Positions 1 through 64,000 of a DNA stretch of 64,000 nt are shown one piece after another. Below the pieces are notes generated by a model. It searched no databases and was not told where the DNA came from. It was given only the letters and a program-made list of their open reading frames with translations. Within the stretch, counting starts at the first letter, position 1; the number at the start of each line of letters is the position of its first letter. Where the stretch lies: NCBI GenBank assembly GCA_905178155.1, contig CAJINV010000001.1, positions 13,363,713-13,427,712 of the forward strand. The letters are read 5' to 3'. This DNA is from Amoebophrya sp. A120. Its lineage: Eukaryota; Protista; Dinoflagellata. The position numbers and the translations under genes were made by a program.

Positions 1-33
1 AAACACTAATTTCAACAAACAATTAGAATACGC

Positions 34-1209
34 CTTGTTCTTCGTGCTCGCGAGGAATTTACTGCGGTCATTTTTCGTATGTGCGCTACTCGCGCTGGCC
101 CCGGGGACGGCGTTGCTCGCTATTGCGTTCTGCAGGTCCTTCACTTTCTCATCCTTCTGCTGTATTTCTACGGTGAGTTTCGTATTCTCTTTTTTTGCGT
201 TCACCAGCTCCTTCAGCAAAGCGTGCCGGTCGTCCTGCGTGTTTTGGAGATCGAGAACTTTTTTTCATCTGTGTTCTGTCCTCTGAACAAAACTTGCAAT
301 GCTTGCAAGTTGCGAAAAGAACACTCAAAAGTTAGTACGCAAACGCTTTCAAAAATACCTCGCGGGTCTTTATTATGTCCTGCAGTTTCTGGTTTTCCGC
401 GATGAATTGCTGGTTTTTTTTGTCAAAGACGGCTGCTAGCTCCTGTGACGACTGCAGTTCTTGCAGCACCCGCTGATGCCTAGCCTGCAGCTCGGCGGAA
501 TAGTTGCCCTGAGGTACGATTTTGATGAAGTATGTCGATTCATGTGAAGAGTCTTTTTCGTTTTTTTATTGACGTGGAAAAACTTGATCAAAAACACACA
601 AGATTCATTAGAAATTTCCTACCTTCGCTGCTTTCTGATTTTCCAGCTCCTTGGAAAGATCCTGTAACCTGGCTCGAAAACTTCTCATGAGGTCCTTTTC
701 CTGTTCCTGTAACACTTTAGCAGTGTTGTTTTGTATCCCGTCGAGCCCTTGTATGACGCTATCCTGCATGTTGCGGATTACATTCATGCGCTGGTAATGC
801 TCCTCATCGGTGCGATCCTGTAGCTGCCTCTCCAGCGCTTCTATTGTCTTCTTCGCCTGAGTCTCTCGCTTTACGAAGGAACCAACCCGGTACCTGATAT
901 CGAAAATGAAAAGCGCCGTTGCTCGGGAGAAAAGAATTTAAGTACATCTTCTCTACGTGCCTCGCCTTGCAGAACGCGATGGTGAGTTTCGTCTATCAGC
1001 ACACAAAAAACTGTACTTGAACTGTGCTTCGAGCTGCCGATTTTTGTTGATCTCGTCATCGAGCTGCGCCTGGAGATCTCGTATGACATTGTCCTTGTCG
1101 CCGGCCGGAACCCGGCTTACGTCTATTTCGCGCTGCAGTGGTGGCTGGGCGAGCCGATCCGCTAGGCCGGGTGTCGTGTGGAGTAACTGGAGGTTTAGTG
1201 AAGGTGCGG
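34..1209 (-). CDS. Multi-exon coiled-coil protein (partial; continues beyond the window start, 5' exon(s) unresolved)
   Basis: Four exons join in frame through GT-AG introns: ...EAQFK|YRVGSFVKRE...ENQKAAK|GNYSAELQARH...KLQDIIKTRE|DDRHALLKELV... The sequence is heptad-rich throughout. Confidence 0.7.
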
Positions 1210-2563
1210 CTTCAACAAGAAGAATTTTGCTTTTCGAGAGGAGAGGAAAAAAATAAAAAAACATGATTCAATGCAATGAAGAAAGAGCGATACCCGCCCA
1301 GCGGTATTCTGCGAGTTGATTATGTCCGTCATGTTGAGCGAATGCTTGCACCAATCGCCCTATCCAGTGGTATCACTTCACCTAGTTCTCCAAAGCGCCT
1401 GACCTGCGCAGAAAGCTGTTCTTGGCCTAGCTTTGCTGGTCGAATGCCTCCGGGAAACTCGCTACGTCAGCCCGACGCCGGCGAGCAGCTTCTCCGTCCT
1501 GCCACTGTTTGTCAAATTTATCTTCGCACCCTTATTGCACCGAGTCAACTCTGGGTCTCCTCTACGAATTGCCAAAAAGTTTTCCAGACCCCTTATTTTC
1601 AGAAGCAAAAATTGGTCGCGGCTTCTGTTTGACGCGACACGTGAAGCAGTAGCTGGGAGCGCCTTCTGTTCATTGTATCTCCTTCGAATCTCCCCTCGAA
1701 AGTGCACTTTCGGATCGTTCGGTGGTGTCTCGTCCGCTAAGGTTGGCGAAGGAACTGAAGACAGTTTCCGGAAAGCAGCTAATTAAAACTGAATTCTACT
1801 CAGTTGGTTCTAGGTACGGTCGTTGGGGTAGCGTGTCGAGTGGATGCAGGAGGAGACACGCCTGGGACGAGAAGCCGCCACGTCGGTCTGACCTCTCGGC
1901 GATGCGTCTTCAGATGTTAATTACTTCGTACAAAGAGAACTGAAATTGAGAACTTCAACAATTATGAGGAAAAGCTACAACTTCTACCCGCTAGCTGCCG
2001 TTGGGCTCACGACTTGTTTGATGCCACAGGGTACGTTAATGCTCGGCGATACATTTGTTCAATACTCGAGTGCACCGCAAAAACCAGCGAAAAGACCTCT
2101 CCTCACAAATCAATGAGCCTTAGTGTGTTCGACAAGACAGCTCCTTCACCCGACCATACCTGTTGCTCTGGAAAGTTACTCACAAAACGACGACGACGAC
2201 GACGGCTTCATCGATATTCTTTATTGGCGATTAGACGATTGTTCTGTAGCTGTTCTCCTTTCTGCCAAACCAGGGCGGCCACTAACAGCTCAAGTGGAAG
2301 CGACATCGTCAAACGACAAAGTCGCATCAAACTGCGCCAGCTCACTAGACAGATCACAGCACCGAGGGGCACTGGTGGGCTTTTGTTTCATGATACTCGT
2401 ACATAGATTTAATCGATGTTGAAGTTCACCAGGTTCGGGTAATTCCTTCAGAGCATTCATTGTACACGAGCGAAACAGAGGGTACACAACAAGGAAGTAG
2501 CGCTAGCGGTCAAAACCAACGTTATTGACCATTAGAAACATCTTGCTGTTGTTATACATTTAT

Positions 2564-4326
2564 TTAAGAATTTTCCAAATCGCTCGGTCGATCATCCGGG
2601 TCCGCAGCTTGTCCCCGGCCGACGAACGGTTGCCCTGGAGCCCAATCACGCCGCGCCTCCGCTTTGTCGACGTCGTCAAACAGCATGCACAGCAGTCCCT
2701 CCCCCTTCCGCTCCGCCCAGTCGCGCGCCGTCATGTCGTAGGAGGATTGGGAAATCAGGCTGTGTTCGCGCAGGTTCCGGTTTGCGCCGTGCTCAATCAA
2801 CCACAAAACCGCCTGCCTGTTCCCATTCATCGCGGCCCACATCAGCGCTGTGCGCCCGTGGTCGGTTTGCGCGTCCAAATCACAGTTAAATTCGAACAAC
2901 ACATCCATTACGGGAGACCGGGTGTCCCGTGTTGTACCGAGAGGAACCGGCCGTACGTCTTCGCCGGAATTCATGGCGGCGTAGTGCAACGCCACGTACC
3001 CGGAGTTGTTCTTCGCATCTACTTTCGCTCCCTTCTCCAGCAACAGACGGATGAAATCGGTGGACATGCCGTTCCGCACAGCGAGATGGAGCGGGCGCAG
3101 ACCTGTTGTGTTAGAAAGACGCGGTTTCTTTTTGTTGTCCAATCATCGATCAAAATTCATTTTTTAGTACAGCCGGATAAAACCCTACAACTTCTCACGC
3201 GCAGATGTTGTTTTTTCAACATTTTTGATACACAGAGGCTGTTTTTACCTTCCACCGGCTCCGCAAAATCCAGATCCTCCTCGGAGCACAGCTCCACATA
3301 CGGCACAGCCAGCTCCTCATTCGGGCTGGAGAGCAACACTCGCATCAGTTGCCAGCCCTTGTCGCTCAAATCGGGCGTGATGTGCTTGGGACAGTCAAAT
3401 GCCGCCAGCGTGCAGTCTTTCGAGCAGAACACCACGTCGCCCTTGAAACAGTCACGGTAGAGTTTCCAGAAGTTCATGGGCCGCTGCTTTAAATGCATGG
3501 CGCTTACCTCGTTGAGAAACAGCGACGCGGGTTTCAGCCGGTCGAGGTGCAGATTTGGGTCGCTCTTCTTGATGCAGTAGGGCGTGTCCGGGTTGGGGTG
3601 AAAGTGCTCCACGTCTAGAACTCGCCCCGTCTCGCCGACAACGATGTGCTTGACCTGGGGTCGGTTCTGCTGCGGGCCAAAACGACGTGGGTTGGGCCAG
3701 TAGATACATTTGTTGCAATTCACGTACGCGCATTCGGTTTTCGCACTGGGCTCCGGTTTCACGATGCTGAAGAAGTTCCATGGGCCGGCTGGGGAATCCG
3801 GTGCTTCCTCCTCCTCCGCGGAAACTTTCTTCTTCGGCGACTGCGCCCCACTGGGCGTGGCCCCGTCGGCGCCACCGACTGTCGTGTCTTTTGTCTTTTC
3901 GTCTGGTCTTTTCTTGCGTTGCGCAGCGAGTGCGGTTTCGCGCTTGAGCTTGTTCGCGACCTTCTGGTCCTTGGGCGACAGGCCGCCGACATTCTTGGGC
4001 GAGGAAGAGGCTTTTGACGTTGAGGCAGCTAGAGTGGGGCGTTTTCCGAACACCTCAGAGGGCGAACCGGAGATTAATGAGAGATCTGGGGGAGGATCTA
4101 CGGAAGGAGGGGGTGCGTCGTTCTTTTCGCCTCCACCTCCTTGCAGCTGCGAGAGAGGGTCTACATTCGTGTCGTCGGAAAAGCAGAAAGGAGCTGCGGT
4201 TCCCGCATCAGTGCCGAGTGTCTTTTGCAGAGTATCGTTTCCGCTCGGCAGCGTGTTCGATAAGCTCGTAACATTCTTCTTAGTGAGCCGTGCAAGCGGT
4301 CGGCTACTTGTTCGGCGATTGTACAT
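2564..4326 (-). CDS. Ankyrin-repeat protein with low-complexity N-terminus (2 exons)
   Basis: ORFs 3157-4326 and 2564-3142 join through GT-AG intron 3103-3248 (VEG|LRPLHLAVRNG). Ankyrin motifs: PLHLAVRNG, GYVALHYAAMN, GRTALMWAAMNG. Confidence 0.85.
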
Positions 4327-4746
4327 TTTTGGATTCGTCTAGCCCAAGCTTCTGCGACAAAGCTTACTTCTCCTTTACATCACCGCTTGGTTTCAGTGGT
4401 ACAAGGGCGCGGACGTCATCGACTACTTGACAATCTAGACAAGTTGTGATACTATGCCTGTACTGACTCACTCACAACTCCGTGACCGGTCCTCTCAAAA
4501 TTCATCTCTCTAGCATCTTTGACTTTGTCTCGCTTTGAGCGCTCGCAAAATTCCGATACCGCTCGGCATGACAATCGAACAGTCTCATCAGAGCGTGGAG
4601 ACGACACTAAAACAATAACAAATGATTCGCATGAACATCACAGTGGCACAAAAAGCAGAATGGTGAGTGTGACAAGGCTGCGCAAGGAATAAAAGTTTCA
4701 CTATAGTGTCATTCTTTGTTCAAGTCACGCTGCAATTACAACTTTC

Positions 4747-6438
4747 TCAAAATCCTTCCTCTTCTTCGTTAGTGTGATTCGACCCGCCGTGATCGTGCAA
4801 TCGTGTACGCCCTCTCCTGTGCTGCCCTGGCGCCGTGACGCTGCTTTCGGGGGAAAACCCGCGCGTCTTTTTCCACAGATTCATCGCTTGCTCCAGCCGA
4901 AAAATGAACTCCCAGATGTGTTTCGCGCCCCGGTTACAGCTGCTGTAGTTTTCCACCCGCGGTCGCGCGCGCTCCCCCTGGAATTTCTTCTTGGCGCGGA
5001 GCCACCGGGTCGGACAGAGTCCGTGGCCGTCGCGCGCCCAGACGCGGTACACGTCGAGAACGGCACCGAGCTCTTCGTACTCCAACCGATCCAGATCTAC
5101 ATCCAACACCTGCATGAACGCCAAGTGCAGCAAGGGCGAGCAGTTAATACCGCTTCGTCCAAACACCTCGATCAGACGCACAGTGTACTTCGCCTTCGGG
5201 GGCTTTCCCTGCACCGCGTCCGACTCCAGGTCGATTTCAATACCCCGCGCCTGCAGGTCGAGAAACTGCTCTTTCTTCTCTTTTAGCAATACTAATATCC
5301 GCGGGGCGCATTTTTCCAGTAACTGCAAAAACGATTTTGGGAATAAGTCTGGGTCGTCGGGCGCGTGCTGGCCGCCGAAGTGGAGACGGACCAAACCATG
5401 GAGAAGGTGGTACATGTGGGTAAACTTCAAGAGCTCGACGTCGACGTCCTTCACAAACCCAGTAACGTCGGAAACGTCGAGCTTCGCCCGTGAGACGAGG
5501 CTGACGTGCCACAAAACTTCCGTTTTCTGCGTCGTCTCGAAGTCGTCCTTCATACGGACGCAAAGCGGCCAGATAGCGAGCACTCCCGGTTTGCTCTTCA
5601 ACGTGGACAGTTTCAACAGTACCCGACGAAGCGTGTCCGCGGGCCAGCGGTTTTGCTTTGCGAGAAGTGCCAAAGCGTCAAGAAACTGCTTGAACTCGTC
5701 CGATGCGCGGTTGAAATCAATGTTCTTCGTCAAATAGTGAAGCACCGCCAGCGCTTCCACGGGTCTGAGTGGGGGAGGTTTGTTGTAGTTTTCTTGTTCG
5801 TCATCTGCTGTTCGTGCAACATCAAGGGCCGCGTTCTTCTGGCTTCTACTGCTTTCATCCCGTTTCTTGCCCTTCTCATAGCGATCCAAGAAAAGCCGTA
5901 GCGCGTCCCTAGGTTCGCGACATTTCTCTAATGCAGCGTGCAGTTCGCATCTCCCCACGCTCACGTGCAAAGGAGACTCGATCATCGGTTGCGGTGGGCG
6001 ATCCTGCAGAGCTACTTGCATGAGGTTCTTATCGGCCTTCTTCGGTGTCGGAGCTCCTGCGCGCGCCGGAGTTTGGTGTCTCTGATTTGAACCCGTTTTA
6101 CCAGTCATCGTCAGAGACAGAGTCGCCCGTGTCTCTGCGGAATAAGCTGGCGGAGCGCGACCACCGACACCCGTGGCAGATTTCGCAAGCTTCTTCAATG
6201 CGTCCGTTGACGCGAACACGCCAGCGCCGTCGAGTTTTCTCGCTTTTCCCACATTGAGCCACGGCTTCGTTTGTTGCTCTTTCTGTTGTAATTGCCGCTT
6301 TTGCCTGGAGTATCGCATGTCTGCGATGGCGGAGGCGAGCTCGCGACTGCTGCAGCTTGGAGACGATCCAGTCAGCGGGGCCGGAGCAATGCCGGCATGT
6401 CTTGGACCACTTGTACGCAATACCACTTGCAGTGCCAT
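4747..6438 (-). CDS. Hypothetical helical protein, 563 aa
   Basis: Long uninterrupted ATG ORF on the same strand as its neighbours; no recognised motif. Confidence 0.65.
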   Translation of the reverse strand: MALQVVLRTSGPRHAGIAPAPLTGSSPSCSSRELASAIADMRYSRQKRQLQQKEQQTKPWLNVGKARKLDGAGVFASTDALKKLAKSATGVGGRAPPAYSAETRATLSLTMTGKTGSNQRHQTPARAGAPTPKKADKNLMQVALQDRPPQPMIESPLHVSVGRCELHAALEKCREPRDALRLFLDRYEKGKKRDESSRSQKNAALDVARTADDEQENYNKPPPLRPVEALAVLHYLTKNIDFNRASDEFKQFLDALALLAKQNRWPADTLRRVLLKLSTLKSKPGVLAIWPLCVRMKDDFETTQKTEVLWHVSLVSRAKLDVSDVTGFVKDVDVELLKFTHMYHLLHGLVRLHFGGQHAPDDPDLFPKSFLQLLEKCAPRILVLLKEKKEQFLDLQARGIEIDLESDAVQGKPPKAKYTVRLIEVFGRSGINCSPLLHLAFMQVLDVDLDRLEYEELGAVLDVYRVWARDGHGLCPTRWLRAKKKFQGERARPRVENYSSCNRGAKHIWEFIFRLEQAMNLWKKTRGFSPESSVTAPGQHRRGRTRLHDHGGSNHTNEEEEGF

Positions 6439-6675
6439 TCTTCTACTCTTGGGCTTTCTTCAAGAAGGATTTGGTTCTTCTACCTCGCTAGGCCTAATGC
6501 TTGGAACCTCGAGGCGCCCTTCACAAGAGAACTTCTGTGGTAGTAGAGTACCTTCAGAGAAAACGGCTTTAGTACCAACTGCCACCAAGCAACGCATTAG
6601 TAGCTACACGACGCCTCCAAACCGCGCCAGATGAACACCATCGCAGCTTCTTTCCGCCATATAATTAGATCTTCC

Positions 6676-8031
6676 TCATCTTTTGTTGAGTCGCTGCCGC
6701 TGTGCGTTCGTCAGCTTTTCGCTCTTTCTATCATTGGTAAAGAGGGGCGACGATGGCGCTCCCACATCTCGTCTCGTACCTGGCAAAAGAACATTTTTCC
6801 AGCGTGCCACTAGCCCTCGATCGCGTGTACGGATGGAGTGCGCTCCACCATGTGAGAGAATGGTGGAACGAGAGGTGTCCGCCACAGGAGAACTCGAAAC
6901 CAAACCTCCATCGGAGATGCTGGGTGGAGCTGTGTCCGCGTCATTCGCAGTTCCTTCGAATTTGTTCAAGGTCTCAAAGGCTGCTACTGGTGGTCGCGCA
7001 TCACTTCTAGTACTCTTCAGCCCGTCCTGATTTGGAGGCAGCTCTCGTGGCTCGTCCGCAACAGCACCAGCCGCAAATTCGTGTGCTCGTTCACTATTCC
7101 GACGGAGCAGGCGAAACTTCCAGAGCAGGAATTTCTGCCGCACGTCTTCCCAAGTCGAAACCGCGGATTTCCGCAAGCCCCGAAGGTCAAGGAGTGGTAG
7201 CAATTCTAGCAGCATGTTGCTGGACTGGGAAAACAACAGCATGAGACACATGTGTTCCTGCGCCATGAGCCGCTTTGCGCCCACCTGCAGGGGCACGAAG
7301 GAGATCCGCAGTATTGCGTGCGCCGGCGTTACATACTTGACGAGGTTCGCAACAAACAGCCAGGAGTAGACAAAAGAAGCCGCCTCTGCCCAGTCCTTGA
7401 GTTTGGACACCAACATGCGTCGCTGAAACTCCCGCTCTTCTTCATCCTCAATCTCGGGAAGAGCAACCGTTTCCTCTGTCGATTCGTTCGCAAATTCCAC
7501 ATGCTCCTCATCATCGCCTTCCGGGGCCTTTTCTGCTCGTGGTCCGCCAGTCAGCATTCTCTTAAGAGATCGATAGCGCATCAAAACCTCACTCCAAACC
7601 GCCTTGCGCTGCAGCGAATAGAAAACTTTCGTCCCGATGTCAAGCAGAGTTTCCACAGGAAGCAGCGTCAGCAGCAAAAACGCAACGCGTTGCGGTTTCG
7701 TCAGGTCTAATGAATTGGGTGCGTCGACGCCTTTCATCCGTAGCGAAGGGCCTTCGTCTGTTTCGCTCGGCGGTAAGGAAAGCAATTTTCTCACGAATCG
7801 CTCCCTTGCCGCCAGCGCGCGTCCGTCCGCGTGCACCAGATTTTGCAACCGCATGCCGGGTGTGGGCTTCCCACGCCACACAGTGAGATACCAGATGATA
7901 AAGCGCACAAGCGTCAGACCCCAGGTTTCATCGATCGGAGCCCGTAGCAAGTCTTGGCAGCTCCGGAATATGATGCGGGCGATGTTGGCCTCCATCTGGA
8001 GACTGTCCAGCTGCGAGGCACGAAGCACCAT
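6676..8031 (-). CDS. PEX2: Pex2-like peroxin (Pex2/Pex12 N-terminal domain), no C-terminal RING visible
   Basis: RASQLDSLQME, FIIWYLTVW..PTPGMRLQNL and KRLMAQEHM..LLFSQ...LLELLPLL match Pex2 blocks (RVxQLDA, TPGxxLQNL, RxVxFEYMNRQLxW..LLPL). ATG at 8031. Confidence 0.65.
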   Translation of the reverse strand: MVLRASQLDSLQMEANIARIIFRSCQDLLRAPIDETWGLTLVRFIIWYLTVWRGKPTPGMRLQNLVHADGRALAARERFVRKLLSLPPSETDEGPSLRMKGVDAPNSLDLTKPQRVAFLLLTLLPVETLLDIGTKVFYSLQRKAVWSEVLMRYRSLKRMLTGGPRAEKAPEGDDEEHVEFANESTEETVALPEIEDEEEREFQRRMLVSKLKDWAEAASFVYSWLFVANLVKYVTPAHAILRISFVPLQVGAKRLMAQEHMCLMLLFSQSSNMLLELLPLLDLRGLRKSAVSTWEDVRQKFLLWKFRLLRRNSERAHEFAAGAVADEPRELPPNQDGLKSTRSDARPPVAAFETLNKFEGTANDADTAPPSISDGGLVSSSPVADTSRSTILSHGGAHSIRTRDRGLVARWKNVLLPGTRRDVGAPSSPLFTNDRKSEKLTNAQRQRLNKR

Positions 8032-9271
8032 GGTTTTCAAAAAAATATTGACGTACAAATAAGTATCTTCGTTGGGGTGCTGTCCGGGTCCGAAACGATC
8101 TGCATACTAAGTGGATTTGTAGTCTTTTCGACACACTAAAACCAAGATGGAAGACACGGCGTCGACACCTGATCCAAAAAAGGATCCGAAGGACAAAAAT
8201 CGCGAATCGCAAACAACTTACTAAAGTTAGTACTTACTGCTTGAGCACATGAGATCCAATGCTGCGCCGCCGGTGCTGCGTCGATCTTCCGGGAGTAAGG
8301 TCAGAAAGCCCGAACCTGTTGTACAAAGCTGGAACAGAGGGACAGGGCGGGCGCTTAATGGCCTGCTCTAATGCCAACGAATCGGGTCTAGATGTGTTTT
8401 CTCTTTTTGCAGTTTTGTTTCGCCGCTGTCTCATGCGTCAGTTCCTTGTGCAAAAGGTCCAAATCTTTTCAGAGTCGCGATAAGGGATCTAACGCGGAGG
8501 TTTGAACTACAAAGCAAAAGACACAGCTCGCCGTCAGGGGAAAGAAAAAAAAGTCCGCTCAGTAAAAATACGGAGTAAAAACAGGTGCCTATTGTGACTA
8601 GAGGTACTTACATCGTGGGGTGCAGTTTCTACAGCTACAAGGGAGCCCGATTTCACTACAAGTTTTACTTGGGGTCGTTTTTACAAAGACGAAAAGATTC
8701 AGCTGAAGAAGATGGCTTTATCCTGAGCGCGTCTTCTGGTTTTGTTTTTGTTCGGGAAGGGTCAATAATAAATTCGAGTTCTGGAGGCCTTGGAAGGCAG
8801 TAAAAGTGTGGTATCATGTGACAGTTCTGCAAGAACTAGTTTGTCATCGTTGCAATCCACAAAGCGAAATCGTATTCATAGGTGTGTGTATAGACAAGCG
8901 CACGACGCTTGTCTTGGGAATGCACAGGATAAAGTTCGAAAAGATTTGCTGCCAGGTCGTCGCAAAGACAACCCAAATCTAGTACGCAGAGCGCATCTGA
9001 AGTGCAGCTGCAGCGTAGTACTGTAGGTGTACGAAAGACGAGATGATGAAGCTTGAGAATCAACACGATTCACTGCGTCTCCTGGCATGCAGGGCAGTAA
9101 GGACATGGAATCCGTGCTGTTGTCTAGTGTCACAAAAGTTCAAATCATGTACAGGTGCATATCTTTTACCGAGTTTCGGTATGTGAATCTTCTTCCACCG
9201 GAAGTTAGTGCGTTAGCGTTGGCGCGTCACCCCATGATTAGCACTGCATTTTGTTTCTTACTCCTGGTTCG

Positions 9272-12200
9272 CTACTTTTTCGGCTTCTTCGACTTTGGCG
9301 GTGCCACCGCGATTGCCTCGTCAATAGGCGCAGACCCGGGCGCGACCTTGGTGACGCGTGCTCTTCCTGCAGCATTGAATCCGGGATTGTTGTTTCGCTG
9401 CTTCGCTGCTACATCAGCAGACAATGCCATGCCGTTCGCTCCAAACGGATTCATGGTGTCCTGAGATGGTGGCGGGAATATGAACCCCGCAGTGCGCGTC
9501 GACGTCGCCGCGGGCGGGTACTGTGAAACGGACGCTCCGCCAGTAGCCGTTGTGCAGCTAGATATGGATTGGCTCGCATCGTCCTGGGCGGGAAAGAAGC
9601 TGCAGGAATTCGTAAATGCAACTTCTGCTCTGGTGTTCGTGGCAAGTCTTTTTCCACTCATCAAACACCCCTGCTCGGGCTCGTGCAGCTCCAAACGGCC
9701 GCGCTTCAAGTTGTTTCCCGCGGACGATGCTGCGTTGATATTGTAATTCGGATGGCAATTGCTCACCGTTGTCGTGCGCGAAAAATCGTCGTCCTGAAAA
9801 GCCAGCCGCTGCTGCAACATGGCGGTCGTGCCGGGCTGACTGTCAACATTCTTCGCGGCCGCAGCGGTTCGTGCGGAATGGATGAAGCTAGAGGATGCGC
9901 TCGAAGTAGGAGGAGCATTCGCAGCTCTACTTGGCCACCGCGTCGCGGTACTCGGATTCGGATTCCGGGTGCAGGCGGGGGACTTGAGGTTGTTGATGTT
10001 CGCACTCGCGTTCGCAAAAGAACCACCTGTGTTACTTTGCTGGTCTCCAAAGAGCCGTGGGTACTGCTTTTGCTTGGATGTCAACGCGTTGCCGGGATTA
10101 AGCAGCATGTTCTCTTCTGGATTGATCATTTGAGAAGTTGAAGTTGTGCTCGCAACTACAGTATTCGACGGAAAAGAGCAACTCGCTGGATTCGGTGCGA
10201 CGGTTTTGTGCAGGAGCTTCTTGGCCTGCTGTGTGCTCGAACCTCTCGGAGTGGTCGTCGCGCAAGAGCTCGCAGATGCAGCACCGTTCCGGGCAGCCTC
10301 CAAAATCTTGACTGTCGCGTGCACTTGCTTCGCTGCAACTGATTTTTCTAGCGGGTTCCTGATGCCGCTCGGAAGTGGTACGGGCCGGTCCGCGACCAGA
10401 TCCAGCATCCATTCCCTGTTGTGATTTGATTTGACAAATTTTTTGGTATCAGCACATTCTCGTCCACAAGTGCAAAAAGCTGAAAGCAGCAGTCCATCAA
10501 CATTATACCGAATCTTCAATAATCTTGCGGTGTCATGATCCAATTCACGGAGCGCCAGGTCGTAGGCTTCAAAGGCTTTCGTGTTCACGTCAACTGGGTA
10601 CTCTTCCTCAACCTCGGACTGCGAGACCTGGGACGGACACTGGCTATCTTCCTCGCCAAACCTGGAAAAAAAGAAATGCGGGATGATGTCACCAACAACG
10701 ACTGTTGAAACAAGTGAAACAAAACGAATTTTGGTTGACGGGTATGTGATTTGAAACTGCTCCTGGTGGAGATGATGCGACCTTTAAAGAATTCTCCTGC
10801 TCTTACCATTCGTGCTGCAGCAGCTGCTCCGCCGTCCATCGCTTCTTCGGATCGTATGCCAGGGAGTGCAGCACGATTTCGGAGATAGCCTCGACGTGAT
10901 TTCCCGCGCGCGCTCGCAAGGCCCGCCACCGGTTTTCGCACCATTTTTGATTCTTCTTACTCTTCTCGATTACTTCGGGTTCGGCCTTGCAACCCTTCCC
11001 GGCGAGCCCGTAAAGCCGTGCACGATGGTCTAGCGTACCCGCAATGGACATGGGAATCAAACTGTGCTCGTGCGAGAGCCCCACGAGTTCAAACCTAAAA
11101 ATAATTGGCAGTTCCGACGACGTGCTTTGAAACTGCAGATTTTCTGCGGCGTGCATATGATATTTGTTCGACTAAAGCACTTCATTAAGTACACTCTTGT
11201 CCTCTCCTTAATGTAGTTTTAATCAGCTACAACATGATCTTGAAGCTTCCATGATTTTCATCAGCAACATCAAGCATATTCAGTACAGCACGCATCCCAA
11301 GCCGAAGACGTCGACTTTCGCGTCGTAATCCTCGACGGCCGCAAGCATTTCCGGCGCCAGGTAGCACCGGGTACCGACCCCGCGCTTCGTGGTCATCTTG
11401 TTTACCATGCTCCGGGCCATGCCCATGTCGGCTAATACTGCTTCCCGCTTGTTCCGGTCGAAAAAAATATTTTCCCGCTTCACATCGCGATGCAGCACCT
11501 CGTGTTGGTGCATCCAATCCAAGGCGCGGAGAATTCCCGCACATATCCGGCGCACCATCGAGATTTCGTTCACTGCAAACCTGCGATCGAAGGGACAGCG
11601 AGAGATAATTGTCATGTTTGCCACTACATTGCAAATTGGGTGGACGCAGAACCTTGTATGAAGGAGAAATTCTGCGCACTAGAAGCCTCATAGATTCTAT
11701 GCGAAGAAAAAGAGAGAAAGGCCGATGCAAAATACTCGTCGAGACTGCCAGGCCGGTAGCAGGGCATTACGAGGTAGACGTAGTCGAACTTGCTCGCATC
11801 CGTCCCGAGTCTATGAAATGGAAAAACAGCTGCTTTGCGCAATGACAAGTCCGTATTACTCGTCAGTTTTGCCGTGGAATCATAATATTCCGAACTCATA
11901 TGCTGTGCAGACAGCAGTAGCGGGATATCTATGTATCTTTGTGAGCTGGAAGCGCATTAAACGAGCAGCACATGCATTTTTTTCTTTCGCTGGAACTGTA
12001 ACTGAGACGAACTTGTCAGGCACAACAAGAGTGCTTTCTTCGATCCGTACTCTGTGTAGAGATGCAGAAGCGGGGAGATGTTCGGGTGTCGCAAGTACTT
12101 GAGGAAGTGAACCTTTGTTTGTTCCAGTTCCATGTATGATGACTATCTGTAAGATGACAATCATTTTTGATCACGTCAATTACTCAGTAAAATTACGGTG

Positions 12201-12795
12201 CGTTCCCATACCATACGCAGCAGAATGAACTAAAGTACCTCGCGGAGCAGCCTCAATGTGTCTTCCCAGTCGTCCGCGCTCTTCGTTATTTTTATGCGCT
12301 TGACCGCGACGCAATCGTAGGTAGCAAGCGATGGGTTTTTCCCTCCCGGAAGGACCTGGGCCCGCGCCACCGTTCCAAAGCCGCCCTCTGCAAGAAACTC
12401 GGGTTTACTCAACATGCCCTGCGGCAGCTCGAAAACCCCGTGTTTCTGCAGGTCGTACTTTTGCATTGGCTGTGGGTTCAGCGTCTTTGGGCACAACACC
12501 CCCGTCTGAACGGCCCGTTTCACAACTTTGCGCAATGCTCCTTCGTCCAAAACATCGGAGAGCTGAGAGGAGGCTGTTTTGTTGATACAGTTTGCCGTTG
12601 GAGAAAGCAAAAACAGTTTCATCGTCTTCAGCAGCTGAAAAACAGTTCCGCAAGGCACGATCCTGGTAGTAAGACCAGGCAAATTCGAAAGAGGCAGCTG
12701 TATCATAGCTAAAGGATTTACTTGTTACCTGGTGGCATCGGCTGGGTGCTTTGCGTGTTAGCAGGCACCCCCTGGAGTCGTGCTCCGGCGACCAT
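9272..12795 (-). CDS. Ser/Thr protein kinase, CMGC/MAPK-like, multi-exon, long low-complexity C-tail
   Basis: Exons join via GT-AG: EGGFGTV, VAVKRI, RLLRE|VHFLKYLRHPNI (intron 12113-12238), VYLVMP, HRDVKRENI, DMGMAR, GTRCYLAPE, DVFGLGCVL|FEL, YDPKKRWTAEQLLQHEW|F, then in frame into ORF 9272-10588. Start exon (ATG 12795) is tentative. Confidence 0.85.
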
Positions 12796-14069
12796 TTTCT
12801 TAGTTTTGGATGCTATAGCTTTTGACGGGTCAACTTTTGTTTTGATTTCGGTACTTTACAGGTTTATGTCTTCGCGATGCATATTTGAGGCCTCAGGAGG
12901 TCGCCGCAACACAATTTGTCACGCGGCAATGACTGAGGTACAGACGAAGCAGCAACAGGCCGTGCGTATTGGTATTACTAACTTAATTTTGGGGATAAGA
13001 ACAAAAGCAGCTCCTCAACAAACACACTATGATTGATTCATGTGAAAGCACATAATTAATGTAGAATCGATGCCTTGTGGCGACCAGCATTCATCAAAAA
13101 AATCAGTTCACAAACTTGCGTACTCAAGTTCAACTACACGGAAGGCACAAACAAAAGTAGTCCGTCTGTCAACAACTTGTTGCATTAAGTAGTTTGCATT
13201 TTTATCGAGGTTGCGAGTCAGCAGTTTTGAAATAAAGAAGCATCCGCTTCTTCACCTTTGCAGCCACTTTGACAAGAATCGAGACGACAACGAACAGAGG
13301 TTCAAGACGCTTATGGAACTTCCTTTCACGAAAAACACATTTTCCAACCGTTTTGTTTGTCATCTCATCACGAAGAAGTGTATAGAATGCTCCATCTGTC
13401 TACCAACACAGCAGCTGTCGTTGACAATCAGATTTTTTTCTTGCGAAAAAAAATGAACATCAAATCGCTCCTTGTTCTATTGTGGTAAGTACTATGCCAG
13501 ACCTCAGAATGCGGGTGAACATATTTTCTTTGCTCACGGTTTCTTTGTCAATCTGCATGGCGCTTCTTCCATCACGCTTTCACGTGCTCCTTGCAAACCA
13601 ACTTCGAACCAAAGAAACGAACCACGACAACATGCACCACATACTTCATCAAAAAAGGCAAAGCAGGAGCTTGCACGAGAAAAAGCAAGACAGAAGGAAG
13701 AACTTTCCTGGATCAGTCAGAAACTCACACGCTTTGAAGACCACATCTATGCGCTCCACATTAAGGCCAGGTGAAGGGCGAGAGCTGCATCTAATTGACA
13801 CTGTTGTTTCTCGTCTTCTTGATCTTCTTTCGCGCAGACACAAACGCGCTGACTTTCTTTGGGCTTCTCTCCTGATCTTTCAAACGGTTGCGTCAACGCC
13901 TCTGCGCGCGTACAGTAGGTACGCGCTTTCTGTCGCACATCACAATAACAGGCTGGCTCTTGTTCATTTTTGTGCCGCCTCTACTCGCTAGGTTGCGAGG
14001 AACAATAGTTCGGCAATCACTAAATCGTATGCTTCGAGGTACAACCTCTGCACTAGATGTCTATGTCAT

Positions 14070-16685
14070 TTATGGTTTTGGCTTTTTTGGGGGCCTTTGG
14101 AGTATCGTCTCGTCAACCTTCTTCACACTGCGTTCGGCGTCTCTTTTGAAAACAAAGACATCCTCTCCTATGCACGGTCCTGAGCCAGCTTGGTTTGAGA
14201 TACACTCCGCAGTCCGTCGGTCGCGCGTGTCTTCGAGCGCGGCGCGCAGGACAGGAATCGCGCCGATGCGTCCTTCCCGAACGGCAAAAAACCGCGCGAA
14301 ACGAAACATTCCGGAAATAGCGGCGGAGAACATACCGAAGATTCTACCCGACATCAGATACCCTGCAGCTTCTGCGAGCGCCGCACGCGTGAAGCTGGTG
14401 ACGCCTTGCTGTTGACTGTCATCGAGACCGCCGCCCTCCGCTACGAAATGGAGAAGCGCTCCAATCTCTCCGTATCCTGGTTTCACAGCGACCTGCTGCC
14501 AAAAAGTAGCCTGCAAAAAATCCCAGGCGGGAATGCCCAAAGGCTTCCCGTCCGACAGGCTGCACACCGCCCTGGGCTGCATTTCCTGTTTCCTTGTTAT
14601 CGTCCCGTTTTTCGCGGTCGTTTCGGTCGTCACCCGCAGAGCGGGGCTGACGAAGCCCGGACCGGAGCTGAGTTCCATCCAAACGGACCGCCGGTAGTCC
14701 CAGCTCTGAAAGAGCTCGTCCAGAATGTAGCAGGTGTCCAGTGCGTGATCCGGGACGATCTGGTAGCGCCCATTTTTCCCCGTCTGCCCGGCGTTGTACT
14801 CTTTCTTCTCGAAGAGCATGTAGCCGAACCAGGAGTGGAACAGCTGCTCCAGATCGACGTCCGTCGGCCCCCGCGAGACTTTTCGGCCAGGCTCCCCCAG
14901 TAACGGACACACTTGTGCCGCGTGCGAAGTGACCACAACAGTGTGGAGTTTCGCATTGTGGTTTTTCTCAATGTACCGCTGCAGGTACCGCTCCGCACCG
15001 TAGGTCCTCTGGAAGGTTTCGCCAGGGTTACGGAAAAAGGATGTGGAGGAATCTTCGTGGCGTGGGCCCAGCGGGTAATTTTGGAACACCGCGGTCTTGA
15101 TCAGAATGTCCACACGGAAATCGTCCATGCTTTTCACCACGTCGCTAATCTGAAGATTTTTACTTTGGCTTCGATTTTTCTCAACGGGCTATGAAAACCG
15201 GTCACCAGGATCAGTTGTACTGCTACAAAGACAATGAATGAAATGAATTCATTAGCTTTAAACGAGGTAGCTCGGAGCATCAGGTTTTCTGCTACTAAGC
15301 ATGTACTCGCTGGTAATCTTCCTCTGCTCCAAAATCGTAGATAAAGCACTTCAGGCGTGTGAAATCGGGGCGAAGAATTGTGTGGATAATGGAGTCACAC
15401 GCCGTCATCGAAGGCACGCCAAGGTAGAGCATTTTTGCACGCCCCCACTCAGATAACCATTTGGCCGTGTGGTAGCCCACACCGTGCGTTGCGTCAGTGA
15501 CCAAGATATTGCGGCCCTGTAGTTGTTCGATAAATTCTTCTCGAACGATCATGCCGATTCTAAAAATCTTCTTGACATTTTCTGATTTGACAGAGAGGGA
15601 TTCCATAGTGTAACGAAAAACAACATACAACAGTACAACTTACGCCGAATTTCTGGTGCGTTTCATCGTAGGTTTCCAGAAACGCTTCTTCCAACGGCCT
15701 GTCCAGCACGGTTTGGGCAGCAAAGGTGAGCGCGATGGGTACCACTACAGCCGTCCAGTAGAGGAATCCTATGACGAACGAGCCCCGACACGCGATGTTT
15801 TTGACCGTCAGCTTTTTCTCATTGGGCACGAGGTCCTGTGGCCGCAAAAGCAACGCCTTCACGTTGTGCGTTTTGGACATGTAAATTTCCGCTTCGAGTT
15901 CGCCCTTCCACCAACAATAGCTGGAGTAGTAATTCCACATGAAGGACACAACCACGACCGCGACGATAACACCGAGAGTACCCTGTGCCGTTTTGTCGAC
16001 CGCCAGCGCATCGTCCGGGCGACCAACTTGCACGTCCCGATTCCCGAAGTAGTGCTGGACAATGGCCACGTAGTAGTCAGGTCCGCGGAGAAACACAAAA
16101 TACCCGACGGAGGCGAACAGCAACGCGAGGTGCCGGGAGAGCCAAATCAGGTCGAAAAAGCACCGGAAATGACCGTCGCCAACGAGCACGAGGAAAAACG
16201 TGAAAAACAGCGTGAACAGGAAGCCAAGCATGAAATCGCCGAACCCCTACCAAATGCAAAAATGTCTGGGTCTGGAAAAATTCACGTTTGTCATGCTTGT
16301 CTGGCGTGACTCTTAAATCTGTCATGCACGTTCCCAAGAGCTCCGTTTTTCTGTGATGCAGAGGCACAGTTTGTCATGCAGAATAGGCAACACCTAGGAG
16401 CTCAGAAACTTGTCGTGCTGAGCCAGCATTCGTAGCCTCATCATGAGACGCTACCCAGCATCACAAGTTTCCAGACCCAGACATTTTTACTTTTGATAAC
16501 CCCACACGCCAGACGAAATCCGGAGTAGCGTCCAGGACTGCCGCCGCCGCCGGCTGCCTTTTCGCCTGCGCAAGTAGGGAGTCCACCTGCTCTGGTAACG
16601 CGGAGAGCCGCTCGAGCAGCTGCTCCGACAAACCATTCAGGCTCAGCATCGGCGGCGCGCTGTTGGAACCGGTATCCAGTCCCAT
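14070..16685 (-). CDS. Multi-TM protein fused to a short-chain dehydrogenase-like Rossmann domain; interrupted by introner 16248-16498
   Basis: The first exon (MGLDTG...DFVWRVG) joins ORF 15560-16231 (several hydrophobic helices) after removal of the element. It is followed by ILVTDATHGVGYHTAKWL (TGxxxGxG-like) and VDILIKTA via a GT-AG intron into ORF 14070-15140. Confidence 0.65.
16248..16498. mobile_element. MITE-like introner element, copy 1 (251 bp, 31-bp TIR, 5-bp TSD ACCCC)
   Basis: Left TIR taccaaatgcaaaaatgtctgggtctggaaa versus right tttccagacccagacatttttacttttgata (28/31 complementary). ACCCC occurs at 16243-16247 and 16499-16503. A near-identical second copy lies at 33785-34036. 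Confidence 0.92.
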
Positions 16686-17078
16686 GCTCCGCGGCACTCG
16701 TGGCTTCCTACGAGCGACGTTGAGGCAATTGCATTTTGACTTTCGTTGATACACCGTCAACACGAGGGTGATTCAAAAGCAAATCTAGAAGTAGAAACAC
16801 ACCAGAATACGCAGCAAAAATCTTGAACGAAATCGCTCTGAAATTACTCTCCGCAAGAAAACGAGTTGCACTTACACTTACTCACGACCGGTAGCACGGT
16901 CAACAAAAGAAAAGCACAATCTATCAAAAGAAAATTTGTCAATATGCGTACAAGCCAGCTCCATCGAACAAAGCAGCGAAAGTAGTGGTGATTTGTAAGT
17001 ATTTGATTCCTTATTTTTCATTTGTTTTTTTTTTCGTGTCGCCAATTAGTTGTGAGTATGACAAGTCAACAGAGTTTT

Positions 17079-18855
17079 TCACAGTTCCAAGCTGGCCACT
17101 TGTTCTCTAACATTTTGAACTACGGCAAGGGCGGTTATTTCGTTCCTCAAAAGTTTGCCGAGCCAGTCGTACTTTTTGAAATTCTCCTCTCCTACAGAAG
17201 AAAACTCGATTTCCGCCTCAATGCCTGCGTGTTGCTGTGGCCTACTTCTACCACCCAGCGGCGTAGGCTTGCCGACGTTGTCCCTCTGATAGGCGTACGC
17301 GCACAATCCCACGGTGGCCTGCTCCTGGTGATGACTATTTGCCCCCTCCTCATGCTGCAAACGAAAGCGGAGCGAGACTTCTTTGCGCTCCGGGCCCCGG
17401 ATAGACACGCACACCTGCACGTTGTCGCGAATCAGGACGACGTCGCGGCGCTCCTTTTTGGTCGGCTCGGCGGAGTCCCGTGGCGCGATCACCGCCTCCT
17501 CCACGCTCTGCAGCACCGAGCAGTCGATATCCGGGTCGTATCCCTGTTCTGGTAGGATGGCGAACCGACTACGAATCGCTTCCAGCGGGGCCGGCAGGAT
17601 GGTCTGGTGCGGTGGCAGTTCGTGGTCACCGGGGAGGTGCTGCTGCTGCTCGAGAATAGTACCCGCATCCAGCATCTCCACGTCACCTGTGTTGTGCTCC
17701 ATACCCTGCAGCACGACGGCGCTGCTCTTTCGGCTGCCCGGTTCATTCGAGGGCTGCAGTCCGGGACTAGCGGCGGGACCGCCCTGGTCCGCTGTCTTAC
17801 GCTGCTCCAGGATCTTCCTAATGGAGGCCTGGGCCTTCTCTACCTCCAGCGTTTTCGCTTCGCCCTGCTCCTTCCATTTGGAAAGCTCCTCCGCCGCTTT
17901 GTTGCGGACATCCTGTGGTGGTACGTCATTACGAATTCGTCATTGGTACGTGGTACGTGATAGTGTATCGAATTCGTCATTGCGTCGTTTGTCGTCTAAG
18001 AACATATTTTGTTACCAGGTCAAGATTCTGTAGCGCACTCTTCACAGAGATAGAAACTTTTGTCGAGATAAATGCACTATAAAAAAATGTACCTTCTTTC
18101 CTTTCAACTGCGCCTCGAGTATCGTTCGCTGGTCGTGCTCATAGGCCATGTGGTGGAGCCGGTACAGGGTGGAGTTCGGATCCAGTCCTCGGTCCAGCAA
18201 CTCCTGCCGCTGCGGCCACTCGTCTTCCGGAATCAAATCCACCGGCGTTTCCGGGTCGGGCACCCCGGCGTGAAGGATTTGCTGCATAAACAGACCCTCC
18301 TCATACAAGTCGTTCTCGTGCTGTTTTTATGTTCGATTTTGACGACTTTGCAGAAGAAGTTGCGAGAGTGCATACAGTGTTGATAGATGTTGACCAAATT
18401 CTACATAGACTACAAAATTCGCTCCCTTTCGCTGCATCAAGTGATCAGTTCCTCAAAAAGAAAAACTCAAATTTATTCACAAATCCGAAATAAAACTGTA
18501 CCCTTCTCCTCAATTCGTGCACCGGGTCCTTTGTGGTTAGTTCTGTTTTGATGTCGTCGATTTGTTTTCGCATGAAGGAGTTTGCTTGCCGGAGCCGACT
18601 CAGCTGGAACTGGAGTTCCTCGTACTTGTCGGCAAAAGCCTCTGCCTCATCTTCCAACACGTGCTTCCCGCACAAATCTCGCAGCTCTTTCACCGCGTCC
18701 CGGGCGTGCGCCTGGGCAGAGGCGAACCGGGCGCAGAGCGTTTCCGCGTCCTCGAGCTCCTCGACTTGGAGTCGTTGCTTTAAATCCTGCTCATATTGGT
18801 CGAGCGTCATGGGCATGCCGGCGGCATTGAACTGCCCACCACCGTTGCCCCACAT
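17079..18855 (-). CDS. Multi-exon hypothetical protein with N-terminal coiled coil
   Basis: ORFs 18445-18855, 18042-18308 and 17079-17714 are joinable with GT-AG introns (HELRRR|HENDLYEEG, QLKGKK|DVRNKAAEE). Confidence 0.6.
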
Positions 18856-19859
18856 GGCTTGTTGTATATTGGTGCGTGTGGTGCTGGTGTCGTGCGTGTC
18901 TTACAAAATACGGCGGAGCACAATGTGAAATGGAATCTGTGTCATTCTTACTTTTCTGCGAGCGTGGTACTGCTACGTACTAGTTGTACATCGCTGACGA
19001 GAGGGCTGCTCCTTATTTGTAGGTTGTCCATCGTATAAAAAAAATAGAATGTTGTTGTTTTTGTCGCTGTAAAGGTAAACGAAGAGAGAAGTAAAGGAGA
19101 AGTCTTCCAGTAGTTATTCGGCGTCTTTACACGGGGGTGGAATTTTGTGGAAACCATGTTGATCTTGTCAACCCATGTTGATCTTGCGCACAGGTGGAAA
19201 TGTTATCATGATCTTCTCTGTTCAGAAGCATCTGAGTGCCAAGAGCAGGAGAAGGAGATGGATCCTCGCATATGCATCATGAATATGCAAAATCCATAGA
19301 GTCGGAGCTACGAGCAAAATCAGGATCTTCCGCGTTTTCGCGTTCGTTGGTAGATTCCTCACAACATTCAGTGAACAAACATGAGCGTCAGCAACACCAG
19401 AAATAGTGCGATGGCCTCGGAAGACAAATACTTCGTGTTGAATCTACTTGCTTCTTAACCGTCATTTCTCCGAGTCGGTGAGCTCTCGTGGCAAAAAAAA
19501 ACCGGCGCAGATGAGATAGAGATACCATGTACTTACACCACTGGAAAAAATGCTGTCTTACAAATAGAAACATAATCGTCCGGAAGAAAACGAACTAGAT
19601 GCTGTATATGGGTCGAAATGCAACTCAAGATTGATTGATACTAGTTCGAAGGGCGGGAAACAGGATCGTATGAAAATGCCATAGTACATGAATGAAAAAC
19701 TTCTTCTTATCCCTATGTGTGGTTGGTACAGATACAGATACGAACGAGGTGTGCATGATTTGGCAAGAGTCACGGCGAAGGACGAGCAGGGGAGGCATCA
19801 GCTCGTTCAATCTACCGATCCGGGTGTCGTGCAAAGCAACTCCCGTCAGTGCCAGAGTT

Positions 19860-20636
19860 TCATGCTTTTGTGTGTCTCCGGCCGGAAGACCGGGCAGAGG
19901 TCGAGTCGCTCCGGGCGCTGATCATTGCAGGTTCTTTGTGCGTCAGTGTTGTAATCGTTTCTCCGTTTTCCATGAGCTCTCGCCCCACGTGTGGTCGCAT
20001 GTCAGTTGGCATGGTGCCCCGACCTGACAGCGCGCGCATCCCGCCCAACTCTGTAAAGCGCACCTGCCGCCACTCCTGCCTGTAGATTTTTTGCGATTAC
20101 TACATCCTTGCAAATGTCGCTACGTGCCGAATTTTCATTTAAGATGAGACAGCAAAAGACGCACATAGATATATCATCGTCGTGGGATTATCCATCATAG
20201 GCTGAAGAAAACTGAATATAGAATACTCGTTCGAGTAGCATCCTCGCTCCTTCTGCACATTTTGCAACTTAGACGCGCGCTCGTAGCGTCGGTTGTGGTG
20301 GTTGATTCGGTCCCCCCGCCCTGCGATGGTGGGCCAGGAGGGCAGGCCGGCCACGCGGATGCAGTTTTGCAACCGCGGCCCGTTGTAGGCGCGCCACCGG
20401 GCCTCGTCGTTGTAGCCGAGGTGGTCCCGGTACTCCGTGCTGACGTGAAAAGCGCGGTACCGCGGAGCGTAGTCCAGTACGCGCATGTCACACCCGTCGA
20501 TCCCGCTGGTCACCGTGCGGAAATCGTGTCTGCACGGGTGCGCCGGGTGATCCCGCATCTCCTGCTTCGTAACCTCCCGACGCAGGTTCAAGTACTGCAC
20601 AGGGCTGTGCCCCGACATGTACGGAAGTTCGGCCAT
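19860..20636 (-). CDS. Hypothetical protein (2 exons)
   Basis: GC-rich coding-like ORF 20139-20636 joins an acceptor TACAG|G CAG GAG TGG leading into ORF 19860-20063. Exact donor is ambiguous. Confidence 0.55.
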
Positions 20637-22429
20637 GTTAACAGGGAAAGATGGGAAGTAGATGAAGAAAGAACAAAAACGCGAATCGACTCGAAACTCT
20701 GTTAGTGTCTGCTAGAAAGATAGTATTGAAAAAAAGTAGGGATAAACTTAATATTTTTGGGTGTTTTTTTTGGGGTTCGTTAGTTTTGGAGGCGACGAAA
20801 CGATTCGCCGTTTTCTCCTTGGCGTGAAGCCACTGTTGTTGGAAATGGAATAGTCATTTGATGTGCAAAGAAATTGTATGCAGTCTTAAAAGCAGCAGAA
20901 ATGATGTCGACAAGACGAGATAAACAACGACGACGAATCACTGGAAATTCACCATGACCGTACTCAATTGAAGCACCGAGACTTCGCCTCACAAAACCGA
21001 CACAACCAAGCGAGAGGTCGGCTATTGACAGACCTAAATGCAAACCGATATGGAAATTTAAATCAAACCGAATTCTCAATACACGCCAAGGCCAGGCCTC
21101 TACCGACTACGATGCGAGAATCACAAGTACCGAAAATGCAAGAACTAATCTATCTGGAACGAAAAGAACCGAGGTTAGAGTACTCACATACCGATGGATT
21201 TTGACAAATTCGGGAACTGTACGCGACAAAGCAAGTGGCACGGTCATTAGCGGCAGCCATCATCAGAGTATCTTTCCGGAACGCAAAAATGCTAGCCCCC
21301 TGCTGCATATTCACAATGAATATGCTGCTGCTGCTACTGCATGGAGCACGACAAGGTATTCTGTTTACCAAGCTCAGGAAATTTTTACTGAAACGGCTGC
21401 AGGTCATGTCATAGCTGGAAATCTCCGCGCGTGGGTCTGAACGAAACAAACAAAGCCCATATGGTAGATACTCATAAACCGCATATATTCCATTTTCTGG
21501 CGCATGTATTTCGCTTGCGTATATCATCACGTAGTTGTTGTATTGCTGTGAACTAGTAACATTTTTGGTTTATTCCGTAATCAAATTACTTTTTTTGGTG
21601 GTGTCACGAGTGCAAGTGCAGGACGAAAAGAAGCAAGTACACGAAAATGTAGGGTGTCACGAAAAAAAGGTGGATCACATACTTCGGAAAGTAAGTTGTA
21701 CATCAAGTAGAAGCGATGGATAACAATCGTCTAGCTACATATTTCAAACTCTCCTCTGCCACATTTATTACCACTAAATTAAAGTACACGTTACTCTGTC
21801 TTTAGCATTTGCTATGCGCAAAACGATGCAAGACCATCGGAGCGCGCGGACGCGACTCTGATAATGTGAGCCGAGTCCTGCGCTTAGACACGCCTTGGGT
21901 GGAAAATCTGTAGTGACAGCTAGACACACTATTGGTTTCATCTGCACAAGCTGTTTGATGGCACATTGTTTTTTCTCTCCCCTCAGTCACACATCCGTAC
22001 CGCTCATTAGACACTGTGGGCGTCGTTTGCAGTACTTGTTCAGGTATAGTTTGTTCTATCTCCGAGATACAACTCAGATCATGTGAGCATCATAAATTGT
22101 GATGGTGGAAAATAGTTCCAGCGAGAAGCACTGCAACTGACGACATGATAGTAATTACTAGTACTGCCCTATCTTACACTAGTTCGGCACACCAAAAGAG
22201 GTGTGCTTTCATGCGTTTTGTCAAGTCAAAAATGTCCGTACCTGTGCTAGCTCAAGATATGTGCTCGGGAAGAAACACAATAAGTAGCTGCATAGATAGG
22301 CATAGAGTGGCGCTTCTTAAAATTTACAAAGTGAGAGTGTAGGATATTCAAGCCGCTGTTCGTTTTTGTGGCGAACTTGTCGTCATTGTTGGCAATGACA
22401 TGATGATGACGATCCATGGCAGTACTGTG

Positions 22430-24492
22430 TCAGAATTGCTTTTCGGTAACTCCGGCGCCCATGATTGAAGTTGAGCTCTTGCCCGCGGTGACGGCGCCCA
22501 GCTGCGCATCGATCAGCTCTGAACCGGACCACTTCTGGTGGGTCAGCGTGCTAACCCCCTCCTTGCGCTCGGAGCGCTGGATCTGCGTCACGTATGCCAG
22601 CATCTCGTCCTCCTTGTAGGCGCGGGCGAATCGGGTAATTCCCAGCGCGTCTGAGTGAAACCCGGCCAGGGTGATGAACTGCCAGCAGAAACCCATCTTG
22701 GCCAGGGCGGAAATGTACGTACGCATCTCCTCGTCTGACAACCCAGAGGCGTCCCAGTTGAAGCTCGGACTTTGGTTGTACGCCTGTAGAAATGAAGTTA
22801 AACATGAGGAAAATCCTCATTGAATTTCCATTTGTTGTGATTCTGCTCTCGGTATGCGCAGCAATCCCGAACAAGAATATCAACGACTTGCAATGAAAAT
22901 TGTTCCTATCTATACCAGCATGAGATGCGGGAGGGTGGCAGACACGTCGGCCGCGAAATCCTTTGCCTGCTGCACGCCAGGCTTTGCGGTTTCCATCCAC
23001 ACGATGTCTGCAACTTTTCCGAAGGCCTTCGCGCGCTCGGAGCACATCTTGGTACCGCCCTGGATCTGGTAGTAACCTGGAAAAATTTTGTCCGCAGAAA
23101 TCATTATAGAGCAATGGAAAATCTTCGTTCTCATCCCCTCAATGCGACTAGAAACATAAAATCCCGTCCGTATCATGAGTTCTTGCAAGCCTCCCCGTCA
23201 CAGTACCTTCCACCACCCTCGGCGCCTCCCAATCGAAGAACGGATCCCCCGCCCCGAGTTTCTTTGCCAGCGCTTTCAAGTCCGGGAGCGAGAGCTGGTA
23301 GCACTTGCTGTCCCACTCCTTCACCTTGTTTGCATCCCCAGCGAGTTTTTCGCGGATCAGCGTCGGGTAGGTCTTCGCCTGCGCGCGCTTCATCCAGTCC
23401 TTGTCCGTACCCTTGGCCGTGGCCTCCCGCAAGGACTCCACATTCGACACCGTCGCGCCGAGGATGAAGGGGTGGTCGCGCCCGTCCACGTTGGAGTCCA
23501 GTAATGTCGCGGCGTCCGCGTCCGTGCGGGCGACGATTAGCAGTGGGCACCGCATCACGTCGGCCTGCAGCCGGGCCGCGATTACCCGCTGGCAGTGCTC
23601 CGACACGGGGACAAGTACTTTGCCGCCCATGTGCCCGCACTTTTTCGTGCCCGGCTTCTGGTCCTCGAGGTGGATCCCTGCCGCGCCATTCTCGATGAAC
23701 ATCTTGGTTAGCTTCATGACCGCCGTCAGGCCCCCGTGCCCGGTGTCCGCGTCCGCGATGATGGGCAGCATGTAGTCCACCGCCGGGTTCTTCGCGCGCC
23801 ACTCCGGCGTCTGGCGCATGCGGAACTCGAACTGCTTCCGGTCGTGAAACACCTGTGCCTTGTACAGCTGATCCACTTTGTTCGGCACCGTGTCCATGGG
23901 GTAGTCCGCGAGATCCGGGCCTGGTTCGTTGCTCGTGCTCGCGGTGGAGGAACTCTGCCAGCCGCTTACGTAGACCGAACTGAGCCCGGCCTCCGCCATC
24001 TGCACCACCTGCACCGGGTCCAGCGCCCCAAACGTGTGCGACATCTTGCCCTTCTCCCGGTGGTCGCGCAGCAGCGTGTACAGCTTCGCGGCACTGGTGG
24101 CAGAAGGGTAGTTGGGGAGTTCCTGTCGGGTACCCTGAAACCGGGTCACTTCCGCGGGACCAAACCTGGTTATTAGAAGAGCTGGGATTTCGTATCTTTA
24201 CTTTTAATGGCGACAACTGGGGTGATGCGCTTGTAGTTGCGAACAAAACTACAGAAAAGTTCATGACTAGTATGCATCAATTCCGCGGTCCAATTTCCAT
24301 CACTAACTGTAACTACCCACCAAGTAATGCAAATGTAAGAAAGTAGTACGGTCTTTCCACGTATTGGAAGCGTTTGGATGACATGAAGGCCTCATTCTTC
24401 GCTTTTCGCTGTTCGAAAAAGGCCATCTCCGAGTCGCCCGACTTCCCCGCATTGACATGCGAGGCGATTGTGGCCGCACGGTTTTCTGCCAT
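22430..24492 (-). CDS. ICL: Isocitrate lyase (4 exons)
   Basis: Motifs [77 protein letters not shown] introns at 24166-24349, 23077-23206 and 22784-22915 restore one frame. Confidence 0.97.
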
Positions 24493-25687
24493 CCTCGGTT
24501 TTTACAAATTAGACTGTGTCTTATCTTGCTGCTCGTCGGTCATAGGAATTTTATGTTCCAAATTTACCTGCTGCTTCATGAGGTTGTTGTTGGCGTTTTT
24601 TGACAAGTGCAATTGCAATAGCAGTTACAAGAGAAAAATAGATAACGTGTAGTCAATAAAGACGGTCGGAGGACTCCTCCGAGAAAAAAGGCAGCAGACG
24701 CCTTAGATGCAGAAGAAGAAGCAACTACGCGCTCTTTGAAAAGTAGAGTGCGAACGGTATAGCTACAAGTTGCCGTTTGTCTTCGTTCCCTCAAAGTATA
24801 GTGACTCACTCGAAGTTTCAGTCCGCTAGCGAACGTATAGACTGCTCACTAGAAGACACTGAAGGGAGGATGTTGTCTGAAGTTCAAAAAAGTAAGATAG
24901 CAGTAGTGGTAAGAGTTGTATGTCGCAACTACGAGCGAGCAGCAGCACGGTAAGTGATTCTGAAACAGAACCACTGTGTTAATATTTTCCTGGAATAACA
25001 ATGAGGGGGGAACTCTACGGCCCCACGCTGCTCTCTCCAAAACTTAAACTGCAAATGCTAATGCTTGAATGAGAAGGAGAACTCCGGTCATTAAACTTGT
25101 AGTTTACGATGTCAAAATTGCCTGCAATTGCACGAAGGAGCGCAGCACCAAAACACAAAAGGATTTTTTCAACTAAAAGCCGACAAGAAGCACTTGCTTT
25201 AGCGAAACGACAATGTTTGACATTTCGCGGCGAACCAAAAACCGATGCGGTACGAATTACCGAGAATATGTTCGCGCTTTCGAGAGCGTCAATACCGAAG
25301 TGGGACAGCACGCAGGTTCAAACAACCAAGATGAAGATATAAGAACAACCACACTCGTTGACAACGCCGCTAGGTCCTTCCTCGTGCGTCCGTGGCGAAG
25401 TGCAAATTGTTTTTCGCTTTCCTAACTTCTATCTCGCGTGGAGTTGCCAAAAAAAAACCATTCACATCGGAGATCGAAACAAGGGGAATTCAAAACACAA
25501 TGAAGCGCAAGCGAAGCTTGAATTTTCAAAACATAAACAAGAGCTTTCTCTTATGAATTGTTCTTCGCTAAGAATGGAGAGACACGATCTGGCAGCGGAA
25601 TAGGGAAGGTCAAATAGAGAACAAAATCAAACAGTGGGTGCTTTAGGAATGTAATCACGAACGCGAGGAAGTGCCATAAATTTCTTA

Positions 25688-26321
25688 TCATGACCTCTTA
25701 TCCGTGTCCATGCCTTGCTTCATACGGTTGATTTGGTCGGCCAAAAAATCTTCGATTTTCCGCATCCGCATCTCGTGGTCGGTGGCTACCATGCTGGTTT
25801 CGCGGGCTAACCCGTCGACCACATCCTCCACGCGATTGAGCCTTTGGTGGTGGACCTCGATTGCAATCATCTCGCGCTGTTCATCGGCCTGCTGAGACAG
25901 TGCAGCCTGCAGCAAAGCCTGCCCCATGCCGGCAGGTGCTGTTGTATCGTTGGGTAAAAATAAAATTCTTGCAGCACCGAGCTGATTTCACAAACGGATT
26001 TGTTGCTGCAACGGGAATCAAAACGAGAAACCATAACCGAAAGGCGAAAGCTAAAGACAGGATCAGGACCTCCTGGAAGCAAAAATATAATTGGAAACAC
26101 AAGCAAAAAAGTATTATACTTGGTGGCGCCATTGCGAGGTTTGCGGGCAAGGGTGAGGCGTAGGCGGCTGGCGAGTTCACGAAGGGCTGCGGCGAAAGAG
26201 GATAGTTCGCTTGCGGAACCGTCAATGCGTTGCCGAATGCCGTGTTCCCGAAACCTGGCATGTTGGTCCGCATGGGGGAACCTCCGACAAGCGGGTCGTA
26301 GCTGCCAAAAGGCGAGGACAT
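25688..26321 (-). CDS. Hypothetical protein, Pro-rich N-terminus plus short coiled coil (3' end uncertain)
   Basis: MSSPFGSYDP...MAPP exon joins via GT-AG to TPAGMGQALLQ... (ORF 25688-25927). Confidence 0.5.
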
Positions 26322-27071
26322 TTTGCTCGTAGGAAGATGGTATGAAAAACCAAAGTTTCGTATTTGTACAGATACAGGGACAGAAGCAGGTGGGGAATAG
26401 AGATGCACCACCACACGCGAGGATAGTAAAGTGAGAAAAATCAAAGTGACAAAATACAATCTCCAGAGGGCAGTAGAGATGCTGTGTTTTATTTTGCCAG
26501 TGCACTGGTGACGTCGTTCTATGTAAGTCTTGCTTTGTACGACCAGCCTAGCGACAAGAAAAAGTACGAAGCACGTGAGTAAGTACGCAGAGAGGCACGA
26601 CCGAAGCACTTTGCACTGCGTCATGGTGCACGATAAATCGATGCAGAACGACATACCACCGAAGAGTTGTAGAGATGCCGCACGGAGTCAAAGACGCGCA
26701 AAACACTTTCATAATTAGACAGAAGGTGAGATAACTGACCGATGAGAATGTTTTTTTCTGTTTTTCCAATGTACAGACGCAATGGCAGGAGGTGTAGTGA
26801 ATGCATCTGCATCCGTGTGGAACGATACCGAGCTCTACCATTGTTGTGACCGAATCAGGATCGATACAAAACGCACTTGAGTACAACACAATGGAGCTAT
26901 TTCATGGCATACGGAACAAAACTTTCTGTCTGCAAAAAAGGAGGTGTGCGCCTACCGCTGCCTTGATGGTGGTGCGACAAATTAGTAGAAGTCATGGCTC
27001 CTAAGTAGAGCCGGCAAATTTAAAAAAATAGCGTCGCGTTTATGTCGTCTACATAACTTCATGTGTGGGAA

Positions 27072-28451
27072 CTAACTGTGCACTGTTCTTGCGAAAATTG
27101 CCTCGAACTTTTGCTGCACTAGAGAACTGAGTTTCTCAGTATCAACTTCTACATCAGCACTTTCCCCAACGTCGAAAACCGGCGGTAGCAGCCCCCGCTC
27201 TTTCAACACTTCATGGTTCCAGAAGCGGTTCCTGTACCTCTCCCCACTATCGCACAACACCGTGCAAATCACCGCATTTTCTGGTAGTTGTGCGGCGGCG
27301 TGCAAACAGGCCACGAGGTGCGCGCCCGAACTGCTCCCGCAGAAATGGTTCTCGACGTATCGCAGGTAGTGGCAGAGCAAGACCGCGTCTTCGTCGGACA
27401 CCGAGACCGCATCGTCCACGAACGGTAATGCCTTCTGAAAGTTCTTGGTGATGCGATTCAGCCCAAAGCCCTCCATGATGGTGTCGTCTATCCTTTGCTG
27501 CCGGTGGCCCTCCCTCTCCACCTCTGGGTTGTAGCACAGATTCGTCTGCACTTTGAATTGCAGTGAGCTGCCCGGGGGGTCGGCGAGTATGACTTTTGTT
27601 TGGTTGTTGCTCTGCTCCTTAAAATATCTGCCACAGCCCGCAATGGTCCCTCCAGTGCCCGCGGACATGACGAAGGCGTCGAAAGGAATGGCGATCCGAT
27701 TTTCATCTCTCTCTCGTCGCACCAAATTTTTCGCCTGCTCCCAGATTTCTGGCCCGGTCTCTGTGTAATGGTCGCGCCAATTCACTTCGTTCTCGAACTG
27801 ATCGCAAAAGTAGGCCCCCGCTTTTTTGCACGCCCGCATGCAGACTTGCGAATACTGCTCCGGACTGGAATAGCTGGTCGGCTTGCACAAGTGCACCGTG
27901 GCGTTGTACTGTCTCATCAAGTTCAGCTTCTCTTTCTCGCAGTCATCCGGTACGTACAGGTGACATTCGAGGTTTTTCTCGTGACACAGCTTCGCTAGTG
28001 AAACCCCCGTGCTGCCAGAAGTACCCTCGTACAAACTTGTCTTCCCTTTGCGCAAGCACTCCGCGACCAGACGATTGGCGACCCGATCTTTCAGGGACTC
28101 ACCTGGGTTCTCGTACTCGCACTTCGCAAAAATGCGTCGACCGGTCAGGGCGGAAAGGTGTGAGAGCTCGACAAGAGACGTCTGAAATTCTTTTACTGGT
28201 CGCTCCTTGCGGTCTTCAGGTTTTTCATCGTTCCGATCGAGTACGTCGCCCTGGGTGACATGATCATCTTCCGACGTCCTGGTTCGGGTTGTAGGAGAAG
28301 AATCCCCGCCTTTAATATTTCGTCGACTCTCCAGCGCGAGTACAAGCTCTGCACGATTGACAAGAAAGTCCAGCAACACTGCAATGGCGACGGTAGTCAA
28401 CAAGAGAGTCGAGTACGCTCCCGAATCCAGAATGTCAAGAACCATGTTCAT
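27072..28451 (-). CDS. Cysteine synthase-like PLP enzyme with N-terminal hydrophobic anchor
   Basis: AKCEYENPGESLKDR (PLP Lys), EGTSGSTG, DQFEN, HYTETGPEIWEQ, SAGTGGTIAG, DTIMEGFGLNRIT, CDSGERY. Intronless, 459 aa. Confidence 0.93.
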   Translation of the reverse strand: MNMVLDILDSGAYSTLLLTTVAIAVLLDFLVNRAELVLALESRRNIKGGDSSPTTRTRTSEDDHVTQGDVLDRNDEKPEDRKERPVKEFQTSLVELSHLSALTGRRIFAKCEYENPGESLKDRVANRLVAECLRKGKTSLYEGTSGSTGVSLAKLCHEKNLECHLYVPDDCEKEKLNLMRQYNATVHLCKPTSYSSPEQYSQVCMRACKKAGAYFCDQFENEVNWRDHYTETGPEIWEQAKNLVRRERDENRIAIPFDAFVMSAGTGGTIAGCGRYFKEQSNNQTKVILADPPGSSLQFKVQTNLCYNPEVEREGHRQQRIDDTIMEGFGLNRITKNFQKALPFVDDAVSVSDEDAVLLCHYLRYVENHFCGSSSGAHLVACLHAAAQLPENAVICTVLCDSGERYRNRFWNHEVLKERGLLPPVFDVGESADVEVDTEKLSSLVQQKFEAIFARTVHS

Positions 28452-29537
28452 TCTGAAAGTTTACATAATTACGCCAGCCTTTCTTGTTCTAGTGATTGTT
28501 AAGGTTTCAAAAAGGTCAGCCACTACGGAACAAGTCTAGGGGGGGCTTGCAAAACAGTGGGCGGGGCAGAACCTGAGTCAATCATTCAGACACAGTGCCG
28601 CATCACTTTTAGAGCCTATGGGATTTTGGTCGAGATCAACCATCGATGTGTCGTGTGTATGATCAATCTCTTCTTTTCGCTCTATTTGATCAGCACGTGA
28701 TCCCAGACACGGTCTTTTTTTTGACACGGTTACGATCGCTTTTTCGAACAAGGCATAGCTATTTTCAAGATCATCACCTGGTAGTAAAGTTTTACGCTTT
28801 TGTCTACAAAATCCGCTTGCCTGACGTGAAACGATTTCATCTTCACATTGATCTAGAATTGGTAACGGATACTGGTGTTCACACTGATGATCCACTTTTC
28901 CTACAGAGAAAATCACGAAGCTTGTGGCGCTTTAGTCCCTGTAACCAACAGATGAAGACTATCGCCAATTGCAATTTGATTTTGAAACGAAATTCAAACC
29001 CCATTACACTCACATCTCCGCCTCCAAATAAGTCTTGCAGCCAAAAGCCACATGCACGGTTGCATTCACTGGTTATTCACATGACAACAGACAAAGTCTG
29101 GGTACAAGGAGCAGGTGCTGATACATTTACATTAATTTCGCTCTTGACGCAGGCGTCGTCTAGATGATTGTACACAACGACAACCGGTAAAACGAAAATC
29201 ATGACGATAGGTGCATTTTGAACCTAACTATTTCTGGAAAAAAATCATACACAAGTTCAGTGGCCAAATTTTGATTTCATTTTCAAAGCAATTTGTCTTT
29301 CTGAAAAAACAAACCACCACATTGGTACACATTTCGACAAATAGGTTTTAGCTTCGAAAGCTAGCAATAGAATTGGAAGATGATGACATTTGACTTCAGT
29401 CAAAAAACGCCAGTACAACGCAATGCGAAGGGCAATAGCCTGTCACTGTAATTCGTTGATACATGATACTGCACTGGTGCATTTGGTGTCCGTTGTTTAC
29501 ATTGCCGGCATGCACAGCGCCAGGGCCACCATGACGA

Positions 29538-32248
29538 TTACGAAGACTGCGTCTTCCACAGTCGTGCCGCCTGCGCAAGAAAGCCGAGCATGTTCTGTGA
29601 TTCCGGCTCCTGATCTTTTTCCGCTTCCGCCGCATCTGCTTGCACTGCCGTCGTGTTCACGGCTTTTGTCGGACTTGGGTCCTTGCCGTCGACTCCCTGA
29701 CGTACCGAAAACGGGACTAATTTTGTACGGATTGGCAATATCGGACTCATTGGCCGGCTAGGTGGGTCGTTCATCGGCATCGGGAAACGACTGACCGGTC
29801 GTGGCTTCGTTGGGGTTGGACTGAGAATATCCATTTTTCCTACCGGCTTTTTGTCGCTGTTGTGAAGATTTGTAGTAGTTTCCATCGCACTTTTCTCAGC
29901 TTTTATTTTCTGGCTGTTGCCATCGTGCTTCACCTTTGATGTAGTTTCTATTTCACTCTCTTCCTCCTGCGTAGTTACAATTTCGTCGTCTGTTGCGTCA
30001 GCGACCAGCAGGGTGACTGCCTCGTCGTCCTTTGCTCTTTCTGTAGTTTGCGACGCGGACGGAGGTTCCTGCGGCTGCCCTGCGACTTGCTCCTCTTCCT
30101 TCTGGGGCGACACATACAACCGGCTTTCTGGCGACTTTTCCTCGTCGCTGGAACTCGAGAAGCCCCGCAGGATGTCTCGCAAAACTTCTCCGTTCCGCTG
30201 CAATTTCGCGGCCCAGCCGATTTTGCTCTGTTCAGAGGTTCGACGCGTGGATGGGGTCGTGTTTGCGGGAGCAGTCGGGCTCGGCTCGCATTCGCTCGCG
30301 CGCCGCGGCTTGCTCTCCGAGTTATTGTTAGCCTTCTTGTCGGTGGTACTGCCCTTGACGATGCCGCTTGGATTTCCTTGTCCGTTGTTCTCAGCTGGTG
30401 TTCTCTCTGGAGAAAGAACGACCACCGGACCGTCGACACTTTCGTCTGCTTTTGGATCGACGTTCTCGTTCGCACTTGATATTGTCCCTTCCCCGTCTTC
30501 ACTACTGTTCTTGCTTGTCTGCCTACTACTCGGACCACTTGTTCCATTCCGCTTCTGTGCAGCACTGAGTGGCGACCGACAATCCAGAAAAGAGTCCTCG
30601 AATTCCTCCGCGACCGAACCGGGATGAGACGAATTCGCGGGGGAAATCCGGTCATCTCGGGATTTGTCGATTGCAGCGCTGCTATGCAGTTCCACTCTCT
30701 TTGCTGGCTTGCTAGTACTGCTGCTAGTTGTATTAGCCGGGTTAATATCCGCTTTCTTTCGTGTCGCACTATCGGCGTCTTCTGCTGTCCCTTGTCCAGA
30801 ACTGGAAGCTCCACTATTCGCACGTATGCTCGACCCGACGGTGGGAATTCCCTCGTTGAGGGAGGGTCTACGGCTGAGATCTTGTTCGGAGGCTGCGTTT
30901 GGAGCCGAGATGCTAGAACTGCTGCTGGATGGGCCACCAGATGTGCTCGACGTACCTTTGTTTTTTGTTGAAGATTGTTTGAAGTGAATTCAGAAAATTA
31001 CGCTAAATTCTTTTTGAAACAGAGTCAGAGCGGGAGGCCGCCATCTCGGCTTTTCACAAAAGTCTTAGTTGAAGTACCCGATGGCCGCTTCTTCGGAAGA
31101 GGCGCCGCTGAAACCACGTCACGTACGGATGCAGCACCAGTGGGAGGTTTGCTCGGTATGACCGGTGGCCGCGCTCGTCCCGAAGGAGGTAGCTGCACAT
31201 GATTCCTTGATGACAAAAGCGCCGTGGTACTGTGGTCCGGGAGAAGGTTGGGTCTCGCATTGGCAGAAGGTGGTGCCCCAACTCGAGGGGTGAGGCAGAA
31301 GGCCGGAAAATTCCCCGTGGGACTGCGTGCCGCCAAAGGACTCCGAGCTCCGGGTGCGAATGTCACCGCTGACGCAACTGGTCCACCGGTTGGAATTTTG
31401 TTATACGACGAGGGTTGTTGAGTACTACTCTGCACCGCCGGCTTTTTCCCTGCTGCAGTAGATGATGTTGAAGAAGACGCGCCAGAGGCTGCACCCGTAG
31501 GCCCGTTTCGCGCTGAAGCTGGCGGCATCGGCCACCGGAGCGTCTGGCAACCGCTTGGGAGAGGCGCTGGACCTCCGCGAAAAGCCGGCCCGTTTCCGAG
31601 TAAAAGCGTGCTGCTATTCGTCGGCGGTAGTACTCGTGGCGCGGCTGTTGTTGTTTTCACCGTCGTTGTAGATCGCGGATTCAGAAGATCTCTCGGGCCG
31701 GCGCAGGACGAGGAGCGTGACAGCGAAGTTCTTCGACTGTCGGCCAGCGCCGGTTTGTCGAGGCGTTGGGATTTCCTTTGGCTTTGCGGCTCCTTTTCCA
31801 CTTCTATATCCCCCTCTTCCTCTTCTGGTATTATAGCAACCGGCTCGACAGCATCTGCGTCGATTGTCGTCACCGAGGAACTTACTGCAGCTTTGACAGG
31901 CGAGGAGCCAACACCTCTCAACACATTCTTACTGCTGGATGACGAAGCGCCTGCTGTCGCCACCACGACCCCCGGCGTACAAGCATTTCTCGTAGGCGTG
32001 GAAACCGCGACCTGCGCACGAAACCGCCGCGGCGAGAGACTCGCGGAGATGTACCGCCGTACCGCGTTATTCAGGTTCTCGACCGGCGGCGGCTGTGCCC
32101 GTGGCGTCGCGAGTCCCGCGAACCCAGGCACCCCGGCAATGCTTGTTCGGCGGACCACGCTAGAGGCCGGGGGGCCTCCTTGCGGTGAAATCACGGGAGA
32201 AACGAAAAGCATATCGGCAAGAAGTGCTACTCCGGACACGGTCACGGA
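29538..32248 (-). CDS. Large Ser/Pro/Ala-rich intrinsically disordered protein (5' exon unresolved)
   Basis: ORF 31025-32245 joins through an intron ending AAACAAAG at 30956 into a frame continuous with ORF 29538-30695. Upstream acceptor CTACAG at 32249. Confidence 0.6.
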
Positions 32249-33220
32249 CTGTAGCCGTTACATACAGATTAAAAATTACTTACATGAATGAATTCGCAGC
32301 CACGGTAGTTCGTGGCAAGCCCTGAAAAAAATCCAATTGGTTTGTAAAGCTCCTAGAACGAACTTTCGAATGTGGAAGTTGAAAAGTTGCTCAGAAACAA
32401 GCCATGAACCGGAATGATTTTTTCACAACGGCTTACACGATTCATCGATTTGAAGATGGAGTAAAACAGGCCCCGAATTCTGGATACCCACACCGCTGTT
32501 GTTCCCTTTCTGATCTTTTCCTACGAAGACTTTACGAAATGAATGAAATGCTGAAGGCCCCACCCACGACAGAAATATGCGTTTCCAAATTTGACTACAG
32601 GTTATATACCGATTTTGGTTAAGATCTTAACCGACTTTTTTGCAAAAAAACCATCCCACCCAGCAGCAAAGCGACATCTAAACTGGATACCGCAGAAAAT
32701 GTTGACCACATCAAACTGACTGTAAGCACCTCTGTAGGAACATGAGCAAGATAGCAGGCGTCAATCCGGCTGTGTCAGTAGAATATTATTTGCACCTATC
32801 TGCCTATTTCATTCCCGTTTGTTTCACTTGCCCTGAGATAGTGCGGTGCTGCAGGCATCTCAACCGCGGCAAAATTATGATTCGTAGCTCTTACTTCTTA
32901 ACTTTTGCAGCTCATTTTTTGTTATCTTTTGTTCAGGTCAGTTTTCATATATTCTCTAAAGGGTACAAGCTTGTTAGCACCACGCCCTCAACGCAGTGCA
33001 AACAGGACTTGTGAATCCTTCCCTTCGCATACGAGCAACCCAGTCCTTCGCCACCGCCGCCCTGCTGCGGCGCCGCCCGCATCGCAGAGTTTAATCGCCC
33101 CCGCCCTGTTTGGTCAGGTTCTACCATTCGTTTCCCAGAAGCGAGGCGTGCCCAACCACCACTTCTCCCCTACCTGCAGCCGGATTCCACTCGCTACGCT
33201 GGCACACCACCCCGCGGCCG

Positions 33221-35897
33221 TCACCTCAAAATGCACGGGGGAATGCGCGGCGCAGGTCGCTGCTTTCGTACCGTAGTGCCAAACGTCGTTCTGCCGTGGA
33301 ATTCCTTGCACCCCGTCCCTGGCAACAACTGCTGCAGCTGCTTCGCCCTGCTCTGCGCCTTCCAGAAGAGTCCGACGTTCGACATCGCGCTCTCGTGACT
33401 TTCCCGCACGACACTTGGTACACTTCTAACCTCGTCCGCAAAGGGAACCCCGTGCTCTTCGCGCTCATCCAACAGTAATGCCGGTCTCGCTGTCGAGGGG
33501 GCGGTGGTAGAGGTGTAGGGCGAGGAGGTGCGCCCAGGGAAGGGTGAGGCCGTTGTACGGTCGAAGCTGCGCTCGGAATGGTCTGTCGGTCTTTTACCCT
33601 TGTTTTCTTGTTCAACAATCGCCGCAGCTGATGCTGTTGCAGCTGCGGTCGATGGCAATAGTTCCACTCTTTGCTGGCCTGGCTGCACCGTCGCCTCAAG
33701 ACGTCGACCGTTCGCTGCCGACTCTGTTACTGTTTCGGCGGTTAAAAGGGTCTCATTGGCGCCATTATGTTCGACGCAATTGGATATCAAATGTAAAAAT
33801 GTCTGGCTCTGGAAGAATTCATGTTTGTCATGCTTGTCTGGCATGACTCTTAAATCTGTCACGCACGCTACCCAAGAGCTCCGCTTTTCTGTGATGCAGA
33901 AGCGCAGTTTGTCATGCAGAATAGGCAACACCTAGGAGCTCAGACACTTGTCATGCTGAGCCAGCATCTGTAGCCTCATCATGAGACGCCACCCAGCATC
34001 ACAAGTTTCCAGACCCAGACATTTTTACATTTGGTATTGGACGAGTTCTTACTATGTGCTACTTCCGGTAGTTCCTTTTCGGGCGTGGATACTGCACCAA
34101 TGAGCAAGGAACCGTCAAAGCCACCTGCCGGACTGACGACCAAAGAGGACTCGTCGACCTGCATTTGCACGTCGCCTTGCGGCTCTTGCATGTAGTCGTA
34201 TGCAGGTCCTCCTCCTGGATTTCCGCCTTCTTGCGACGGGAGATGGGCAGCTCCCAGATTTCGATGCCCCTGAGCTTGTGCGGCGTAAGAGAGGCATTCG
34301 AAAAGCTGCGACATTGGTGATGACGACACCGACTGCGTCGTAGCGACTGCGTGCATTGCAGGAAAGCGCATCTGATCGTCAGGAAAGGACTGAAGGGCGT
34401 CGTGTTGGTGGTCACCTTGCGCCGCCGCTTCCGCGGAGAACAAGTTCCGCCCCTTCATCTCTGTGTGCAGAAACTCACTCGTTTCGCGTGCAGGAGGTGC
34501 CTGTATTTCAACGCCCGTCGGCATATTGCTTACAGAACCCATTCCTCCTCCGTATTTCTGCGCTATGAGCTCCAGAGAAAGCGTCGAACGCGTTTTCTTC
34601 CACGCGGAAAAACAGCGGTGCAGCAGCTTGAGGCTCTCCCAGGCCCGCTCTTTTGCAGCAGCGGCCCGTGCTAACATGTCCTCGCGCTCCCTCGTCAAAA
34701 TCAGTCGCGCAGCACCACGACGAAGGGAGTCTTGGTGCTGCCTGTAAGCGTCCCTTTGGCGCGCTTTTTTGCTGACGCGGTTTACTGCCCAGGACCTGTA
34801 TTATTCCACAAAAAAGCGATCGCGCTGAAATCAATTGCTCAGCCTGTCAAGAGACGGATTTCAACGTTGTTCCATATCACGCATAGTTAACTGCAGTACT
34901 ACGGAACCAATATATTCATCCACCATTACCTCCAATTCGTGAGGAGTGGCGGAACGACCTTGCCAAGTCTGAATTCTTTCGCCACGATTCCTGCACACGT
35001 CAAGGTTTTCCGCTCGCTCGCACGCTCTAGCCACCGTCGGAGCTTGAAGCGCAGCCGGCATTGAAGGACGTGCTGGGATAAATCAGTTCGTTTGGAAGTG
35101 CGAAAAGAACTTGCTGATTCTATTGCTAATCTGATACATAGTGACTTGCAGAATTCAGTCGAAAGAATGAAAAGTTTGAATTTCAAATTCACCACGAGAA
35201 CTCTCGTGAAAAAATCAAATCCTTCTACCTGCCGTGCAAGATCCCCCATCAACCTCTTACGCTTGCCGGCAATCGCGAGCTCGATCCAGGCTCGGATGCA
35301 GGTCTTTTCGATTCTGCATTTCGCAAACAGATTCGCCCTGCCGCGAAGGCGGCGCTCCTCCTGGTTCCGTAGTGCGTGACGCCGTAAGCTTCCGCAGGCA
35401 TTCTTCATGCGTCGCGTCTGGATGACGCTGGTTGCTCCATACTGTCGCTGCCGGAGGGCGTGTAGACAGTGAAAAGCGCGCCATCCCTGTCGCAGTATCT
35501 TTCTCCGCTCGGCAAGCTCGTGCCACCTGAGTATCGATAGCGCAATAAGTAATGAGGAAGATCAACATGTGAGCACAATGCAGCCTTCGACATAATATTT
35601 CCTCGCAAGTGCGAGCACTTTTTCTCATCACATGCGCGTCAGTGTAGCAGGAGCAGCTTACCGCCTCCACAAGCCAGCCTTCTGTAGCGCTTGGACCTTC
35701 GTAGCTTTTTGCGCGTAGCCTTCTTTCTGGTGGCTGCAAAAGTCCTTCCAATGCGCAAAAAAACGGCCTGCGACTTCCTGCTCAAGGTTCGCGCGCAAGG
35801 ATCGAATTACCCTACACGCAATCCGCTTCACCCAAAATCGCAACGCACGCACGTTGAGCTCATCCATGTTCGTTCGGTCTTTATCTGGCAAGAACCG
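33221..35897 (-). CDS. Multi-exon protein with Sfi1-like Trp-terminated repeats; interrupted by introner 33785-34036
   Basis: GT-AG-joined exons give recurrent units ending in F/LxxW (AGRFFAHWK, GLWRRWHE, TCIRAWIE, FKLRRWLE, LLTNWRSW, LLHRCFSAWKK). The frame continues across the element (KNSSN|CVEHNGANE). Confidence 0.6.
33785..34036. mobile_element. MITE-like introner element, copy 2 (252 bp, 31-bp TIR, 5-bp TSD TTGGA)
   Basis: Left tatcaaatgtaaaaatgtctggctctggaag versus right tttccagacccagacatttttacatttggta (28/31). TTGGA occurs at 33780-33784 and 34037-34041. Colinear with copy 1. Confidence 0.92.
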
Positions 35898-36336
35898 CTA
35901 CAGACTCAATAGGATGTTCTACAACTTCGCAACATATTCATTGCAAGTCAGTCTTGAGGACTTTTGAATCAATGGAGACGAAACTCAAAAAACGCAGCTT
36001 CATCACACAGTACCGCGAAGACTAGTTGAAGTTGAATCTCAGAAAATCGTGTTGCGGAAATTGGCTTCATCATTTGCTCTCGGACGAATCGCGTTTGCAT
36101 CTCGACACTGATCTGCTTGTGTGGCCTTCATGGTCCTTTCTTCATTCGCCTCTCTCCGAAAAAAAGTCATCATTTGCTTCTGATTGGCGCCATGATCGAT
36201 CCATGTGAACACAATTGTCGTTTCCTTTTGTCCAGCACAGGCACCGGCAAAGCATTTCAATCACATCGCAACAGGTTTTTAATTCTACTCGTCCCTTGTT
36301 TCTAAACAAAATAATGCACTTCATCAATCTGAACTT

Positions 36337-37474
36337 TCAGAAGCCCAAATTTTCCTCAGCAACCACAGCATCGGGGTATTGCCGGAAGATCAATTCCTCA
36401 GCAAACAAGTACGGAAACATAGAGGCAAGCAGCTCCGGGTGCTGCTCCTTCTGCACGGCCAAGAGGTCTCGGGCGTCTAACTCCATCACACCCAGGTGGA
36501 GGGCGATTAATCGGACGGAGTGCTGGGCGCAATCGTTAGACCCGGGAATCTCGTCGGCGGATACTCCCACATGGTCTGTGATCATCACAATCGCCCCCCG
36601 GCTCAGGTTACAACGCTCTGCGTAGCGGAACTGCATCCATCGTCTTACCTGTTAGTTTCAAGGTTATGAGCTGGTGCGCGTTACGCAGAATGAGCTGTTG
36701 CTTGTAGGTTAGGTTTAGGACTACGTTGATGATGAAAGAATGTTCCCGTGCAGGACGAAACAAGACCGGCTACAAACCGACGCGGACCCACACCTAGGCC
36801 AAAGAAAAAACTAAAAGAAAGAGCAAAAACTGAAATACATTCCGTATCTGTTGGGCGTCCAGCAAAAGAAACACGGTCCTTAACTCCGGCGGAAACATGG
36901 AAAACTGTTTCTCCAGCGTTTCTTTGAGCTGTGGAAAGAGGTACTTTTTCAAAATGTGGACGCCTTCCGCGAGCACAGCTTCCGCAAAGGATGGCGCCTG
37001 GGAGAATCTGTGCCCTACAACAGAATAGTTGGAAACTACGTCGGGCATATCGAACCTGCTGCTCTTTCTTGTATCGTTTTCTTGCAGGGGTACTTCGGAA
37101 GGAGCTTTCTGCAGAGGCGCCCCTGTGGTTGAAGTTCTCGCATCTTCTAACTGAAATTCCGGAATTCTCATGCCCTCGAAGTTTTTGTCTGCGGTGCTGC
37201 GCAGAAATTTGTGCCATTCCTCTTCCTGCACCTTTTCTTCCTCGGCAACGACGGCAGTGTCCCGATGGGAGAGAAAGGACTGCGGGGCGTTTCCGGATGT
37301 GGTCTGCCGCATAGACTGGAGCAAAATCCGGTCGGTCTCTTGCAACTGCGATCCCGATAGCGGCGTCGCCACACTGGACGCAGGCCAGGCCGGCGTGCCG
37401 GAAAAGACATCGACCGGACCGTGGGCCTTTCGATCGTTCTTGCCCGGGCGGCTGCTGCAACAGCTGCAATCCAT
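36337..37474 (-). CDS. Hypothetical protein exons, possibly the 5' part of the Sfi1-like gene
   Basis: ORF 36794-37474 joins ORF 36337-36636 via AAT|GTATTT...CTAACAG|GTA (QQIRN|VRRWMQFRY). The link to the downstream exons is unresolved. Confidence 0.45.
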
Positions 37475-38110
37475 CTTGACCTTTCTTGGTCGTTTCCTGT
37501 CGAGAACGGTCGGTAGTGCTAGTGGACGTGCGAATTTGCACTGGCTCCAATGGCAGCAAAAACTTCAAGAATCTGAGATCGTAAATCAAGTCAGTGGGGT
37601 CTGAAACAAATACCTGATGGTGCGGGCGTTGGAAAGAAACGAATAAATCAGCGCATTACGAAAATGAAAAAAATGAATCCATACATAAATTCTTACACGA
37701 CCAGCAAACAACGAGCAGATAAAGACGACACCAGCTTCGTGAGCGAAAAGACTGATGAGTGATGCTTGAACGGTTTCTAAACAACGACCTGAAGTACGAC
37801 CTGCAGAGCAAGCTGTCTGAGGAAGAAGAAGAACGACTCGATGCAACACGAATAACTTCTGTCCCCTGCAAACGCGCGGAACTATCACAGAAAGACGAAG
37901 ACGAAATGGACGAAGGGAAGACGACTTAACCTGGATACGACTAGAATTCGAACACCATCACTAGCACAGAATGACAAACTATCTGACTTTTGCTCCTGGT
38001 AGTACTGGCCGCGCGGCTCGGCGAGAACAACAGTAGGCCTGATTTTCGTTGGTACAACATGCACGATGCGTTGTGATCTTCTATGTTTTGTTTCTCGCTA
38101 TAGCTATGGG

Positions 38111-40171
38111 TCAAAACTCAGCGTCGAGAGGCACAGACCCGGCCGCAAGCCTCTCCGCCCTGCGTTCCTCCTCGGACGCGGCACTGTACACGAACCCGCC
38201 CAACAGAGACCGCTCTACAGGCCCCCACCAAAAGAGGCGGCAGTTGCGGCGCACGCCCATGGAGAAGGGGTTCTTTTCGTCCGGGTAGGGTCGGGTCATT
38301 TCCTCGTTGGTGGTCAAATTCTGGGAGATCAGCCAGATGTGGAAGCAGCCCAGGTTGAACACCGCGATGCCGAACACGAAGCTGTAGAAAAACAAAAAGC
38401 TGGCCGCACCTTTCCGCCCGAACGACCGCATGGCGGCGTTGAAGCTCTTCGGACTCTGCACGAAGACGGTGGTCGCGGAGACGGTCAACACCCAGGCGCA
38501 GAGGAAGAACGTCGAGAAGAGAAACAGCACGAAGTATTTGTGGTTCCTCAGCCCGACGCAGTTGTTGATCCATGGACAATGGTGGTCGAACCGGTGCACG
38601 CAGTTGTTGCACTCACGACAGTGCTTCGCGCGGCTCGGCCGGTACAGATTGCACGTGGTGCACCACTTCCGCCGCAAGCGGACCCCGTTCACGATCTCCT
38701 CGATTTCTGGTTTCGCATTAGAAGTACTTCTTGTGCCACCGCCGAGCGTCTGGCTCCAGCTGTAGCTGTTGTTATCTCGCGGTAACACGCGATTCATATT
38801 CACCGCGTAGCGCTCGCGGTCGTCCGGTTGGTGTAGTTGGTATTGCTCTACAGATGAACCTGCACTACCAGCATGCGCACCAGCAGTGCCACCGCCACTA
38901 ATCGACGCCGACAATTTGGTTTTCCGCTGGTCTTGCATTCTCTGGAGTTCTTGTTCATTTGTGTAGTTCTCGTGGTCTAGTCTAATATCTTTGCTTTTCT
39001 TCTTACCAGATGGACTACTACTTCTGCTATAATTCTCCTCGTCCGCCGCTCTATGCTCCCCCTCCTGCAGCTCGATGCCGCCCCGGCTCTCCGCACGCTC
39101 CCTACCACTTCTGCTGCCGACTACTTCTGCTTCAGGCGACCCGCCTGGAATGTGCACGCTGCCATTTGGGACGACTTCGCGGCAGAGGTCGTAATCGTCC
39201 ATCATCGCAGCGACGGACCGGCTGCCGTTTTTACTGTACTCCTCGTCCCCGCCGACCGCCGCGGGATACAGACTTTCACGGGGTATGATCCCGGGATCTG
39301 TGCAGGCAGTGCGGAAGTAGGTGACTAGTGTCAGGGCGGTGAGGAACAGGGTTAAAGGCACGATCGCCCAGTACTGGTGCCCGGGTAGCTCCTGCTTGCC
39401 TCGGTACCGGGCGCGGTTTTGTTCGGAAGTGGATGATATTGTGGTTGTTAATGACGCTCCCCCTGTGCTATTCGTAGTTGTCAGAGGACGGTAGCTGTGC
39501 TGCAGCAAAGACGCGGACGGCGCTTGTGCGATCGGACTGGTCTTGCCGGTTGCAACAGAAGATGTCGCTTGCCGTCTGTGGTCCAAGAACGGTTTTGTTG
39601 AACTTGAGGCCACTGGCTTCGCACTACTACCAATATGCACTTGTGTTGCGGTTGCCGCAGGGACTGCTGAAGTGGAGGATACAGCCCTACTGATTTGCTC
39701 TGGGCCAACATGTTTGCCACCTGTCACGACCGCAGCTGAGGTTGTTTTGTAAAAATCTCGCTCAGCGTCGGCTTCTATACCCAGTGACCTGTAGTTCTCC
39801 GCGTCGAAAGTATCCACGTCACCCAGTTGCCTACCGTGACTGGTTTTCGGTCCGCAGAACTGCTCTACGTAGAATTCCGAGTCGGCTGGACACATAATCG
39901 GGAGAACCATGGAAAACAGCAGGACGACCGGCAGAACAATGAGTCCGGCAGTGATGACGAGGTTTTGCACGTCCGGCCCGGTGACCAGGGCTCCGTTCCA
40001 GAAAAACTTGTTGCGCCCCGGCCAGTTCTCCTCGAAGCGCACTAGCCGCCGGTGCTGCCTCTTGTTTCGCCGCGACGACGCGACCGGGTCCTCGAGCTCC
40101 ATGTTTATGTCCGCATGCCGCAGCCCCACTAGCTCCGTGCGATCCGCCCGTCGGGCTGCACCGCCCAGCAT
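38111..40171 (-). CDS. DHHC palmitoyl acyltransferase (ERF2/ZDHHC9-like)
   Basis: [79 protein letters not shown]; TM helices present. Confidence 0.95.
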
Positions 40172-41420
40172 ACAGTGAATATGACGAACCGGGTTCTGGT
40201 AATTCTGGGCTCACGTCCTTACTAATGTGGTCTTGCGTTCAGAGCGATCGCTTTCCTGATCGGCATCACTCCAGAGCTTCGTGTCAGTACCGCGTGCACG
40301 AAGATTGATGCTTTACGAATATCGCAGCGGCCATGGCAGTGCACAGTGGTTTGGTAGCTCGATGTCCCTAGCGGCTCTTCTGAGTCCCTGACTCGATGTC
40401 CCTACTCCTTACTGAAAAGTTGGTACTGCTCATCAAGCGAACAAAAATGTTTCAATCTTAACAAGGCAGTTGATTATCGGCACGACAACCAGCACGAAAC
40501 CGGAGTACAGAAAACAACGAAAACATTTACTTCATCCAGCAAACAACGACTTTTCTCCGTCTACACACGCAGAAACGATGAGACCAAGAAAAACGAGGCA
40601 AGACGCAACTGGTTTTTTGTCTTGAAGATTTCGTTGAACACCAACGACATCGGCACCATGTGCTAGCAAATTGTGGAAGTGCCCGAGTCCTCTGGGTGAG
40701 AACCTCTCGCTTTATTTTTTTTCAGGGGGTTACATGAAATTGCATTTGCCTTGGTGCGCGTTTGATGTGTTGCATATCTTGTCCCGACGACTTTGAAAAT
40801 ATTTACGTACTTAAACTCTTCGAACTCTAGTGTACATTGAAGGCGGTTCGACTAGTCTGGCGGACTAATCAAAGCTATCGTAGATCGAATCTCTTTGGAA
40901 TCGGCTCAAAAGGCGTAGGCAGGGAGGAAGTTCAGCTTCGGGTTACGAGCCTCTGCTCCTCGTAACATCAAGAGATTCGGCGGTGACTTTGCAATAAGCA
41001 TGTAATTTTCAAGGGGGTTGGAAAGGGTTAGCTGAGGGTGTTGTAGTAGTTCTTGAGGTCTCACTGGTGGGTAGATACTGTTCGGTGCGATCTCATTCAC
41101 GAAGCTAAAAAGATTTCTTTGCCCCGTCGCTCGTGACAGGGTGTGTTTTTTTGATTTTTCTAAGTGACAAAATGATGATGTTAGTTTAGGGAACCTTCAA
41201 GACCACGGTTAATGAGATCTCACGACAGACTTGTTTGCCATAACCTGCTGCTGTTAGTTTAAGTTTATACTGGAAAAAGAAAAACGAGTTAAGTTAGGAA
41301 CGAAATTGCTAAAACCTGCGTATTCAAAAGTGTTTTTAATTCTGCGTAACAAAGAACTACAATTGCATTTGCTTTTCGGCCTCCCCCAGGCGACGAGTGC
41401 TTCGCGCCTCGTGCACCTTT

Positions 41421-42071
41421 TTACTCCGATCCCTGCTTCTTCTTGCTCAGGTTCACTGTCTCGCGCTTGAGCACGTGCAACAGTGTCTGACTCGATTCGA
41501 GGATCTTCATGTAGGCAGCCTGTTTTTTGCGAATTCAATAAAATTTGTACATCTGTTGTAGCATGCCCTACCAACATGTTGTTATGTTGTTGCCATACAA
41601 GGAGGAACATAACAGGAAATTCCAAGTGAGGAAATCAACAAAGAGGAAAAAATCAACTGCGTCCATACCTCCGTCTCCTGGATTGTCTTGTCGTACTCGT
41701 TGCGAGCCTGAGTCTTGCGCACGAGAGACTCGTTAATCTTCTGCAACCGATCCGTCAAGATGGAAAGCTCCTTCTGGATCTGTGTTTGGCGAGTTAGAAA
41801 ACGGGTGTGATTTCAAAATTTGACTAAAGAGTGTGTTGTCGCTTGTTTCATGCAGGACAAAGAGAATTCAGTGTCATCAGGTTATTTCTGCTGGTGGTGA
41901 CCCAGACATGCAAACTGAAAAATCAGGGCCAAAACCCAATCGTACCTTTCCCTTGTCTTCCTCCTCCTTCAGGATTTGTCGGTTGAGCTCTTCGCGCTTC
42001 TCCCGAAGATCCTCGATGCTCTTGACGAGCTCGTTGTTGTAGTTCTGCAATGTTGCTCCCTGTGCCGCCAT
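41421..42071 (-). CDS. SSNA1: SSNA1/NA14/DIP13 microtubule-associated coiled-coil protein (3 exons)
   Basis: [29 protein letters not shown]...DKGK|IQKEL...YDKTIQETE|[20 protein letters not shown]...; GT-AG introns 41780-41945 and 41520-41668. Confidence 0.95.
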
Positions 42072-43094
42072 TTTGCTTGCTTTGTTTTATAGGCGTTGAG
42101 ATCCTATAAAAAAACTCTAAACCTGCTGATGATAACGCTCGAAAAAAATTCCGAACCGCCCTACAAGAAGGTTGATTGTGTTTTGGTGTTTGTTTTCGAA
42201 GTTCTTCAGCTTCACTAGAAGAAGGTGGCTTTTTTGTTGCTGGGTTGGGTGTGGTCGCGGAGCTATCCAATCTAGCGTAAACTTGCTGTCTGGGGGACGA
42301 TAGAAAACGCAACGAAATATCGGTGTCTCTAATTTCAGCAGATACTTTTTCCCAGTTATTCTTTTCGCCGAGGCTTCGTACTTGCAAAACGTAGCGCTAT
42401 CCTACACCAAACGTCAACGATGCTACGCCGTGCAAAAAGTCATCAATACGAGTTTGAACAGAGCCTTTGAAGCAAAACATTGCACGTAATAAATGGCATT
42501 TCAATCTGAGAGACTTCCCGTGTACGAAGGTAGTTGACGTTTACGTAAAGCATGAAAGAACGAACCGAGTTAATTGGTTTTCAAATTCGACGTAGTAATT
42601 CTAATTTCAACGACAAAAATGCTCTCATTTTCAATGCCCAGAAGCAGAACGCAACTAGCGAGCCATAACGAAGAAGCTTTTGGTAGACAAGACCGACCGG
42701 CACAAAGAAACTAACTCAGGTGTACGTAAAAAACCGTAGCTGGTCAACCGATCTAGACCAAGAGCAAGATATCTCAAATCGCACACTGCTGGAAACCATG
42801 TAACTGTAAGGCTCAGATGCAAACGCTAGCGGAAGGCTCTCTTCGGAAAGATGTACTTACGCTCGAATACCTCCCTACTCCCCAGCAAAAGTAAGTAGAC
42901 TTCGCTCCACAACAGGAGGCGCCCTGCCATTGATTCAGGACTACGCTCAAGAGACGCTCAGTTCAAGAACAGAATTCAATGAAAGCTTTTTGTGAAGTTG
43001 GTACAGCAAGATCAGCGACCTGGATGTGCGATAATCCTCCGAAATGAAGGAAGGGGGACAAGAAGAAAACCATGTGCGTTTAAGTAAGTACTCA

Positions 43095-46000
43095 CTACTC
43101 GCTTTTGTGCGGACTCGCGAGAATGCCGTGCTTAAAAACACCTTCAATAGCGGTTGTTTTATTTTCTGCCGGCGTTTCGTCTTCAGTCCCTGTTCCCAGC
43201 TCCAACTTCCCGGCTCCGTGCGGTCGCAGTTGTAGGTGCCCGAAGTTAAGCGGCAGGATGACTGGCTTGCTCTCATGCGACGAGCTTGCAGCATCGCTAG
43301 CGATTGCGTTTGTCTCTTCCAGAACGGTTCGCAGACACGAAACGAACTCTTCCGCAGCACTGCCACTGCTGTCCCACAGCTGTCCGTCCGAAAGTGCCGC
43401 GCATGAGTCTCGACGGAGCGTCACAGGGTTCCGCTTTTCGTCCAGAAACTCTACACCTCCTTCGTATCGCAGTTGATTGAAGTTTCGTTGGTGTGTTTCA
43501 TCGCTGACGACCACACACACTGAAACCCCCTTGCAAGACAGAGCATCTTGGACCCAATCTGCGGTAAGAGTCACGGATGCGAGCTTCCTCTGGTCTCGCT
43601 CTATCGCAGCGCTTAGCTTCCCGCGCCCGTGCTTTCCACGGCTGCCAGAGAAAGTCCCGTCAAACCGCCAGGATTTCAGCAAAGTCTCCTTGCTAGTTTT
43701 GTTAGGTGATGAAGCGCTGTGGTCCTCTCCTTGTTCACTTTGTTCCACCGTTGCAGCCGTCTCCTCTACCTCCAGCAACATTTGCCCTGCGCCGTCCCGC
43801 AGCCCCGCTCGCCACCCGCCCACGTAGACCAGTGGGAAGCTCTCGTCCACGCAGCGCAATTGCCCCTCGCCGTGCCGCTTGCCGTCGCGAAACTCGCCGA
43901 GATACTGGAAACTCCCGCTGTCTTCGAGGAGTTGGAAAGAACGATAGGTGGGTACTGCAGCAGCTTGCGCCCCACTGGTCGCAACGGGAGTCGTTGGCAC
44001 ACTGGTCGTCGCACCCTTCTTCGCCTGCAGGCCATGCGACGTTAACTTGCCCATGCCGTGGAATCGCCCTCGTTCGAAGTCGCCGTCGTAAATGAGTCGG
44101 CCGTCCCCGCTTACGTAGCTGCCGTGGCCGTGGAACTGGTTACTTTGCCACTGCCCCGAGTACTTTTCGCGCGTGGTGATGCACCGCCCAAAACCGCAAC
44201 GCTCGTCGTTCACCCAGTTCCCATCGTAGCAGAAAACTTGCGTCGCTTTGGGATCGGATTCCGCCACAGCAGCGACTGTTGTTTGCTTCAAATCCGCTAC
44301 GTTGCTTGCAGAACTACTTGTACCGCTTGTATTTTCCTGCTTTGAATCATTGTCCTTCCTTCGTTCTACCGTCATTAGCCCGTGCCCGTGCCTTTTGTCG
44401 GCGACCCACTGCCCGTCAAACCGCATGCCAAACTCCGGCGAAACGTAGACGCCTTCGCCGTGACGCTTGCCCTGCTGAAACTGGCCCTGGTAGCTGTCCC
44501 CGTTCTGCGGCCACGTGTAGCTGCCATAGCCGCGGTAGGGCGGTCGCTTCTTTTGCGCCGGGTTCACCTCGAGCTGGTGGCACTTCAGAAATCGCCGGCC
44601 CGACCGTGTGCGCACTGCCCAGAACAGGGCGAAGGAGAGACCATAAACGGCCCCGAGCTCCGCCCGCGCCTGCTTCGCGACAGAGGCGGCGAGCGAGGCA
44701 GCGACGGGCGCGACACCGTCGAGGGCCGGGATTAGAAAAAAACTCGACGAGGACAACGGTTGCGTGCAGTCGCGCAGGCTGCTGTTCTTGAACGTTTGCC
44801 TGTGTTTCCCGTACCCCGTCGCGCCGGAAAAAGTGAAGTACGCGTCGAAGGATCTTTCCTCGCCGGCAAAGAACGCAAGCTTCTGCAGGAACTCCTCGCA
44901 ACGTCTCCACAGTGCCCTGCGCACCGTGTCCACGCGGGCCAGAGCCTGCTCCGGCGCGTTCCCGTCTTCGTCGGAGGCATGCATGAACTTGTGCGCCAGC
45001 TGCCGCCCGAAATCACGCACCATGGCTGCGCTGTTCACTGGAGGGGGTGGCGTGGTTTGCATCATTTCCTCAAGATCATTTTTACCTTCGCCACTCTTTC
45101 GTCTTGCTGCCACATCAGCTGCTCCCGGCGCTTGTTGACCTTGTTGTTCCAATGGTAGAACTAAATCCTCGTCTTCCTCTCCCACACTTTTTGCAGCAGA
45201 AGACGACCCCTTCGGGGATGTGCGCAAGTCAAGCGGCAACTGGTCTAACTCGTCCGACTCAGTGCTCGAGCTCGTCGTTTCCGGCGAGTTTTGCGCATCT
45301 GCACCTGTCGCTGGAAACGCGATCAGCTCCTCGTCCGCGGAGTCGACAACTTCACTCGCACTCGCGCGGGCATCTACCTTCTGCTCCTCATTGCCAACCC
45401 CTGCATCTTCTTGTACTGTACCTGCAGCGGAAAAGTTCAGCTTTCGCGGCTCTGGAGCGGAGGAACACGCCGTGCCGGCAGCTCCGTGGTGCTCGCTGCT
45501 TCCCTGTTCACCGTCCGCGTTGGTTTTCGAAGTCCTTAGCTTGCCAATCAATGCGCGCTTTTTCTCGCTGGCCGCCCTGCTTTTTTGCTTGTACCAGGCC
45601 ATCGCGTCAGCTTTTTTCCTTCGCCAAGACGACGCCGTTTGCGCTGCGGATTCCCCCAGATCTACTTCGCGGAATTCTGACATGTCGACTTCGATGGGCG
45701 CATCGTCATCGTCGTCCATGGCGAACTGTTGCACTGCGCTCGGCGAACAGCTCATGTCCACGTCCCCCTCCACAGACGCGGCTGCGGTAGAGGCAGTTGT
45801 GGTGCCATCATCGTTGTAGAACCCTGTCAGGTCCACTGGCTTCCCCGAGGGGGCAGAAGTAGGCTCTTGTAGTTGTACACCGCTTGACGCACCGCTGGGT
45901 GTTTTTCCCGTCTGGGTCTGAGCAGAAGCTGAAGCTGCGGAGGTGGAACCGTCAAGAGCATTATTTGTTCTAGTGCCTTTACTCCGTGGCAAAATCACGC

Positions 46001-48401
46001 CTGCCAGCGTTTTCGACGCGAGGCTTGACTTCTTGTCCGCGGCCGCAGCTTTGCGTGCGAGAATGGCGGACGACCGCTTCTTCCTCTTCGGGGAGGAAAA
46101 GGGCGTGCGCAATCCGCAGGAGCGCTCCTCCGTCGAGAGTAGTTGCCCCGGCTCCACGTGCTTCACGAGTTTCGCGAGGTCATTCTGGAACTTCACGTCC
46201 GCAGAGGTCGGGTGACATGCCGCTTCTACATCCGGTCGGGTCCACCGTAGATGGGTGGTCACGTTTGCACCTGCGATGCTTCCCGGAAGCATGACGACAA
46301 GATCCGGCACGACGGTGGTCGGTGCTCGCGGTGGGAAACTGGGCTGTCGGGAGCTGCGAGCAGCTGGGGACGGCTTCTGCTTCGAGGATGCAACTCCTCC
46401 AGGGGTACCATTGGCGGGACTAGCTCTATTTGCATCTCTGCTCTCTGGACTTCTGCGCACATCGTGGTTATTCCCAGTGCTTTTAAAATCCTCATCCTCC
46501 TCGTCGTCAAGCTCTTCAGTCGTCTCCGGTCGTCCTGGTGTCGCTGCAACAGCCGAAAACTGATTCCTCATCGCGGTTTCGGCGTTGTACACTAGTAGTC
46601 GATTGCTCGTGCCAACTAGAAACCCAGTTGTGCAAACGAGACTGTCCAGGAGCTGCAGAGACAAGTACGGATACACTGGGTTCTTCTCGTGAAATAACCG
46701 CAGCGGCAGCCCGAACTTCTCGCAGGTGAAAAATTGGCGGCCGAAAGCGTAACTCAGAAACCCAAACCAGGAACACCCTGGGAGCAGGCTGCACAGCGCC
46801 AACACCACGGAGGAACAGACTTCGCTGCTCGGCGAGTACACGACAATTTTCCGCTCCAGCAGGATGGCCTTGAGGATTGATATCAACGTCCCTTTTTTCA
46901 GCGACTTCAGGAGGTAGAGGAGCGGATCTGCCAGGCAGTCATTCAACTCCGCATCGGACAAGGTGGGGAGGAGGAAACGCTTTGAAAGAAGTGCAGCGCT
47001 TTCCTCTGCTTCAGCTTCCTCATCACCTCTAGCGACTACCGCCCCGCTTGGCGTCGTTTCTCCCGCTGCAGCGGCCTTACTCGGCGATATCTGCGAGGAC
47101 CCCCGGTTCTTTGCTGGCGACGCAAACGAGCCGGCACTGTCTGTCCGTGTTCTGTTCGGTTGAATCACGAGTGAGTGCGGCGTGATGCCCTGTCGGATGT
47201 AGTCGTACCACTCCCGCAAGATGTCGCGAACGCCGTCCGTTTCTCCCAGCAGGCAGATTCGTGCAATCGGCAGCAACCGCTTGCGCAGGTGGCCGAAAAA
47301 CGGGGCCTTGGAGAGCAGCACGAGCGCCGACTGGCGGTACCCGCGCTTGCTCCCGGCACAAACCTGCCACCCGTACAGCGAGATGCCGTACAAAACCGAG
47401 TTTTTTGTCGTCGGCAAAATGAAATAGGTGGTGGAAAAGGAATCCTCGCGCACGGCATGCCCCCCGTCCGGAATCGACAGAAAGGCGAGGAACGGTTGCA
47501 GATCCTCGTGGAAAGTGATGGACGACTCTGAACTTTCAGTAAGTAGATCTCCGCCACAACTACTGCTGTTCTGTGCTTGCAACGGAAGTTCGACTGATTC
47601 CAGGCTTGCATTCTCCGCTGTGCCACTTGCAGCAGATTTCCGTATTTCTGTCGCTGGTTTTGCCTTACTGCTTGTGCTTCCCCCTGAACTGAAGCAGCGC
47701 ACATCCGGCGCGAGCACCGGAAACTGAACGCTGCGCTCCCCCCGTATTGAAGGACTAGATGCCGTTGCTGCATTTGTTCCTTGCTCACCGCGCACATAGT
47801 TCAGAGAGGGTGCTGCAGCATCTGGTGTTTTTTCGCCTCCCAGGTTTTCTTCTTCTCCGCTGTAGAACCAATCTACGACGGGTCCTTCTACCTCGTCAAA
47901 AATCACCACGCCCACCCCGACTAGGCAATGGCCGGGCACTATTGGCAACCCACAATTCCAGGCGTTGTTGGCACTCGGCTGCGGGGGTTTCCGCTTGGCG
48001 TCTGGAGAAAAAGCCTCAACGTCCTCGAGGTTACTTTGTCCACCATTCCTCGAAGGAGTTTGCGGTCCTGCTGGTAGACTTCTGTCTGCGTCCTCCTGCA
48101 CTGATCTTGCACTAGTATCCTGCGTTCCAGTAAGAACAGTCGTTTCTGCACTCTTATCTGCAACGTCGGCGCCGAGCACATCGATCATGGACTTCTTTGT
48201 CTCTCCGAACAAGCTTGACGCGGCGGGAGTCAGAACCGCATGGTCGCGCAATACATCCCCGAGGCTCGGGTCGTAGAGCGGCAATGACCAATCTTCTTCC
48301 CCAATTTCAAACTCCGTAGCCTCGTCGTCCGGTAGTTGAGAGTTTGCGCTGCCTTGCGGGCTCTCCCGCGGCTTTAGGGCGTCACGGAATTTGCGGAACA
48401 T
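43095..48401 (-). CDS. AVL9/DENN-like domain protein with C-terminal MORN repeats
   Basis: VVIFDEVEGPVVDW, FLAFLSIPDGGH, YFILP..LYGIS, RQSALVLLSKAPFFG, LKAILLERKIVVY, YPYLSLQ..FLVGTSN (AVL9/DENND6-like). Repeated YxGxF/WxxGKRHGxG MORN units. Intronless. Confidence 0.85.
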   Translation of the reverse strand: MFRKFRDALKPRESPQGSANSQLPDDEATEFEIGEEDWSLPLYDPSLGDVLRDHAVLTPAASSLFGETKKSMIDVLGADVADKSAETTVLTGTQDTSARSVQEDADRSLPAGPQTPSRNGGQSNLEDVEAFSPDAKRKPPQPSANNAWNCGLPIVPGHCLVGVGVVIFDEVEGPVVDWFYSGEEENLGGEKTPDAAAPSLNYVRGEQGTNAATASSPSIRGERSVQFPVLAPDVRCFSSGGSTSSKAKPATEIRKSAASGTAENASLESVELPLQAQNSSSCGGDLLTESSESSITFHEDLQPFLAFLSIPDGGHAVREDSFSTTYFILPTTKNSVLYGISLYGWQVCAGSKRGYRQSALVLLSKAPFFGHLRKRLLPIARICLLGETDGVRDILREWYDYIRQGITPHSLVIQPNRTRTDSAGSFASPAKNRGSSQISPSKAAAAGETTPSGAVVARGDEEAEAEESAALLSKRFLLPTLSDAELNDCLADPLLYLLKSLKKGTLISILKAILLERKIVVYSPSSEVCSSVVLALCSLLPGCSWFGFLSYAFGRQFFTCEKFGLPLRLFHEKNPVYPYLSLQLLDSLVCTTGFLVGTSNRLLVYNAETAMRNQFSAVAATPGRPETTEELDDEEDEDFKSTGNNHDVRRSPESRDANRASPANGTPGGVASSKQKPSPAARSSRQPSFPPRAPTTVVPDLVVMLPGSIAGANVTTHLRWTRPDVEAACHPTSADVKFQNDLAKLVKHVEPGQLLSTEERSCGLRTPFSSPKRKKRSSAILARKAAAADKKSSLASKTLAGVILPRSKGTRTNNALDGSTSAASASAQTQTGKTPSGASSGVQLQEPTSAPSGKPVDLTGFYNDDGTTTASTAAASVEGDVDMSCSPSAVQQFAMDDDDDAPIEVDMSEFREVDLGESAAQTASSWRRKKADAMAWYKQKSRAASEKKRALIGKLRTSKTNADGEQGSSEHHGAAGTACSSAPEPRKLNFSAAGTVQEDAGVGNEEQKVDARASASEVVDSADEELIAFPATGADAQNSPETTSSSTESDELDQLPLDLRTSPKGSSSAAKSVGEEDEDLVLPLEQQGQQAPGAADVAARRKSGEGKNDLEEMMQTTPPPPVNSAAMVRDFGRQLAHKFMHASDEDGNAPEQALARVDTVRRALWRRCEEFLQKLAFFAGEERSFDAYFTFSGATGYGKHRQTFKNSSLRDCTQPLSSSSFFLIPALDGVAPVAASLAASVAKQARAELGAVYGLSFALFWAVRTRSGRRFLKCHQLEVNPAQKKRPPYRGYGSYTWPQNGDSYQGQFQQGKRHGEGVYVSPEFGMRFDGQWVADKRHGHGLMTVERRKDNDSKQENTSGTSSSASNVADLKQTTVAAVAESDPKATQVFCYDGNWVNDERCGFGRCITTREKYSGQWQSNQFHGHGSYVSGDGRLIYDGDFERGRFHGMGKLTSHGLQAKKGATTSVPTTPVATSGAQAAAVPTYRSFQLLEDSGSFQYLGEFRDGKRHGEGQLRCVDESFPLVYVGGWRAGLRDGAGQMLLEVEETAATVEQSEQGEDHSASSPNKTSKETLLKSWRFDGTFSGSRGKHGRGKLSAAIERDQRKLASVTLTADWVQDALSCKGVSVCVVVSDETHQRNFNQLRYEGGVEFLDEKRNPVTLRRDSCAALSDGQLWDSSGSAAEEFVSCLRTVLEETNAIASDAASSSHESKPVILPLNFGHLQLRPHGAGKLELGTGTEDETPAENKTTAIEGVFKHGILASPHKSE

Positions 48402-49042
48402 TTGCGTGGGATCAGGAGAATCGAAGGAACGTGATATGAGAGTGAAGAGAAAATCGTGTTCCCGGCAGATAAGCACGACACAAAACTTATCTGAGTCTGG
48501 CAGTGGAGAATGAGAATGGAAAATTCAGTAAAAAGAAACAGTAAACGTAGAGCCTGAATAAAACGTCACTACTGCCGCCGGACTTCGTTTCCGCGGCTCG
48601 GTCGCAAATAGGTTGCTGCAGCTGCAACAATATGATTTTCACAGAGACAGAGACAGGGGTCCTGGTAATTTTAACGACGAGCAGACTAGCAAGTATAAGG
48701 TCCACCGTCCTCGTTTCCACTATGCACTTTGGAAAATCCAGGGGGCGCTCGTTATCTGTTTGTCCGCTCCGACGCTTCTCATCCTCGAAAAAGAAAACGT
48801 GTCTCGGGTGCTAAACTATCTACGGCAAATGCCGCACTTCGTTCGGCCTCTTTCTTTATAATTTCTATACCAGCAACAACTGAACAAGACAGATTGAGTT
48901 GGGAGCAATCACAAACGAGCACGAGCAGAAGGAGCACGTTGTTACGTTGCTATACGCGCGCGCAAGCACTGCGTAAGGACGGGATTTTCATTTTTATGCT
49001 TAGACAATCAATTTACTCCGGCAAACCGCTACGCTCGCTTCT

Positions 49043-49600
49043 TCAATCTCCCCAACACAGTACTCGTTTGCTTATGTCTTTCACAAGAAATTCCATCCCG
49101 GGCAACAGCCCGGTCCCTGTCAACGCGCTGCATCCCACGATGCTCCAGTGGCGCGTTTGAATCTGGTCCAAATCCAAAAAGTCTTTTATCTCTACCGAAC
49201 TGAGCGCCCCCGGTAGGTCCTGCTTGTTCGCGAAGACCAGTAATGTCGCCCCGGCGAGCCGATCCTCTTTCAGCAGTTGTTGCAACTCGTCCTTGCAGTC
49301 CTGCAACCGCTTGCGATCCGTGGAATCGACCACCCACACGAGACCGTCGGTCGATTCGAAGTAGTTCCGCCAGTAGCTGCGAATGGTTTTCTGTCCGCCC
49401 ACGTCCCAGATGTTCAGCTTGTAGCCCAGAAACTCGAGGGTGAATATGTTGAAACCCAATGTTGGACTGATCTCGTCGATGGAGTCGCCGTTGAACTTTT
49501 TCACAATGGTGGTCTTGCCGGCGTTGTCCAGACCGAGGATCAGGAGCCGGAGCTCCTTCTCCTTTGTCTTGATTTTGCGGAGAAGCGTGAGGAGGCCCAT
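49043..49600 (-). CDS. ARL2: ADP-ribosylation factor-like GTPase 2
   Basis: [77 protein letters not shown]; 185 aa. Confidence 0.97.
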
Positions 49601-52079
49601 TTTTTGCTTTCTTCAAAGTTATGGTTAGCCACACTGAAACACGAATTCTATACTAATATGTATATTCTGTTTTAATAGCACGCACACAACATGTCCCGAG
49701 CGGTCACGCGGTGAGCCAGCGCATCACGATCGTCTTTTAGTTGCTTTAGGTAGCATCGTAGTTGTTCCTAACCGCCTCTTGCTGTTGCTGGTGGCGAAAA
49801 TGCTTGCGGCCGGCAATGTCTCGCGAAAAATGATCGTCCGTAAGCGCAATCTAAAAAAATGGCTTCTCGAAACTATGCCGCACAACCACCCTCGGCCTGG
49901 GGTATACCACCTTGCAAGATCTAGATCTCCCTTGGATTTTATGTTGCCCCTCTGAAAGAACAGACATCAACTCCATTCATGTGTGTCGTACGTAAATCTT
50001 TAAATCACGACAGTGGACTCGTGCACATTTTTTCACATACGATTCATTCACGTACCTCCAAAAGTACCGCAGAGTGCCTTTCCTTTATTCACGTAAGTTA
50101 GTACTGCAGAGAAACCCAAGGAGTCTCCTCCTACTTGACCACTTTTTTCTGCCGTGTCACATGATGAAACCATATAAATGTTCATTTTCACGTCTGCAAG
50201 CCGCGGCCCGACAAACATGTTTGCTATTAAGTGATTTTTGCTTTCGGTCATCGAAAAATTAAAGTACTAATCTGAGAAGTAAGCGCAGCATTCAACATGG
50301 GACATTCCTTCTCCGGCCGGAAAAAAGGCTTTGCTCCGACGAAGTTCCAGAAATCTTCAAATACGTCCAGTATCTATGGATCTACCCCCGAGAACCGGCG
50401 CTGCCTTCCCCTTCGCTCCGCCTCTACTTTCCAGAGGCTGTTAAATCGTAGGAGCCCTTCCATTTTGGTAATTCGGACTCGTCACTGCTACTGGAAGATG
50501 AAGATTCTGAGACGATTGACGATTGCGAAGCTGCTCGAGCTGATGGGGGCGGCGACGCGGGCGAAGTTGCGGAGCTCGACGAAGGTGTCGCGAAGCCGAA
50601 GCTGGCAGCTGCGGACATCGGCGACCCTGTCGTGGAGCTGGCACCTGGGTCTTCGGGTTTATCGATGAGTTTATAGCGACCGAACCCGATCGACGGTCTT
50701 GCATCGTTCCGATTTTCGTTGACGTACAGCATTAGTGCCTCTTTAGCCGCGGCGTGGGAGACTTCGAACTTTGGAAACGGCCGCTATCGAAAGAAAAAAC
50801 TGTTTCACTGTAGCGATCTTGCAAAGTCGCAAACTTTTTTCGGTGTCAGCCTCGATCTTTTTTTCAAAGCAGCTAAGAGCTGAAGTTTTGATATTCTCAC
50901 CCAATGGATGCTATTCATGCTGCTAGCTAACGGCTGCTTCAGTTAAGATCTTAAGTTAGCTAGTTAGGGTGGCAGGATGCATGTTGAAAACGGAAACCGG
51001 AAGCAGCGAAGCTTGAATGGTCACGCAGCACGCTCTAGGGCGTCATCACGCAGGTTCTCCTTCGCGCCTCTTAGCCGTGCCTGTTGTATCAAGATCTCCT
51101 CCCCCCCCTTCGCTTAACTATGTATCTGGAGCAACCGTAGCTAGCTTTTGAGATTAGATGGCACGACATCTTCAAACAAAAGACATGCCAGATTTCCGGG
51201 TCGCGATCGAGTTGAAAAAAATTCAGCTCGATGCCAACTGAAATTCAGCGACTTTCCAAGATCGTTACGGTGAAAAAGTTTCTTCTTACGATAGCCGTCC
51301 ACCGTCGTCTAGTACACTTTGTGGGTTGGCTCCGGTCATTCGTAGAAAATTCGCGAGCGGCATGAGCCGATGATCACCTGCCACGCATGCCTAATTAAAC
51401 AGACCTACCCCTACGAGGAAACCCAAGCACCATCTACCTCTGCCCTTCAGCCTGGCGTTGGATTTGGGTATGGTGTGACTCCCTTCACCAAGTATGGAGG
51501 CCGCGCCCGGAGGGCGATATTGGTAGCCAAGTAAGCTGCGAGCCGCCGCCGGCTCCACCACTTCCCCGGGGCCCTCCGTAGAGGGCCGCGGGCAACTACG
51601 GTCGCCCGCACGCTCCTGCGATGCGCATTGAACACGAAACCCTGGCCCGGATATTTCGTAGCGGGGCATCGTTAGTTACCTTTCTAGCCCCCCCCACGCG
51701 GTAGGGGCGGTTATTTCAAGGCCACCGCGCCATCGCGCAAAACATTACGCACGACGCGGGGGCAGGGGGCGAAGAGCCCGGGCCTGCGCAACTTTTGCAA
51801 ATTTTCCAAAAACTCGCGGTGCCTGCCGAGCCAGCACAGCCGCCCACTTCGGGCGCGGGTGAGTGGCAACAACCCACGGCACACTCATTGGGCCTTTGTT
51901 ACATGCCCCCACTCGCTTCTAACGCGTCTCTTTTTTTGTTGGCAATCGCGAGGGTATGACGCGTGCGCGCGCCCCGCCTCCGGGGCGCCCTTGCCGGGCA
52001 GCCAGTTTCTTGGCCTGGCGATGGGTTTGAGCTTTCGCGCGCTTCCGGGCTTTTTCCCAGTTCCCAACTGGCCCAGGCG

Positions 52080-52360
52080 CTCTGGGCATTTTCGCCGGCC
52101 GCCCGCATCTGCCCGGCAGCTTTGGGGCCTGCGGAAGGATTGCAACGTTCCGCCATTTTTCGACTTCTTTCATTTCTCCAGTGGCCCGGGCGATCTGGGC
52201 ACTTTCGCCGTCGCCCCCGGGTTGGCAGTTTTCAAGCCTGCGGAAGGATCTGCGCCATTTTTCATCTTTTTCGATTTCCTAAGCGGTCCCCGAATTTGGA
52301 AAAGTTTCGCCGTTTGCTTCCACCAAGGCGCAACATTTTTCATTTTTTTCGCTAATTTTT
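52080..52360. repeat. Degenerate ~100-113 bp tandem repeat (about 3 copies)
   Basis: tctgggca(t/c)tttcgccg at ~52081 and ~52194; gcctgcggaaggat at ~52127 and ~52236; third decayed copy at ~52295. Confidence 0.55.
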
Positions 52361-52616
52361 GCAATCATCAAGCAGCCCAGGGCTTCCGAACAGGTCGCGG
52401 CCCTGCTGCCCAAACGCACCCCTTCCTCGGGGGAGATTGTCCATCCAAGGGCCCCCCAGAGGCCTCTGTCCTGCTCGGAGCGGGCTCGCCCTTCTTCGCC
52501 TCCCCAAAGTTCAAGCTTCCAAACTATCGCCACAGGTATCTCGACTGGGCTAATAAGTGGCATTTCAGCTAAATACTTCGTCCACAAGCTCGTCAACTGC
52601 TGCATCGTTCCCCGTT

Positions 52617-53213
52617 CTAAACTTGAAGGCTGAAAGGCTCCAACAGCTTGGGTTCCTTCGCCTTCGGCGTGGGCCGCAAAAAAGGCTGCTGAGATACTGC
52701 GCTCGCGGCGACAAAATAGTGCCTCAGCTCATCCTTGTCGGCATGCTTCTTGCTAACAAACACAGGTGCCGGCCTGTCTTCCATGACCTCGACCAGCTCC
52801 TTCATCAATGCAGCAGCGTCTCGCTCCAAGACAGGGCCCGGCTTGCTAGTGTCGGCTTCGCCCTGTTTAAGCATGTCGCGGATGAGCCGCGTCACCTTCT
52901 TCCTGGGTCCATTGCTTTGATCAACTACAACACCCAGATACGCCAGCCGCAACTCCTGCACCCAATTCGATTCGATGTCCGCAGCTATGGCCAGGTCCCA
53001 CCCGGTGCCTTTGCAAGTCTCATGCACTGGCGCGGCCGCAAGCAGTGCGGCTGTGGCAAGGACGCGAAAGGAAGTGCCCCCATGAACAATTAACTTCGGA
53101 AGGCTCAGAATTATCGCAACACTTTCGGGGCCGCCGAACTCGCGGTAAGATGGTGCCTTAGCAAAAAGAACCTGAGCCACACAAATGCGCTCAACATATC
53201 GGCAAATAGCCAT
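52617..53213 (-). CDS. Hypothetical ORF or decayed gene fragment in the mobile-like region
   Basis: 198-aa ORF with protein-like composition; flanking frames are broken by stops; no recognised motif. Confidence 0.3.
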   Translation of the reverse strand: MAICRYVERICVAQVLFAKAPSYREFGGPESVAIILSLPKLIVHGGTSFRVLATAALLAAAPVHETCKGTGWDLAIAADIESNWVQELRLAYLGVVVDQSNGPRKKVTRLIRDMLKQGEADTSKPGPVLERDAAALMKELVEVMEDRPAPVFVSKKHADKDELRHYFVAASAVSQQPFLRPTPKAKEPKLLEPFSLQV

Positions 53214-56200
53214 GGCGCCCGGGGGTCGCCGCGTGAATAAACCAACGCTCCCTCTGGACCGAAAAAAAGCGGGAGCACAAAAATACTCCGAGCTAGCGAG
53301 GCCCCCCGATTGGCATGGAGCCTAGCTCCTAGCGTATCAAACTCCGCCACCTTAGACTTGCAGTGACCAAGAACATCGCACGCCCTTGCACCAGCTGGTG
53401 CAGCGAGCAGACCCACATCATTGGCCCCCACTATCTCGGACTGTGGCTGAAGGCCAACACCAACCACGCAGCCGGCGTGCAAACTCACAAGGAGCAAAAA
53501 CAAACCAACGAGGAGACGCACGACGGGGCGCCCGTCAGCGAGACAGACACTCGCGTTCGTCGTGTCGAAAAACACACAACACCCAAAATACGAGCTGAAT
53601 CCACCACGATGGGTACTATTCGACGCACCGCTAGCCTACGGCAATCTACCACAAACATCGGCGACATAGCAGAGCCTGACACCTAGCACTTAGAATAGAT
53701 GAAGTACAGAACGCTAAAGGTCCGCCCCTTGCGAAATCTTCTCTACCTGTCAGCTGGCCTGCTGCAGCCCCCACCTGACTACCTCGCGACTTCCCCAAAA
53801 TCCTTCGAGCAGCCAAACCCCTTCCGAGGAAGCTCCGTGATACATACCTCGCAATCTGAAGCTCGAACGTGCCGTCCTAGAAAATACCGGAGTGAAGCAC
53901 GCAAACTGACCAAAAAGCGCCCAAAGGGCGCAAGGTAATAGGCTACACGATGCTAAGAAAACTTTCCAACAACACGGGAACAACACATATGCAGAACATG
54001 CTATCGTCAGGGGCCAGAGAGATAATACCACACGGGCCAGAGAATGGGCGCCCGAAGAAGACAAACGACACATAGATACACACCACCGCCGACGAACAGC
54101 CGCGAAGGCAATAGCAATACCCTGACCGAACATACCCCATCCGGGAGTGAAAGTTGCGGGCGCGGCGCCTGTCCTCAATCGCTGGCATTAGTGGGCCCAC
54201 TCCAAGATCTTGACGCGGCCCGGAGGGCCAGGGGCTGGGAGAGTGTGGAAAATCTGCGGAGGCAGAATTCTCTATCAATCTAAAGCTGCGCCCTTGATTG
54301 AAGGACGCTGCGCCCGTTTCCAGCCTGCCAGCCTTTATGCCTGCAAGCTTTTTGGCTTAACGGATTCGAGCCGCCAGCGCCACACCTGCAGACCCGGGCA
54401 AAGTACAGCCCAGGGCAGATTGACCAAGAAGCACCGTGTGCATGTACTGTAACACTACTTCCGGCAAACTGAAACGATCCCCTCCCTGGTATCTCCGAAA
54501 GGTCGTCTGCCAGGAAGAATACCGCAAAGAAAAAGTGAACCCGCGCAACCTCTCCAGGCGGGTAGAAGGATCACAATGCACATTCTTCAAGTTCAATGTC
54601 GCTAGAGGCCAGAGCAGAGCGCGTTTATATGTAGAAAGCAAATAGGGGAAAACAGGCTAGCCAGAAAAAAAAAACGACCCTCAACACCAGACAGAAACTG
54701 CAACGCGGACTCTCCTTCCAGGGCGGGCAGCCTGACGAATACGAAGATGGATCCACGCAAACGTTTGCTCTAGCTCCCACTCCGTGGTCCGATGCGAGCC
54801 CGCTCCTGTCGATTGGGGGTTTGAGTAGGAGGCTTCGCCTTTCCCTTTCCACCACTATAGCCCCCACAACAAAAAGCCCCAGTCCGCGTAGTCGGGAACG
54901 AAGAAATTGAAAAAAACAATACCACGTCGCCCACAATGAGCATCCGGTCCGGGCAGTCCATTAGAGTGACAATGGCAGAAACGCCGCGCTGTCCCGCGTT
55001 CCTCTTTGTGGCTCTGTTGCTGCCTGGTTCTGCCCTTCCCTCCCGCCTCTGTGACCCTGCCGATTCTGGTAGGGATTCCGCCTCCCCCACCCTTCCGATT
55101 TTGCACTTCGGAAACTTTCGAAATGTCCCCACCTCAGCCAGCTGTTTCCCATTATTTGAAAACCTTCCACAATTTGTTCTATCTATCATCTTGTATATGC
55201 AGCGCAGTCCCCAAAAACTAGCGACCGCTCAGCCACTCAAGTGTGGCAAGAGACGAAGACGAGCTACGAAGTGGGCCCCGGCAATATTCTTCAACTTGGG
55301 GTCTTGGCCGGCAAAATAACTCAGCGCGTCGCGCTGGTCGCGATCTTCGGTATCTTTGGCTGGGAACCTGTCGCTGGTTAGTTGTATCAAGCGGCAAACA
55401 TTTGTCCAGTAGTTTCCTTGTTTCTTTTTACAACATTAATCCATCGCCAGGCGTAAAATGTATGACCTCCCGAGTCGAGCAACACTAAACGCAGAACGCC
55501 AAACCGAAAACCAGAGTAACTCTAGTTGCGCGCCACGTACTGTTCGGGCCCACTACTTGAGAAGCCAGAATGAAAGACACAGGAAGCGCGGCTGCGGCCG
55601 GGCGCCATGCCTCGTTCCCCAAATCCCGCAGCGCAAAGCGCGGCCCGCCGGCCGGGCGCCAGGTCGCGACCAGTCGGGTTCGATTGTCGCAGCCCCTATC
55701 CCGCTCGCGCGCCGGGTACTGGCGTAGTGATTCTCCAATCTCGGTCGACTGGATTTGGATTCGTTCCCAAATCTTGCGGTCGCACTTTCGCAAACCCCAA
55801 CCCCCCCCGGCCGAAAAAGCGGCTAGCGGCCCGCTCCGCAGTTTTACGGCTGTGACTTGTTCGGCGACCAAGCCGCGGCGCGCCGAGTCCGGGTTAGAAA
55901 ACACGAACGCAACATTACATTTAGATTCCAAATCTCCGCCGGGCCCGGATTCCGAAAGAACACGTCGGACTTTAAGTCCCAGCCCGCTGTGCGACCGCTC
56001 CCGGGGCCCTCGCCTGCGCCGGCTCTCGCCGGCTTCCTCGGTTTTGCGCTCCTGGCTCCGCCCGGGAGCGGGACGCCGCGGCCTCCGGCAAATAACGGGG
56101 CGAGCGAGGCCGCGCCATGGGTAGCCGGCCCGCCGCGTCGCATCGCCGTAGCAGCCTGCTACCCCACCGGGCCGGTCGGGTCCTGCATTCAAGGCCTTAG

Positions 56201-57007
56201 CAGCATCGCGGGGCGTATCGCGGGCGGCGGGCGTGAATCAGAAGGTCACGCGCGCGCCAAGTGCGAACCCCGCCGCCCCTTCTGCCAGTTCAGTATCTTA
56301 CAGCGGGTGCGTGACAGTGGCCGCCATGGCTCGACAGGGTTCGCCTTCTCCGATCTCTCTAGCGCCGCGTCTTCGTAGCCTACAGGGTCGGGGCCTGAAC
56401 GGCCGACGTTTCGCGATTTTTCTACTCCCCATAACATGCACATTCCTGCATCTCTTTTTTCGAGGTCCTGTGGCGACACCAGATGCCTACCTGTATATCC
56501 AGCTGGGGCACTTGTGGTCATCGGGGCGGCAATCGGCGTCCCGACCATCATTTTATTTGAACACGCCAAAGCAAGCGGTCCCAACTCACATGTCCCAGGC
56601 ATAGTTGTTCCCGCAGGCTACCTAGCTACCCCGGGTGACCTACCACATAAATCAGTAGCAACACAACTCTTCACGAACTTCTTCGCATGTTCGAACAGAC
56701 GTTCAATAGCACCTACATCTACGCAATGAATTGGTCCTGCCCGTACATCATAGCGCTAGCGGTGGAGTTCTTTCATTTACGCGCGAGCGCTAGCGGTAGA
56801 GTCCGTATTTTCGTGCTTTCCCGCACTGCCGAAAGACGGGGGCACTCATTACATTTCAGAAGATCCTGTTTCTAGATTGCAGGATGTTTTCAGCTTGACA
56901 CAAATTTCGAATATCGTGCTGCCCATGGACGTTGGGCTTGTGTCGGCTTTAATTTCGATCGCCAGTATCGAATTGAGAACGATGGCGCACATGTCACACG
57001 CCACAGG

Positions 57008-57655
57008 TCAATCGCAAGCATCTGTGCCAACAAAAGATGTGTCATGCCTGGCCCCTAATGTGTGCCGCGTGACACCTGCACCACCAGCCCCACGCGTATC
57101 TCCTGCCGGCGAAGACGACGGCTCTGCTTCCGCAGATACTGGTCTAGAGATAGATAGAAGAGATTCATCATCTTCGTCTTTCTTCGGCGATACTCCGGCT
57201 CTTCCCCTGCCACCGGACTGCCTCCTTGGTTTGGCGACACTACGCGCGGGCGCGGATGCAGACTGCTGAGATGAAGAACGCGCCCGTCTTCCAGCATGGG
57301 AATCTTGATCTTCCGTTTGCGACACAGGAGGACGGCTAGCCGCAACTACCGGATCAGTTGCAGATACTGGTGCGGGCTTTGCACGCTTTTCTTCGTACCT
57401 ATCGGATTCATCCGAGGTATCCGGCAGTGCGAGAGCAGCCTCATGAAGTTCGTCCTGTTTTGCAGCCTCGAATGAAAGAAAAGCTTCATCGTCCGCAATC
57501 TGTGCCGCGCGGCTTCTTGCCGCGACTCCTCCTGAGCCGGCGTGATTTGCTTGATCATTATTACCCTCTGCAACCCCACTGATGTCACCGGCAGCACTGG
57601 AGAGCAACTCAACATCCTTTTGTGGCACAGAACCACCACTGGTCTGATCCATCAC
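57008..57655 (-). CDS. Hypothetical low-complexity ORF downstream of the KDZ element gene
   Basis: 215-aa acidic/Ser-rich ORF preceded by an acceptor-like TACTAAACAG; no motif. Confidence 0.35.
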   Translation of the reverse strand: MMDQTSGGSVPQKDVELLSSAAGDISGVAEGNNDQANHAGSGGVAARSRAAQIADDEAFLSFEAAKQDELHEAALALPDTSDESDRYEEKRAKPAPVSATDPVVAASRPPVSQTEDQDSHAGRRARSSSQQSASAPARSVAKPRRQSGGRGRAGVSPKKDEDDESLLSISRPVSAEAEPSSSPAGDTRGAGGAGVTRHTLGARHDTSFVGTDACD

Positions 57656-57902
57656 GCCCTGTTTAGTAATATTTCTAGAGAGTGACCCGGCCGGTGGGGT
57701 TGGTCATAGCATGCGGGAAAAAGTGAAAATTTGCGACTTTTGTTCTAAGACGACCTGACTCAACTTGAAAAGTTGACTTTTTTTTTGAAAAGCAAAAGAG
57801 CAGAAAAAAAAGAAACAGCCCGAGAAAATCGCTGGAAGTTGTGCAGGACCTACCGCGCGCGCGCGCGCGTTTTACCGGATTCGGCTTGGCTTTTTTTGCA
57901 AG

Positions 57903-58145
57903 TTTTCCCGGATTTGCCAAATTCATCAGCTTCACCAGCTTCGCCAACTTTCTCGGATTTGCGAAATTTGGCAAATTCATCAGCTTCACCAGCTTCACCA
58001 GCTTCGCCAGCTTCGTCAACTTTCTCGGATTTGCGAAATTTGGCAAATTCATCAGCTTCACCAGCTTCGCCAGTTTTCTCGGATTTCCGAAATTTAGCAA
58101 ATTCATCAGCTTCACCAGCTTCACCAGCTTCGCCGACTTCGGAAA
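57903..58145. repeat. Minisatellite of 27 phased 9-mers in higher-order units of 45/72/54/72 bp, flanked by (CG)7-8TTTTAC(C/A)GGATTC direct repeats
   Basis: 9-mers such as attcatcag, cttcaccag, cttcgccag, ctttctcgg and atttgcgaa are in perfect register. Flanking repeats at 57854-57882 and 58173-58199. Confidence 0.9.
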
Positions 58146-58874
58146 TGACCGGGGCCCGTGTGTTTTGTTTGACGCGCGCGCGCGCGTTTTACAGGATTCT
58201 ACCTCTGCCGCCTGTAGGTGGCATGTTTCTGCTTCGTGTTGTGTCTGCTAGACAAGAAACACAAGACGCGAACGAAGAAACAGCGGGCAAGGAAACAGCG
58301 GGCAAGCAGACAGGGCCGAGACAAACCAACGACAGACCGAGGGCGATCCTACCTCTGGAGCGAACGGCAGACCGAGGCTGGTCAGTCTTCTGTAGCGAGC
58401 GGCAGACCGAGGCGGACCCTCTGAAGCGAGCGACAGACTGTGACGGGTTCCATGTATGCTTATATGTATGCTGGTCAGGCAAGGGGGCGCCACCGGCCGA
58501 CCCAGCGACTTGGTACAGAACACAAAACAAAAAGCGAAGGCGCTGAGGCAGTCGGGCCCGCGTCCCACGCGCTTGGGGGCGCCGGTGCGCAACGAGGCGC
58601 CCCAGCCTCTTACTCTTGCGCGTGCTCTACAAAGGGTCTACCTGCTTAGCGCGAGTCGCTCATCGCCGCGGGAGTCAGGTCTCATTATCCTCGGTTGCCA
58701 AAGTTCGGAGGCCTTCAGGCATAGCACACAGGACCACCTGCATGGCGTAGATACGTCCACGCCACAAGTGTCCACCTGTGTAAGTATTCAGAAAAGAAGC
58801 GCAGGCGCGGAAGCAGGAGAGCCCGCTTGCCACTGTTGCACATAGCTCACTCACAGGCCTGCATAGCAGAGAGC

Positions 58875-61800
58875 TCATTTCTTCCCAACCGGGCGGAAAA
58901 GCCCCTGGCGGTCCTTCGTTTTGAGCCCGTTGAACCTCCGCACCAGGGACCGCAGCACGAAGTTGAAACTCTTCCCCTTCATGTTCGTCAGGGATTTGCG
59001 GTAGCCGCTTAGCCAGCTGTTCGTCTGCTCCGCCACTGACGTGTTGCGGATGCCCTTCTCCGTACACCACCGCTTGTTCACCCCCTTGATTTTGTACTTG
59101 TCGCCGCACTTGTGGTTTCGGGCGTGCCATTTGTCGATCAGGAATTTGACGGAGGGGACTTTCCCGGGGTGGTGTTTCTCGATGAACGGCGCCAGATGGC
59201 AGGCGTCGTCATGGAGCACGGTCCTCAGCTGCGCGCCATGCTTTCCCACATGGGAAACCACCCAGGCTGCCTTCTGCTGTGTCGTTTCGGCTGCCAGTAG
59301 CTCCTCCACGGCGACAATGGCGCCCGTCTTTTCGTTCGATACCACGAGGAGCCCGCCCGTCCGGTTCTTGAACGTCTTGGGCTTGGTCTTGTCTTTTTTG
59401 GCGCACGTGTGCGGAACGGCTGCCGGTTTTGCTGCCGGCTTTTTGTTTGGCGAGCCTGTGTGGTCAGTCAGTGTGGTGCTAGGTTTCAATAAAACGGAAC
59501 ACACAAAACCCAAAGAAATTAAACTTGCGCGGCCAAACAGCTAAAATAAAAAGCGCAAGGCTCTGCAAACCTTTCGGGCGCCCGCGCGGGCGCGCGGCCG
59601 CGGAATACGGGCAGGCTTCCCCGGCTTCCTTGACGCGGTTCACTTTTTGATTGCCATCGATGGCAGCCGTTTCCATCTGCGCCAGCTCGTCCTCCGCACC
59701 GATGGGGGTGGTCTTGATGTCATTGAGGGCGAAGGCGTTCAGCATGACAGGCATCGGCGCCACGACGAAGCCCGTCCAGCGCAGCGCGAGAAGCTCGTAG
59801 GCGCAATAGGCTGTCCAGAGGTACTCCGTGACGCGGTTGGTGGCAAGCTTGGTGCGGAGACCTGCGCACCAGGCTTCTGCCATTCCCGTAGTCCGGGACC
59901 GGAACACGCGGTCCCGAAAAAGTTCGACCTGGTCGACGGCAATCCCCAGGGTCGTCGTCAGGAAGAAGACCCCGCGCGCCTTCAGCTCGTCCACCGTTTT
60001 CCAGGTGTTCTCATGTTTCCCGTTGTTTACAACGTAGCCGCAGCGGTGCCATGCGCCGCACAACTTAGAGCAGCAGCGCTTCCCGACGTGGATGGCGTCG
60101 CACGTCGTCAGATTGGACTGGAGAACTTGCGCGGTGGTTCGGGCAGTGGCGCCGGTAAGTGCGCAGCCGCACTTAATGCAAACGGTGGCGAGGGGCCCAT
60201 ACTCCTGTGGGGGGGCGCCGCCATGCAGAAAGTTGATGAGTTCCTCGTCTTTCTGGCGCTGCGCTGCTGCCGCCGCATCCTCCGCACCGGGGGACATGCT
60301 TATGTCCTCCGCCTCGTCTGCGTTGGGGCCCTGCTCGTCCCGGGAACGAAGGCGGCCGGGAAGAGTGTAAGCACGGCCCGGAACGGCTGCGCCCCTCTTT
60401 TGTGTCTTTTTTCCGAATTCCTGCTCACAAGCCTCGCGGAAGAGGTTCGGGTTGGCCTCGAATGGCTTCAGGTCATACGCCACAAACCGATAGCGGTCGG
60501 AAGTGGCGACGAACTCTGCGAGCTTCGCGTACAAATCGGCCGGGCCGATTCGCGTGGCTTCGCCGAGTTTCACAGGGGCGCCAAACATCTCGACGGTGAC
60601 CGGGCTAACCCACTCCGCGGCCCAGTCCCCCACGATGTTCGGGAAGAATTCCGGGTGCCAACGTTGGCCGGCCTCCTTCGCGCCCTTCGCGTTCTCGGCT
60701 ACGTCCCGCGTGGCGTGGCGGTGCAGGAGGAAGAGCATAAACGAAGGCGCCAAGCGCTCGACCTCCTCGTCGATCGCTTGACTTGCCGGCCGGCTTCTTG
60801 GGGAGGTCTGCCGCTCTCCGGCCTGGAGGAACCGGATCGGGAAGTAGAACGTCTGGAAGCGAGTCTTGTCGGGCTGGGTGACTGGTTTCAAGAATCGCGG
60901 GGCAACGTTCCCAGTCCCAAACCATTGCCAGGTCGGATCGATTTCGCGCATTGCCGCGGACTTGATCTGCCGCGCTGGCAATGTGTCCGCGGACACATAA
61001 TTGCAGAAGCGAGTAATGTCCCAACACTGCGTATCCGAGACCTCATCCATCCACATGAGCCGCGCCCCGAGCGATGCGTAAAAGAATGCGCTGTGCTCAT
61101 CCACCCCGCGCTTGTCGGTGCAGAAGACTTGCGGCTTCACCTGTGTGAAATAGCGCCCGAAGGCCGCGCGCACGAGTTTCCGCAGCAAGCCCTTCCCCTG
61201 TCTTCCCCGGGGGCTGAAGAGGTAGTTGAACCGATGCAGGGGGGCTCCCGTAACTGATGCGGCAAGCGCGTCGAGGAGCAGCTCCATCGTCTCCCTGTCG
61301 GGGCCCTTGTCATAGCGGTGCGCTGCTTCTTGTTCATCTTTTTCAAAGAGGGAGGAGAAGAAGTCCTGCACGCCTTCAAAAGACGGCGCGCGCCCGGCTC
61401 TCTGCATTGCGTCCAAAGCCGTGGCCCAGTCTGGGTTGTCGATGAGCTGCTCCGGGATGTCAATCGGGGCAAAACGGCAGGCCATGTGGTCGGGCGTTAA
61501 TTTGGTGAAGACCCTGCCAGCAACATCGTAAACGCAATTGCGCAACGCAAACCACCGCGGATTCTGATCAAACCCCGCGCGAGATACGAAAGCCGCCTCG
61601 GATTTCTTCAGGAGCATCTCGACCTTGTTGCGCATAAGCTTGCCAAACTGCTTGAGGTATTGGGACTCGAGGCCTGCTACCTGCCGCACGTCCGACCACA
61701 GGCGCTGCACTAACGAGGAGGCCTCCGCCTCGCAACATTCATGCCAATGCTGCTGCCACATGTGCCACTTTTGGTCGACGAGGGTGAGACGGTGGCGGGC

Positions 61801-63045
61801 GAGCAAATACAACAGGGCGACGCTGTGGTAGGTCGAGTATTGCTCCCCGGCCTCGTTCTCTTTTTCCCGCGCGTAGGAGGCCAGGACGCGACCAAGGTAG
61901 GCCGGCTCCGTTTCGCCCACCTCCTGACGAAAGCGGCCCGCCCAATCCTCCAGCCCGCCACGAATGGAGGGGATGTTGAGTCCTTCTGGGCCGAAGTGGT
62001 GCGCCCCGGCCCGCGCTGGTGCGGGAACAATTGGGCCGGGGTTCGCAGGGGGTGGGGCGGCGACCACCTGCGCCGCGACCATCTGCTGCGGCTCCAAGTT
62101 GTCGGCCTGGTTGGGTATTGTGTTGGGCGAGTCCGGTGCATCACCGTCATCGTGGAAAAGCCGGCGGCGGCTGTTTGGGAACGGGCTGCGTTGGTTGGCC
62201 ACGCTGTGCGCCGGCGTGCGCGGTTGTGCCGCCGCTGGGGTGAGTCCCCCGAGATATTCCAGGTGGGTGCCGTCGACGTCGGTGATGGTTCCCAAGTCCA
62301 TGAGCTTCCCGAGGACCTCCTCGACCCGTTCCGCCTCATCCTGAAGGCCCTGCGCCGCCACAAAGGCATCCAGGTCCGCCCTGGAGTAGAGCTGCTCCTG
62401 GCTAGCGCTTCGGCGGAAGAACCGCCGCAGCAGTGCCCGCACCTTCTGCGCGAAGGCCTGGCCTGGAGATGCGCCGGGCCCGGTGGCACCGCCGAGCAGC
62501 GCCGCGGCCTTCCAGGCGGGAAGCCGGGCCGCCACTTTGCGCGGATCGATTACGACCGCGCCCGCTAGCCCGCCGGCGCAATCGAGCAGGGCGGTGAGGG
62601 AACGGAGCGCCTCGTAGTGTTTGTTGTGCAACAGCAGCGGCACCAGGGCCGCCGCGTTCATTCCTGGCTCCATAACGACGACGGTCGCCGCGACAGTATG
62701 GACCGCGATCGGCCTGCCGAACATCAGGGCCAGTGTGGCGACGTCCCCGACGTCACCACACTGGCCCGCGCGCTTGCCGCAGAGCCAGCGCAGCCGGCTC
62801 GGTGGCAACCCCGGGCCAAGGTCCGTCGCCTGCCGCACCGCTGTCCAGAGGCAGCTGTTTCTCCGGGCGTTGTTGGGGTGTACGAACTGGCCACAGGGCT
62901 TGGCGGCGAGCTTCGTCCAAATTCCTAGGACGTAGCCCCCGCAGAGGCAGAGCGCCTCGACAAATAGCACCGCGGGCAGGACGAACAACATCAGCAGCAA
63001 TCGCGCCGCAGTGTTTGGCGCCTCCTCCGCACGTTGGCGCGCCAT
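58875..63045 (-). CDS. Polyprotein: OTU-like protease + winged helix + D5-like SF3 helicase + CxC/KDZ DDE transposase (1351 aa, 2 exons)
   Basis: GT-AG intron 59456-59570 (branch-like CTGACTGAC) joins ORFs 59479-63045 and 58875-59513 in frame (PRGRPK|GSPNKK). OTU-like: NSCLWTAV..GDVATLALMFGRPIAVH..LLHNKHYEAL. D5: FDQNPRWFALRNCVYDV, Walker A PRGRQGKG, Walker B LMWMDE, motif C GTGN. Transposase: CxxC..CC..C..H, AAIDGNQK, HDDACH, IDKWHARNHKC, NTSVAEQTNSWL. Confidence 0.85.
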
Positions 63046-63201
63046 TGTTTTCGGTGGTGTGGTGTGGTTGGAGTCGTGTCTTTCTGTCTCTTTGACTTTA
63101 AGTAGCGAAAAGCTGAAGGAGGTGAGCTACACTCCTAAGATTGTCGCTCGTGCTATTGTGTGCGCGCGCGTGTGTTTGGTGATTATGCGGGCAGGCCGGT
63201 C

Positions 63202-63484
63202 GGTTTGCGAGCACTCCGGTCGCTCTCTGTCGAATGTCTGAGCAGTGCAGCTTGATTGGCCTCTCGGTCTCTCTTGCTTTTCCGTGCTTCTACTTTGCCA
63301 GCGCAACAATGCAAGCGAACGAGCGACGAGCCTGCCCGATGCGGCTTGCGGCCAAGCTCCTGGGCATGTTGTCTCTCGCTCTGTTTCCGACGACGCAAAA
63401 CATGCGCGCCCTGACCTCTCTCGGGTTTGCGAGCACTCCAGTCGCCCTCTGTCGAATGTCTGAGCAGTGGAGCTTGATTGGCCT
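63202..63484. repeat. 61-bp direct repeat, two copies 222 bp apart
   Basis: ggtttgcgagcactcc(g/a)gtcgc(t/c)ctctgtcgaatgtctgagcagtg(c/g)agcttgattggcct at 63202-63262 and 63424-63484. Confidence 0.85.
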
Positions 63485-63490
63485 ATCGTT

Positions 63491-64000
63491 AAAAGGGAGA
63501 ATGGAGGTCACCCAGTTGCCGTCTTTTTCCAATGTTAACAGGGGGAGTGGACGTGCTCCGGCTGCCATCTTTTTCCAATGTTGAAAGGGGGAGCGGAGGC
63601 GAGCCGGCTCGCATCTTTTTCCAATGTTAGGAGGAGGAATGGAGGTGACCCGGTTGCCATCTTCTTCCTATGTTAAAAGGGGGAATGGAGGTGATCCGGA
63701 CATGGTCCACCCGCCATGTTTTTCCAATGTTAAAAGGAGGAATGGAGGCGACCGGGCTGCCATCTTCTTCCTATGCTAGAAGGGGGAATGGAGGTGATCC
63801 GGACACGGTCCGCCCGCCATCTTTTTCCTATGTTGAAAGGGGGAGCGGAGGCGAGCCGGCTCGCATCTTTTTCCAATGTTAAGAGGAGGAATGGAGGTGA
63901 CCCGGTTGCCATCTTCTTCCTATGGTAAAAGGGGGAATGGAGGTGATCCGGACATGGTCCGCCCGCCATCTTTTTCCAATGTTAAAAGGAGGAATGGAGG
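63491..64000. repeat. Satellite of 46- and 57-bp monomers with a 252-bp higher-order repeat (runs off the window)
   Basis: Monomers aaaagg(g/a)ggaatggagg...gccatctttttccaatgtt. The pattern 46+46+57+46+57 gives 252, and gagcggaggcgagccggctcgc recurs at 63591 and 63843. Confidence 0.9.

Follow-up and report, generated by a model that had tools for sequence, protein, structure and literature searches.

Introner copy 1, a short transposon in a coding exon of Amoebophrya sp. A120, which parasitises algae, and a second copy of the same family in the window (the whole 64-kb stretch of DNA analysed here) are both present in DNA and exactly absent from RNA contigs. We consider it likely (probability about 0.8) that a short element with inverted ends inserted into the exon and that its exact absence from RNA stems from an adapted splicing machinery that recognises the conserved ends, probably helped by the stem they form, instead of GT and AG. 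The element class is published and the copy 1 junction is already part of the public gene model, so this is not a discovery, and nothing shown here is categorically new. The copies serve as a worked example of an open question, namely how Amoebophrya removes introns without GT-AG ends, of which it has tens of thousands.

Host gene and anatomy of introner copy 1

13783..15149, minus strand: host gene exon 4 and 3' UTR, with the stop at about 14070
15150..15306, minus strand: canonical GT..AG intron, 157 nt
15307..15516, minus strand: host gene exon 3, with a Rossmann/SDR-like motif by eye and no Pfam match
15517..15643, minus strand: canonical GT..AG intron, 127 nt
15644..16241, minus strand: host gene exon 2, hydrophobic, a predicted membrane region
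16242..16503, minus strand: span containing the 256-nt segment absent from RNA, the true cut being ambiguous within it
16243..16247, unstranded: target-site duplication, left copy, 5 nt (ACCCC)
16248..16498, unstranded: introner copy 1, a non-autonomous terminal-inverted-repeat (TIR) element of 251 bp without a coding frame
16248..16278, unstranded: inverted repeat arm, the intron 3' end on the mRNA strand
16289..16465, unstranded: 8-nt internal motif in six copies (five plus, one minus), at most one mismatch
16461..16463, minus strand: in-frame TGA, which with the element retained would limit the protein to 74 residues
16468..16498, unstranded: inverted repeat arm, the intron 5' end on the mRNA strand, with TAT, 7 nt and an A-run
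16499..16503, unstranded: target-site duplication, right copy, 5 nt (ACCCC)
16498..16770, minus strand: host gene exon 1, seen in RNA, with the ATG at 16685 and a 3' edge that is ambiguous within the duplication

The arms of copy 1 are 31 nt each and 90% complementary. The original prediction, made from this DNA alone, placed a 251-bp TIR element with an ACCCC duplication and an in-frame stop in a coding exon, and its coordinates were confirmed, the stop being the TGA at 16461-16463. If nothing is removed, the reading frame stops after 74 codons. Removal of the 254 nt between the available GT..AG pair (16500-16247) breaks the frame, as had been stated, with a stop after 94 codons, and deletion of 256 nt restores it as predicted, giving a frame of 691 aa. 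Ten GT/GC..AG pairs nearby keep the frame, and the length of none equals the skip in the RNA contig; the 254-nt pair and an in-frame GT..AG pair at 16505-16247 (259 nt) are both unused.

Because a terminal A lengthens the repeat at copy 1 to 6 nt, the 256-nt segment can be placed in seven equivalent registers, from 16242-16497 to 16248-16503. Their ends are AT..TT, TA..GT, TT..GG, GT..GG, GG..GG, GG..AG and GG..TA, with GT..AG in none, and copy 1 thus does not have the GT/GC..AG ends expected of a U2 spliceosomal intron. The GG..AG and GT..GG registers first proposed both exist within this larger set, but they appear incidental, given that copy 2 (below) has neither dinucleotide.

When exon 2 was compared with NCBI proteins, one match among 3,267 candidates was found, a 691-aa Amoebophrya sp. 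A120 protein with 100% identity. This protein is exactly rebuilt from the four exons in the window and carries the predicted element junction. Since similar RNA data may underlie this gene model, it should be taken as prior annotation more than as a separate proof. At E ≤ 0.001 the host protein has nine protein matches, and no Pfam domain is matched at E ≤ 1. The best non-self match is a full-length orthologue in Amoebophrya AT5.2 (32% identity over 706 columns), the alignment of which begins at the junction residue. Neither retention of the insert nor decay of the gene, the two outcomes named as contrary to the original prediction, was observed: the gene is spliced, and another Amoebophrya has this orthologue.

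The six copies of the 8-nt motif are possibly transposase-binding sites. No transposase was found for the element, its end motif was not matched in viral contigs, and the 64-kb window holds no element besides copies 1 and 2 with the same end motif and a duplication.

Copies 1 and 2 in DNA and in RNA

RNA evidence came from contigs of four runs of one sample (X1-X4). These runs were first guessed to be RNA and then judged to be spliced from their skipped canonical introns; the library type is not on record, and such cDNA-derived contigs drop minor forms. Run X1 behaves as spliced RNA in that introns are skipped, including five at 11092-12729; its depth at 19016-21000 is zero. In X1 record 2 (2,448 nt), positions 16498-16770 (record 1-273) join positions 15643-16241 (record 274-872) with 0 mismatches, 0 gaps and no extra letter, as read from the table of aligned pieces, the joint itself lying outside the best 15 of the 31 joints. 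This contig skips exactly 256 nt, the length of the element with one copy of its duplication, which agrees with the predicted removal from mRNA, and it also skips both GT..AG introns of the gene. The RNA evidence for copy 1 is this one contig from one run, and two raw RNA-read runs (X7 and X8) have 2 and 0 reads, respectively, over 11000-21000.

33785..34036, unstranded: introner copy 2, 252 bp, with its duplication at 33780-33784 and 34037-34041

Copy 2 is 90-94% identical to copy 1 and has a different 5-nt duplication. In all four runs (X1-X4, one sample) exactly 257 nt are skipped, and in X1-X3 the depth of this skip equals that of three GT..AG introns in the same gene. Neither GT nor AG occurs in any of the seven registers of copy 2, and since it is nevertheless removed exactly, removal does not require the GG..AG and GT..GG half-sites of copy 1.

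Presence in DNA was seen in run X5, which is DNA-like in that its depth is flat (43.6) and none of the five neighbouring introns is skipped. X5 contigs covering 11000-16272 and 16471-21000 enter copy 1 and continue unbroken for 25-28 nt past the duplications. Element depth in X5 is 1.9e5-3.1e5 against 43.6, or about 950 times single copy inside the element and far more at its ends, values that are rough because they sum over contigs. It is extremely improbable that the element had been excised from DNA, or that an empty allele was present, in the cells from which the RNA came, or that the gene is simply knocked out. Ends bounded by TA are reminiscent of programmed DNA elimination, and 16 of the 31 joints, of lower depth, lie outside the best 15. 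However, DNA-like contigs extend across each border into the element with the depth of a single copy, no empty-site joint is present among the best 15 of the 31 joints, both copies behave alike, and the host gene of copy 1 is full length and expressed.

All of the RNA evidence being cDNA-derived contigs from libraries of unrecorded type, reverse transcriptase might have jumped the hairpin between the direct repeats while the mRNA kept the element, and a stem inside direct repeats is a textbook substrate for such skipping in the available text of PMC13149111. This explanation is very improbable. The main contig, unbroken and at the depth of canonical joints, has the skip in four of four runs for copy 2 and in X1 for copy 1; retention would leave a protein of 74 residues, yet the gene is intact and has an orthologue; and relatives of the element fall in coding frames at the rate seen for random sites.

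Elsewhere in the family, some RNA contigs of X1 and X4 pass from other flanks into family members, so that transcripts, unspliced precursors or UTRs keep some of the copies. Other family members in X5 lie end to start only 24-35 nt apart, which suggests micro-exons between neighbouring introners. On the minus strand at 11808-12050, one X1 contig skips 243 nt with GT..CT ends; an AG is located 3 nt inward from the 3' end, either acceptor gives the same frame, and no inverted repeat was seen, so this is a possible non-canonical acceptor outside the introners. The 12 resolved introns shown by RNA at 11000-21000 and 31000-38000 comprise nine GT..AG introns, this GT..CT intron and the two introners, a non-canonical share far below the 65% given genome-wide for A120 in the accessible part of PMC7789003.

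Metagenomic relatives and a probable signal in the ends

A search with the 20-nt end motif returned at least 151 metagenome loci, and 78 of the best 80 share one assembly prefix. Among the matches listed are 124 distinct complete relatives of 165-345 nt, cut-off, longer and degenerate ones having been left out; all counts of relatives below refer to these matches. A codon model trained on the genes of the window, and not RNA, supplied their strand and intron status; its strand calls were right in 487 of 490 held-out genes. Perfect 5-nt duplications flank 101 of the 124 relatives (90 distinct), and 11 have a duplication with one mismatch (L018, L043, L044, L055, L073, L097, L125, L129, L131, L139 and L149). 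Ends of the form TAT..ATA are found in 108 of the 124, and position 3 is T in 198 of 202 ends. A 6-nt duplication starting with A was rejected as the target, none of the 124 relatives having a 6-nt duplication outside TA ends; the sixth repeat base of copy 1 is at chance level, a similar extension occurring in 21 of 49 relatives against about 44% expected.

Removed lengths in the relatives span all three frames (42, 25 and 34). We called the phases of both flanks independently for the 101 relatives with perfect duplications, of which those with sufficiently long flanks could be scored. Removing the element plus 5 nt restored phase in 71 of 89 with 60-nt flanks, 45 of 71 with 90-nt flanks and 47 of 71 with 120-nt flanks. 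In the controls at 90 nt, phase agreed in 523 of 600 tests within genes, at 349 of 600 random sites left untouched and in 193 of 600 random deletions. Because any insertion returns its target once the element and its duplication are removed, this test indicates tolerance in coding DNA and not splicing. In a set of 41 relatives of confident strand together with copies 1 and 2, pairs of related elements were in the same orientation 116 times and in opposite orientation 133 times, and 9 of the 12 relatives that align to copy 1 are in the opposite orientation. The elements would thus occur in both orientations in the genes inferred by the codon model.

Flank matches to an empty site were found at none of the at least 151 loci, the only colinearity being that at the protein level with the AT5.2 orthologue. 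Twelve loci have one end motif, no partner within about 600 nt and at least 500 nt inside, with open frames of 70-206 codons (L001, L015, L024, L039, L040, L053, L057, L061, L064, L065, L078 and L079); they are candidates for longer or autonomous elements.

Splice dinucleotides are available to many relatives. An ordinary, relaxed spliceosome might use the half-canonical GG..AG or GT..GG offered by the copy 1 duplication, both of which exist there; 31 of 38 in-frame relatives have GT or AG in at least one register, and GT-NN and NN-AG are among the commonest non-canonical classes in A120 in the portion of PMC7789003 at hand. A full GT/GC..AG register is present in only 4 of the 38, and neither dinucleotide in 7. 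Copy 2, which has neither and is removed exactly, these seven relatives and the disregard of both the 254-nt and the 259-nt GT..AG pairs at copy 1 make this explanation quite improbable, and a need for local half-sites is ruled out by the differing duplications of the two copies. We graded it as weak, together with reverse-transcriptase skipping and DNA excision or knockout.

We next consider the stem, which had been proposed to guide removal. The mRNA strand of copy 1 folds end to end (z = −5.02, with 0 of 200 shuffles as stable), and the minimum free energies (MFE) of the two copies are −100 and −111, compared with −22 to −38 for nine canonical introns. The copy 1 stem has two U.G mismatches and one A.A, and that of copy 2 has one C.A. 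The ends of the relatives are near-invariant at positions 1-3, 6, 8, 9 and 11-13. At positions 4, 5 and 7, the two ends agree in 64, 71 and 40 of 101 relatives against 67, 74 and 44 when shuffled, that is, without covariation. Position 10 does covary (62 of 101 against 49 expected, p 0.006), which favours some pairing. On the inferred mRNA strand, A.C mismatches exceed G.U (22:9 in 41 elements and 35:14 in 58 elements), so that the G.U test, which was run to support stem selection, came out opposite to selection for an RNA stem. The absence of covariation at positions 4, 5 and 7 and the excess of A.C make it unlikely that pairing alone is the signal. The stem proposed as a guide forms in silico, and its guiding role is supported only in part.

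The two ends of an element might also be read differently. Among the 112 relatives with at most one duplication mismatch, 63, 84 and 43 passed three overlapping strand cut-offs, and a degenerate end of the TATG type lay at the 3' rather than the 5' end in ratios of 17:6, 20:8 and 11:3. Counted per element, the asymmetry was 27:10, 34:13 and 16:7 (p 0.008, 0.003 and 0.09). That the degenerate end tends to be 3' hints that the end sequence is read directionally, as a post hoc lead from codon-model strands in another population, outside RNA. This asymmetry and the imperfect duplications (11 of 124) are handles with which to map the cut that published work leaves open.

Route of removal and known systems

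Copy 1 is a member of the published A120 introner class, as the original prediction correctly stated, and the host protein is that of A120. According to the available text of Farhat et al. 2021 (PMC7789003), A120 introner elements have inverted repeats at their ends, direct repeats of 3-5 nt over their borders and the motif TAT, 7 nt and at least three A; they average 240 nt, form repeated families, lack a transposase and are left with their border position open. That text counts 29,850 repeated introns in A120, and 1,954 families. The copies here share with them RNA-supported introns without GT-AG, paired inverted ends, a 5-nt border repeat and repetition in the genome. The mRNA 5' end of copy 1 fits the motif exactly, whereas its other end has TAC. 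They differ in that the paper's motifs, in the text seen, are 8-20 nt against arms of 31 nt here, and its commonest duplication is 4 nt (5 nt in the legend of an example figure) against 5 nt here. Gozashti et al. 2025 (PMC12130899), in the part available, describe diverse TIR DNA-transposon introners in A120, some with integrase-like frames, whereas copy 1 has no coding frame. The copies also resemble miniature inverted-repeat transposable elements (MITEs), which are short, TIR-bounded, high in copy number and without coding capacity, with a target-site duplication (TSD) of constant length and variable sequence; ordinary MITEs, however, disrupt exons, whereas the elements here are absent from RNA.

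Insertion would have been by a cut-and-paste transposase supplied in trans, with a 5-nt stagger, and removal would occur at the RNA level, by a cut in a constant position with respect to the inverted repeat. Read inward, the two ends have the same sequence, so the element could serve as an intron whichever way it points and at almost any 5-mer. The odds are about even that a modified U2-type spliceosome is involved and that the intron starts at the first base of the element (register TA..GT in copy 1), the 3' cut then falling directly behind the second duplication. A more specific form, in which a directional machinery without GT/AG takes the 5' terminal motif as donor and locates the second cut by its distance over the stem, so that exactly one 5-nt duplication is skipped, is put forward tentatively and is rather doubtful. 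If true, the palindromic ends would let every insertion work as an intron, whatever its orientation or site.

Removal might alternatively be exact but independent of the spliceosome, with an endonuclease making staggered cuts at the stem base across the duplications and a ligase sealing the exons together, in the manner of tRNA or IRE1 splicing. The same is suspected for the nonconventional introns of euglenids, and only the enzyme step would change. The very stable end-to-end stem (MFE −100 and −111), the dispensability of splice dinucleotides and the suitability of either orientation are consistent with such a route, and euglenid TIR/TSD introns give circles, not lariats, in the accessible text of PMC11282704. 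Nevertheless, the ends do not covary at positions 4, 5 and 7, A.C exceeds G.U (22:9 and 35:14), and A120 has nearly all spliceosomal proteins as far as the available text goes (PMC7789003), and we regard this route as unlikely. An adapted spliceosome that reads the 5' terminal motif, with the stem joining the ends, is favoured over it, at about even odds.

An analogous case suggests that a spliceosome can adapt to transposon introns. Introns of Fritillaria borealis are likewise MITE-derived, bear a TIR and a TSD and are removed by an adapted spliceosome, as reported in the available parts of PMC11282704 and PMC13326754; they differ in having AG-AC/AG-AT ends and a duplicated U2AF, whereas no fixed dinucleotide can be read here. 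Euglenid nonconventional introns share an end-pairing stem, TSD-like repeats and a removal route that the text of PMC11282704 at hand does not settle, but that text gives them short paired ends, a wide length range and circular products, whereas the introns here are known from contigs alone. U1 snRNA went undetected in A25 and A120 in the part of PMC7789003 available and was found in a relative with canonical introns in that of PMC12005148. Titles and the starts of abstracts disclosed neither experiments on how Amoebophrya removes these introns nor a report of 5'/3' end asymmetry, either of which subscription papers, supplements or figures may hold.

As to the surroundings of the two copies, 15 of the 17 frames of at least 300 codons in the window lie on one strand. 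The following minus-strand regions have database matches.

6676-8106, minus strand: Pex2/Pex12 match
23148-24197, minus strand: isocitrate lyase match
27072-28460, minus strand: PALP enzyme match
38111-40210, minus strand: DHHC palmitoyltransferase match
43095-48524, minus strand: Avl9/DENN-MORN match

A minus-strand frame of 1,215 codons at 59479-63126 has a D5_N (primase-like) match (E 1.5e-07) and lies in a GC-rich stretch adjoining tandem repeats at 57903-58150 and 63503-64000; this region is possibly a mobile or virus-like element.

Follow-up and report, generated by a model that had tools for sequence, protein, structure and literature searches.

A 252-nt introner element interrupting a protein-coding gene of Amoebophrya sp. 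A120 is absent, together with one copy of its target-site duplication (TSD), from transcript-like contigs, which confirms what a preliminary description had read from the DNA letters. The element lies in a 64-kb stretch of DNA (hereafter the window, meaning the whole stretch analysed), two of whose proteins are 100% identical to Amoebophrya sp. A120 proteins. We give somewhat better than even credence to removal by RNA splicing, carried out by a modified U2-type spliceosome whose cuts are set by distance from the end motifs of the element and not by GT and AG. The stricter version, in which a single machine places its cuts 1 nt ahead of the end motif and 4 nt beyond it at any bases, with no need of TSD or hairpin, is tentative, and we place it slightly below an even chance. 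The finding belongs to a published class and is in that sense already known, since the public A120 gene model reads SSNCVE across the junction and the class is described in the available text of Farhat et al. (2021; PMC7789003).

The element has the make-up of a MITE, being short and non-coding, with terminal inverted repeats (TIR), a TSD of fixed length and many copies. On the mRNA (minus) strand the order is TCCAA (34041-34037), TACC...GATA (34036-33785, 252 nt) and TCCAA (33784-33780). The inverted ends extend over 30-31 nt with 94% complementarity, one carrying TAT and the other the TAC variant, and the predicted fold reaches -113 kcal/mol (z -6.4), which none of 200 shuffled sequences equalled. 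The features by which A120 introners are recognised were all found, namely removal at non-GT-AG ends, an inverted repeat of at least 8-20 nt, the motif TAT + 7 nt + AAA, a 5-nt direct repeat and repetition in the genome, the window itself holding a second copy. Copies in a related assembly are up to 95.6% identical to the element, and a search of Rfam returned only a chance-level match (E 0.59). Within the element, the contig depth of run X1 is orders of magnitude higher (about 1.2 million summed at the element end, which is not a copy number, against 44 outside), as a large repeat family would produce. Run X21, which is 2026 RNA under the same species label, gave 93 reads in 1 of 30 bins, on one element end (33783-33816); about 90 of them combine that end with other flanks, so the element end in that RNA comes from one other locus.

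Table 1. Features of the introner, its host gene and related elements in the 64-kb window.
Feature	Position	Strand	Basis or remark
Introner element, 252 nt, non-coding, MITE-like, TA...TA ends	33785..34036	-	repeat and copy comparison
5' terminal inverted repeat, TACCAAATGTAAAAA...	34007..34036	-	self-complementarity, fold
3' terminal inverted repeat, inward TAT + 7 nt + AAAAA (published A120 motif)	33785..33814	-	
TSD TCCAA, 5' copy	34037..34041	-	
TSD TCCAA, 3' copy	33780..33784	-	
Predicted true intron, 1 nt + element + 4 nt, AT..CA	33781..34037	-	placement inferred from eroded copy
Host gene, 654 aa, public Amoebophrya sp. A120 model P0121	33221..35867	-	
Canonical GT-AG intron of host gene, 134 nt	34796..34929	-	contig skip
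Canonical GT-AG intron of host gene, 156 nt	35073..35228	-	contig skip
Canonical GT-AG intron of host gene, 135 nt	35527..35661	-	contig skip
Intron of protein kinase gene, 243 nt, GT..CT; eroded introner 11812-12049 with 1 nt before and 4 nt after	11808..12050	-	
First family copy, 251 nt, TSD GGGGT on mRNA strand	16248..16498	-	92.5% identity to 33785-34036
Element of another TA...TA family, 509 nt, TSD match 4/5	50785..51293	-	not covered by RNA

Excision of 257 nt fuses the frames 33979-34800 and 33221-33931 and yields the peptide SSNCVE. An Amoebophrya sp. A120 protein matches the host exon at 100%, and its public 654-aa model already spans the junction (HSKNSSNCVEHNGANE / SSNCVE). Contigs of runs X3 and X5 skip from 33778 to 34036, a distance of 257 nt, the shorter flank being 255 letters long and the joint ambiguous by 6 letters, and the same contigs also skip all three other introns of the host gene, each of them GT-AG. 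Runs X3-X6 were taken as RNA by guess; X3 and X5 are two samples of one study, which may be the source data of the public gene model. Run X1 has no joints here, neither at the element nor at the GT-AG introns, and we regard it as DNA-like because its depth is even (43-51) across introns and intergenic DNA. No Pfam family was found at cut-off in the 654-aa host protein. Its residues 1-280 are basic and helical-looking with spaced tryptophans, which we take to be reminiscent of Sfi1-type repeats, and the insertion falls in the low-complexity half of the protein. The neighbouring cysteine synthase has its best non-self match in Amoebophrya sp. A25.

Seven equivalent positions of the 257-nt cut, between 33779 and 34041, give the identical spliced sequence, and their ends are AC..AT, TA..AA, AT..CA, AA..CC, CA..TC, CC..AT and TC..TA. 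The junction anatomy, the peptide and these seven pairs, as first described, are borne out by the sequence and by the 257-nt skip. GT/GC...AG is found at 0 of the seven, so the ends are not those of a canonical U2-type intron. The donor consensus of U12-type introns is RTATCCT; the ends do not suit that class either, because only AT..CA is available, with no AT-AC, and minor snRNAs are reported absent. The claim that no GT, GC or AG occurs at any frame-restoring register holds for the seven equivalent positions. It fails for the register 33786-34042, which starts with GT (GT..AT) and gives the same peptide through a silent change, and it was drawn too widely, in that 42 of the 43 GT-AG pairs lying within 60 nt of the element ends keep the frame open. 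The use of such cryptic sites, named beforehand as one outcome that would contradict the proposal, was seen in none of the X3 and X5 contigs. Internal cryptic GT-AG pairs, and symmetric removal as N/TA...TA/N (slashes mark the cuts; element+2, one extra codon), give an open frame on paper and were rejected, the contigs being different.

Between 6000 and 41500 of the window, 18 of the 21 joints readable among the matches listed are GT-AG, and 3 have no canonical position. All 18 canonical introns begin with GTA (GTAC 7, GTAT 5, GTAA 5, GTAG 1) with little conservation further in, and no common branch-point motif was seen among the introns read. One GT-AG intron, 22784-22915 on the minus strand, has an introner-like 5' end at +1 (score 5.3) and is possibly an old introner turned canonical. 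The first family copy is removed as 256 nt in 4/4 runs, again with seven positions and GT-AG at 0/7. In the element at 50785-51293 the TSD mismatch is silent. Introner-like elements number four in 64 kb, below the density expected from published genome-wide figures; the long genes examined in the window are all on the minus strand, and repeat arrays occupy 57850-58440 and 63200-64000, with periods of 9 nt, 35 nt and 46 nt and a 65-nt pair.

The position of the cuts could be addressed at the eroded copy in the protein kinase gene. Its skip, 11808-12050, has one possible cut position, which was seen in 4/4 runs and agrees with the public model, reading YTDGTDASK, and no direct repeat accompanies it. 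Exactly 4 nt inward from the 3' end of the intron, the profile of introner ends reaches 21.2, the third-highest score of the window. At the 5' end the best score falls at +1 after the intron start; it is weak, only 1.7 (top 0.2% of window positions), at what is simultaneously a plain GTA donor. Since the end scores lie at +1 and -4, and since the eroded element of 238 nt plus 5 makes the skip length of 243 nt, this copy is removed as 1 + element + 4. Only 1 of 5 flanking bases matches, there is no stable hairpin (fold z -0.3), and an AG that lies 3 nt earlier and would keep the frame is not used. A possible 3-nt assembly error at 11808-11810 would make 11808-12050 an ordinary GT-AG intron.

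Elements with mismatched TSDs were also sought. Among 33 candidates, of which 32 were scanned, 2 lie in recognisable domains (DGAT2 and enoyl-CoA hydratase). The element in the DGAT2 exon of the related assembly (L073:645-840) has one TSD mismatch, and a residue conserved there can be kept only if the 5' copy supplies 3 or more TSD bases, in agreement with 1+4, which is one of the three positions allowed. This residue is S in 25, A in 16 and P in 1 of 47 parsed homologs, the closest of which reads KSIANY; 23 of 70 matches were dropped, their motif being unparsed. The enoyl-CoA hydratase element interrupts a conserved exon and does not decide between cut positions. These observations suggest that the cuts lie at a fixed distance from the element ends, with N/TAY mimicking the local GTA donor, the 1+4 rule having as its basis one RNA-supported junction and one conservation argument.

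We then considered the family as a whole. A scan for the end motif returned at least 150 stretches, and all 80 among the matches listed come from one related assembly. In a set of 143 complete elements from the matches listed (141 from the related assembly, 2 from the window), 119 are flanked by a perfect 5-nt TSD and not one by a TSD of 6 nt, which ruled out the latter length in spite of a matching sixth base in both window copies. Alignments of at least 200 nt were obtained for 42 of 139 blastn matches. At the element ends, TA occupies positions 1 and 2 in 283 and 285 of 286 cases, one end being fixed by the search pattern, and both ends carry one inward motif, TAY-N7-AAA. Arm-to-arm pairing at variable positions was left out of the evidence as biased by that pattern. 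No transposase-sized frame, that is none above 151 aa, was found among the matches listed in 10 elements of 290-1255 nt and one further element of 1031 nt. Window sequence outside the elements has no matching locus among those searched, hence no empty site for comparison.

TSD base composition in the related assembly is near random and close to that of the flanks. With either strand counted (n=214), the TSDs permit GT-AG in 20 elements, GT/GC-AG in 27, and 43 with AT-AC added. Any excess of GT-AG-permissive TSDs is at most mild, with 14/117 (p 0.018) in a narrower set and 20 of 214-216 against 13.9 expected (p 0.064) in the larger one. At the 1+4 position GT-AG was observed 8 times against 5.5 expected, and in TSD composition neither a G preceding the element nor an AG at the predicted acceptor is clearly favoured. 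In a test of removal lengths, which is a weak one, element+5 left the frame open in 41 of 100 cases and other lengths in 23-30. Pfam searches with 94 flank pieces of 47 elements gave matches on both sides for 3, and one continuous profile only for RPB1.

RPB1 is an essential gene. Its locus in the related assembly (L058:256-5777), which we assumed to be the working copy, holds five introners in 6 kb, four of which interrupt exons. One of the five lies within the conserved DTAVK-TSETGYIQRRL stretch and one inside a GT-AG intron. On the sense strand none of the five can be cut at GT/GC-AG, and retention stops the frame within 26 codons. Removal of element+5 makes yeast-numbered residue 830 meet 833 with no gap. 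Because TSDs are near random, because only 20 of 214 are GT-AG-capable, and because four copies sit in RPB1 exons, introner removal is very likely real in cells at the level of the class. That removal is independent of the TSD sequence, as had been proposed, finds support in the exact removal at two different TSDs in the window, in the near-random TSDs of the family and in the eroded copy that lacks a duplication.

In the mechanism that we propose, a DDE-type transposase acting in trans would have inserted the element through a 5-bp staggered cut with little target preference. The element is transcribed in either orientation and presents the same motif at both ends. The donor would be cut 1 nt before the element, giving N/TAY, which matches positions +2 and +3 of the GTA donor found in all 18 canonical introns, and the acceptor 4 nt past it, both distances being read from the one eroded copy and presumed for the others. 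Since 1+4 is the TSD length, the pre-insertion sequence would be restored whatever the TSD. The hairpin that young copies form may assist removal but would be dispensable, and catalysis would be carried out by the U2/U6 core with altered end recognition. We know of no precedent in other systems for spliceosomal catalysis with random end dinucleotides. A search outside subscription journals found no published mechanism for the chemistry of introner removal in Amoebophrya, and the border rule may already have been published by others.

The preliminary description spoke of two splicing modes acting on one pre-mRNA. As a description this stands, but it does not establish two separate machines. In the eroded copy the donor is an ordinary GTA and the other end is not AG, a combination compatible with a single machine that defines ends in two ways, and from this one RNA-supported case one relaxed spliceosome seems likelier than two machines. 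The second machine might be a non-spliceosomal endonuclease-ligase that reads the terminal motif or stem and frees the element as a circle, in euglenid fashion. Such an enzyme would accommodate the random end dinucleotides of introners and the strong stem of young copies, and euglenid introns of similar anatomy do exit as circles under a code of their own, according to the available text of PMC11282704 and PMC12501133. We nevertheless consider it unlikely, if the most serious competitor: the eroded copy lacks a stable stem and begins with an ordinary GTA donor, and the Euglena signature 5'-N3CDG ... CH'GN5-6 is missing from all seven positions at the junction.

Guidance by the TSD itself, through realignment of the two copies, would agree with the perfect TSDs kept in 202 of 266 elements of a broader set and with the perfect TSDs and stems of both young window copies. 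It is quite improbable in view of the 243-nt intron, which leaves as element+5 from a single position between flanks matching at 1/5, and of the mismatched TSDs in conserved exons of DGAT2 and enoyl-CoA hydratase. A slip of reverse transcriptase over a repeat-flanked hairpin, which would leave the element in the RNA and the gene truncated, is less probable still. The 33785-34036 element does have the shape, a hairpin between direct repeats, of the published 'falsitrons', which reach up to 70% of cDNA reads in the available text of PMC8240250; the contigs analysed are of cDNA type only, and the main text of PMC7789003 does not contain the terms direct RNA, template switching, artifact or lariat. 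Against a slip, single contigs cross the junction in both samples, and for the class the artefact is disfavoured because conserved frames are intact around the four elements in RPB1 exons and because both repeat and hairpin are missing from the eroded copy. Slipping could, on the other hand, inflate the apparent efficiency of removal. Excision at the DNA level in the expressing life stage, after the manner of the ciliate internal eliminated sequences that TA...TA ends resemble, is barely credible. Rare variants are lost from contigs and X1 may come from another life stage, but X1 has no joined form and its long contigs enter the element at both ends, no TA remains after removal, and in a single-nucleus life cycle the excision would be heritable.

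Splicing by a modified spliceosome can be set beside what has been published on this organism. In the available text of PMC7789003, more than 60% of introns are non-canonical and genes with both intron types are described, which, together with the transcript-like contigs, upholds the earlier statement that the introner is removed without canonical ends from a gene whose other introns are GT-AG. The same text describes introners with inverted repeats and 3-5-nt direct repeats, a hairpin, a mean length of about 240 nt and, in A120, the motif TAT + 7 nt + AAA. It reports U2, U4 and U6 (U5 in A120) and 83 of 89 spliceosomal proteins, with U1 not found and minor snRNAs absent; it gives the border position as unknown or variable and leaves the mechanism open. 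The present analysis differs in that one eroded copy fixes 1+4 for its own junction and shows neither TSD nor hairpin to be needed there. Gozashti et al. (2025; PMC12130899), in the available text, list 58 A120 families, many of them 'TIR DNA' and mostly with non-canonical annotated ends, including families of 250-260-bp TIR elements such as fam12 with 331 copies. The end sequence of our element, sought as text, was not found in 12 of the 14 supplementary files of that paper, and its family 38 has an integrase-like ORF, which our element does not.

Comparison with other systems is limited to the available text of the papers cited. Nonconventional introns of euglenids (PMC11282704, PMC12501133) share MITE-like character, inverted ends, TSD-like repeats, occurrence beside GT-AG introns, and cut sites spaced from an internal motif. 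They differ in that the motif is CDG/CH'G, in that circles have been demonstrated, and in that hybrids are rare there, one being found here. Non-canonical introns of Fritillaria (PMC11282704, PMC13326754) are likewise transposon-derived and attributed to an altered spliceosome, but prefer the ends AG-AC and AG-AT, whereas Amoebophrya ends are near random. The TA..TA termini are shared with IS3EU/GingerRoot elements (PMC10045372). Assignment to that group was rejected because it usually makes 6-bp TSDs, in contrast to the 5 bp found here in 119/143 and the 6 bp found never.

Tens of thousands of such elements have been reported before, and what the analysis adds is the proposed border rule. If 1+4 holds, existing genome and RNA data would settle the borders through copies with decayed TSDs, and gene models could be corrected. 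If the stricter rule of one machine measuring 1 nt and 4 nt from the end motifs is true, the borders left open in 2021 would be fixed, and Amoebophrya would have a spliceosome without rules for end dinucleotides, by which every insertion with a 5-bp TSD would be erased perfectly from mRNA. The 1+4 rule, should it hold, would also offer a model of how a transposon family was turned harmless in essential genes such as RPB1, the geometry of splicing being that of the 5-bp stagger.

Follow-up and report, generated by a model that had tools for sequence, protein, structure and literature searches.

A D5-type SF3 helicase joined in frame to a KDZ-type transposase in a candidate DNA transposon of Amoebophrya sp. 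A120

The window considered here (the whole of a 64,000-nucleotide stretch of Amoebophrya sp. A120 DNA) carries on its minus strand a frame of 1188 amino acids without a stop, opened by an ATG at 63045. Exon 1 (aa 1-1158; 59571..63045, minus strand) is stop-free from this ATG and contains, in order, a hydrophobic leader, an OTU-like motif, a helicase, a linker, a CxC cluster, the first Asp of a transposase and an AT-hook, while exon 2 (58875..59455, minus strand, with its stop codon at 58875-58877) holds the remaining part of a KDZ-type DDE core. A GT-AG intron of 115 nt (59456..59570, minus strand) would join the two; its placement relies on the homologues P0036 and P0055, each of which matches both exons colinearly. 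The GC content of this putative intron is 43% as against roughly 60% in the adjoining coding DNA, it is T-rich, and CTGAC precedes the AG. An alternative acceptor at 59432 would give a protein of 1343 aa, for which the score is slightly higher with all 3 relatives compared, and either acceptor (59456 or 59432) may be the one used; of the 1351-aa spliced product proposed by an earlier reading made from the letters alone (the sequence-only reading), the frame stands, the GT..AG intron is supported by homology, and the 3' splice site is provisional. Three RNA runs, which may come from other strains, gave 0 reads on the locus. GC3 in exon 1 lies between 0.62 and 0.84 across all 50-codon blocks (mean 0.78), seven host ORFs giving 0.54-0.74, and Rfam returned no match in 50000-64000.

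A D5_N domain (aa 425-548; 61402..61773, minus strand) matches PF08706 with E 1.5e-7 and 32.3 bits, above the cut-off of 22.4, and is followed, in the order typical of D5-like SF3 helicases, by an SF3 (AAA+) core (aa 580-780; 60706..61308, minus strand) recognised by PHROGs and NCBIfam matches, by alignment A2 and by hhalign to alignment A5 (99.2%). Matches to primase-helicase profiles (PHROGs, E 7e-11; NCBIfam, E 1e-14) extend over aa 403-734. K618, D667/E668, N713 and R729, which we read as Walker A, Walker B, motif C and the Arg finger respectively, are all in place. The D5_N plus SF3 assignment holds, with its Walker A Lys and Walker B DE. Two details of these motifs deserve mention: Walker A reads GKG, Gly619 replacing the usual Ser/Thr of GK[S/T], as it also does in 21 of 23 aligned relatives (the other two rows begin beyond the Lys), while Walker B is mostly NE in the relatives as against DE in the window copy. 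A C-terminal helicase domain (aa 830-900; 60346..60558, minus strand) is common to the relative P0001, the tblastn match of which reaches 60331; this domain occupies the position of the D5 winged helix and has no Pfam match. No Pfam match to a primase, or to DEAD or Helicase_C, was obtained on the window protein, and when the polymerase-like region of certain relatives (see below) was run as a profile against all six frames of the window the best E was 0.31, in agreement with the earlier statement that no primase or polymerase is visible in the window.

The C-terminal part begins with a CxC zinc cluster (aa 953-1003; 60037..60189, minus strand), whose C956, C959, C991 and C996 are conserved in each of the 4 stand-alone relatives. 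It continues with the first catalytic Asp (D1130, in IDG, the DG being invariant in alignment A4) and an AT-hook-like RPRGRPK (59572..59661, minus strand), and then, on exon 2, HDD at 1240-1242, DxxHxxxHxC at 1266-1275 and E1301. D1130, D1241/1242, D1266xxH1269 and E1301 align with three full-length relatives, and we assume for these acidic residues the catalytic roles that they have in KDZ enzymes. Stand-alone CxC-KDZ relatives match aa 953-1337 (A4 profile, E 8.7e-51), and since they cover this region fully the transposase can be regarded as complete and the helicase as an N-terminal addition to it. On exon 2 alone, PF18758 (KDZ) gives E 1.4e-4 and 22.1 bits over positions 51-211 of its 217, below its cut-off of 26.6. 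The Atlas score for KDZ is 0.96, with the ten best family-bearing matches all in agreement (in third place is a cluster of which 27% of the members carry KDZ). The CxC cluster and AT-hook are present as first described; Pfam gives no direct CxC match on the window, the relative P0026 has CxC5 and then KDZ weakly (E 0.03-0.04; CxC5 E 0.033), and P0036 has a weak AT_hook match at the corresponding place (E 1.3). The transposase forms a divergent clade with ENA proteins.

The segments ahead of the helicase are less well defined. The hydrophobic leader (aa 14-45; 62911..63006, minus strand) is real in terms of hydropathy, with a Kyte-Doolittle value of 2.7 at aa 16-34, and could be a membrane anchor or a read-through intron, its end lying close to a CTAG. 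The OTU-like segment (62602..62883, minus strand) is defined at motif level, C65 and H143 being placed in what we take to be an OTU-like context by a pattern fitted after the fact. This motif is what remains of the OTU-like domain originally proposed: the segment has no match in Pfam, PHROGs or PDB sequences and no homologue for profile building, and its single-sequence AlphaFold model (pLDDT 40; Foldseek, no E below 1) is of insufficient quality for comparing folds. Another single-sequence AlphaFold model was likewise uninformative (pLDDT 39), and PDB sequence searches gave nothing meaningful. For the helical segment at aa 197-266 (62248..62457, minus strand), which had been called winged-helix-like, there are Pfam matches at noise level only and a low-confidence model, and that assignment is unsupported.

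Evidence on copies comes from the DNA run X1, in which contig depths (contig depth being no copy number) indicate about 2-3 diverged versions of the gene, depth being 19-20 for the window's own alleles and 35-58 over the gene. A mixture of strains in the run may contribute to this picture. Among the other versions we find 4 nt inserted in one place and an inverted repeat inserted at 60492-60498, besides a stop and an altered Walker B Asp; we see here several independently decaying versions, as expected of transposon copies, and the description of the element as intact applies to the frame and catalytic residues of the window copy but not to its decayed sisters. Among 28 listed coding differences 6 are synonymous and 22 are not, against a random expectation of 5.8 synonymous, and the differences look neutral, with no bearing on selection for the fusion. 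Two further ideas were rejected: that the window copy is derived relative to an ancestral consensus (polarity is mixed, 7 versus 4 of 15), and that the inverted repeat of the 60492-60498 insertion represents the element's own end (no window match with 3 mismatches).

The 3' flank (58230..58873) is more repeated than the gene, with a summed X1 contig depth of 93-134 over 58328-58861 as against the 35-58 over the gene, and loose contig ends at 58873; it is likely to be a subterminal region common to shorter family members. Further out, a tandem array of 9/54/63-nt units between 27-nt direct repeats (57856..58199) forms a candidate left-end zone, while upstream of the gene a second array, of 46/103-nt units (63482..64000), continues off the window, and the right end likely lies beyond 64000. 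KDZ elements end in TIRs with an 8-bp TSD in Zisupton and Dileera, and in CA..TG with a 7-bp TSD in Kyakuja. Within the window no terminus or target-site duplication could be recognised and no inverted pair brackets the gene, nor was an empty site seen. Target-site duplications of 7-8 bp are reported for KDZ elements in the available part of PMC12730594. Pfam detected no viral genes in 47 flanking frames (a weak test for capsids).

Relatives of the helicase put the protein in a wider setting. In a quick tree, from which 15 of 81 short rows were left out, it groups with 22 others, apart from the viral primase-helicases (SH-aLRT 100). A primase Pfam domain is present in 0 of 23 members of this clade versus 19 of 44 proteins outside it, an absence that is weak evidence because the clade consists mostly of fragments from short contigs. 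The closest relative, P0001, ends directly after the helicase. Four relatives continue from the helicase into polymerase-A-like motifs, a call made at motif level, as PDB, Pfam and PHROGs gave no match to a polymerase; this polymerase-like domain sits at roughly the position of the linker in the window protein. One of the clade, P0093 (1923 aa, one frame), runs from helicase through polymerase-A-like motifs, a Cys/His segment and a C2H2 finger to a DDE-like region, and a fragment of this type is annotated in Prorocentrum cordatum (CAK0838916.1). The sequence-only reading had overlooked the existence of a helicase relative fused both to a polymerase-like domain and to another DDE-like transposase. 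The transposase-like region of P0093 does not belong to the window's KDZ clade (hhalign 0.3%), and its Atlas score for Mutator is 0.85, a lead only; the likeness of the Cys/His segments of P0017 and P0093 to that of the window is not significant (shuffle p 0.16-0.67).

The exact combination seen in the window was not met with elsewhere. All four transposase relatives stand alone, and of 83 phmmer matches none spans both a helicase and a KDZ-clade half. Word-seeded homologue searches returned 0 of 7992 candidates for exon 1 at near lengths and 0 of 4404 for P0026 at longer lengths, while helicase profile A3 returned 2 of 5032 candidates at 1849-5000 aa. Metagenome locus scans gave no locus with A3 and one short contig with P0093; viral contigs yielded 0 loci, and phages and plasmids no tblastn match.

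How far is this arrangement new? With KDZ transposons the window protein shares a CxC cluster ahead of a D-D-E core with DxxH, a large multi-domain protein and subterminal-looking repeats; unlike them, its N-terminal two thirds are an SF3/D5 helicase, and its score is below the Pfam KDZ cut-off. A pairing of helicase with DDE transposase is also seen in AcademH and KolobokH, but there the helicases are DEAD/Helicase_C (SF2) enzymes, according to the accessible text of PMC10799480, whereas that of the window is of virus type (SF3) and in frame with KDZ. The proposal of a new class of helicase-encoding DNA transposon was, in view of these two precedents, overstated; what is new is the SF3/D5 helicase type and its in-frame fusion to KDZ, and a literature search found no SF3-KDZ fusion. 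The D5_N plus SF3 core is shared with the TVpol-S3H and AEP-D5 primase-helicases of virophages, polinton-like viruses and NCLDV, of which helicase-only versions exist in Mavirus (PMC3671162, in the portion available), but the window protein has no primase or TVpol, falls in a separate tree clade and is accompanied by no capsid or packaging gene that could be seen; moreover, where those systems employ an RVE integrase or tyrosine recombinase, the window has a fused DDE transposase. Helitrons and polintons are likewise mobile DNA with a helicase or replication protein of their own, and polinton polymerases carry vOTU domains, proposed in the available part of 10.1101/2024.03.18.585575 to process polinton replication polyproteins, but no HUH nuclease, SF1 helicase, protein-primed PolB or capsid of these elements was seen in the window. 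P0093-type proteins resemble it in helicase clade, in the order of helicase then transposase within one frame and in having a Cys/His protease-like segment; they differ in the polymerase-A-like domain between helicase and transposase, in the location of the Cys/His segment after the polymerase and, in P0093, in a transposase that looks Mutator-like.

On balance, the gene probably belongs to a DNA transposon present in few copies in a dinoflagellate of the Amoebophrya lineage; this transposon would encode a D5-type SF3 helicase-CxC-KDZ protein and would be copied by a borrowed polymerase. In such an element cutting and joining of the ends would fall to the transposase, the helicase would unwind the element, and a polymerase from the host or from a sister element would copy it; mobility, ring-helicase activity and copying rather than plain cut-and-paste are inferred. 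Helicases of this kind are hexameric and transposases dimeric or tetrameric, which fit badly in one chain, and for that reason it is proposed that the Cys65/His143 OTU-like segment may free the helicase from the transposase. The helicase likely originated in a dinoflagellate-associated helicase-polymerase-transposase family, of which the Amoebophrya branch would either have shed the polymerase-like domain or not have acquired it. A broader version, which we put forward only tentatively, is that there exists in dinoflagellates an undescribed self-copying DDE class, in which a primase-less D5 ring helicase has been joined on more than one occasion to a transposase, to KDZ in the window and to a Mutator-like one in P0093; full members would carry a polymerase-A-like enzyme, the Amoebophrya branch being polymerase-less, self-cleaving through OTU and reliant on a borrowed polymerase.

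It is unlikely, though worth serious thought, that the SF3 domain is instead an ATP-driven helper of cut-and-paste (in target capture, or transpososome loading or disassembly) and does not copy the element, much as MuB, TnsC and IstB are AAA+ partners of bacterial DDE transposases. The lack of primase and polymerase in the window, the low copy number, a Walker A altered clade-wide together with a Walker B that is mostly NE in relatives, and the helicases adjoining DDE transposases in AcademH and KolobokH, as far as these are described in the available text, would all suit such a role. Retention of the entire D5_N collar, SF3 core and C-terminal domain argues against it, however, and the four polymerase-A-like fusions point to replication.

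Somewhat less likely again is a young chimera, in which the helicase gene of a viral or polinton-like element was placed by chance in frame ahead of a KDZ transposase of the usual kind and is a passenger without function in transposition. Helicase and transposase are joined in frame by an acidic, Ala-rich linker (aa 896-951; 60193..60360, minus strand), and a stop-free linker of 56 codons arises in 32% of shuffles, so that its openness is weak evidence on its own and compatible with chance; the stand-alone transposase relatives, the ending of P0001 after its helicase and the neutral differences among copies lean the same way, as does the description of KDZ elements, in the part of PMC12477816 available, as often giant, with extra genes and fixed nested insertions. 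Yet the junction shows no repeat, target-site scar or GC3 shift, and P0093 again has a helicase followed by a transposase, there a different one. The sequence-only reading had allowed for a fusion confined to one copy and marked by a nested insertion with its TSD, but X1 contig 6 crosses the linker and helicase-CxC junction with 7 differences in 539 nt; one or more other diverged versions thus have the identical junction, which is not a one-copy scar.

That the gene is not mobile at all, having been domesticated by the host or belonging to an endogenous polinton-like virus (with capsid and polymerase beyond 64000), and that the X1 variants are strain alleles or a segmental duplication, is improbable: the right end probably lies outside the window, and dinoflagellates do have many polinton-like insertions with primase-helicases, but no viral gene was found in the 47 flanking frames and no relative in viral contigs or phages, the available parts of PMC10120064 and PMC12721341 (the sources also for those insertions) describe neither an intron nor a KDZ transposase in polinton-like viruses, and variants with stop, frameshift and insertion would hardly be expected among the alleles of a gene that is needed.

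If the preferred reading, that of a helicase-encoding transposon copied by a borrowed polymerase, is true, it would connect transposons with the replicases of polinton-like viruses. The DDE transposons of eukaryotes are regarded as cut-and-paste elements, their copying left to the host, while the self-copying Helitrons and polintons use other chemistries; a KDZ transposase combined with a viral ring helicase would then offer eukaryotes a way of replicative transposition by a DDE enzyme. For Amoebophrya itself, almost no DNA transposases but many transposon-like introns have been reported (PMC7789003, in the text available), and a divergent, overlooked autonomous transposase bears on the question of what mobilises these introns.

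The gene on the minus strand at 63045-58875 is probably a real fused helicase-KDZ (Kyakuja-Dileera-Zisupton transposase) gene from a small mobile family. From the ATG at 63045 there are 1188 stop-free codons, a second open frame occupies 59540-58875, and a predicted 115-nt GT..AG intron (59570-59456, 43% GC, with CTGAC near the acceptor) would join the two into a product of 1351 aa, as the sequence-only reading had proposed. The exon join is supported by homology, since the matches of the protein relatives P0036 and P0055 leave exon 1 at 59572 or 59872 and resume in exon 2 at 59405, in colinear order; as regards the exact acceptor there are two candidate 3' splice sites, 59456 and 59432, because the latter outscores the former by 0.7-4 bits against all three of three relatives. 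GC3 (0.62-0.88 per 50 codons) is even across the whole product, without a seam at the helicase-transposase linker.

The helicase half bears out the D5_N plus SF3 assignment, with its Walker A K and Walker B DE. D5_N is matched at aa 425-548 (Pfam, E 1.5e-7, above cut-off), primase-helicase models from PHROGs and NCBIfam match aa 403-734 via their helicase part only, and K618, D667/E668, N713 and R729 (which we take to be Walker A, Walker B, motif C and the arginine finger, respectively) are all present. Walker A reads GKG both here and in relatives; Walker B is DE here and in the relative P0001, and NE in most others. When exon 1 was searched by phmmer against 1.84 billion representatives, 79 of the 83 matches fell to the helicase region and 4 to the CxC region, with none of the 83 spanning helicase and CxC and none in aa 1-400. 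A quick helicase tree of 67 rows (15 of 81 matches being left out as too short) pairs the window helicase with P0001 (SH-aLRT 98), within a 23-row group (SH-aLRT 100) that is set apart from 44 virus- or phage-type rows and whose sole named member is from Prorocentrum cordatum. A primase Pfam domain occurs in 0 of these 23 rows, most of which are fragments, as against 19 of the 44 outside.

As to the transposase half, exon 2 covers most of the Pfam KDZ profile but reaches only 22.1 bits, below the 26.6 cut-off; Atlas (protein-cluster comparison) scores it 0.96, a partly KDZ-labelled cluster ranking third. Four unnamed ENA relatives, three of 427-477 aa and one a 234-aa fragment, begin 6-78 residues upstream of the CxC cluster; their profile matches aa 953-1337 of the window product (E 8.7e-51), and the two line up at four Cys, DG, the GRP hook, HD, DxxH and the final Glu. 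On this evidence the window transposase is complete and belongs to a divergent KDZ-like clade, the other known members of which have no helicase. The compact CxC-KDZ transposases P0026, P0036, P0051 and P0055 form an unnamed clade which the Pfam KDZ cut-off misses and in which the first Asp is followed by an AT-hook-like insert. The leader is longer in a 652-aa protein from P0036's cluster but does not resemble a helicase, and no longer forms of P0026 were found by search (weak evidence).

At the N-terminus a hydrophobic leader is followed by C65 and H143, which by pattern match sit in what we take to be an OTU-protease-like context. Neither profiles, structure libraries nor a predicted model supported an OTU fold for this segment, and a winged-helix-like segment proposed at aa 197-266 was unsupported. 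Since a role in cleaving replication polyproteins has been proposed for the vOTU domains of polintons and Tlr1-like helicases (10.1101/2024.03.18.585575, in excerpt), self-processing by the OTU-like segment is a reasonable guess.

Two sequencing runs of one sample contain 80-82% of sampled words. Contigs of the DNA run X1 span all of 58150-63470, although X1 is possibly the window's own source and thus not independent support for its sequence, and the detail given here comes from 8 of its 38 pieces and from 40 of the 55 differing letters. At 58619 and 60452, sites with both alleles, the window's allele has a depth of 19-20, as against 35-58 for the gene overall and 93-134 for the 3' flank; this suggests two to three versions of the gene, with the flank present more often, contig depth being no copy number and having no host-gene baseline. 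Contig 6 (59913-60451, 7 differences) runs from the end of the helicase through the linker into the start of the CxC region, so that a second version shares this junction. Among the differences listed for sister versions are 4 nt inserted at 59882, codon 1012 turned into a stop and an altered Walker B Asp; one version has an insertion at 60492-60498, with a 6-7 bp overlap and inverted ends ~21 bp long, and the sequence of these ends does not occur in the window. The 28 coding differences listed include 6 synonymous ones (5.8 expected), and of 15 compared with homologues the window's letter is favoured at 7, the contig's at 4 and neither at 4. This variation reads as neutral decay after duplication; the window copy itself remains open and, judged by its sequence, catalytically complete. 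A 35-bp piece just past the helicase-CxC linker (60167-60201) recurs inside a long unrelated X1 contig, as a relic or by chance.

No inverted-repeat pair was found across the gene within the window; tandem arrays lie at 57904-58140 and from 63482 onward. Among KDZ elements, the duplications are 8 bp long for Zisupton and Dileera and 7 bp for Kyakuja, which has CA..TG ends and no TIRs (PMC12730594, in excerpt), so absence of TIRs is not disqualifying.

The window's first 50 kb is gene-dense, and the five long ORFs that have clear Pfam families all lie on the minus strand, together with an ORF that is presumably ARL2-like (49043-49600, minus strand). The product of the latter clusters at 90% with named Amoebophrya proteins, which places the host in the Amoebophrya lineage of parasitic dinoflagellates. 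From ~51400 to the window end no host-type gene is recognisable, Pfam giving three weak matches, all below cut-off, on 47 frames of at least 95 aa. Several other features were seen: a 250-bp element in two copies ~92% alike (16248-16498 and 33785-34036), which has terminal inverted repeats of 31 bp and what look like 5-bp target duplications and whose second copy, lying between two ORFs, is perhaps an introner-type MITE; ~510 bp at 50783-51295 with 48-bp inverted repeats (87.5%) at either end, probably also a MITE; a 199-aa ORF (52617-53216, minus strand) with coding-like GC3 of 0.62, without Pfam match and absent from the protein collection, possibly an accessory gene or an exon of a larger element; and a 213-aa low-complexity ORF of no family (57008-57649, minus strand, GC3 0.41), directly downstream of the candidate left-end zone.

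In the helicase relatives P0015, P0017, P0093 and P0094 the helicase is followed by a region with putative polymerase-A-like motifs, a call made from a TVpol pattern and confirmed by no library match. A profile of this region matched nothing in the window, in keeping with the earlier remark that no polymerase is visible there; the polymerase-like part thus appears present in some members of the helicase clade and absent from the window gene. P0093, 1923 aa in one frame on a 6580-nt contig (locus L001), continues with a Cys/His segment, then a C2H2 finger, then a region carrying the motifs DG, HD, DxxH and TTxNE, whose top Atlas match is a Mutator-like transposase cluster (0.85, a lead only). 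This region lies outside the KDZ clade of the window (hhalign 0.3%); members of the helicase clade are therefore joined to at least two kinds of transposase-like domain, and P0093, with its D5 helicase, is a strong candidate for a self-synthesizing transposon. P0094 (CAK0838916.1), a Prorocentrum gene model, is likely an annotation chimera, as it appears to run a decayed helicase-polymerase element together with methylase-like and retroelement-like sequence downstream.

The reading modestly favoured is a KDZ-type transposon whose helicase would unwind the element's DNA for copying by a borrowed polymerase, while the protease-like segment would release the parts of the fusion protein from each other; this copying role is a weaker step than the fused gene of a mobile family. 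It is unlikely that the SF3 part is instead an ATP-driven helper of cut-and-paste. Slightly less likely again is a passenger chimera, a helicase joined to a transposase. A non-mobile gene or viral relic is improbable.

Full-text search, outside which lie Repbase (where an entry could exist), subscription journals and supplements, turned up no paper in which a helicase of SF3/D5 type is joined to a DDE transposase, whether KDZ or another (for related literature, in excerpt, see PMC12477816, PMC12721341, PMC7789003, PMC3671162, PMC5751038, PMC12062965, PMC10288648 and PMC10120064). Helicase-bearing DDE transposons are already known in AcademH and KolobokH, where the helicase is of SF2 rather than SF3/D5 type (PMC10799480, in excerpt), so that what had been put forward as a candidate new class of helicase-encoding DNA transposon is new in helicase type and in fusion, but not as a first pairing. 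It is possible, though less likely than not, that the element is one of a broader class of DDE transposons, so far undescribed, that copy themselves.

Follow-up and report, generated by a model that had tools for sequence, protein, structure and literature searches.

A KDZ-like DNA transposon with one gene for a predicted OTU protease, D5-type helicase and DDE transposase in a single chain, and candidate self-processing sites at domain joints

OTU or Ulp1 protease domains without an assigned role occur in many DNA transposons. The locus described here raises the question of whether such a domain may cut the very protein in which it resides. The 64-kb window (the whole stretch of DNA analysed) contains a KDZ-like DNA transposon with a single gene that joins a leader, an OTU-like domain predicted to be a protease, a predicted winged helix, a D5-type superfamily 3 (SF3) helicase and a CxC-KDZ-like DDE transposase, in that order (Table 1). 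A preliminary description had noted (L/I)xGG motifs at the domain junctions and proposed that the element's own protease processes the protein there. We consider self-processing at two of these sites, the one after the OTU-like domain and the one before the transposase, to be the best reading, and a somewhat favoured one.

Before splicing, the gene is an ORF of 1188 codons (63045-59479, minus strand), in which third-position GC is mostly 0.7-0.9 throughout, leader included. The acceptor chosen for the predicted intron leaves 9 residues from RGRPK to the following Cys, matching P0092 and P0055, and a 4-nt insertion at 59432 in the second copy of the element is tolerated only with an acceptor at or after 59432. 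The part encoded by exon 2 is contiguous with that encoded by exon 1 in P0092, P0055 and P0026.

Table 1. Features of the element in the window (positions in the window; predictions and candidates are marked as such)
Feature	Position	Strand	Basis or remark
Gene, exon 1	59571..63045	-	aa 1-1158 of predicted 1343-aa protein; ORF and splice model
Predicted 139-nt GT-AG intron within transposase	59432..59570	-	splice model from sequence
Exon 2, C-terminal portion of KDZ-like transposase (HDDACH, DKWH, NTSVAE)	58875..59431	-	Pfam KDZ
Hydrophobic leader, aa 14-34	62944..63006	-	membrane-anchor- or signal-like; function inferred
LCGG	62935-62946	-	candidate site, leader/OTU
Compact OTU-like cysteine protease core, aa 55-148	62602..62883	-	motif pattern, position, Atlas lead
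Predicted catalytic Cys65	62851-62853	-	RNSCLW context
Predicted catalytic His143	62617-62619	-	LLLHNKHYE context
CAGG	62569-62580	-	sixth GG, absent from the preliminary description; just past OTU His strand; Cys at P4
LLGG	62488-62499	-	candidate post-OTU site; one of best-supported pair
Predicted winged-helix domain, aa 194-264	62254..62466	-	AF2 three helices and hairpin, pLDDT about 60
YLGG	62245-62256	-	candidate site, winged-helix end
D5-type superfamily 3 helicase module, aa 358-900	60346..61974	-	Pfam D5_N, AF2, PHROGs
IRGG	61954-61965	-	within first helix of helicase module; weakest candidate site
LHGG	60217-60228	-	candidate site, helicase/transposase; one of best-supported pair
CxC zinc cluster and N-terminal portion of KDZ-like transposase	59572..60192	-	phmmer matches, alignment
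RTGG	59352-59363	-	seventh GG, inside transposase fold; not a candidate site
One element end, subterminal tandem repeats	57676..58438	.	boundary near 57676 inferred
46/103-nt tandem array, upstream of gene	63482..64000	.	continues past window; other element end outside

The transposase part has phmmer matches to P0026, P0036, P0051 and P0055, and the pattern of CxC cysteines ahead of the DDE core is invariant in all five aligned sequences. The first catalytic Asp lies in IDGN (aa 1130), and D1130, HDD, DKWH and NTSVAE are conserved among the transposase relatives. The Pfam KDZ profile (PF18758) matched the exon-2 part only, with an E value of 1.3e-4 and 22.2 bits against a cut-off of 26.6. The helicase is a member of the D5-type SF3 group: it has a D5_N domain (Pfam, E 1e-8), Walker A (GRQGKG at aa 614) and Walker B (WMDE at aa 665) motifs and an SF3 fold, its AF2 model (pLDDT 80.7) matching poxvirus D5/E5 and ASFV PrimPol helicases at a Foldseek E value of 3e-17, and it also matches PHROGs primase-helicase families. 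No match to a primase domain (AEP or PriCT) was found in the window protein; AEP/PriCT domains occur in the distant helicase homologues P0027, P0030 and P0035. As no primase partner was detected, opening DNA for transposition would be a likelier role for the helicase than independent replication of the element. Its closest homologue, P0001 (42%), stops about 10 residues past the helicase, a point in favour of self-processing. For the winged helix, Atlas and Foldseek gave weak leads to RPA2 and MCM winged helices.

The principal alternative to self-processing is that the OTU domain acts only as a deubiquitinase that shields the fusion from ubiquitin-dependent turnover, in which case the protein would stay intact and the GG motifs would cap helices and serve as flexible hinges where domains end. 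We regard this as a real possibility, although the less probable of the two. According to the part of PMC9741609 used here, Helitron-borne deubiquitinases cleave ubiquitin chains and have been proposed to protect transposition proteins; the Helitron VTDs that were assayed are true deubiquitinases, which counts against self-processing, and transposon OTUs were described there as untested in 2022.

The unspliced ORF holds 6 GG dipeptides, against 6.2 expected from shuffling. All five motifs listed in the preliminary description (LCGG, LLGG, YLGG, IRGG and LHGG) lie at the coordinates given there. Its total of seven GG holds only after removal of the predicted intron, which adds RTGG, a motif also present in P0092 and P0093. 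Four of the six GG (four of seven in the spliced protein) fit (L/I)xGG; YLGG carries Tyr at P4, and CAGG had been omitted. The excess of (L/I)xGG has a P value of 0.007 in the shuffled ORF and of 0.008-0.015 in the spliced protein. L, I or M precedes GG more often than composition predicts in unrelated proteins too (8/43 in 11 host ORFs and 46/233 in 92 other proteins), which favours a deubiquitinase only; at this natural rate of about 20%, simple arithmetic gives a P value of about 0.03 for four of seven. The absence of GG from the helicase region, to which attention had been drawn, is true but unremarkable (P(0) = 0.12-0.15), and GG is also wholly absent in 11 of 47 long homologue rows.

It is the placement of GG, not its count, that is unusual and exceeds chance. 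Hydrophobic-x-GG occurs in all four inter-domain stretches, with probabilities per stretch of 0.144, 0.215, 0.135 and 0.057 in within-stretch shuffles (product about 2e-4) and of 0.121, 0.167, 0.28 and 0.151 in natural Gly-rich windows of the same lengths (product about 9e-4), figures tempered by the fact that the four stretches and the wider P4 class were picked after the motifs had been seen. Taken over all four stretches, the probability remains at about 1e-3 or below even with nulls matched for Gly, which speaks against a deubiquitinase only. LLGG lies 8 residues before the winged helix and, because the OTU core ends near aa 148, about 35 residues beyond that core.

IRGG is not in a variable linker, as had been supposed, but within a conserved helix: it aligns without gaps to the S-[LM]-T-x-x-L-D-x-F block that opens the helicase module, where none of nine helicase homologues has GG, and aa 358-373 are helical in the AlphaFold2 model (block pLDDT 69). 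This scoring used a 10-row alignment, since a larger one of 80 rows cannot be trusted in the neighbourhood of IRGG. The MAFFT pairing of IRGG with KLRGA of P0093 was rejected, since KLRGA lies inside an insert in the D5_N region, as judged by eye from motif spacing. In eight of the nine homologues, no GG occurs in the 100 or fewer residues before the same helix (the ninth has EEGG), which again argues against a deubiquitinase-only role. LHGG, 12 residues ahead of the first CxC Cys, terminates a predicted helix in the AlphaFold2 model, which counts against cleavage. Gly caps are common at helix ends, and the location of both IRGG and LHGG at helix ends suits the intact-protein alternative. Free-standing KDZ proteins begin 9-50 residues before the first CxC Cys, about where a cut at LHGG would fall. 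GG precedes the first Cys in none of the seven free-standing KDZ proteins scored and in all three of the window protein, P0093 and P0092, a weak control because the N-termini of the former contain little Gly and span just 9-50 residues, and because L002 is nearly a copy of L005.

A single independent relative with the full architecture was found, P0093, which shares the order of OTU, SF3 helicase and CxC-KDZ and is only 27% identical to the window protein in the transposase and 14% in the helicase (profile alignment); that there is just one such relative counts against self-processing. LTGG lies 22-26 residues beyond its OTU His, a VGGGG run and AEGG lie ahead of its CxC domain, and no GG occurs in the 886 residues (216-1101) between the two GG sites. 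VGGGG is about 30 residues before the first CxC Cys in both P0093 and P0092; in the 68%-identical P0092 it is kept 5/5, whereas about 4 of the 24 residues directly beside it are retained, as judged from the alignment. The pre-transposase site of P0093 is H/V-x-GG rather than (L/I)xGG, and that of P0092 is IVGG. The P0093 sites are in Gly-rich stretches, with chance values of 0.11-0.20 (post-OTU) and 0.07-0.24 (pre-transposase), and its VGGGG run might form a hairpin turn within a conserved block, both of which suit a deubiquitinase only; against this, GG recurs at the same two joints in a distant relative. In P0093, no winged helix can be recognised, and GG is missing both ahead of the OTU and between the helicase and the next region, of roughly 180 residues. 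The expectation that GG would be kept while linkers diverge was partly borne out: two of the five sites (post-OTU and pre-transposase) have a counterpart in P0093, IRGG has none in nine helicase homologues, and the pre-OTU site has none in P0093. In a tree of 12 transposase cores, a single origin of the window protein and P0093 is neither shown nor rejected (p-AU 0.43). P0036 is grouped with these two solely by its 68% identity to P0093, its own OTU and helicase not having been seen.

Further relatives were sought more widely. Among 7991 candidates in each search, no homologue was found either of the whole ORF or, in a search confined to longer proteins, of the helicase pair. Of the 83 matches in a representative search, 79 fell in the helicase and 4 in the transposase, with none to the OTU-like domain or winged helix and none spanning helicase and transposase. 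Contig scans found nothing in viral contigs, prokaryote genomes or, with the helicase query, metagenomes. The transposase contig scan yielded 8 loci out of 237 pattern matches; within the sequence available at each, tblastn matched neither the OTU nor the D5 part, and 5 of the 8 have <2.1 kb of upstream sequence.

The motifs, the helicase fold, the transposase homology and the existence of one relative with the same domain order and GG at the same two joints are established. The GG motifs at the domain joints, two of which have counterparts in a distant relative, make it likely that the protein cleaves itself into working parts in the manner of some viral proteins. In this self-processing reading, Cys65 and His143 would form an active OTU that cleaves peptide bonds within its own chain following hydrophobic-x-Gly-Gly, with LLGG and LHGG as the likeliest sites, and would thereby free a ring-forming helicase and a transposase sized like free-standing KDZ proteins. 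A cut at LCGG may release helicase and transposase from the hydrophobic leader, the 19-residue Kyte-Doolittle mean of which (2.7) is the maximum of the ORF. YLGG could plausibly be cut as well; of all the sites, IRGG is the least probable. A broader proposal, that the element represents a protist DDE transposon family with a virus-style polyprotein (membrane leader, OTU, winged helix, D5 helicase and KDZ transposase) cut by the OTU at every hydrophobic-x-GG joint, maturation and membrane release serving as a switch for helicase-assisted transposition, seems doubtful to us. If it is true, OTU domains of other DNA transposons would be maturases and not only deubiquitinases.

Cleavage by the element's own domain presupposes that this domain is an OTU protease, an assignment that is predicted from motif, position and a weak Atlas lead (feature lead of 0.84 to an OTU cluster). 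An inactive or misassigned OTU, with the GG motifs as relics or chance, would accord with the lack of a match in Pfam, PDB sequences or PHROGs, with a Cys box of RNSC rather than DGNC, with a short domain (Cys and His are 78 residues apart, compared with 94 in P0093) and with the failure of single-sequence AF2 to obtain a fold for the N-terminal OTU-like part (pLDDT 30-48). Fold searches with this low-confidence model gave no match at E 0.001, and the pairwise score with the P0093 OTU was not significant (P 0.11), a further point against self-processing. We nevertheless think an inactive or misassigned OTU unlikely. The Cys and His are both in OTU-like contexts and in OTU order, with Cys at a helix start and His on a later strand (read from the sequence), and the Atlas families agree on OTU. 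In addition, the domain sits where P0093 has its OTU, which is canonical and can be recognised from sequence (E 0.0013 to 11nq_A, 0.044 to OTUD3 and 0.05 to Pfam OTU), and the two His regions align. Cutting by a host Gly-Gly-specific protease of the USP, UCH or SENP type, enzymes of such specificity occurring in all eukaryotes, is very improbable, as these proteases generally require a ubiquitin-like fold before GG and the unit ending in YLGG is a predicted winged helix.

Precedents for self-processing exist among viruses. The parts of PMC3744425 and PMC5695851 consulted describe tymovirus PRO and arterivirus PLP2 as OTU folds used both for polyprotein processing and as deubiquitinases, with one site directly after the protease. 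The TYMV enzyme is a compact OTU without the usual Asp and Trp (PMC3744425); by eye, the window's domain is short too and has neither residue, which favours self-processing. The sites RLLGS and KLNGA (TYMV) and the putative RLIGG (EAV) (PMC5695851) resemble LLGG, LHGG and LTGG. These are RNA viruses in which activity has been demonstrated, and no sequence link to the window domain was found. Deubiquitinase activity may coexist with self-processing in the window protein, as in tymovirus PRO.

Self-processing is also less unusual for a DDE transposon than the preliminary description held. According to the sections of PMC11161782 consulted, vOTUs in the pPolBs of polintons, mavirus and plasmids and in Tlr1/transpoviron helicases have been hypothesised to process these proteins. 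Because such processing has already been proposed for polintons and Tlr1, the present element is a variant of an existing idea. The two groups share an OTU-like Cys/His protease inside a multidomain mobile-DNA protein, and some vOTU elements carry a DDE integrase. However, the vOTU cargo is terminal protein, pPolB and SF1 helicase, a gene of its own encodes the integrase and those sections name no cleavage motif, whereas the window element has an SF3/D5 helicase, a transposase in the same chain, visible candidate sites and, as far as seen, no polymerase or capsid gene. With these visible sites in a small protein, it offers a tractable case for asking whether a DDE transposase is matured by its own protease. 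KDZ (Kyakuja-Dileera-Zisupton) transposons likewise have a CxC cluster, a DDE core and a large multidomain transposase, but no fused D5 helicase or self-processing is described in the parts of PMC12730594, PMC12477816 and PMC5751038 used. Helitrons and Helentrons with OTU or VTD resemble the element in fusing a deubiquitinase-type protease to a helicase-containing transposon protein but have rolling-circle HUH/SF1 machinery, and the portions of PMC9741609 and PMC6431247 used describe no processing. The literature searched contained no OTU-D5 helicase-KDZ fusion, of which two distant sequences are described here; OTU or helicase partners may be recorded in the original KDZ paper with its supplements, in the Zisupton paper or in Repbase.

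The visible element end has no match elsewhere within the 64-kb window. The single-copy contig stops there at 57705, and depth climbs from 44 to 134-515. Nothing mapped to the gene from two sets of RNA reads or from one set of contigs, which has no bearing on whether it is expressed. In exon 1 of the second copy, 23 differences were scored (17 non-synonymous or nonsense and 6 synonymous); they leave the GG motifs untouched but are uninformative on GG conservation because divergence is only about 1%. Summed contig depth over the gene (72-105 versus 44 on the flank), a poor measure of copy number, and 31 substitutions in four contigs are consistent with about two copies of the element.

The predicted spliced product of the element gene is 1343 aa long; the intron acceptor was chosen because the resulting 9-residue spacing matches two homologues, and because a 4-nt insertion of the second genomic copy is then intronic. 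The five hydrophobic GG motifs noted in the preliminary description are all present in a 1188-codon minus-strand ORF, and their coordinates were confirmed. Its count of seven GG holds only once the transposase is spliced (RTGG); the unspliced ORF contains six (6.2 expected from composition), the sixth being CAGG (aa 156–159). L or I occupies P4, the first residue, in four of these six (0.74 expected, P 0.007), but YLGG falls outside the (L/I)xGG class claimed. Because approximately 20% of GG in real proteins follow L, I or M (8/43 in 11 long host ORFs, 46/233 in 92 fetched proteins), the motif alone is weak (P about 0.03 by simple arithmetic). The reported GG-free gap in the helicase is real but ordinary (P 0.12–0.15; 11 of 47 long homologue rows are likewise GG-free).

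Features of the element gene and its predicted product (nt, window positions; aa, protein positions)
Feature	Position	Strand	Basis
Exon 1	63045-59571	-	predicted splice model
Exon 2	59431-58875	-	predicted splice model
Hydrophobic leader	aa 14-34	-	hydropathy
OTU-like domain	Cys65, His143	-	predicted catalytic residues
Predicted winged helix	aa 194-264	-	several leads, each weak, all concordant
D5-type SF3 helicase, no primase domain detected		-	Pfam D5_N
LCGG	62935-62946	-
LLGG	62488-62499	-
YLGG	62245-62256	-
IRGG	61954-61965	-
LHGG	60217-60228	-

Domain boundaries for motif placement were taken from homology and models. The AF2 model of the helicase (80 sequences, pLDDT 80.7) matches poxvirus D5/E5 (Foldseek E 3e-17), and the CxC-KDZ-like transposase matches Pfam KDZ at E 1.3e-4, under the cut-off. 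LCGG lies at the end of the leader, LLGG between the OTU-like domain and the winged helix, and YLGG at the end of the latter; LHGG terminates a predicted helix and is followed 12 residues later by the first CxC Cys. IRGG, described as the linker/helicase joint, instead coincides in the alignment with the conserved opening block of the helicase module, where the model shows a helix and none of nine helicase homologues has GG. In the four inter-domain stretches, hydrophobic-x-GG arose by chance at 0.144, 0.215, 0.135 and 0.057 in within-stretch shuffles, which preserve Gly content, and at 0.121, 0.167, 0.28 and 0.151 in natural Gly-rich windows of equal lengths. The respective products, about 2e-4 and about 9e-4, are optimistic, because both the P4 class and the choice of stretches are post hoc and helix capping will raise the true null.

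We slightly favour self-processing, in which the OTU-like domain would cleave the polypeptide that contains it after hydrophobic-x-GG, with LLGG and LHGG the likeliest sites. Cutting there would free the helicase to form rings and yield a transposase sized like its relatives' separately encoded one, and cleavage at LCGG would detach the chain from the leader. Most homologue searches gave only pieces of the protein, not its full architecture. The transposase profile found one match among 7993 longer candidates, P0093 (1531 aa), with an OTU, an SF3 helicase (14% identical in a profile alignment of probability 96.7), an extra region and a CxC-KDZ (27% identity), in this order. P0093 carries LTGG/GTGG immediately past its OTU (206–215), HVGGGG (1100–1105) and AEGG (1115–1118) ahead of CxC, and three further GG within the transposase; residues 216–1101 are GG-free (P 0.04–0.12). 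Both proteins thus carry GG at the two joints whose cleavage would liberate the helicase and the transposase, in partial support of self-processing as first proposed; IRGG is unconserved, and P0093 has no GG before its OTU. The chance of GG at each of the two P0093 joints is 0.07–0.24, the surroundings being Gly-rich.

A deubiquitinase-only OTU-like domain, with the GG serving as helix caps and hinges, is a serious but less probable alternative. VGGGG is retained in P0092 (68% identical to P0093) between diverged flanks, a pattern indicating constraint, though it may also mark a turn. GG precedes the first Cys in none of seven free-standing KDZ proteins scored, a comparison that is weak because their N-termini, starting 9–50 residues before that Cys, are short and Gly-poor. 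P0001, the closest helicase, terminates just past the helicase, for which an intron could also account, and the tree is compatible with either shared or separate origin of the window protein and P0093. In the related D5 helicases P0015 and P0017, a long C-terminal region appears PolA-type polymerase-like by eye, and a short Cys...His motif at the P0017 C-terminus may be another compact OTU; neither reading has Pfam support.

That the OTU is dead or misassigned seems improbable. No profile assigned the N-terminal domain to OTU in profile and sequence database searches, and single-sequence AF2 left it unfolded. An Atlas lead (0.84) points to an OTU-bearing cluster, the ten best family matches being concordant. 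The strongest support is position: P0093 has a recognisable OTU in the same place, matching, among PDB sequences, 11nq_A (L protein fragment, E 0.0013), which we take to be a nairovirus-type OTU, and OTUD3 (0.044). The direct pairwise score between the two domains is not significant (P 0.11). By eye, the compact window domain lacks the Asp before Cys and the middle-motif Trp, as does TYMV PRO, a processing OTU (PMC3744425). In a comparison of three sequences, P0092 residues 49–130 show a weak likeness (E 0.003) to the Cys box of the window's OTU-like domain; this region is not homologous to P0093, and the likeness may reflect chance or an out-of-frame read. Cleavage of the GG sites by a host protease is very unlikely.

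Polyprotein cleavage by viral proteases of the OTU fold occurs at RLLGS, KLNGA and, putatively, RLIGG (PMC5695851). For polinton pPolBs and Tlr1/transpoviron helicases, processing by a vOTU has been hypothesised (PMC11161782; cited again in PMC12721341). OTU and VTD domains also occur in Helitrons, where the VTDs are DUBs and the OTUs were described as untested (PMC9741609). Neither an OTU–D5 helicase–KDZ fusion nor a self-processed DDE transposase was found described in literature search listings or in the accessible parts of PMC5751038, PMC6431247, PMC3706591, PMC12477816, PMC12062965, PMC10318531, PMC12130899 and PMC12730594, none of which is the first description of KDZ elements.

About two copies of the element would account for the contig depth, 72–105 over the gene versus 44 for the flanking sequence, and for the 31 substitutions. 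Judging from variants that introduce a stop at codon 1012 and alter Walker B, the other copy looks decayed. At 60492–60498, loose ends in DNA run X1 are mutually reverse-complementary, which suggests a small inverted-repeat element inserted in the helicase of that copy. One element end lies near 57676 and the other beyond the window. Since, at 57100–57676, the visible end is ~17 nt before the AG acceptor of a host exon and contig X7, which crosses the host flank, extends into an upstream host exon absent from the window, the whole element appears intronic in a host gene. X7 also skips 138 nt with non-GT-AG ends (56962–57099), a non-canonical intron of that gene. Elsewhere in the window, two copies (90–94% alike) of a 250-nt MITE- or introner-like element with 31-nt terminal inverted repeats occupy 16248–16498 and 33785–34036. 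Compared with PMC7789003, the inverted-repeat elements and the non-canonical intron suggest that the host, a eukaryote, is probably a parasitic or other dinoflagellate-type alveolate. Locus L004 has, upstream of its free-standing KDZ gene, a separate 652-codon P-loop ORF (1010–2965), unrelated to the D5 profile and without a clear family match, and loci L002 (1683–2540) and L003 (11021–11761) share an ORF of no known family immediately downstream of the KDZ gene.
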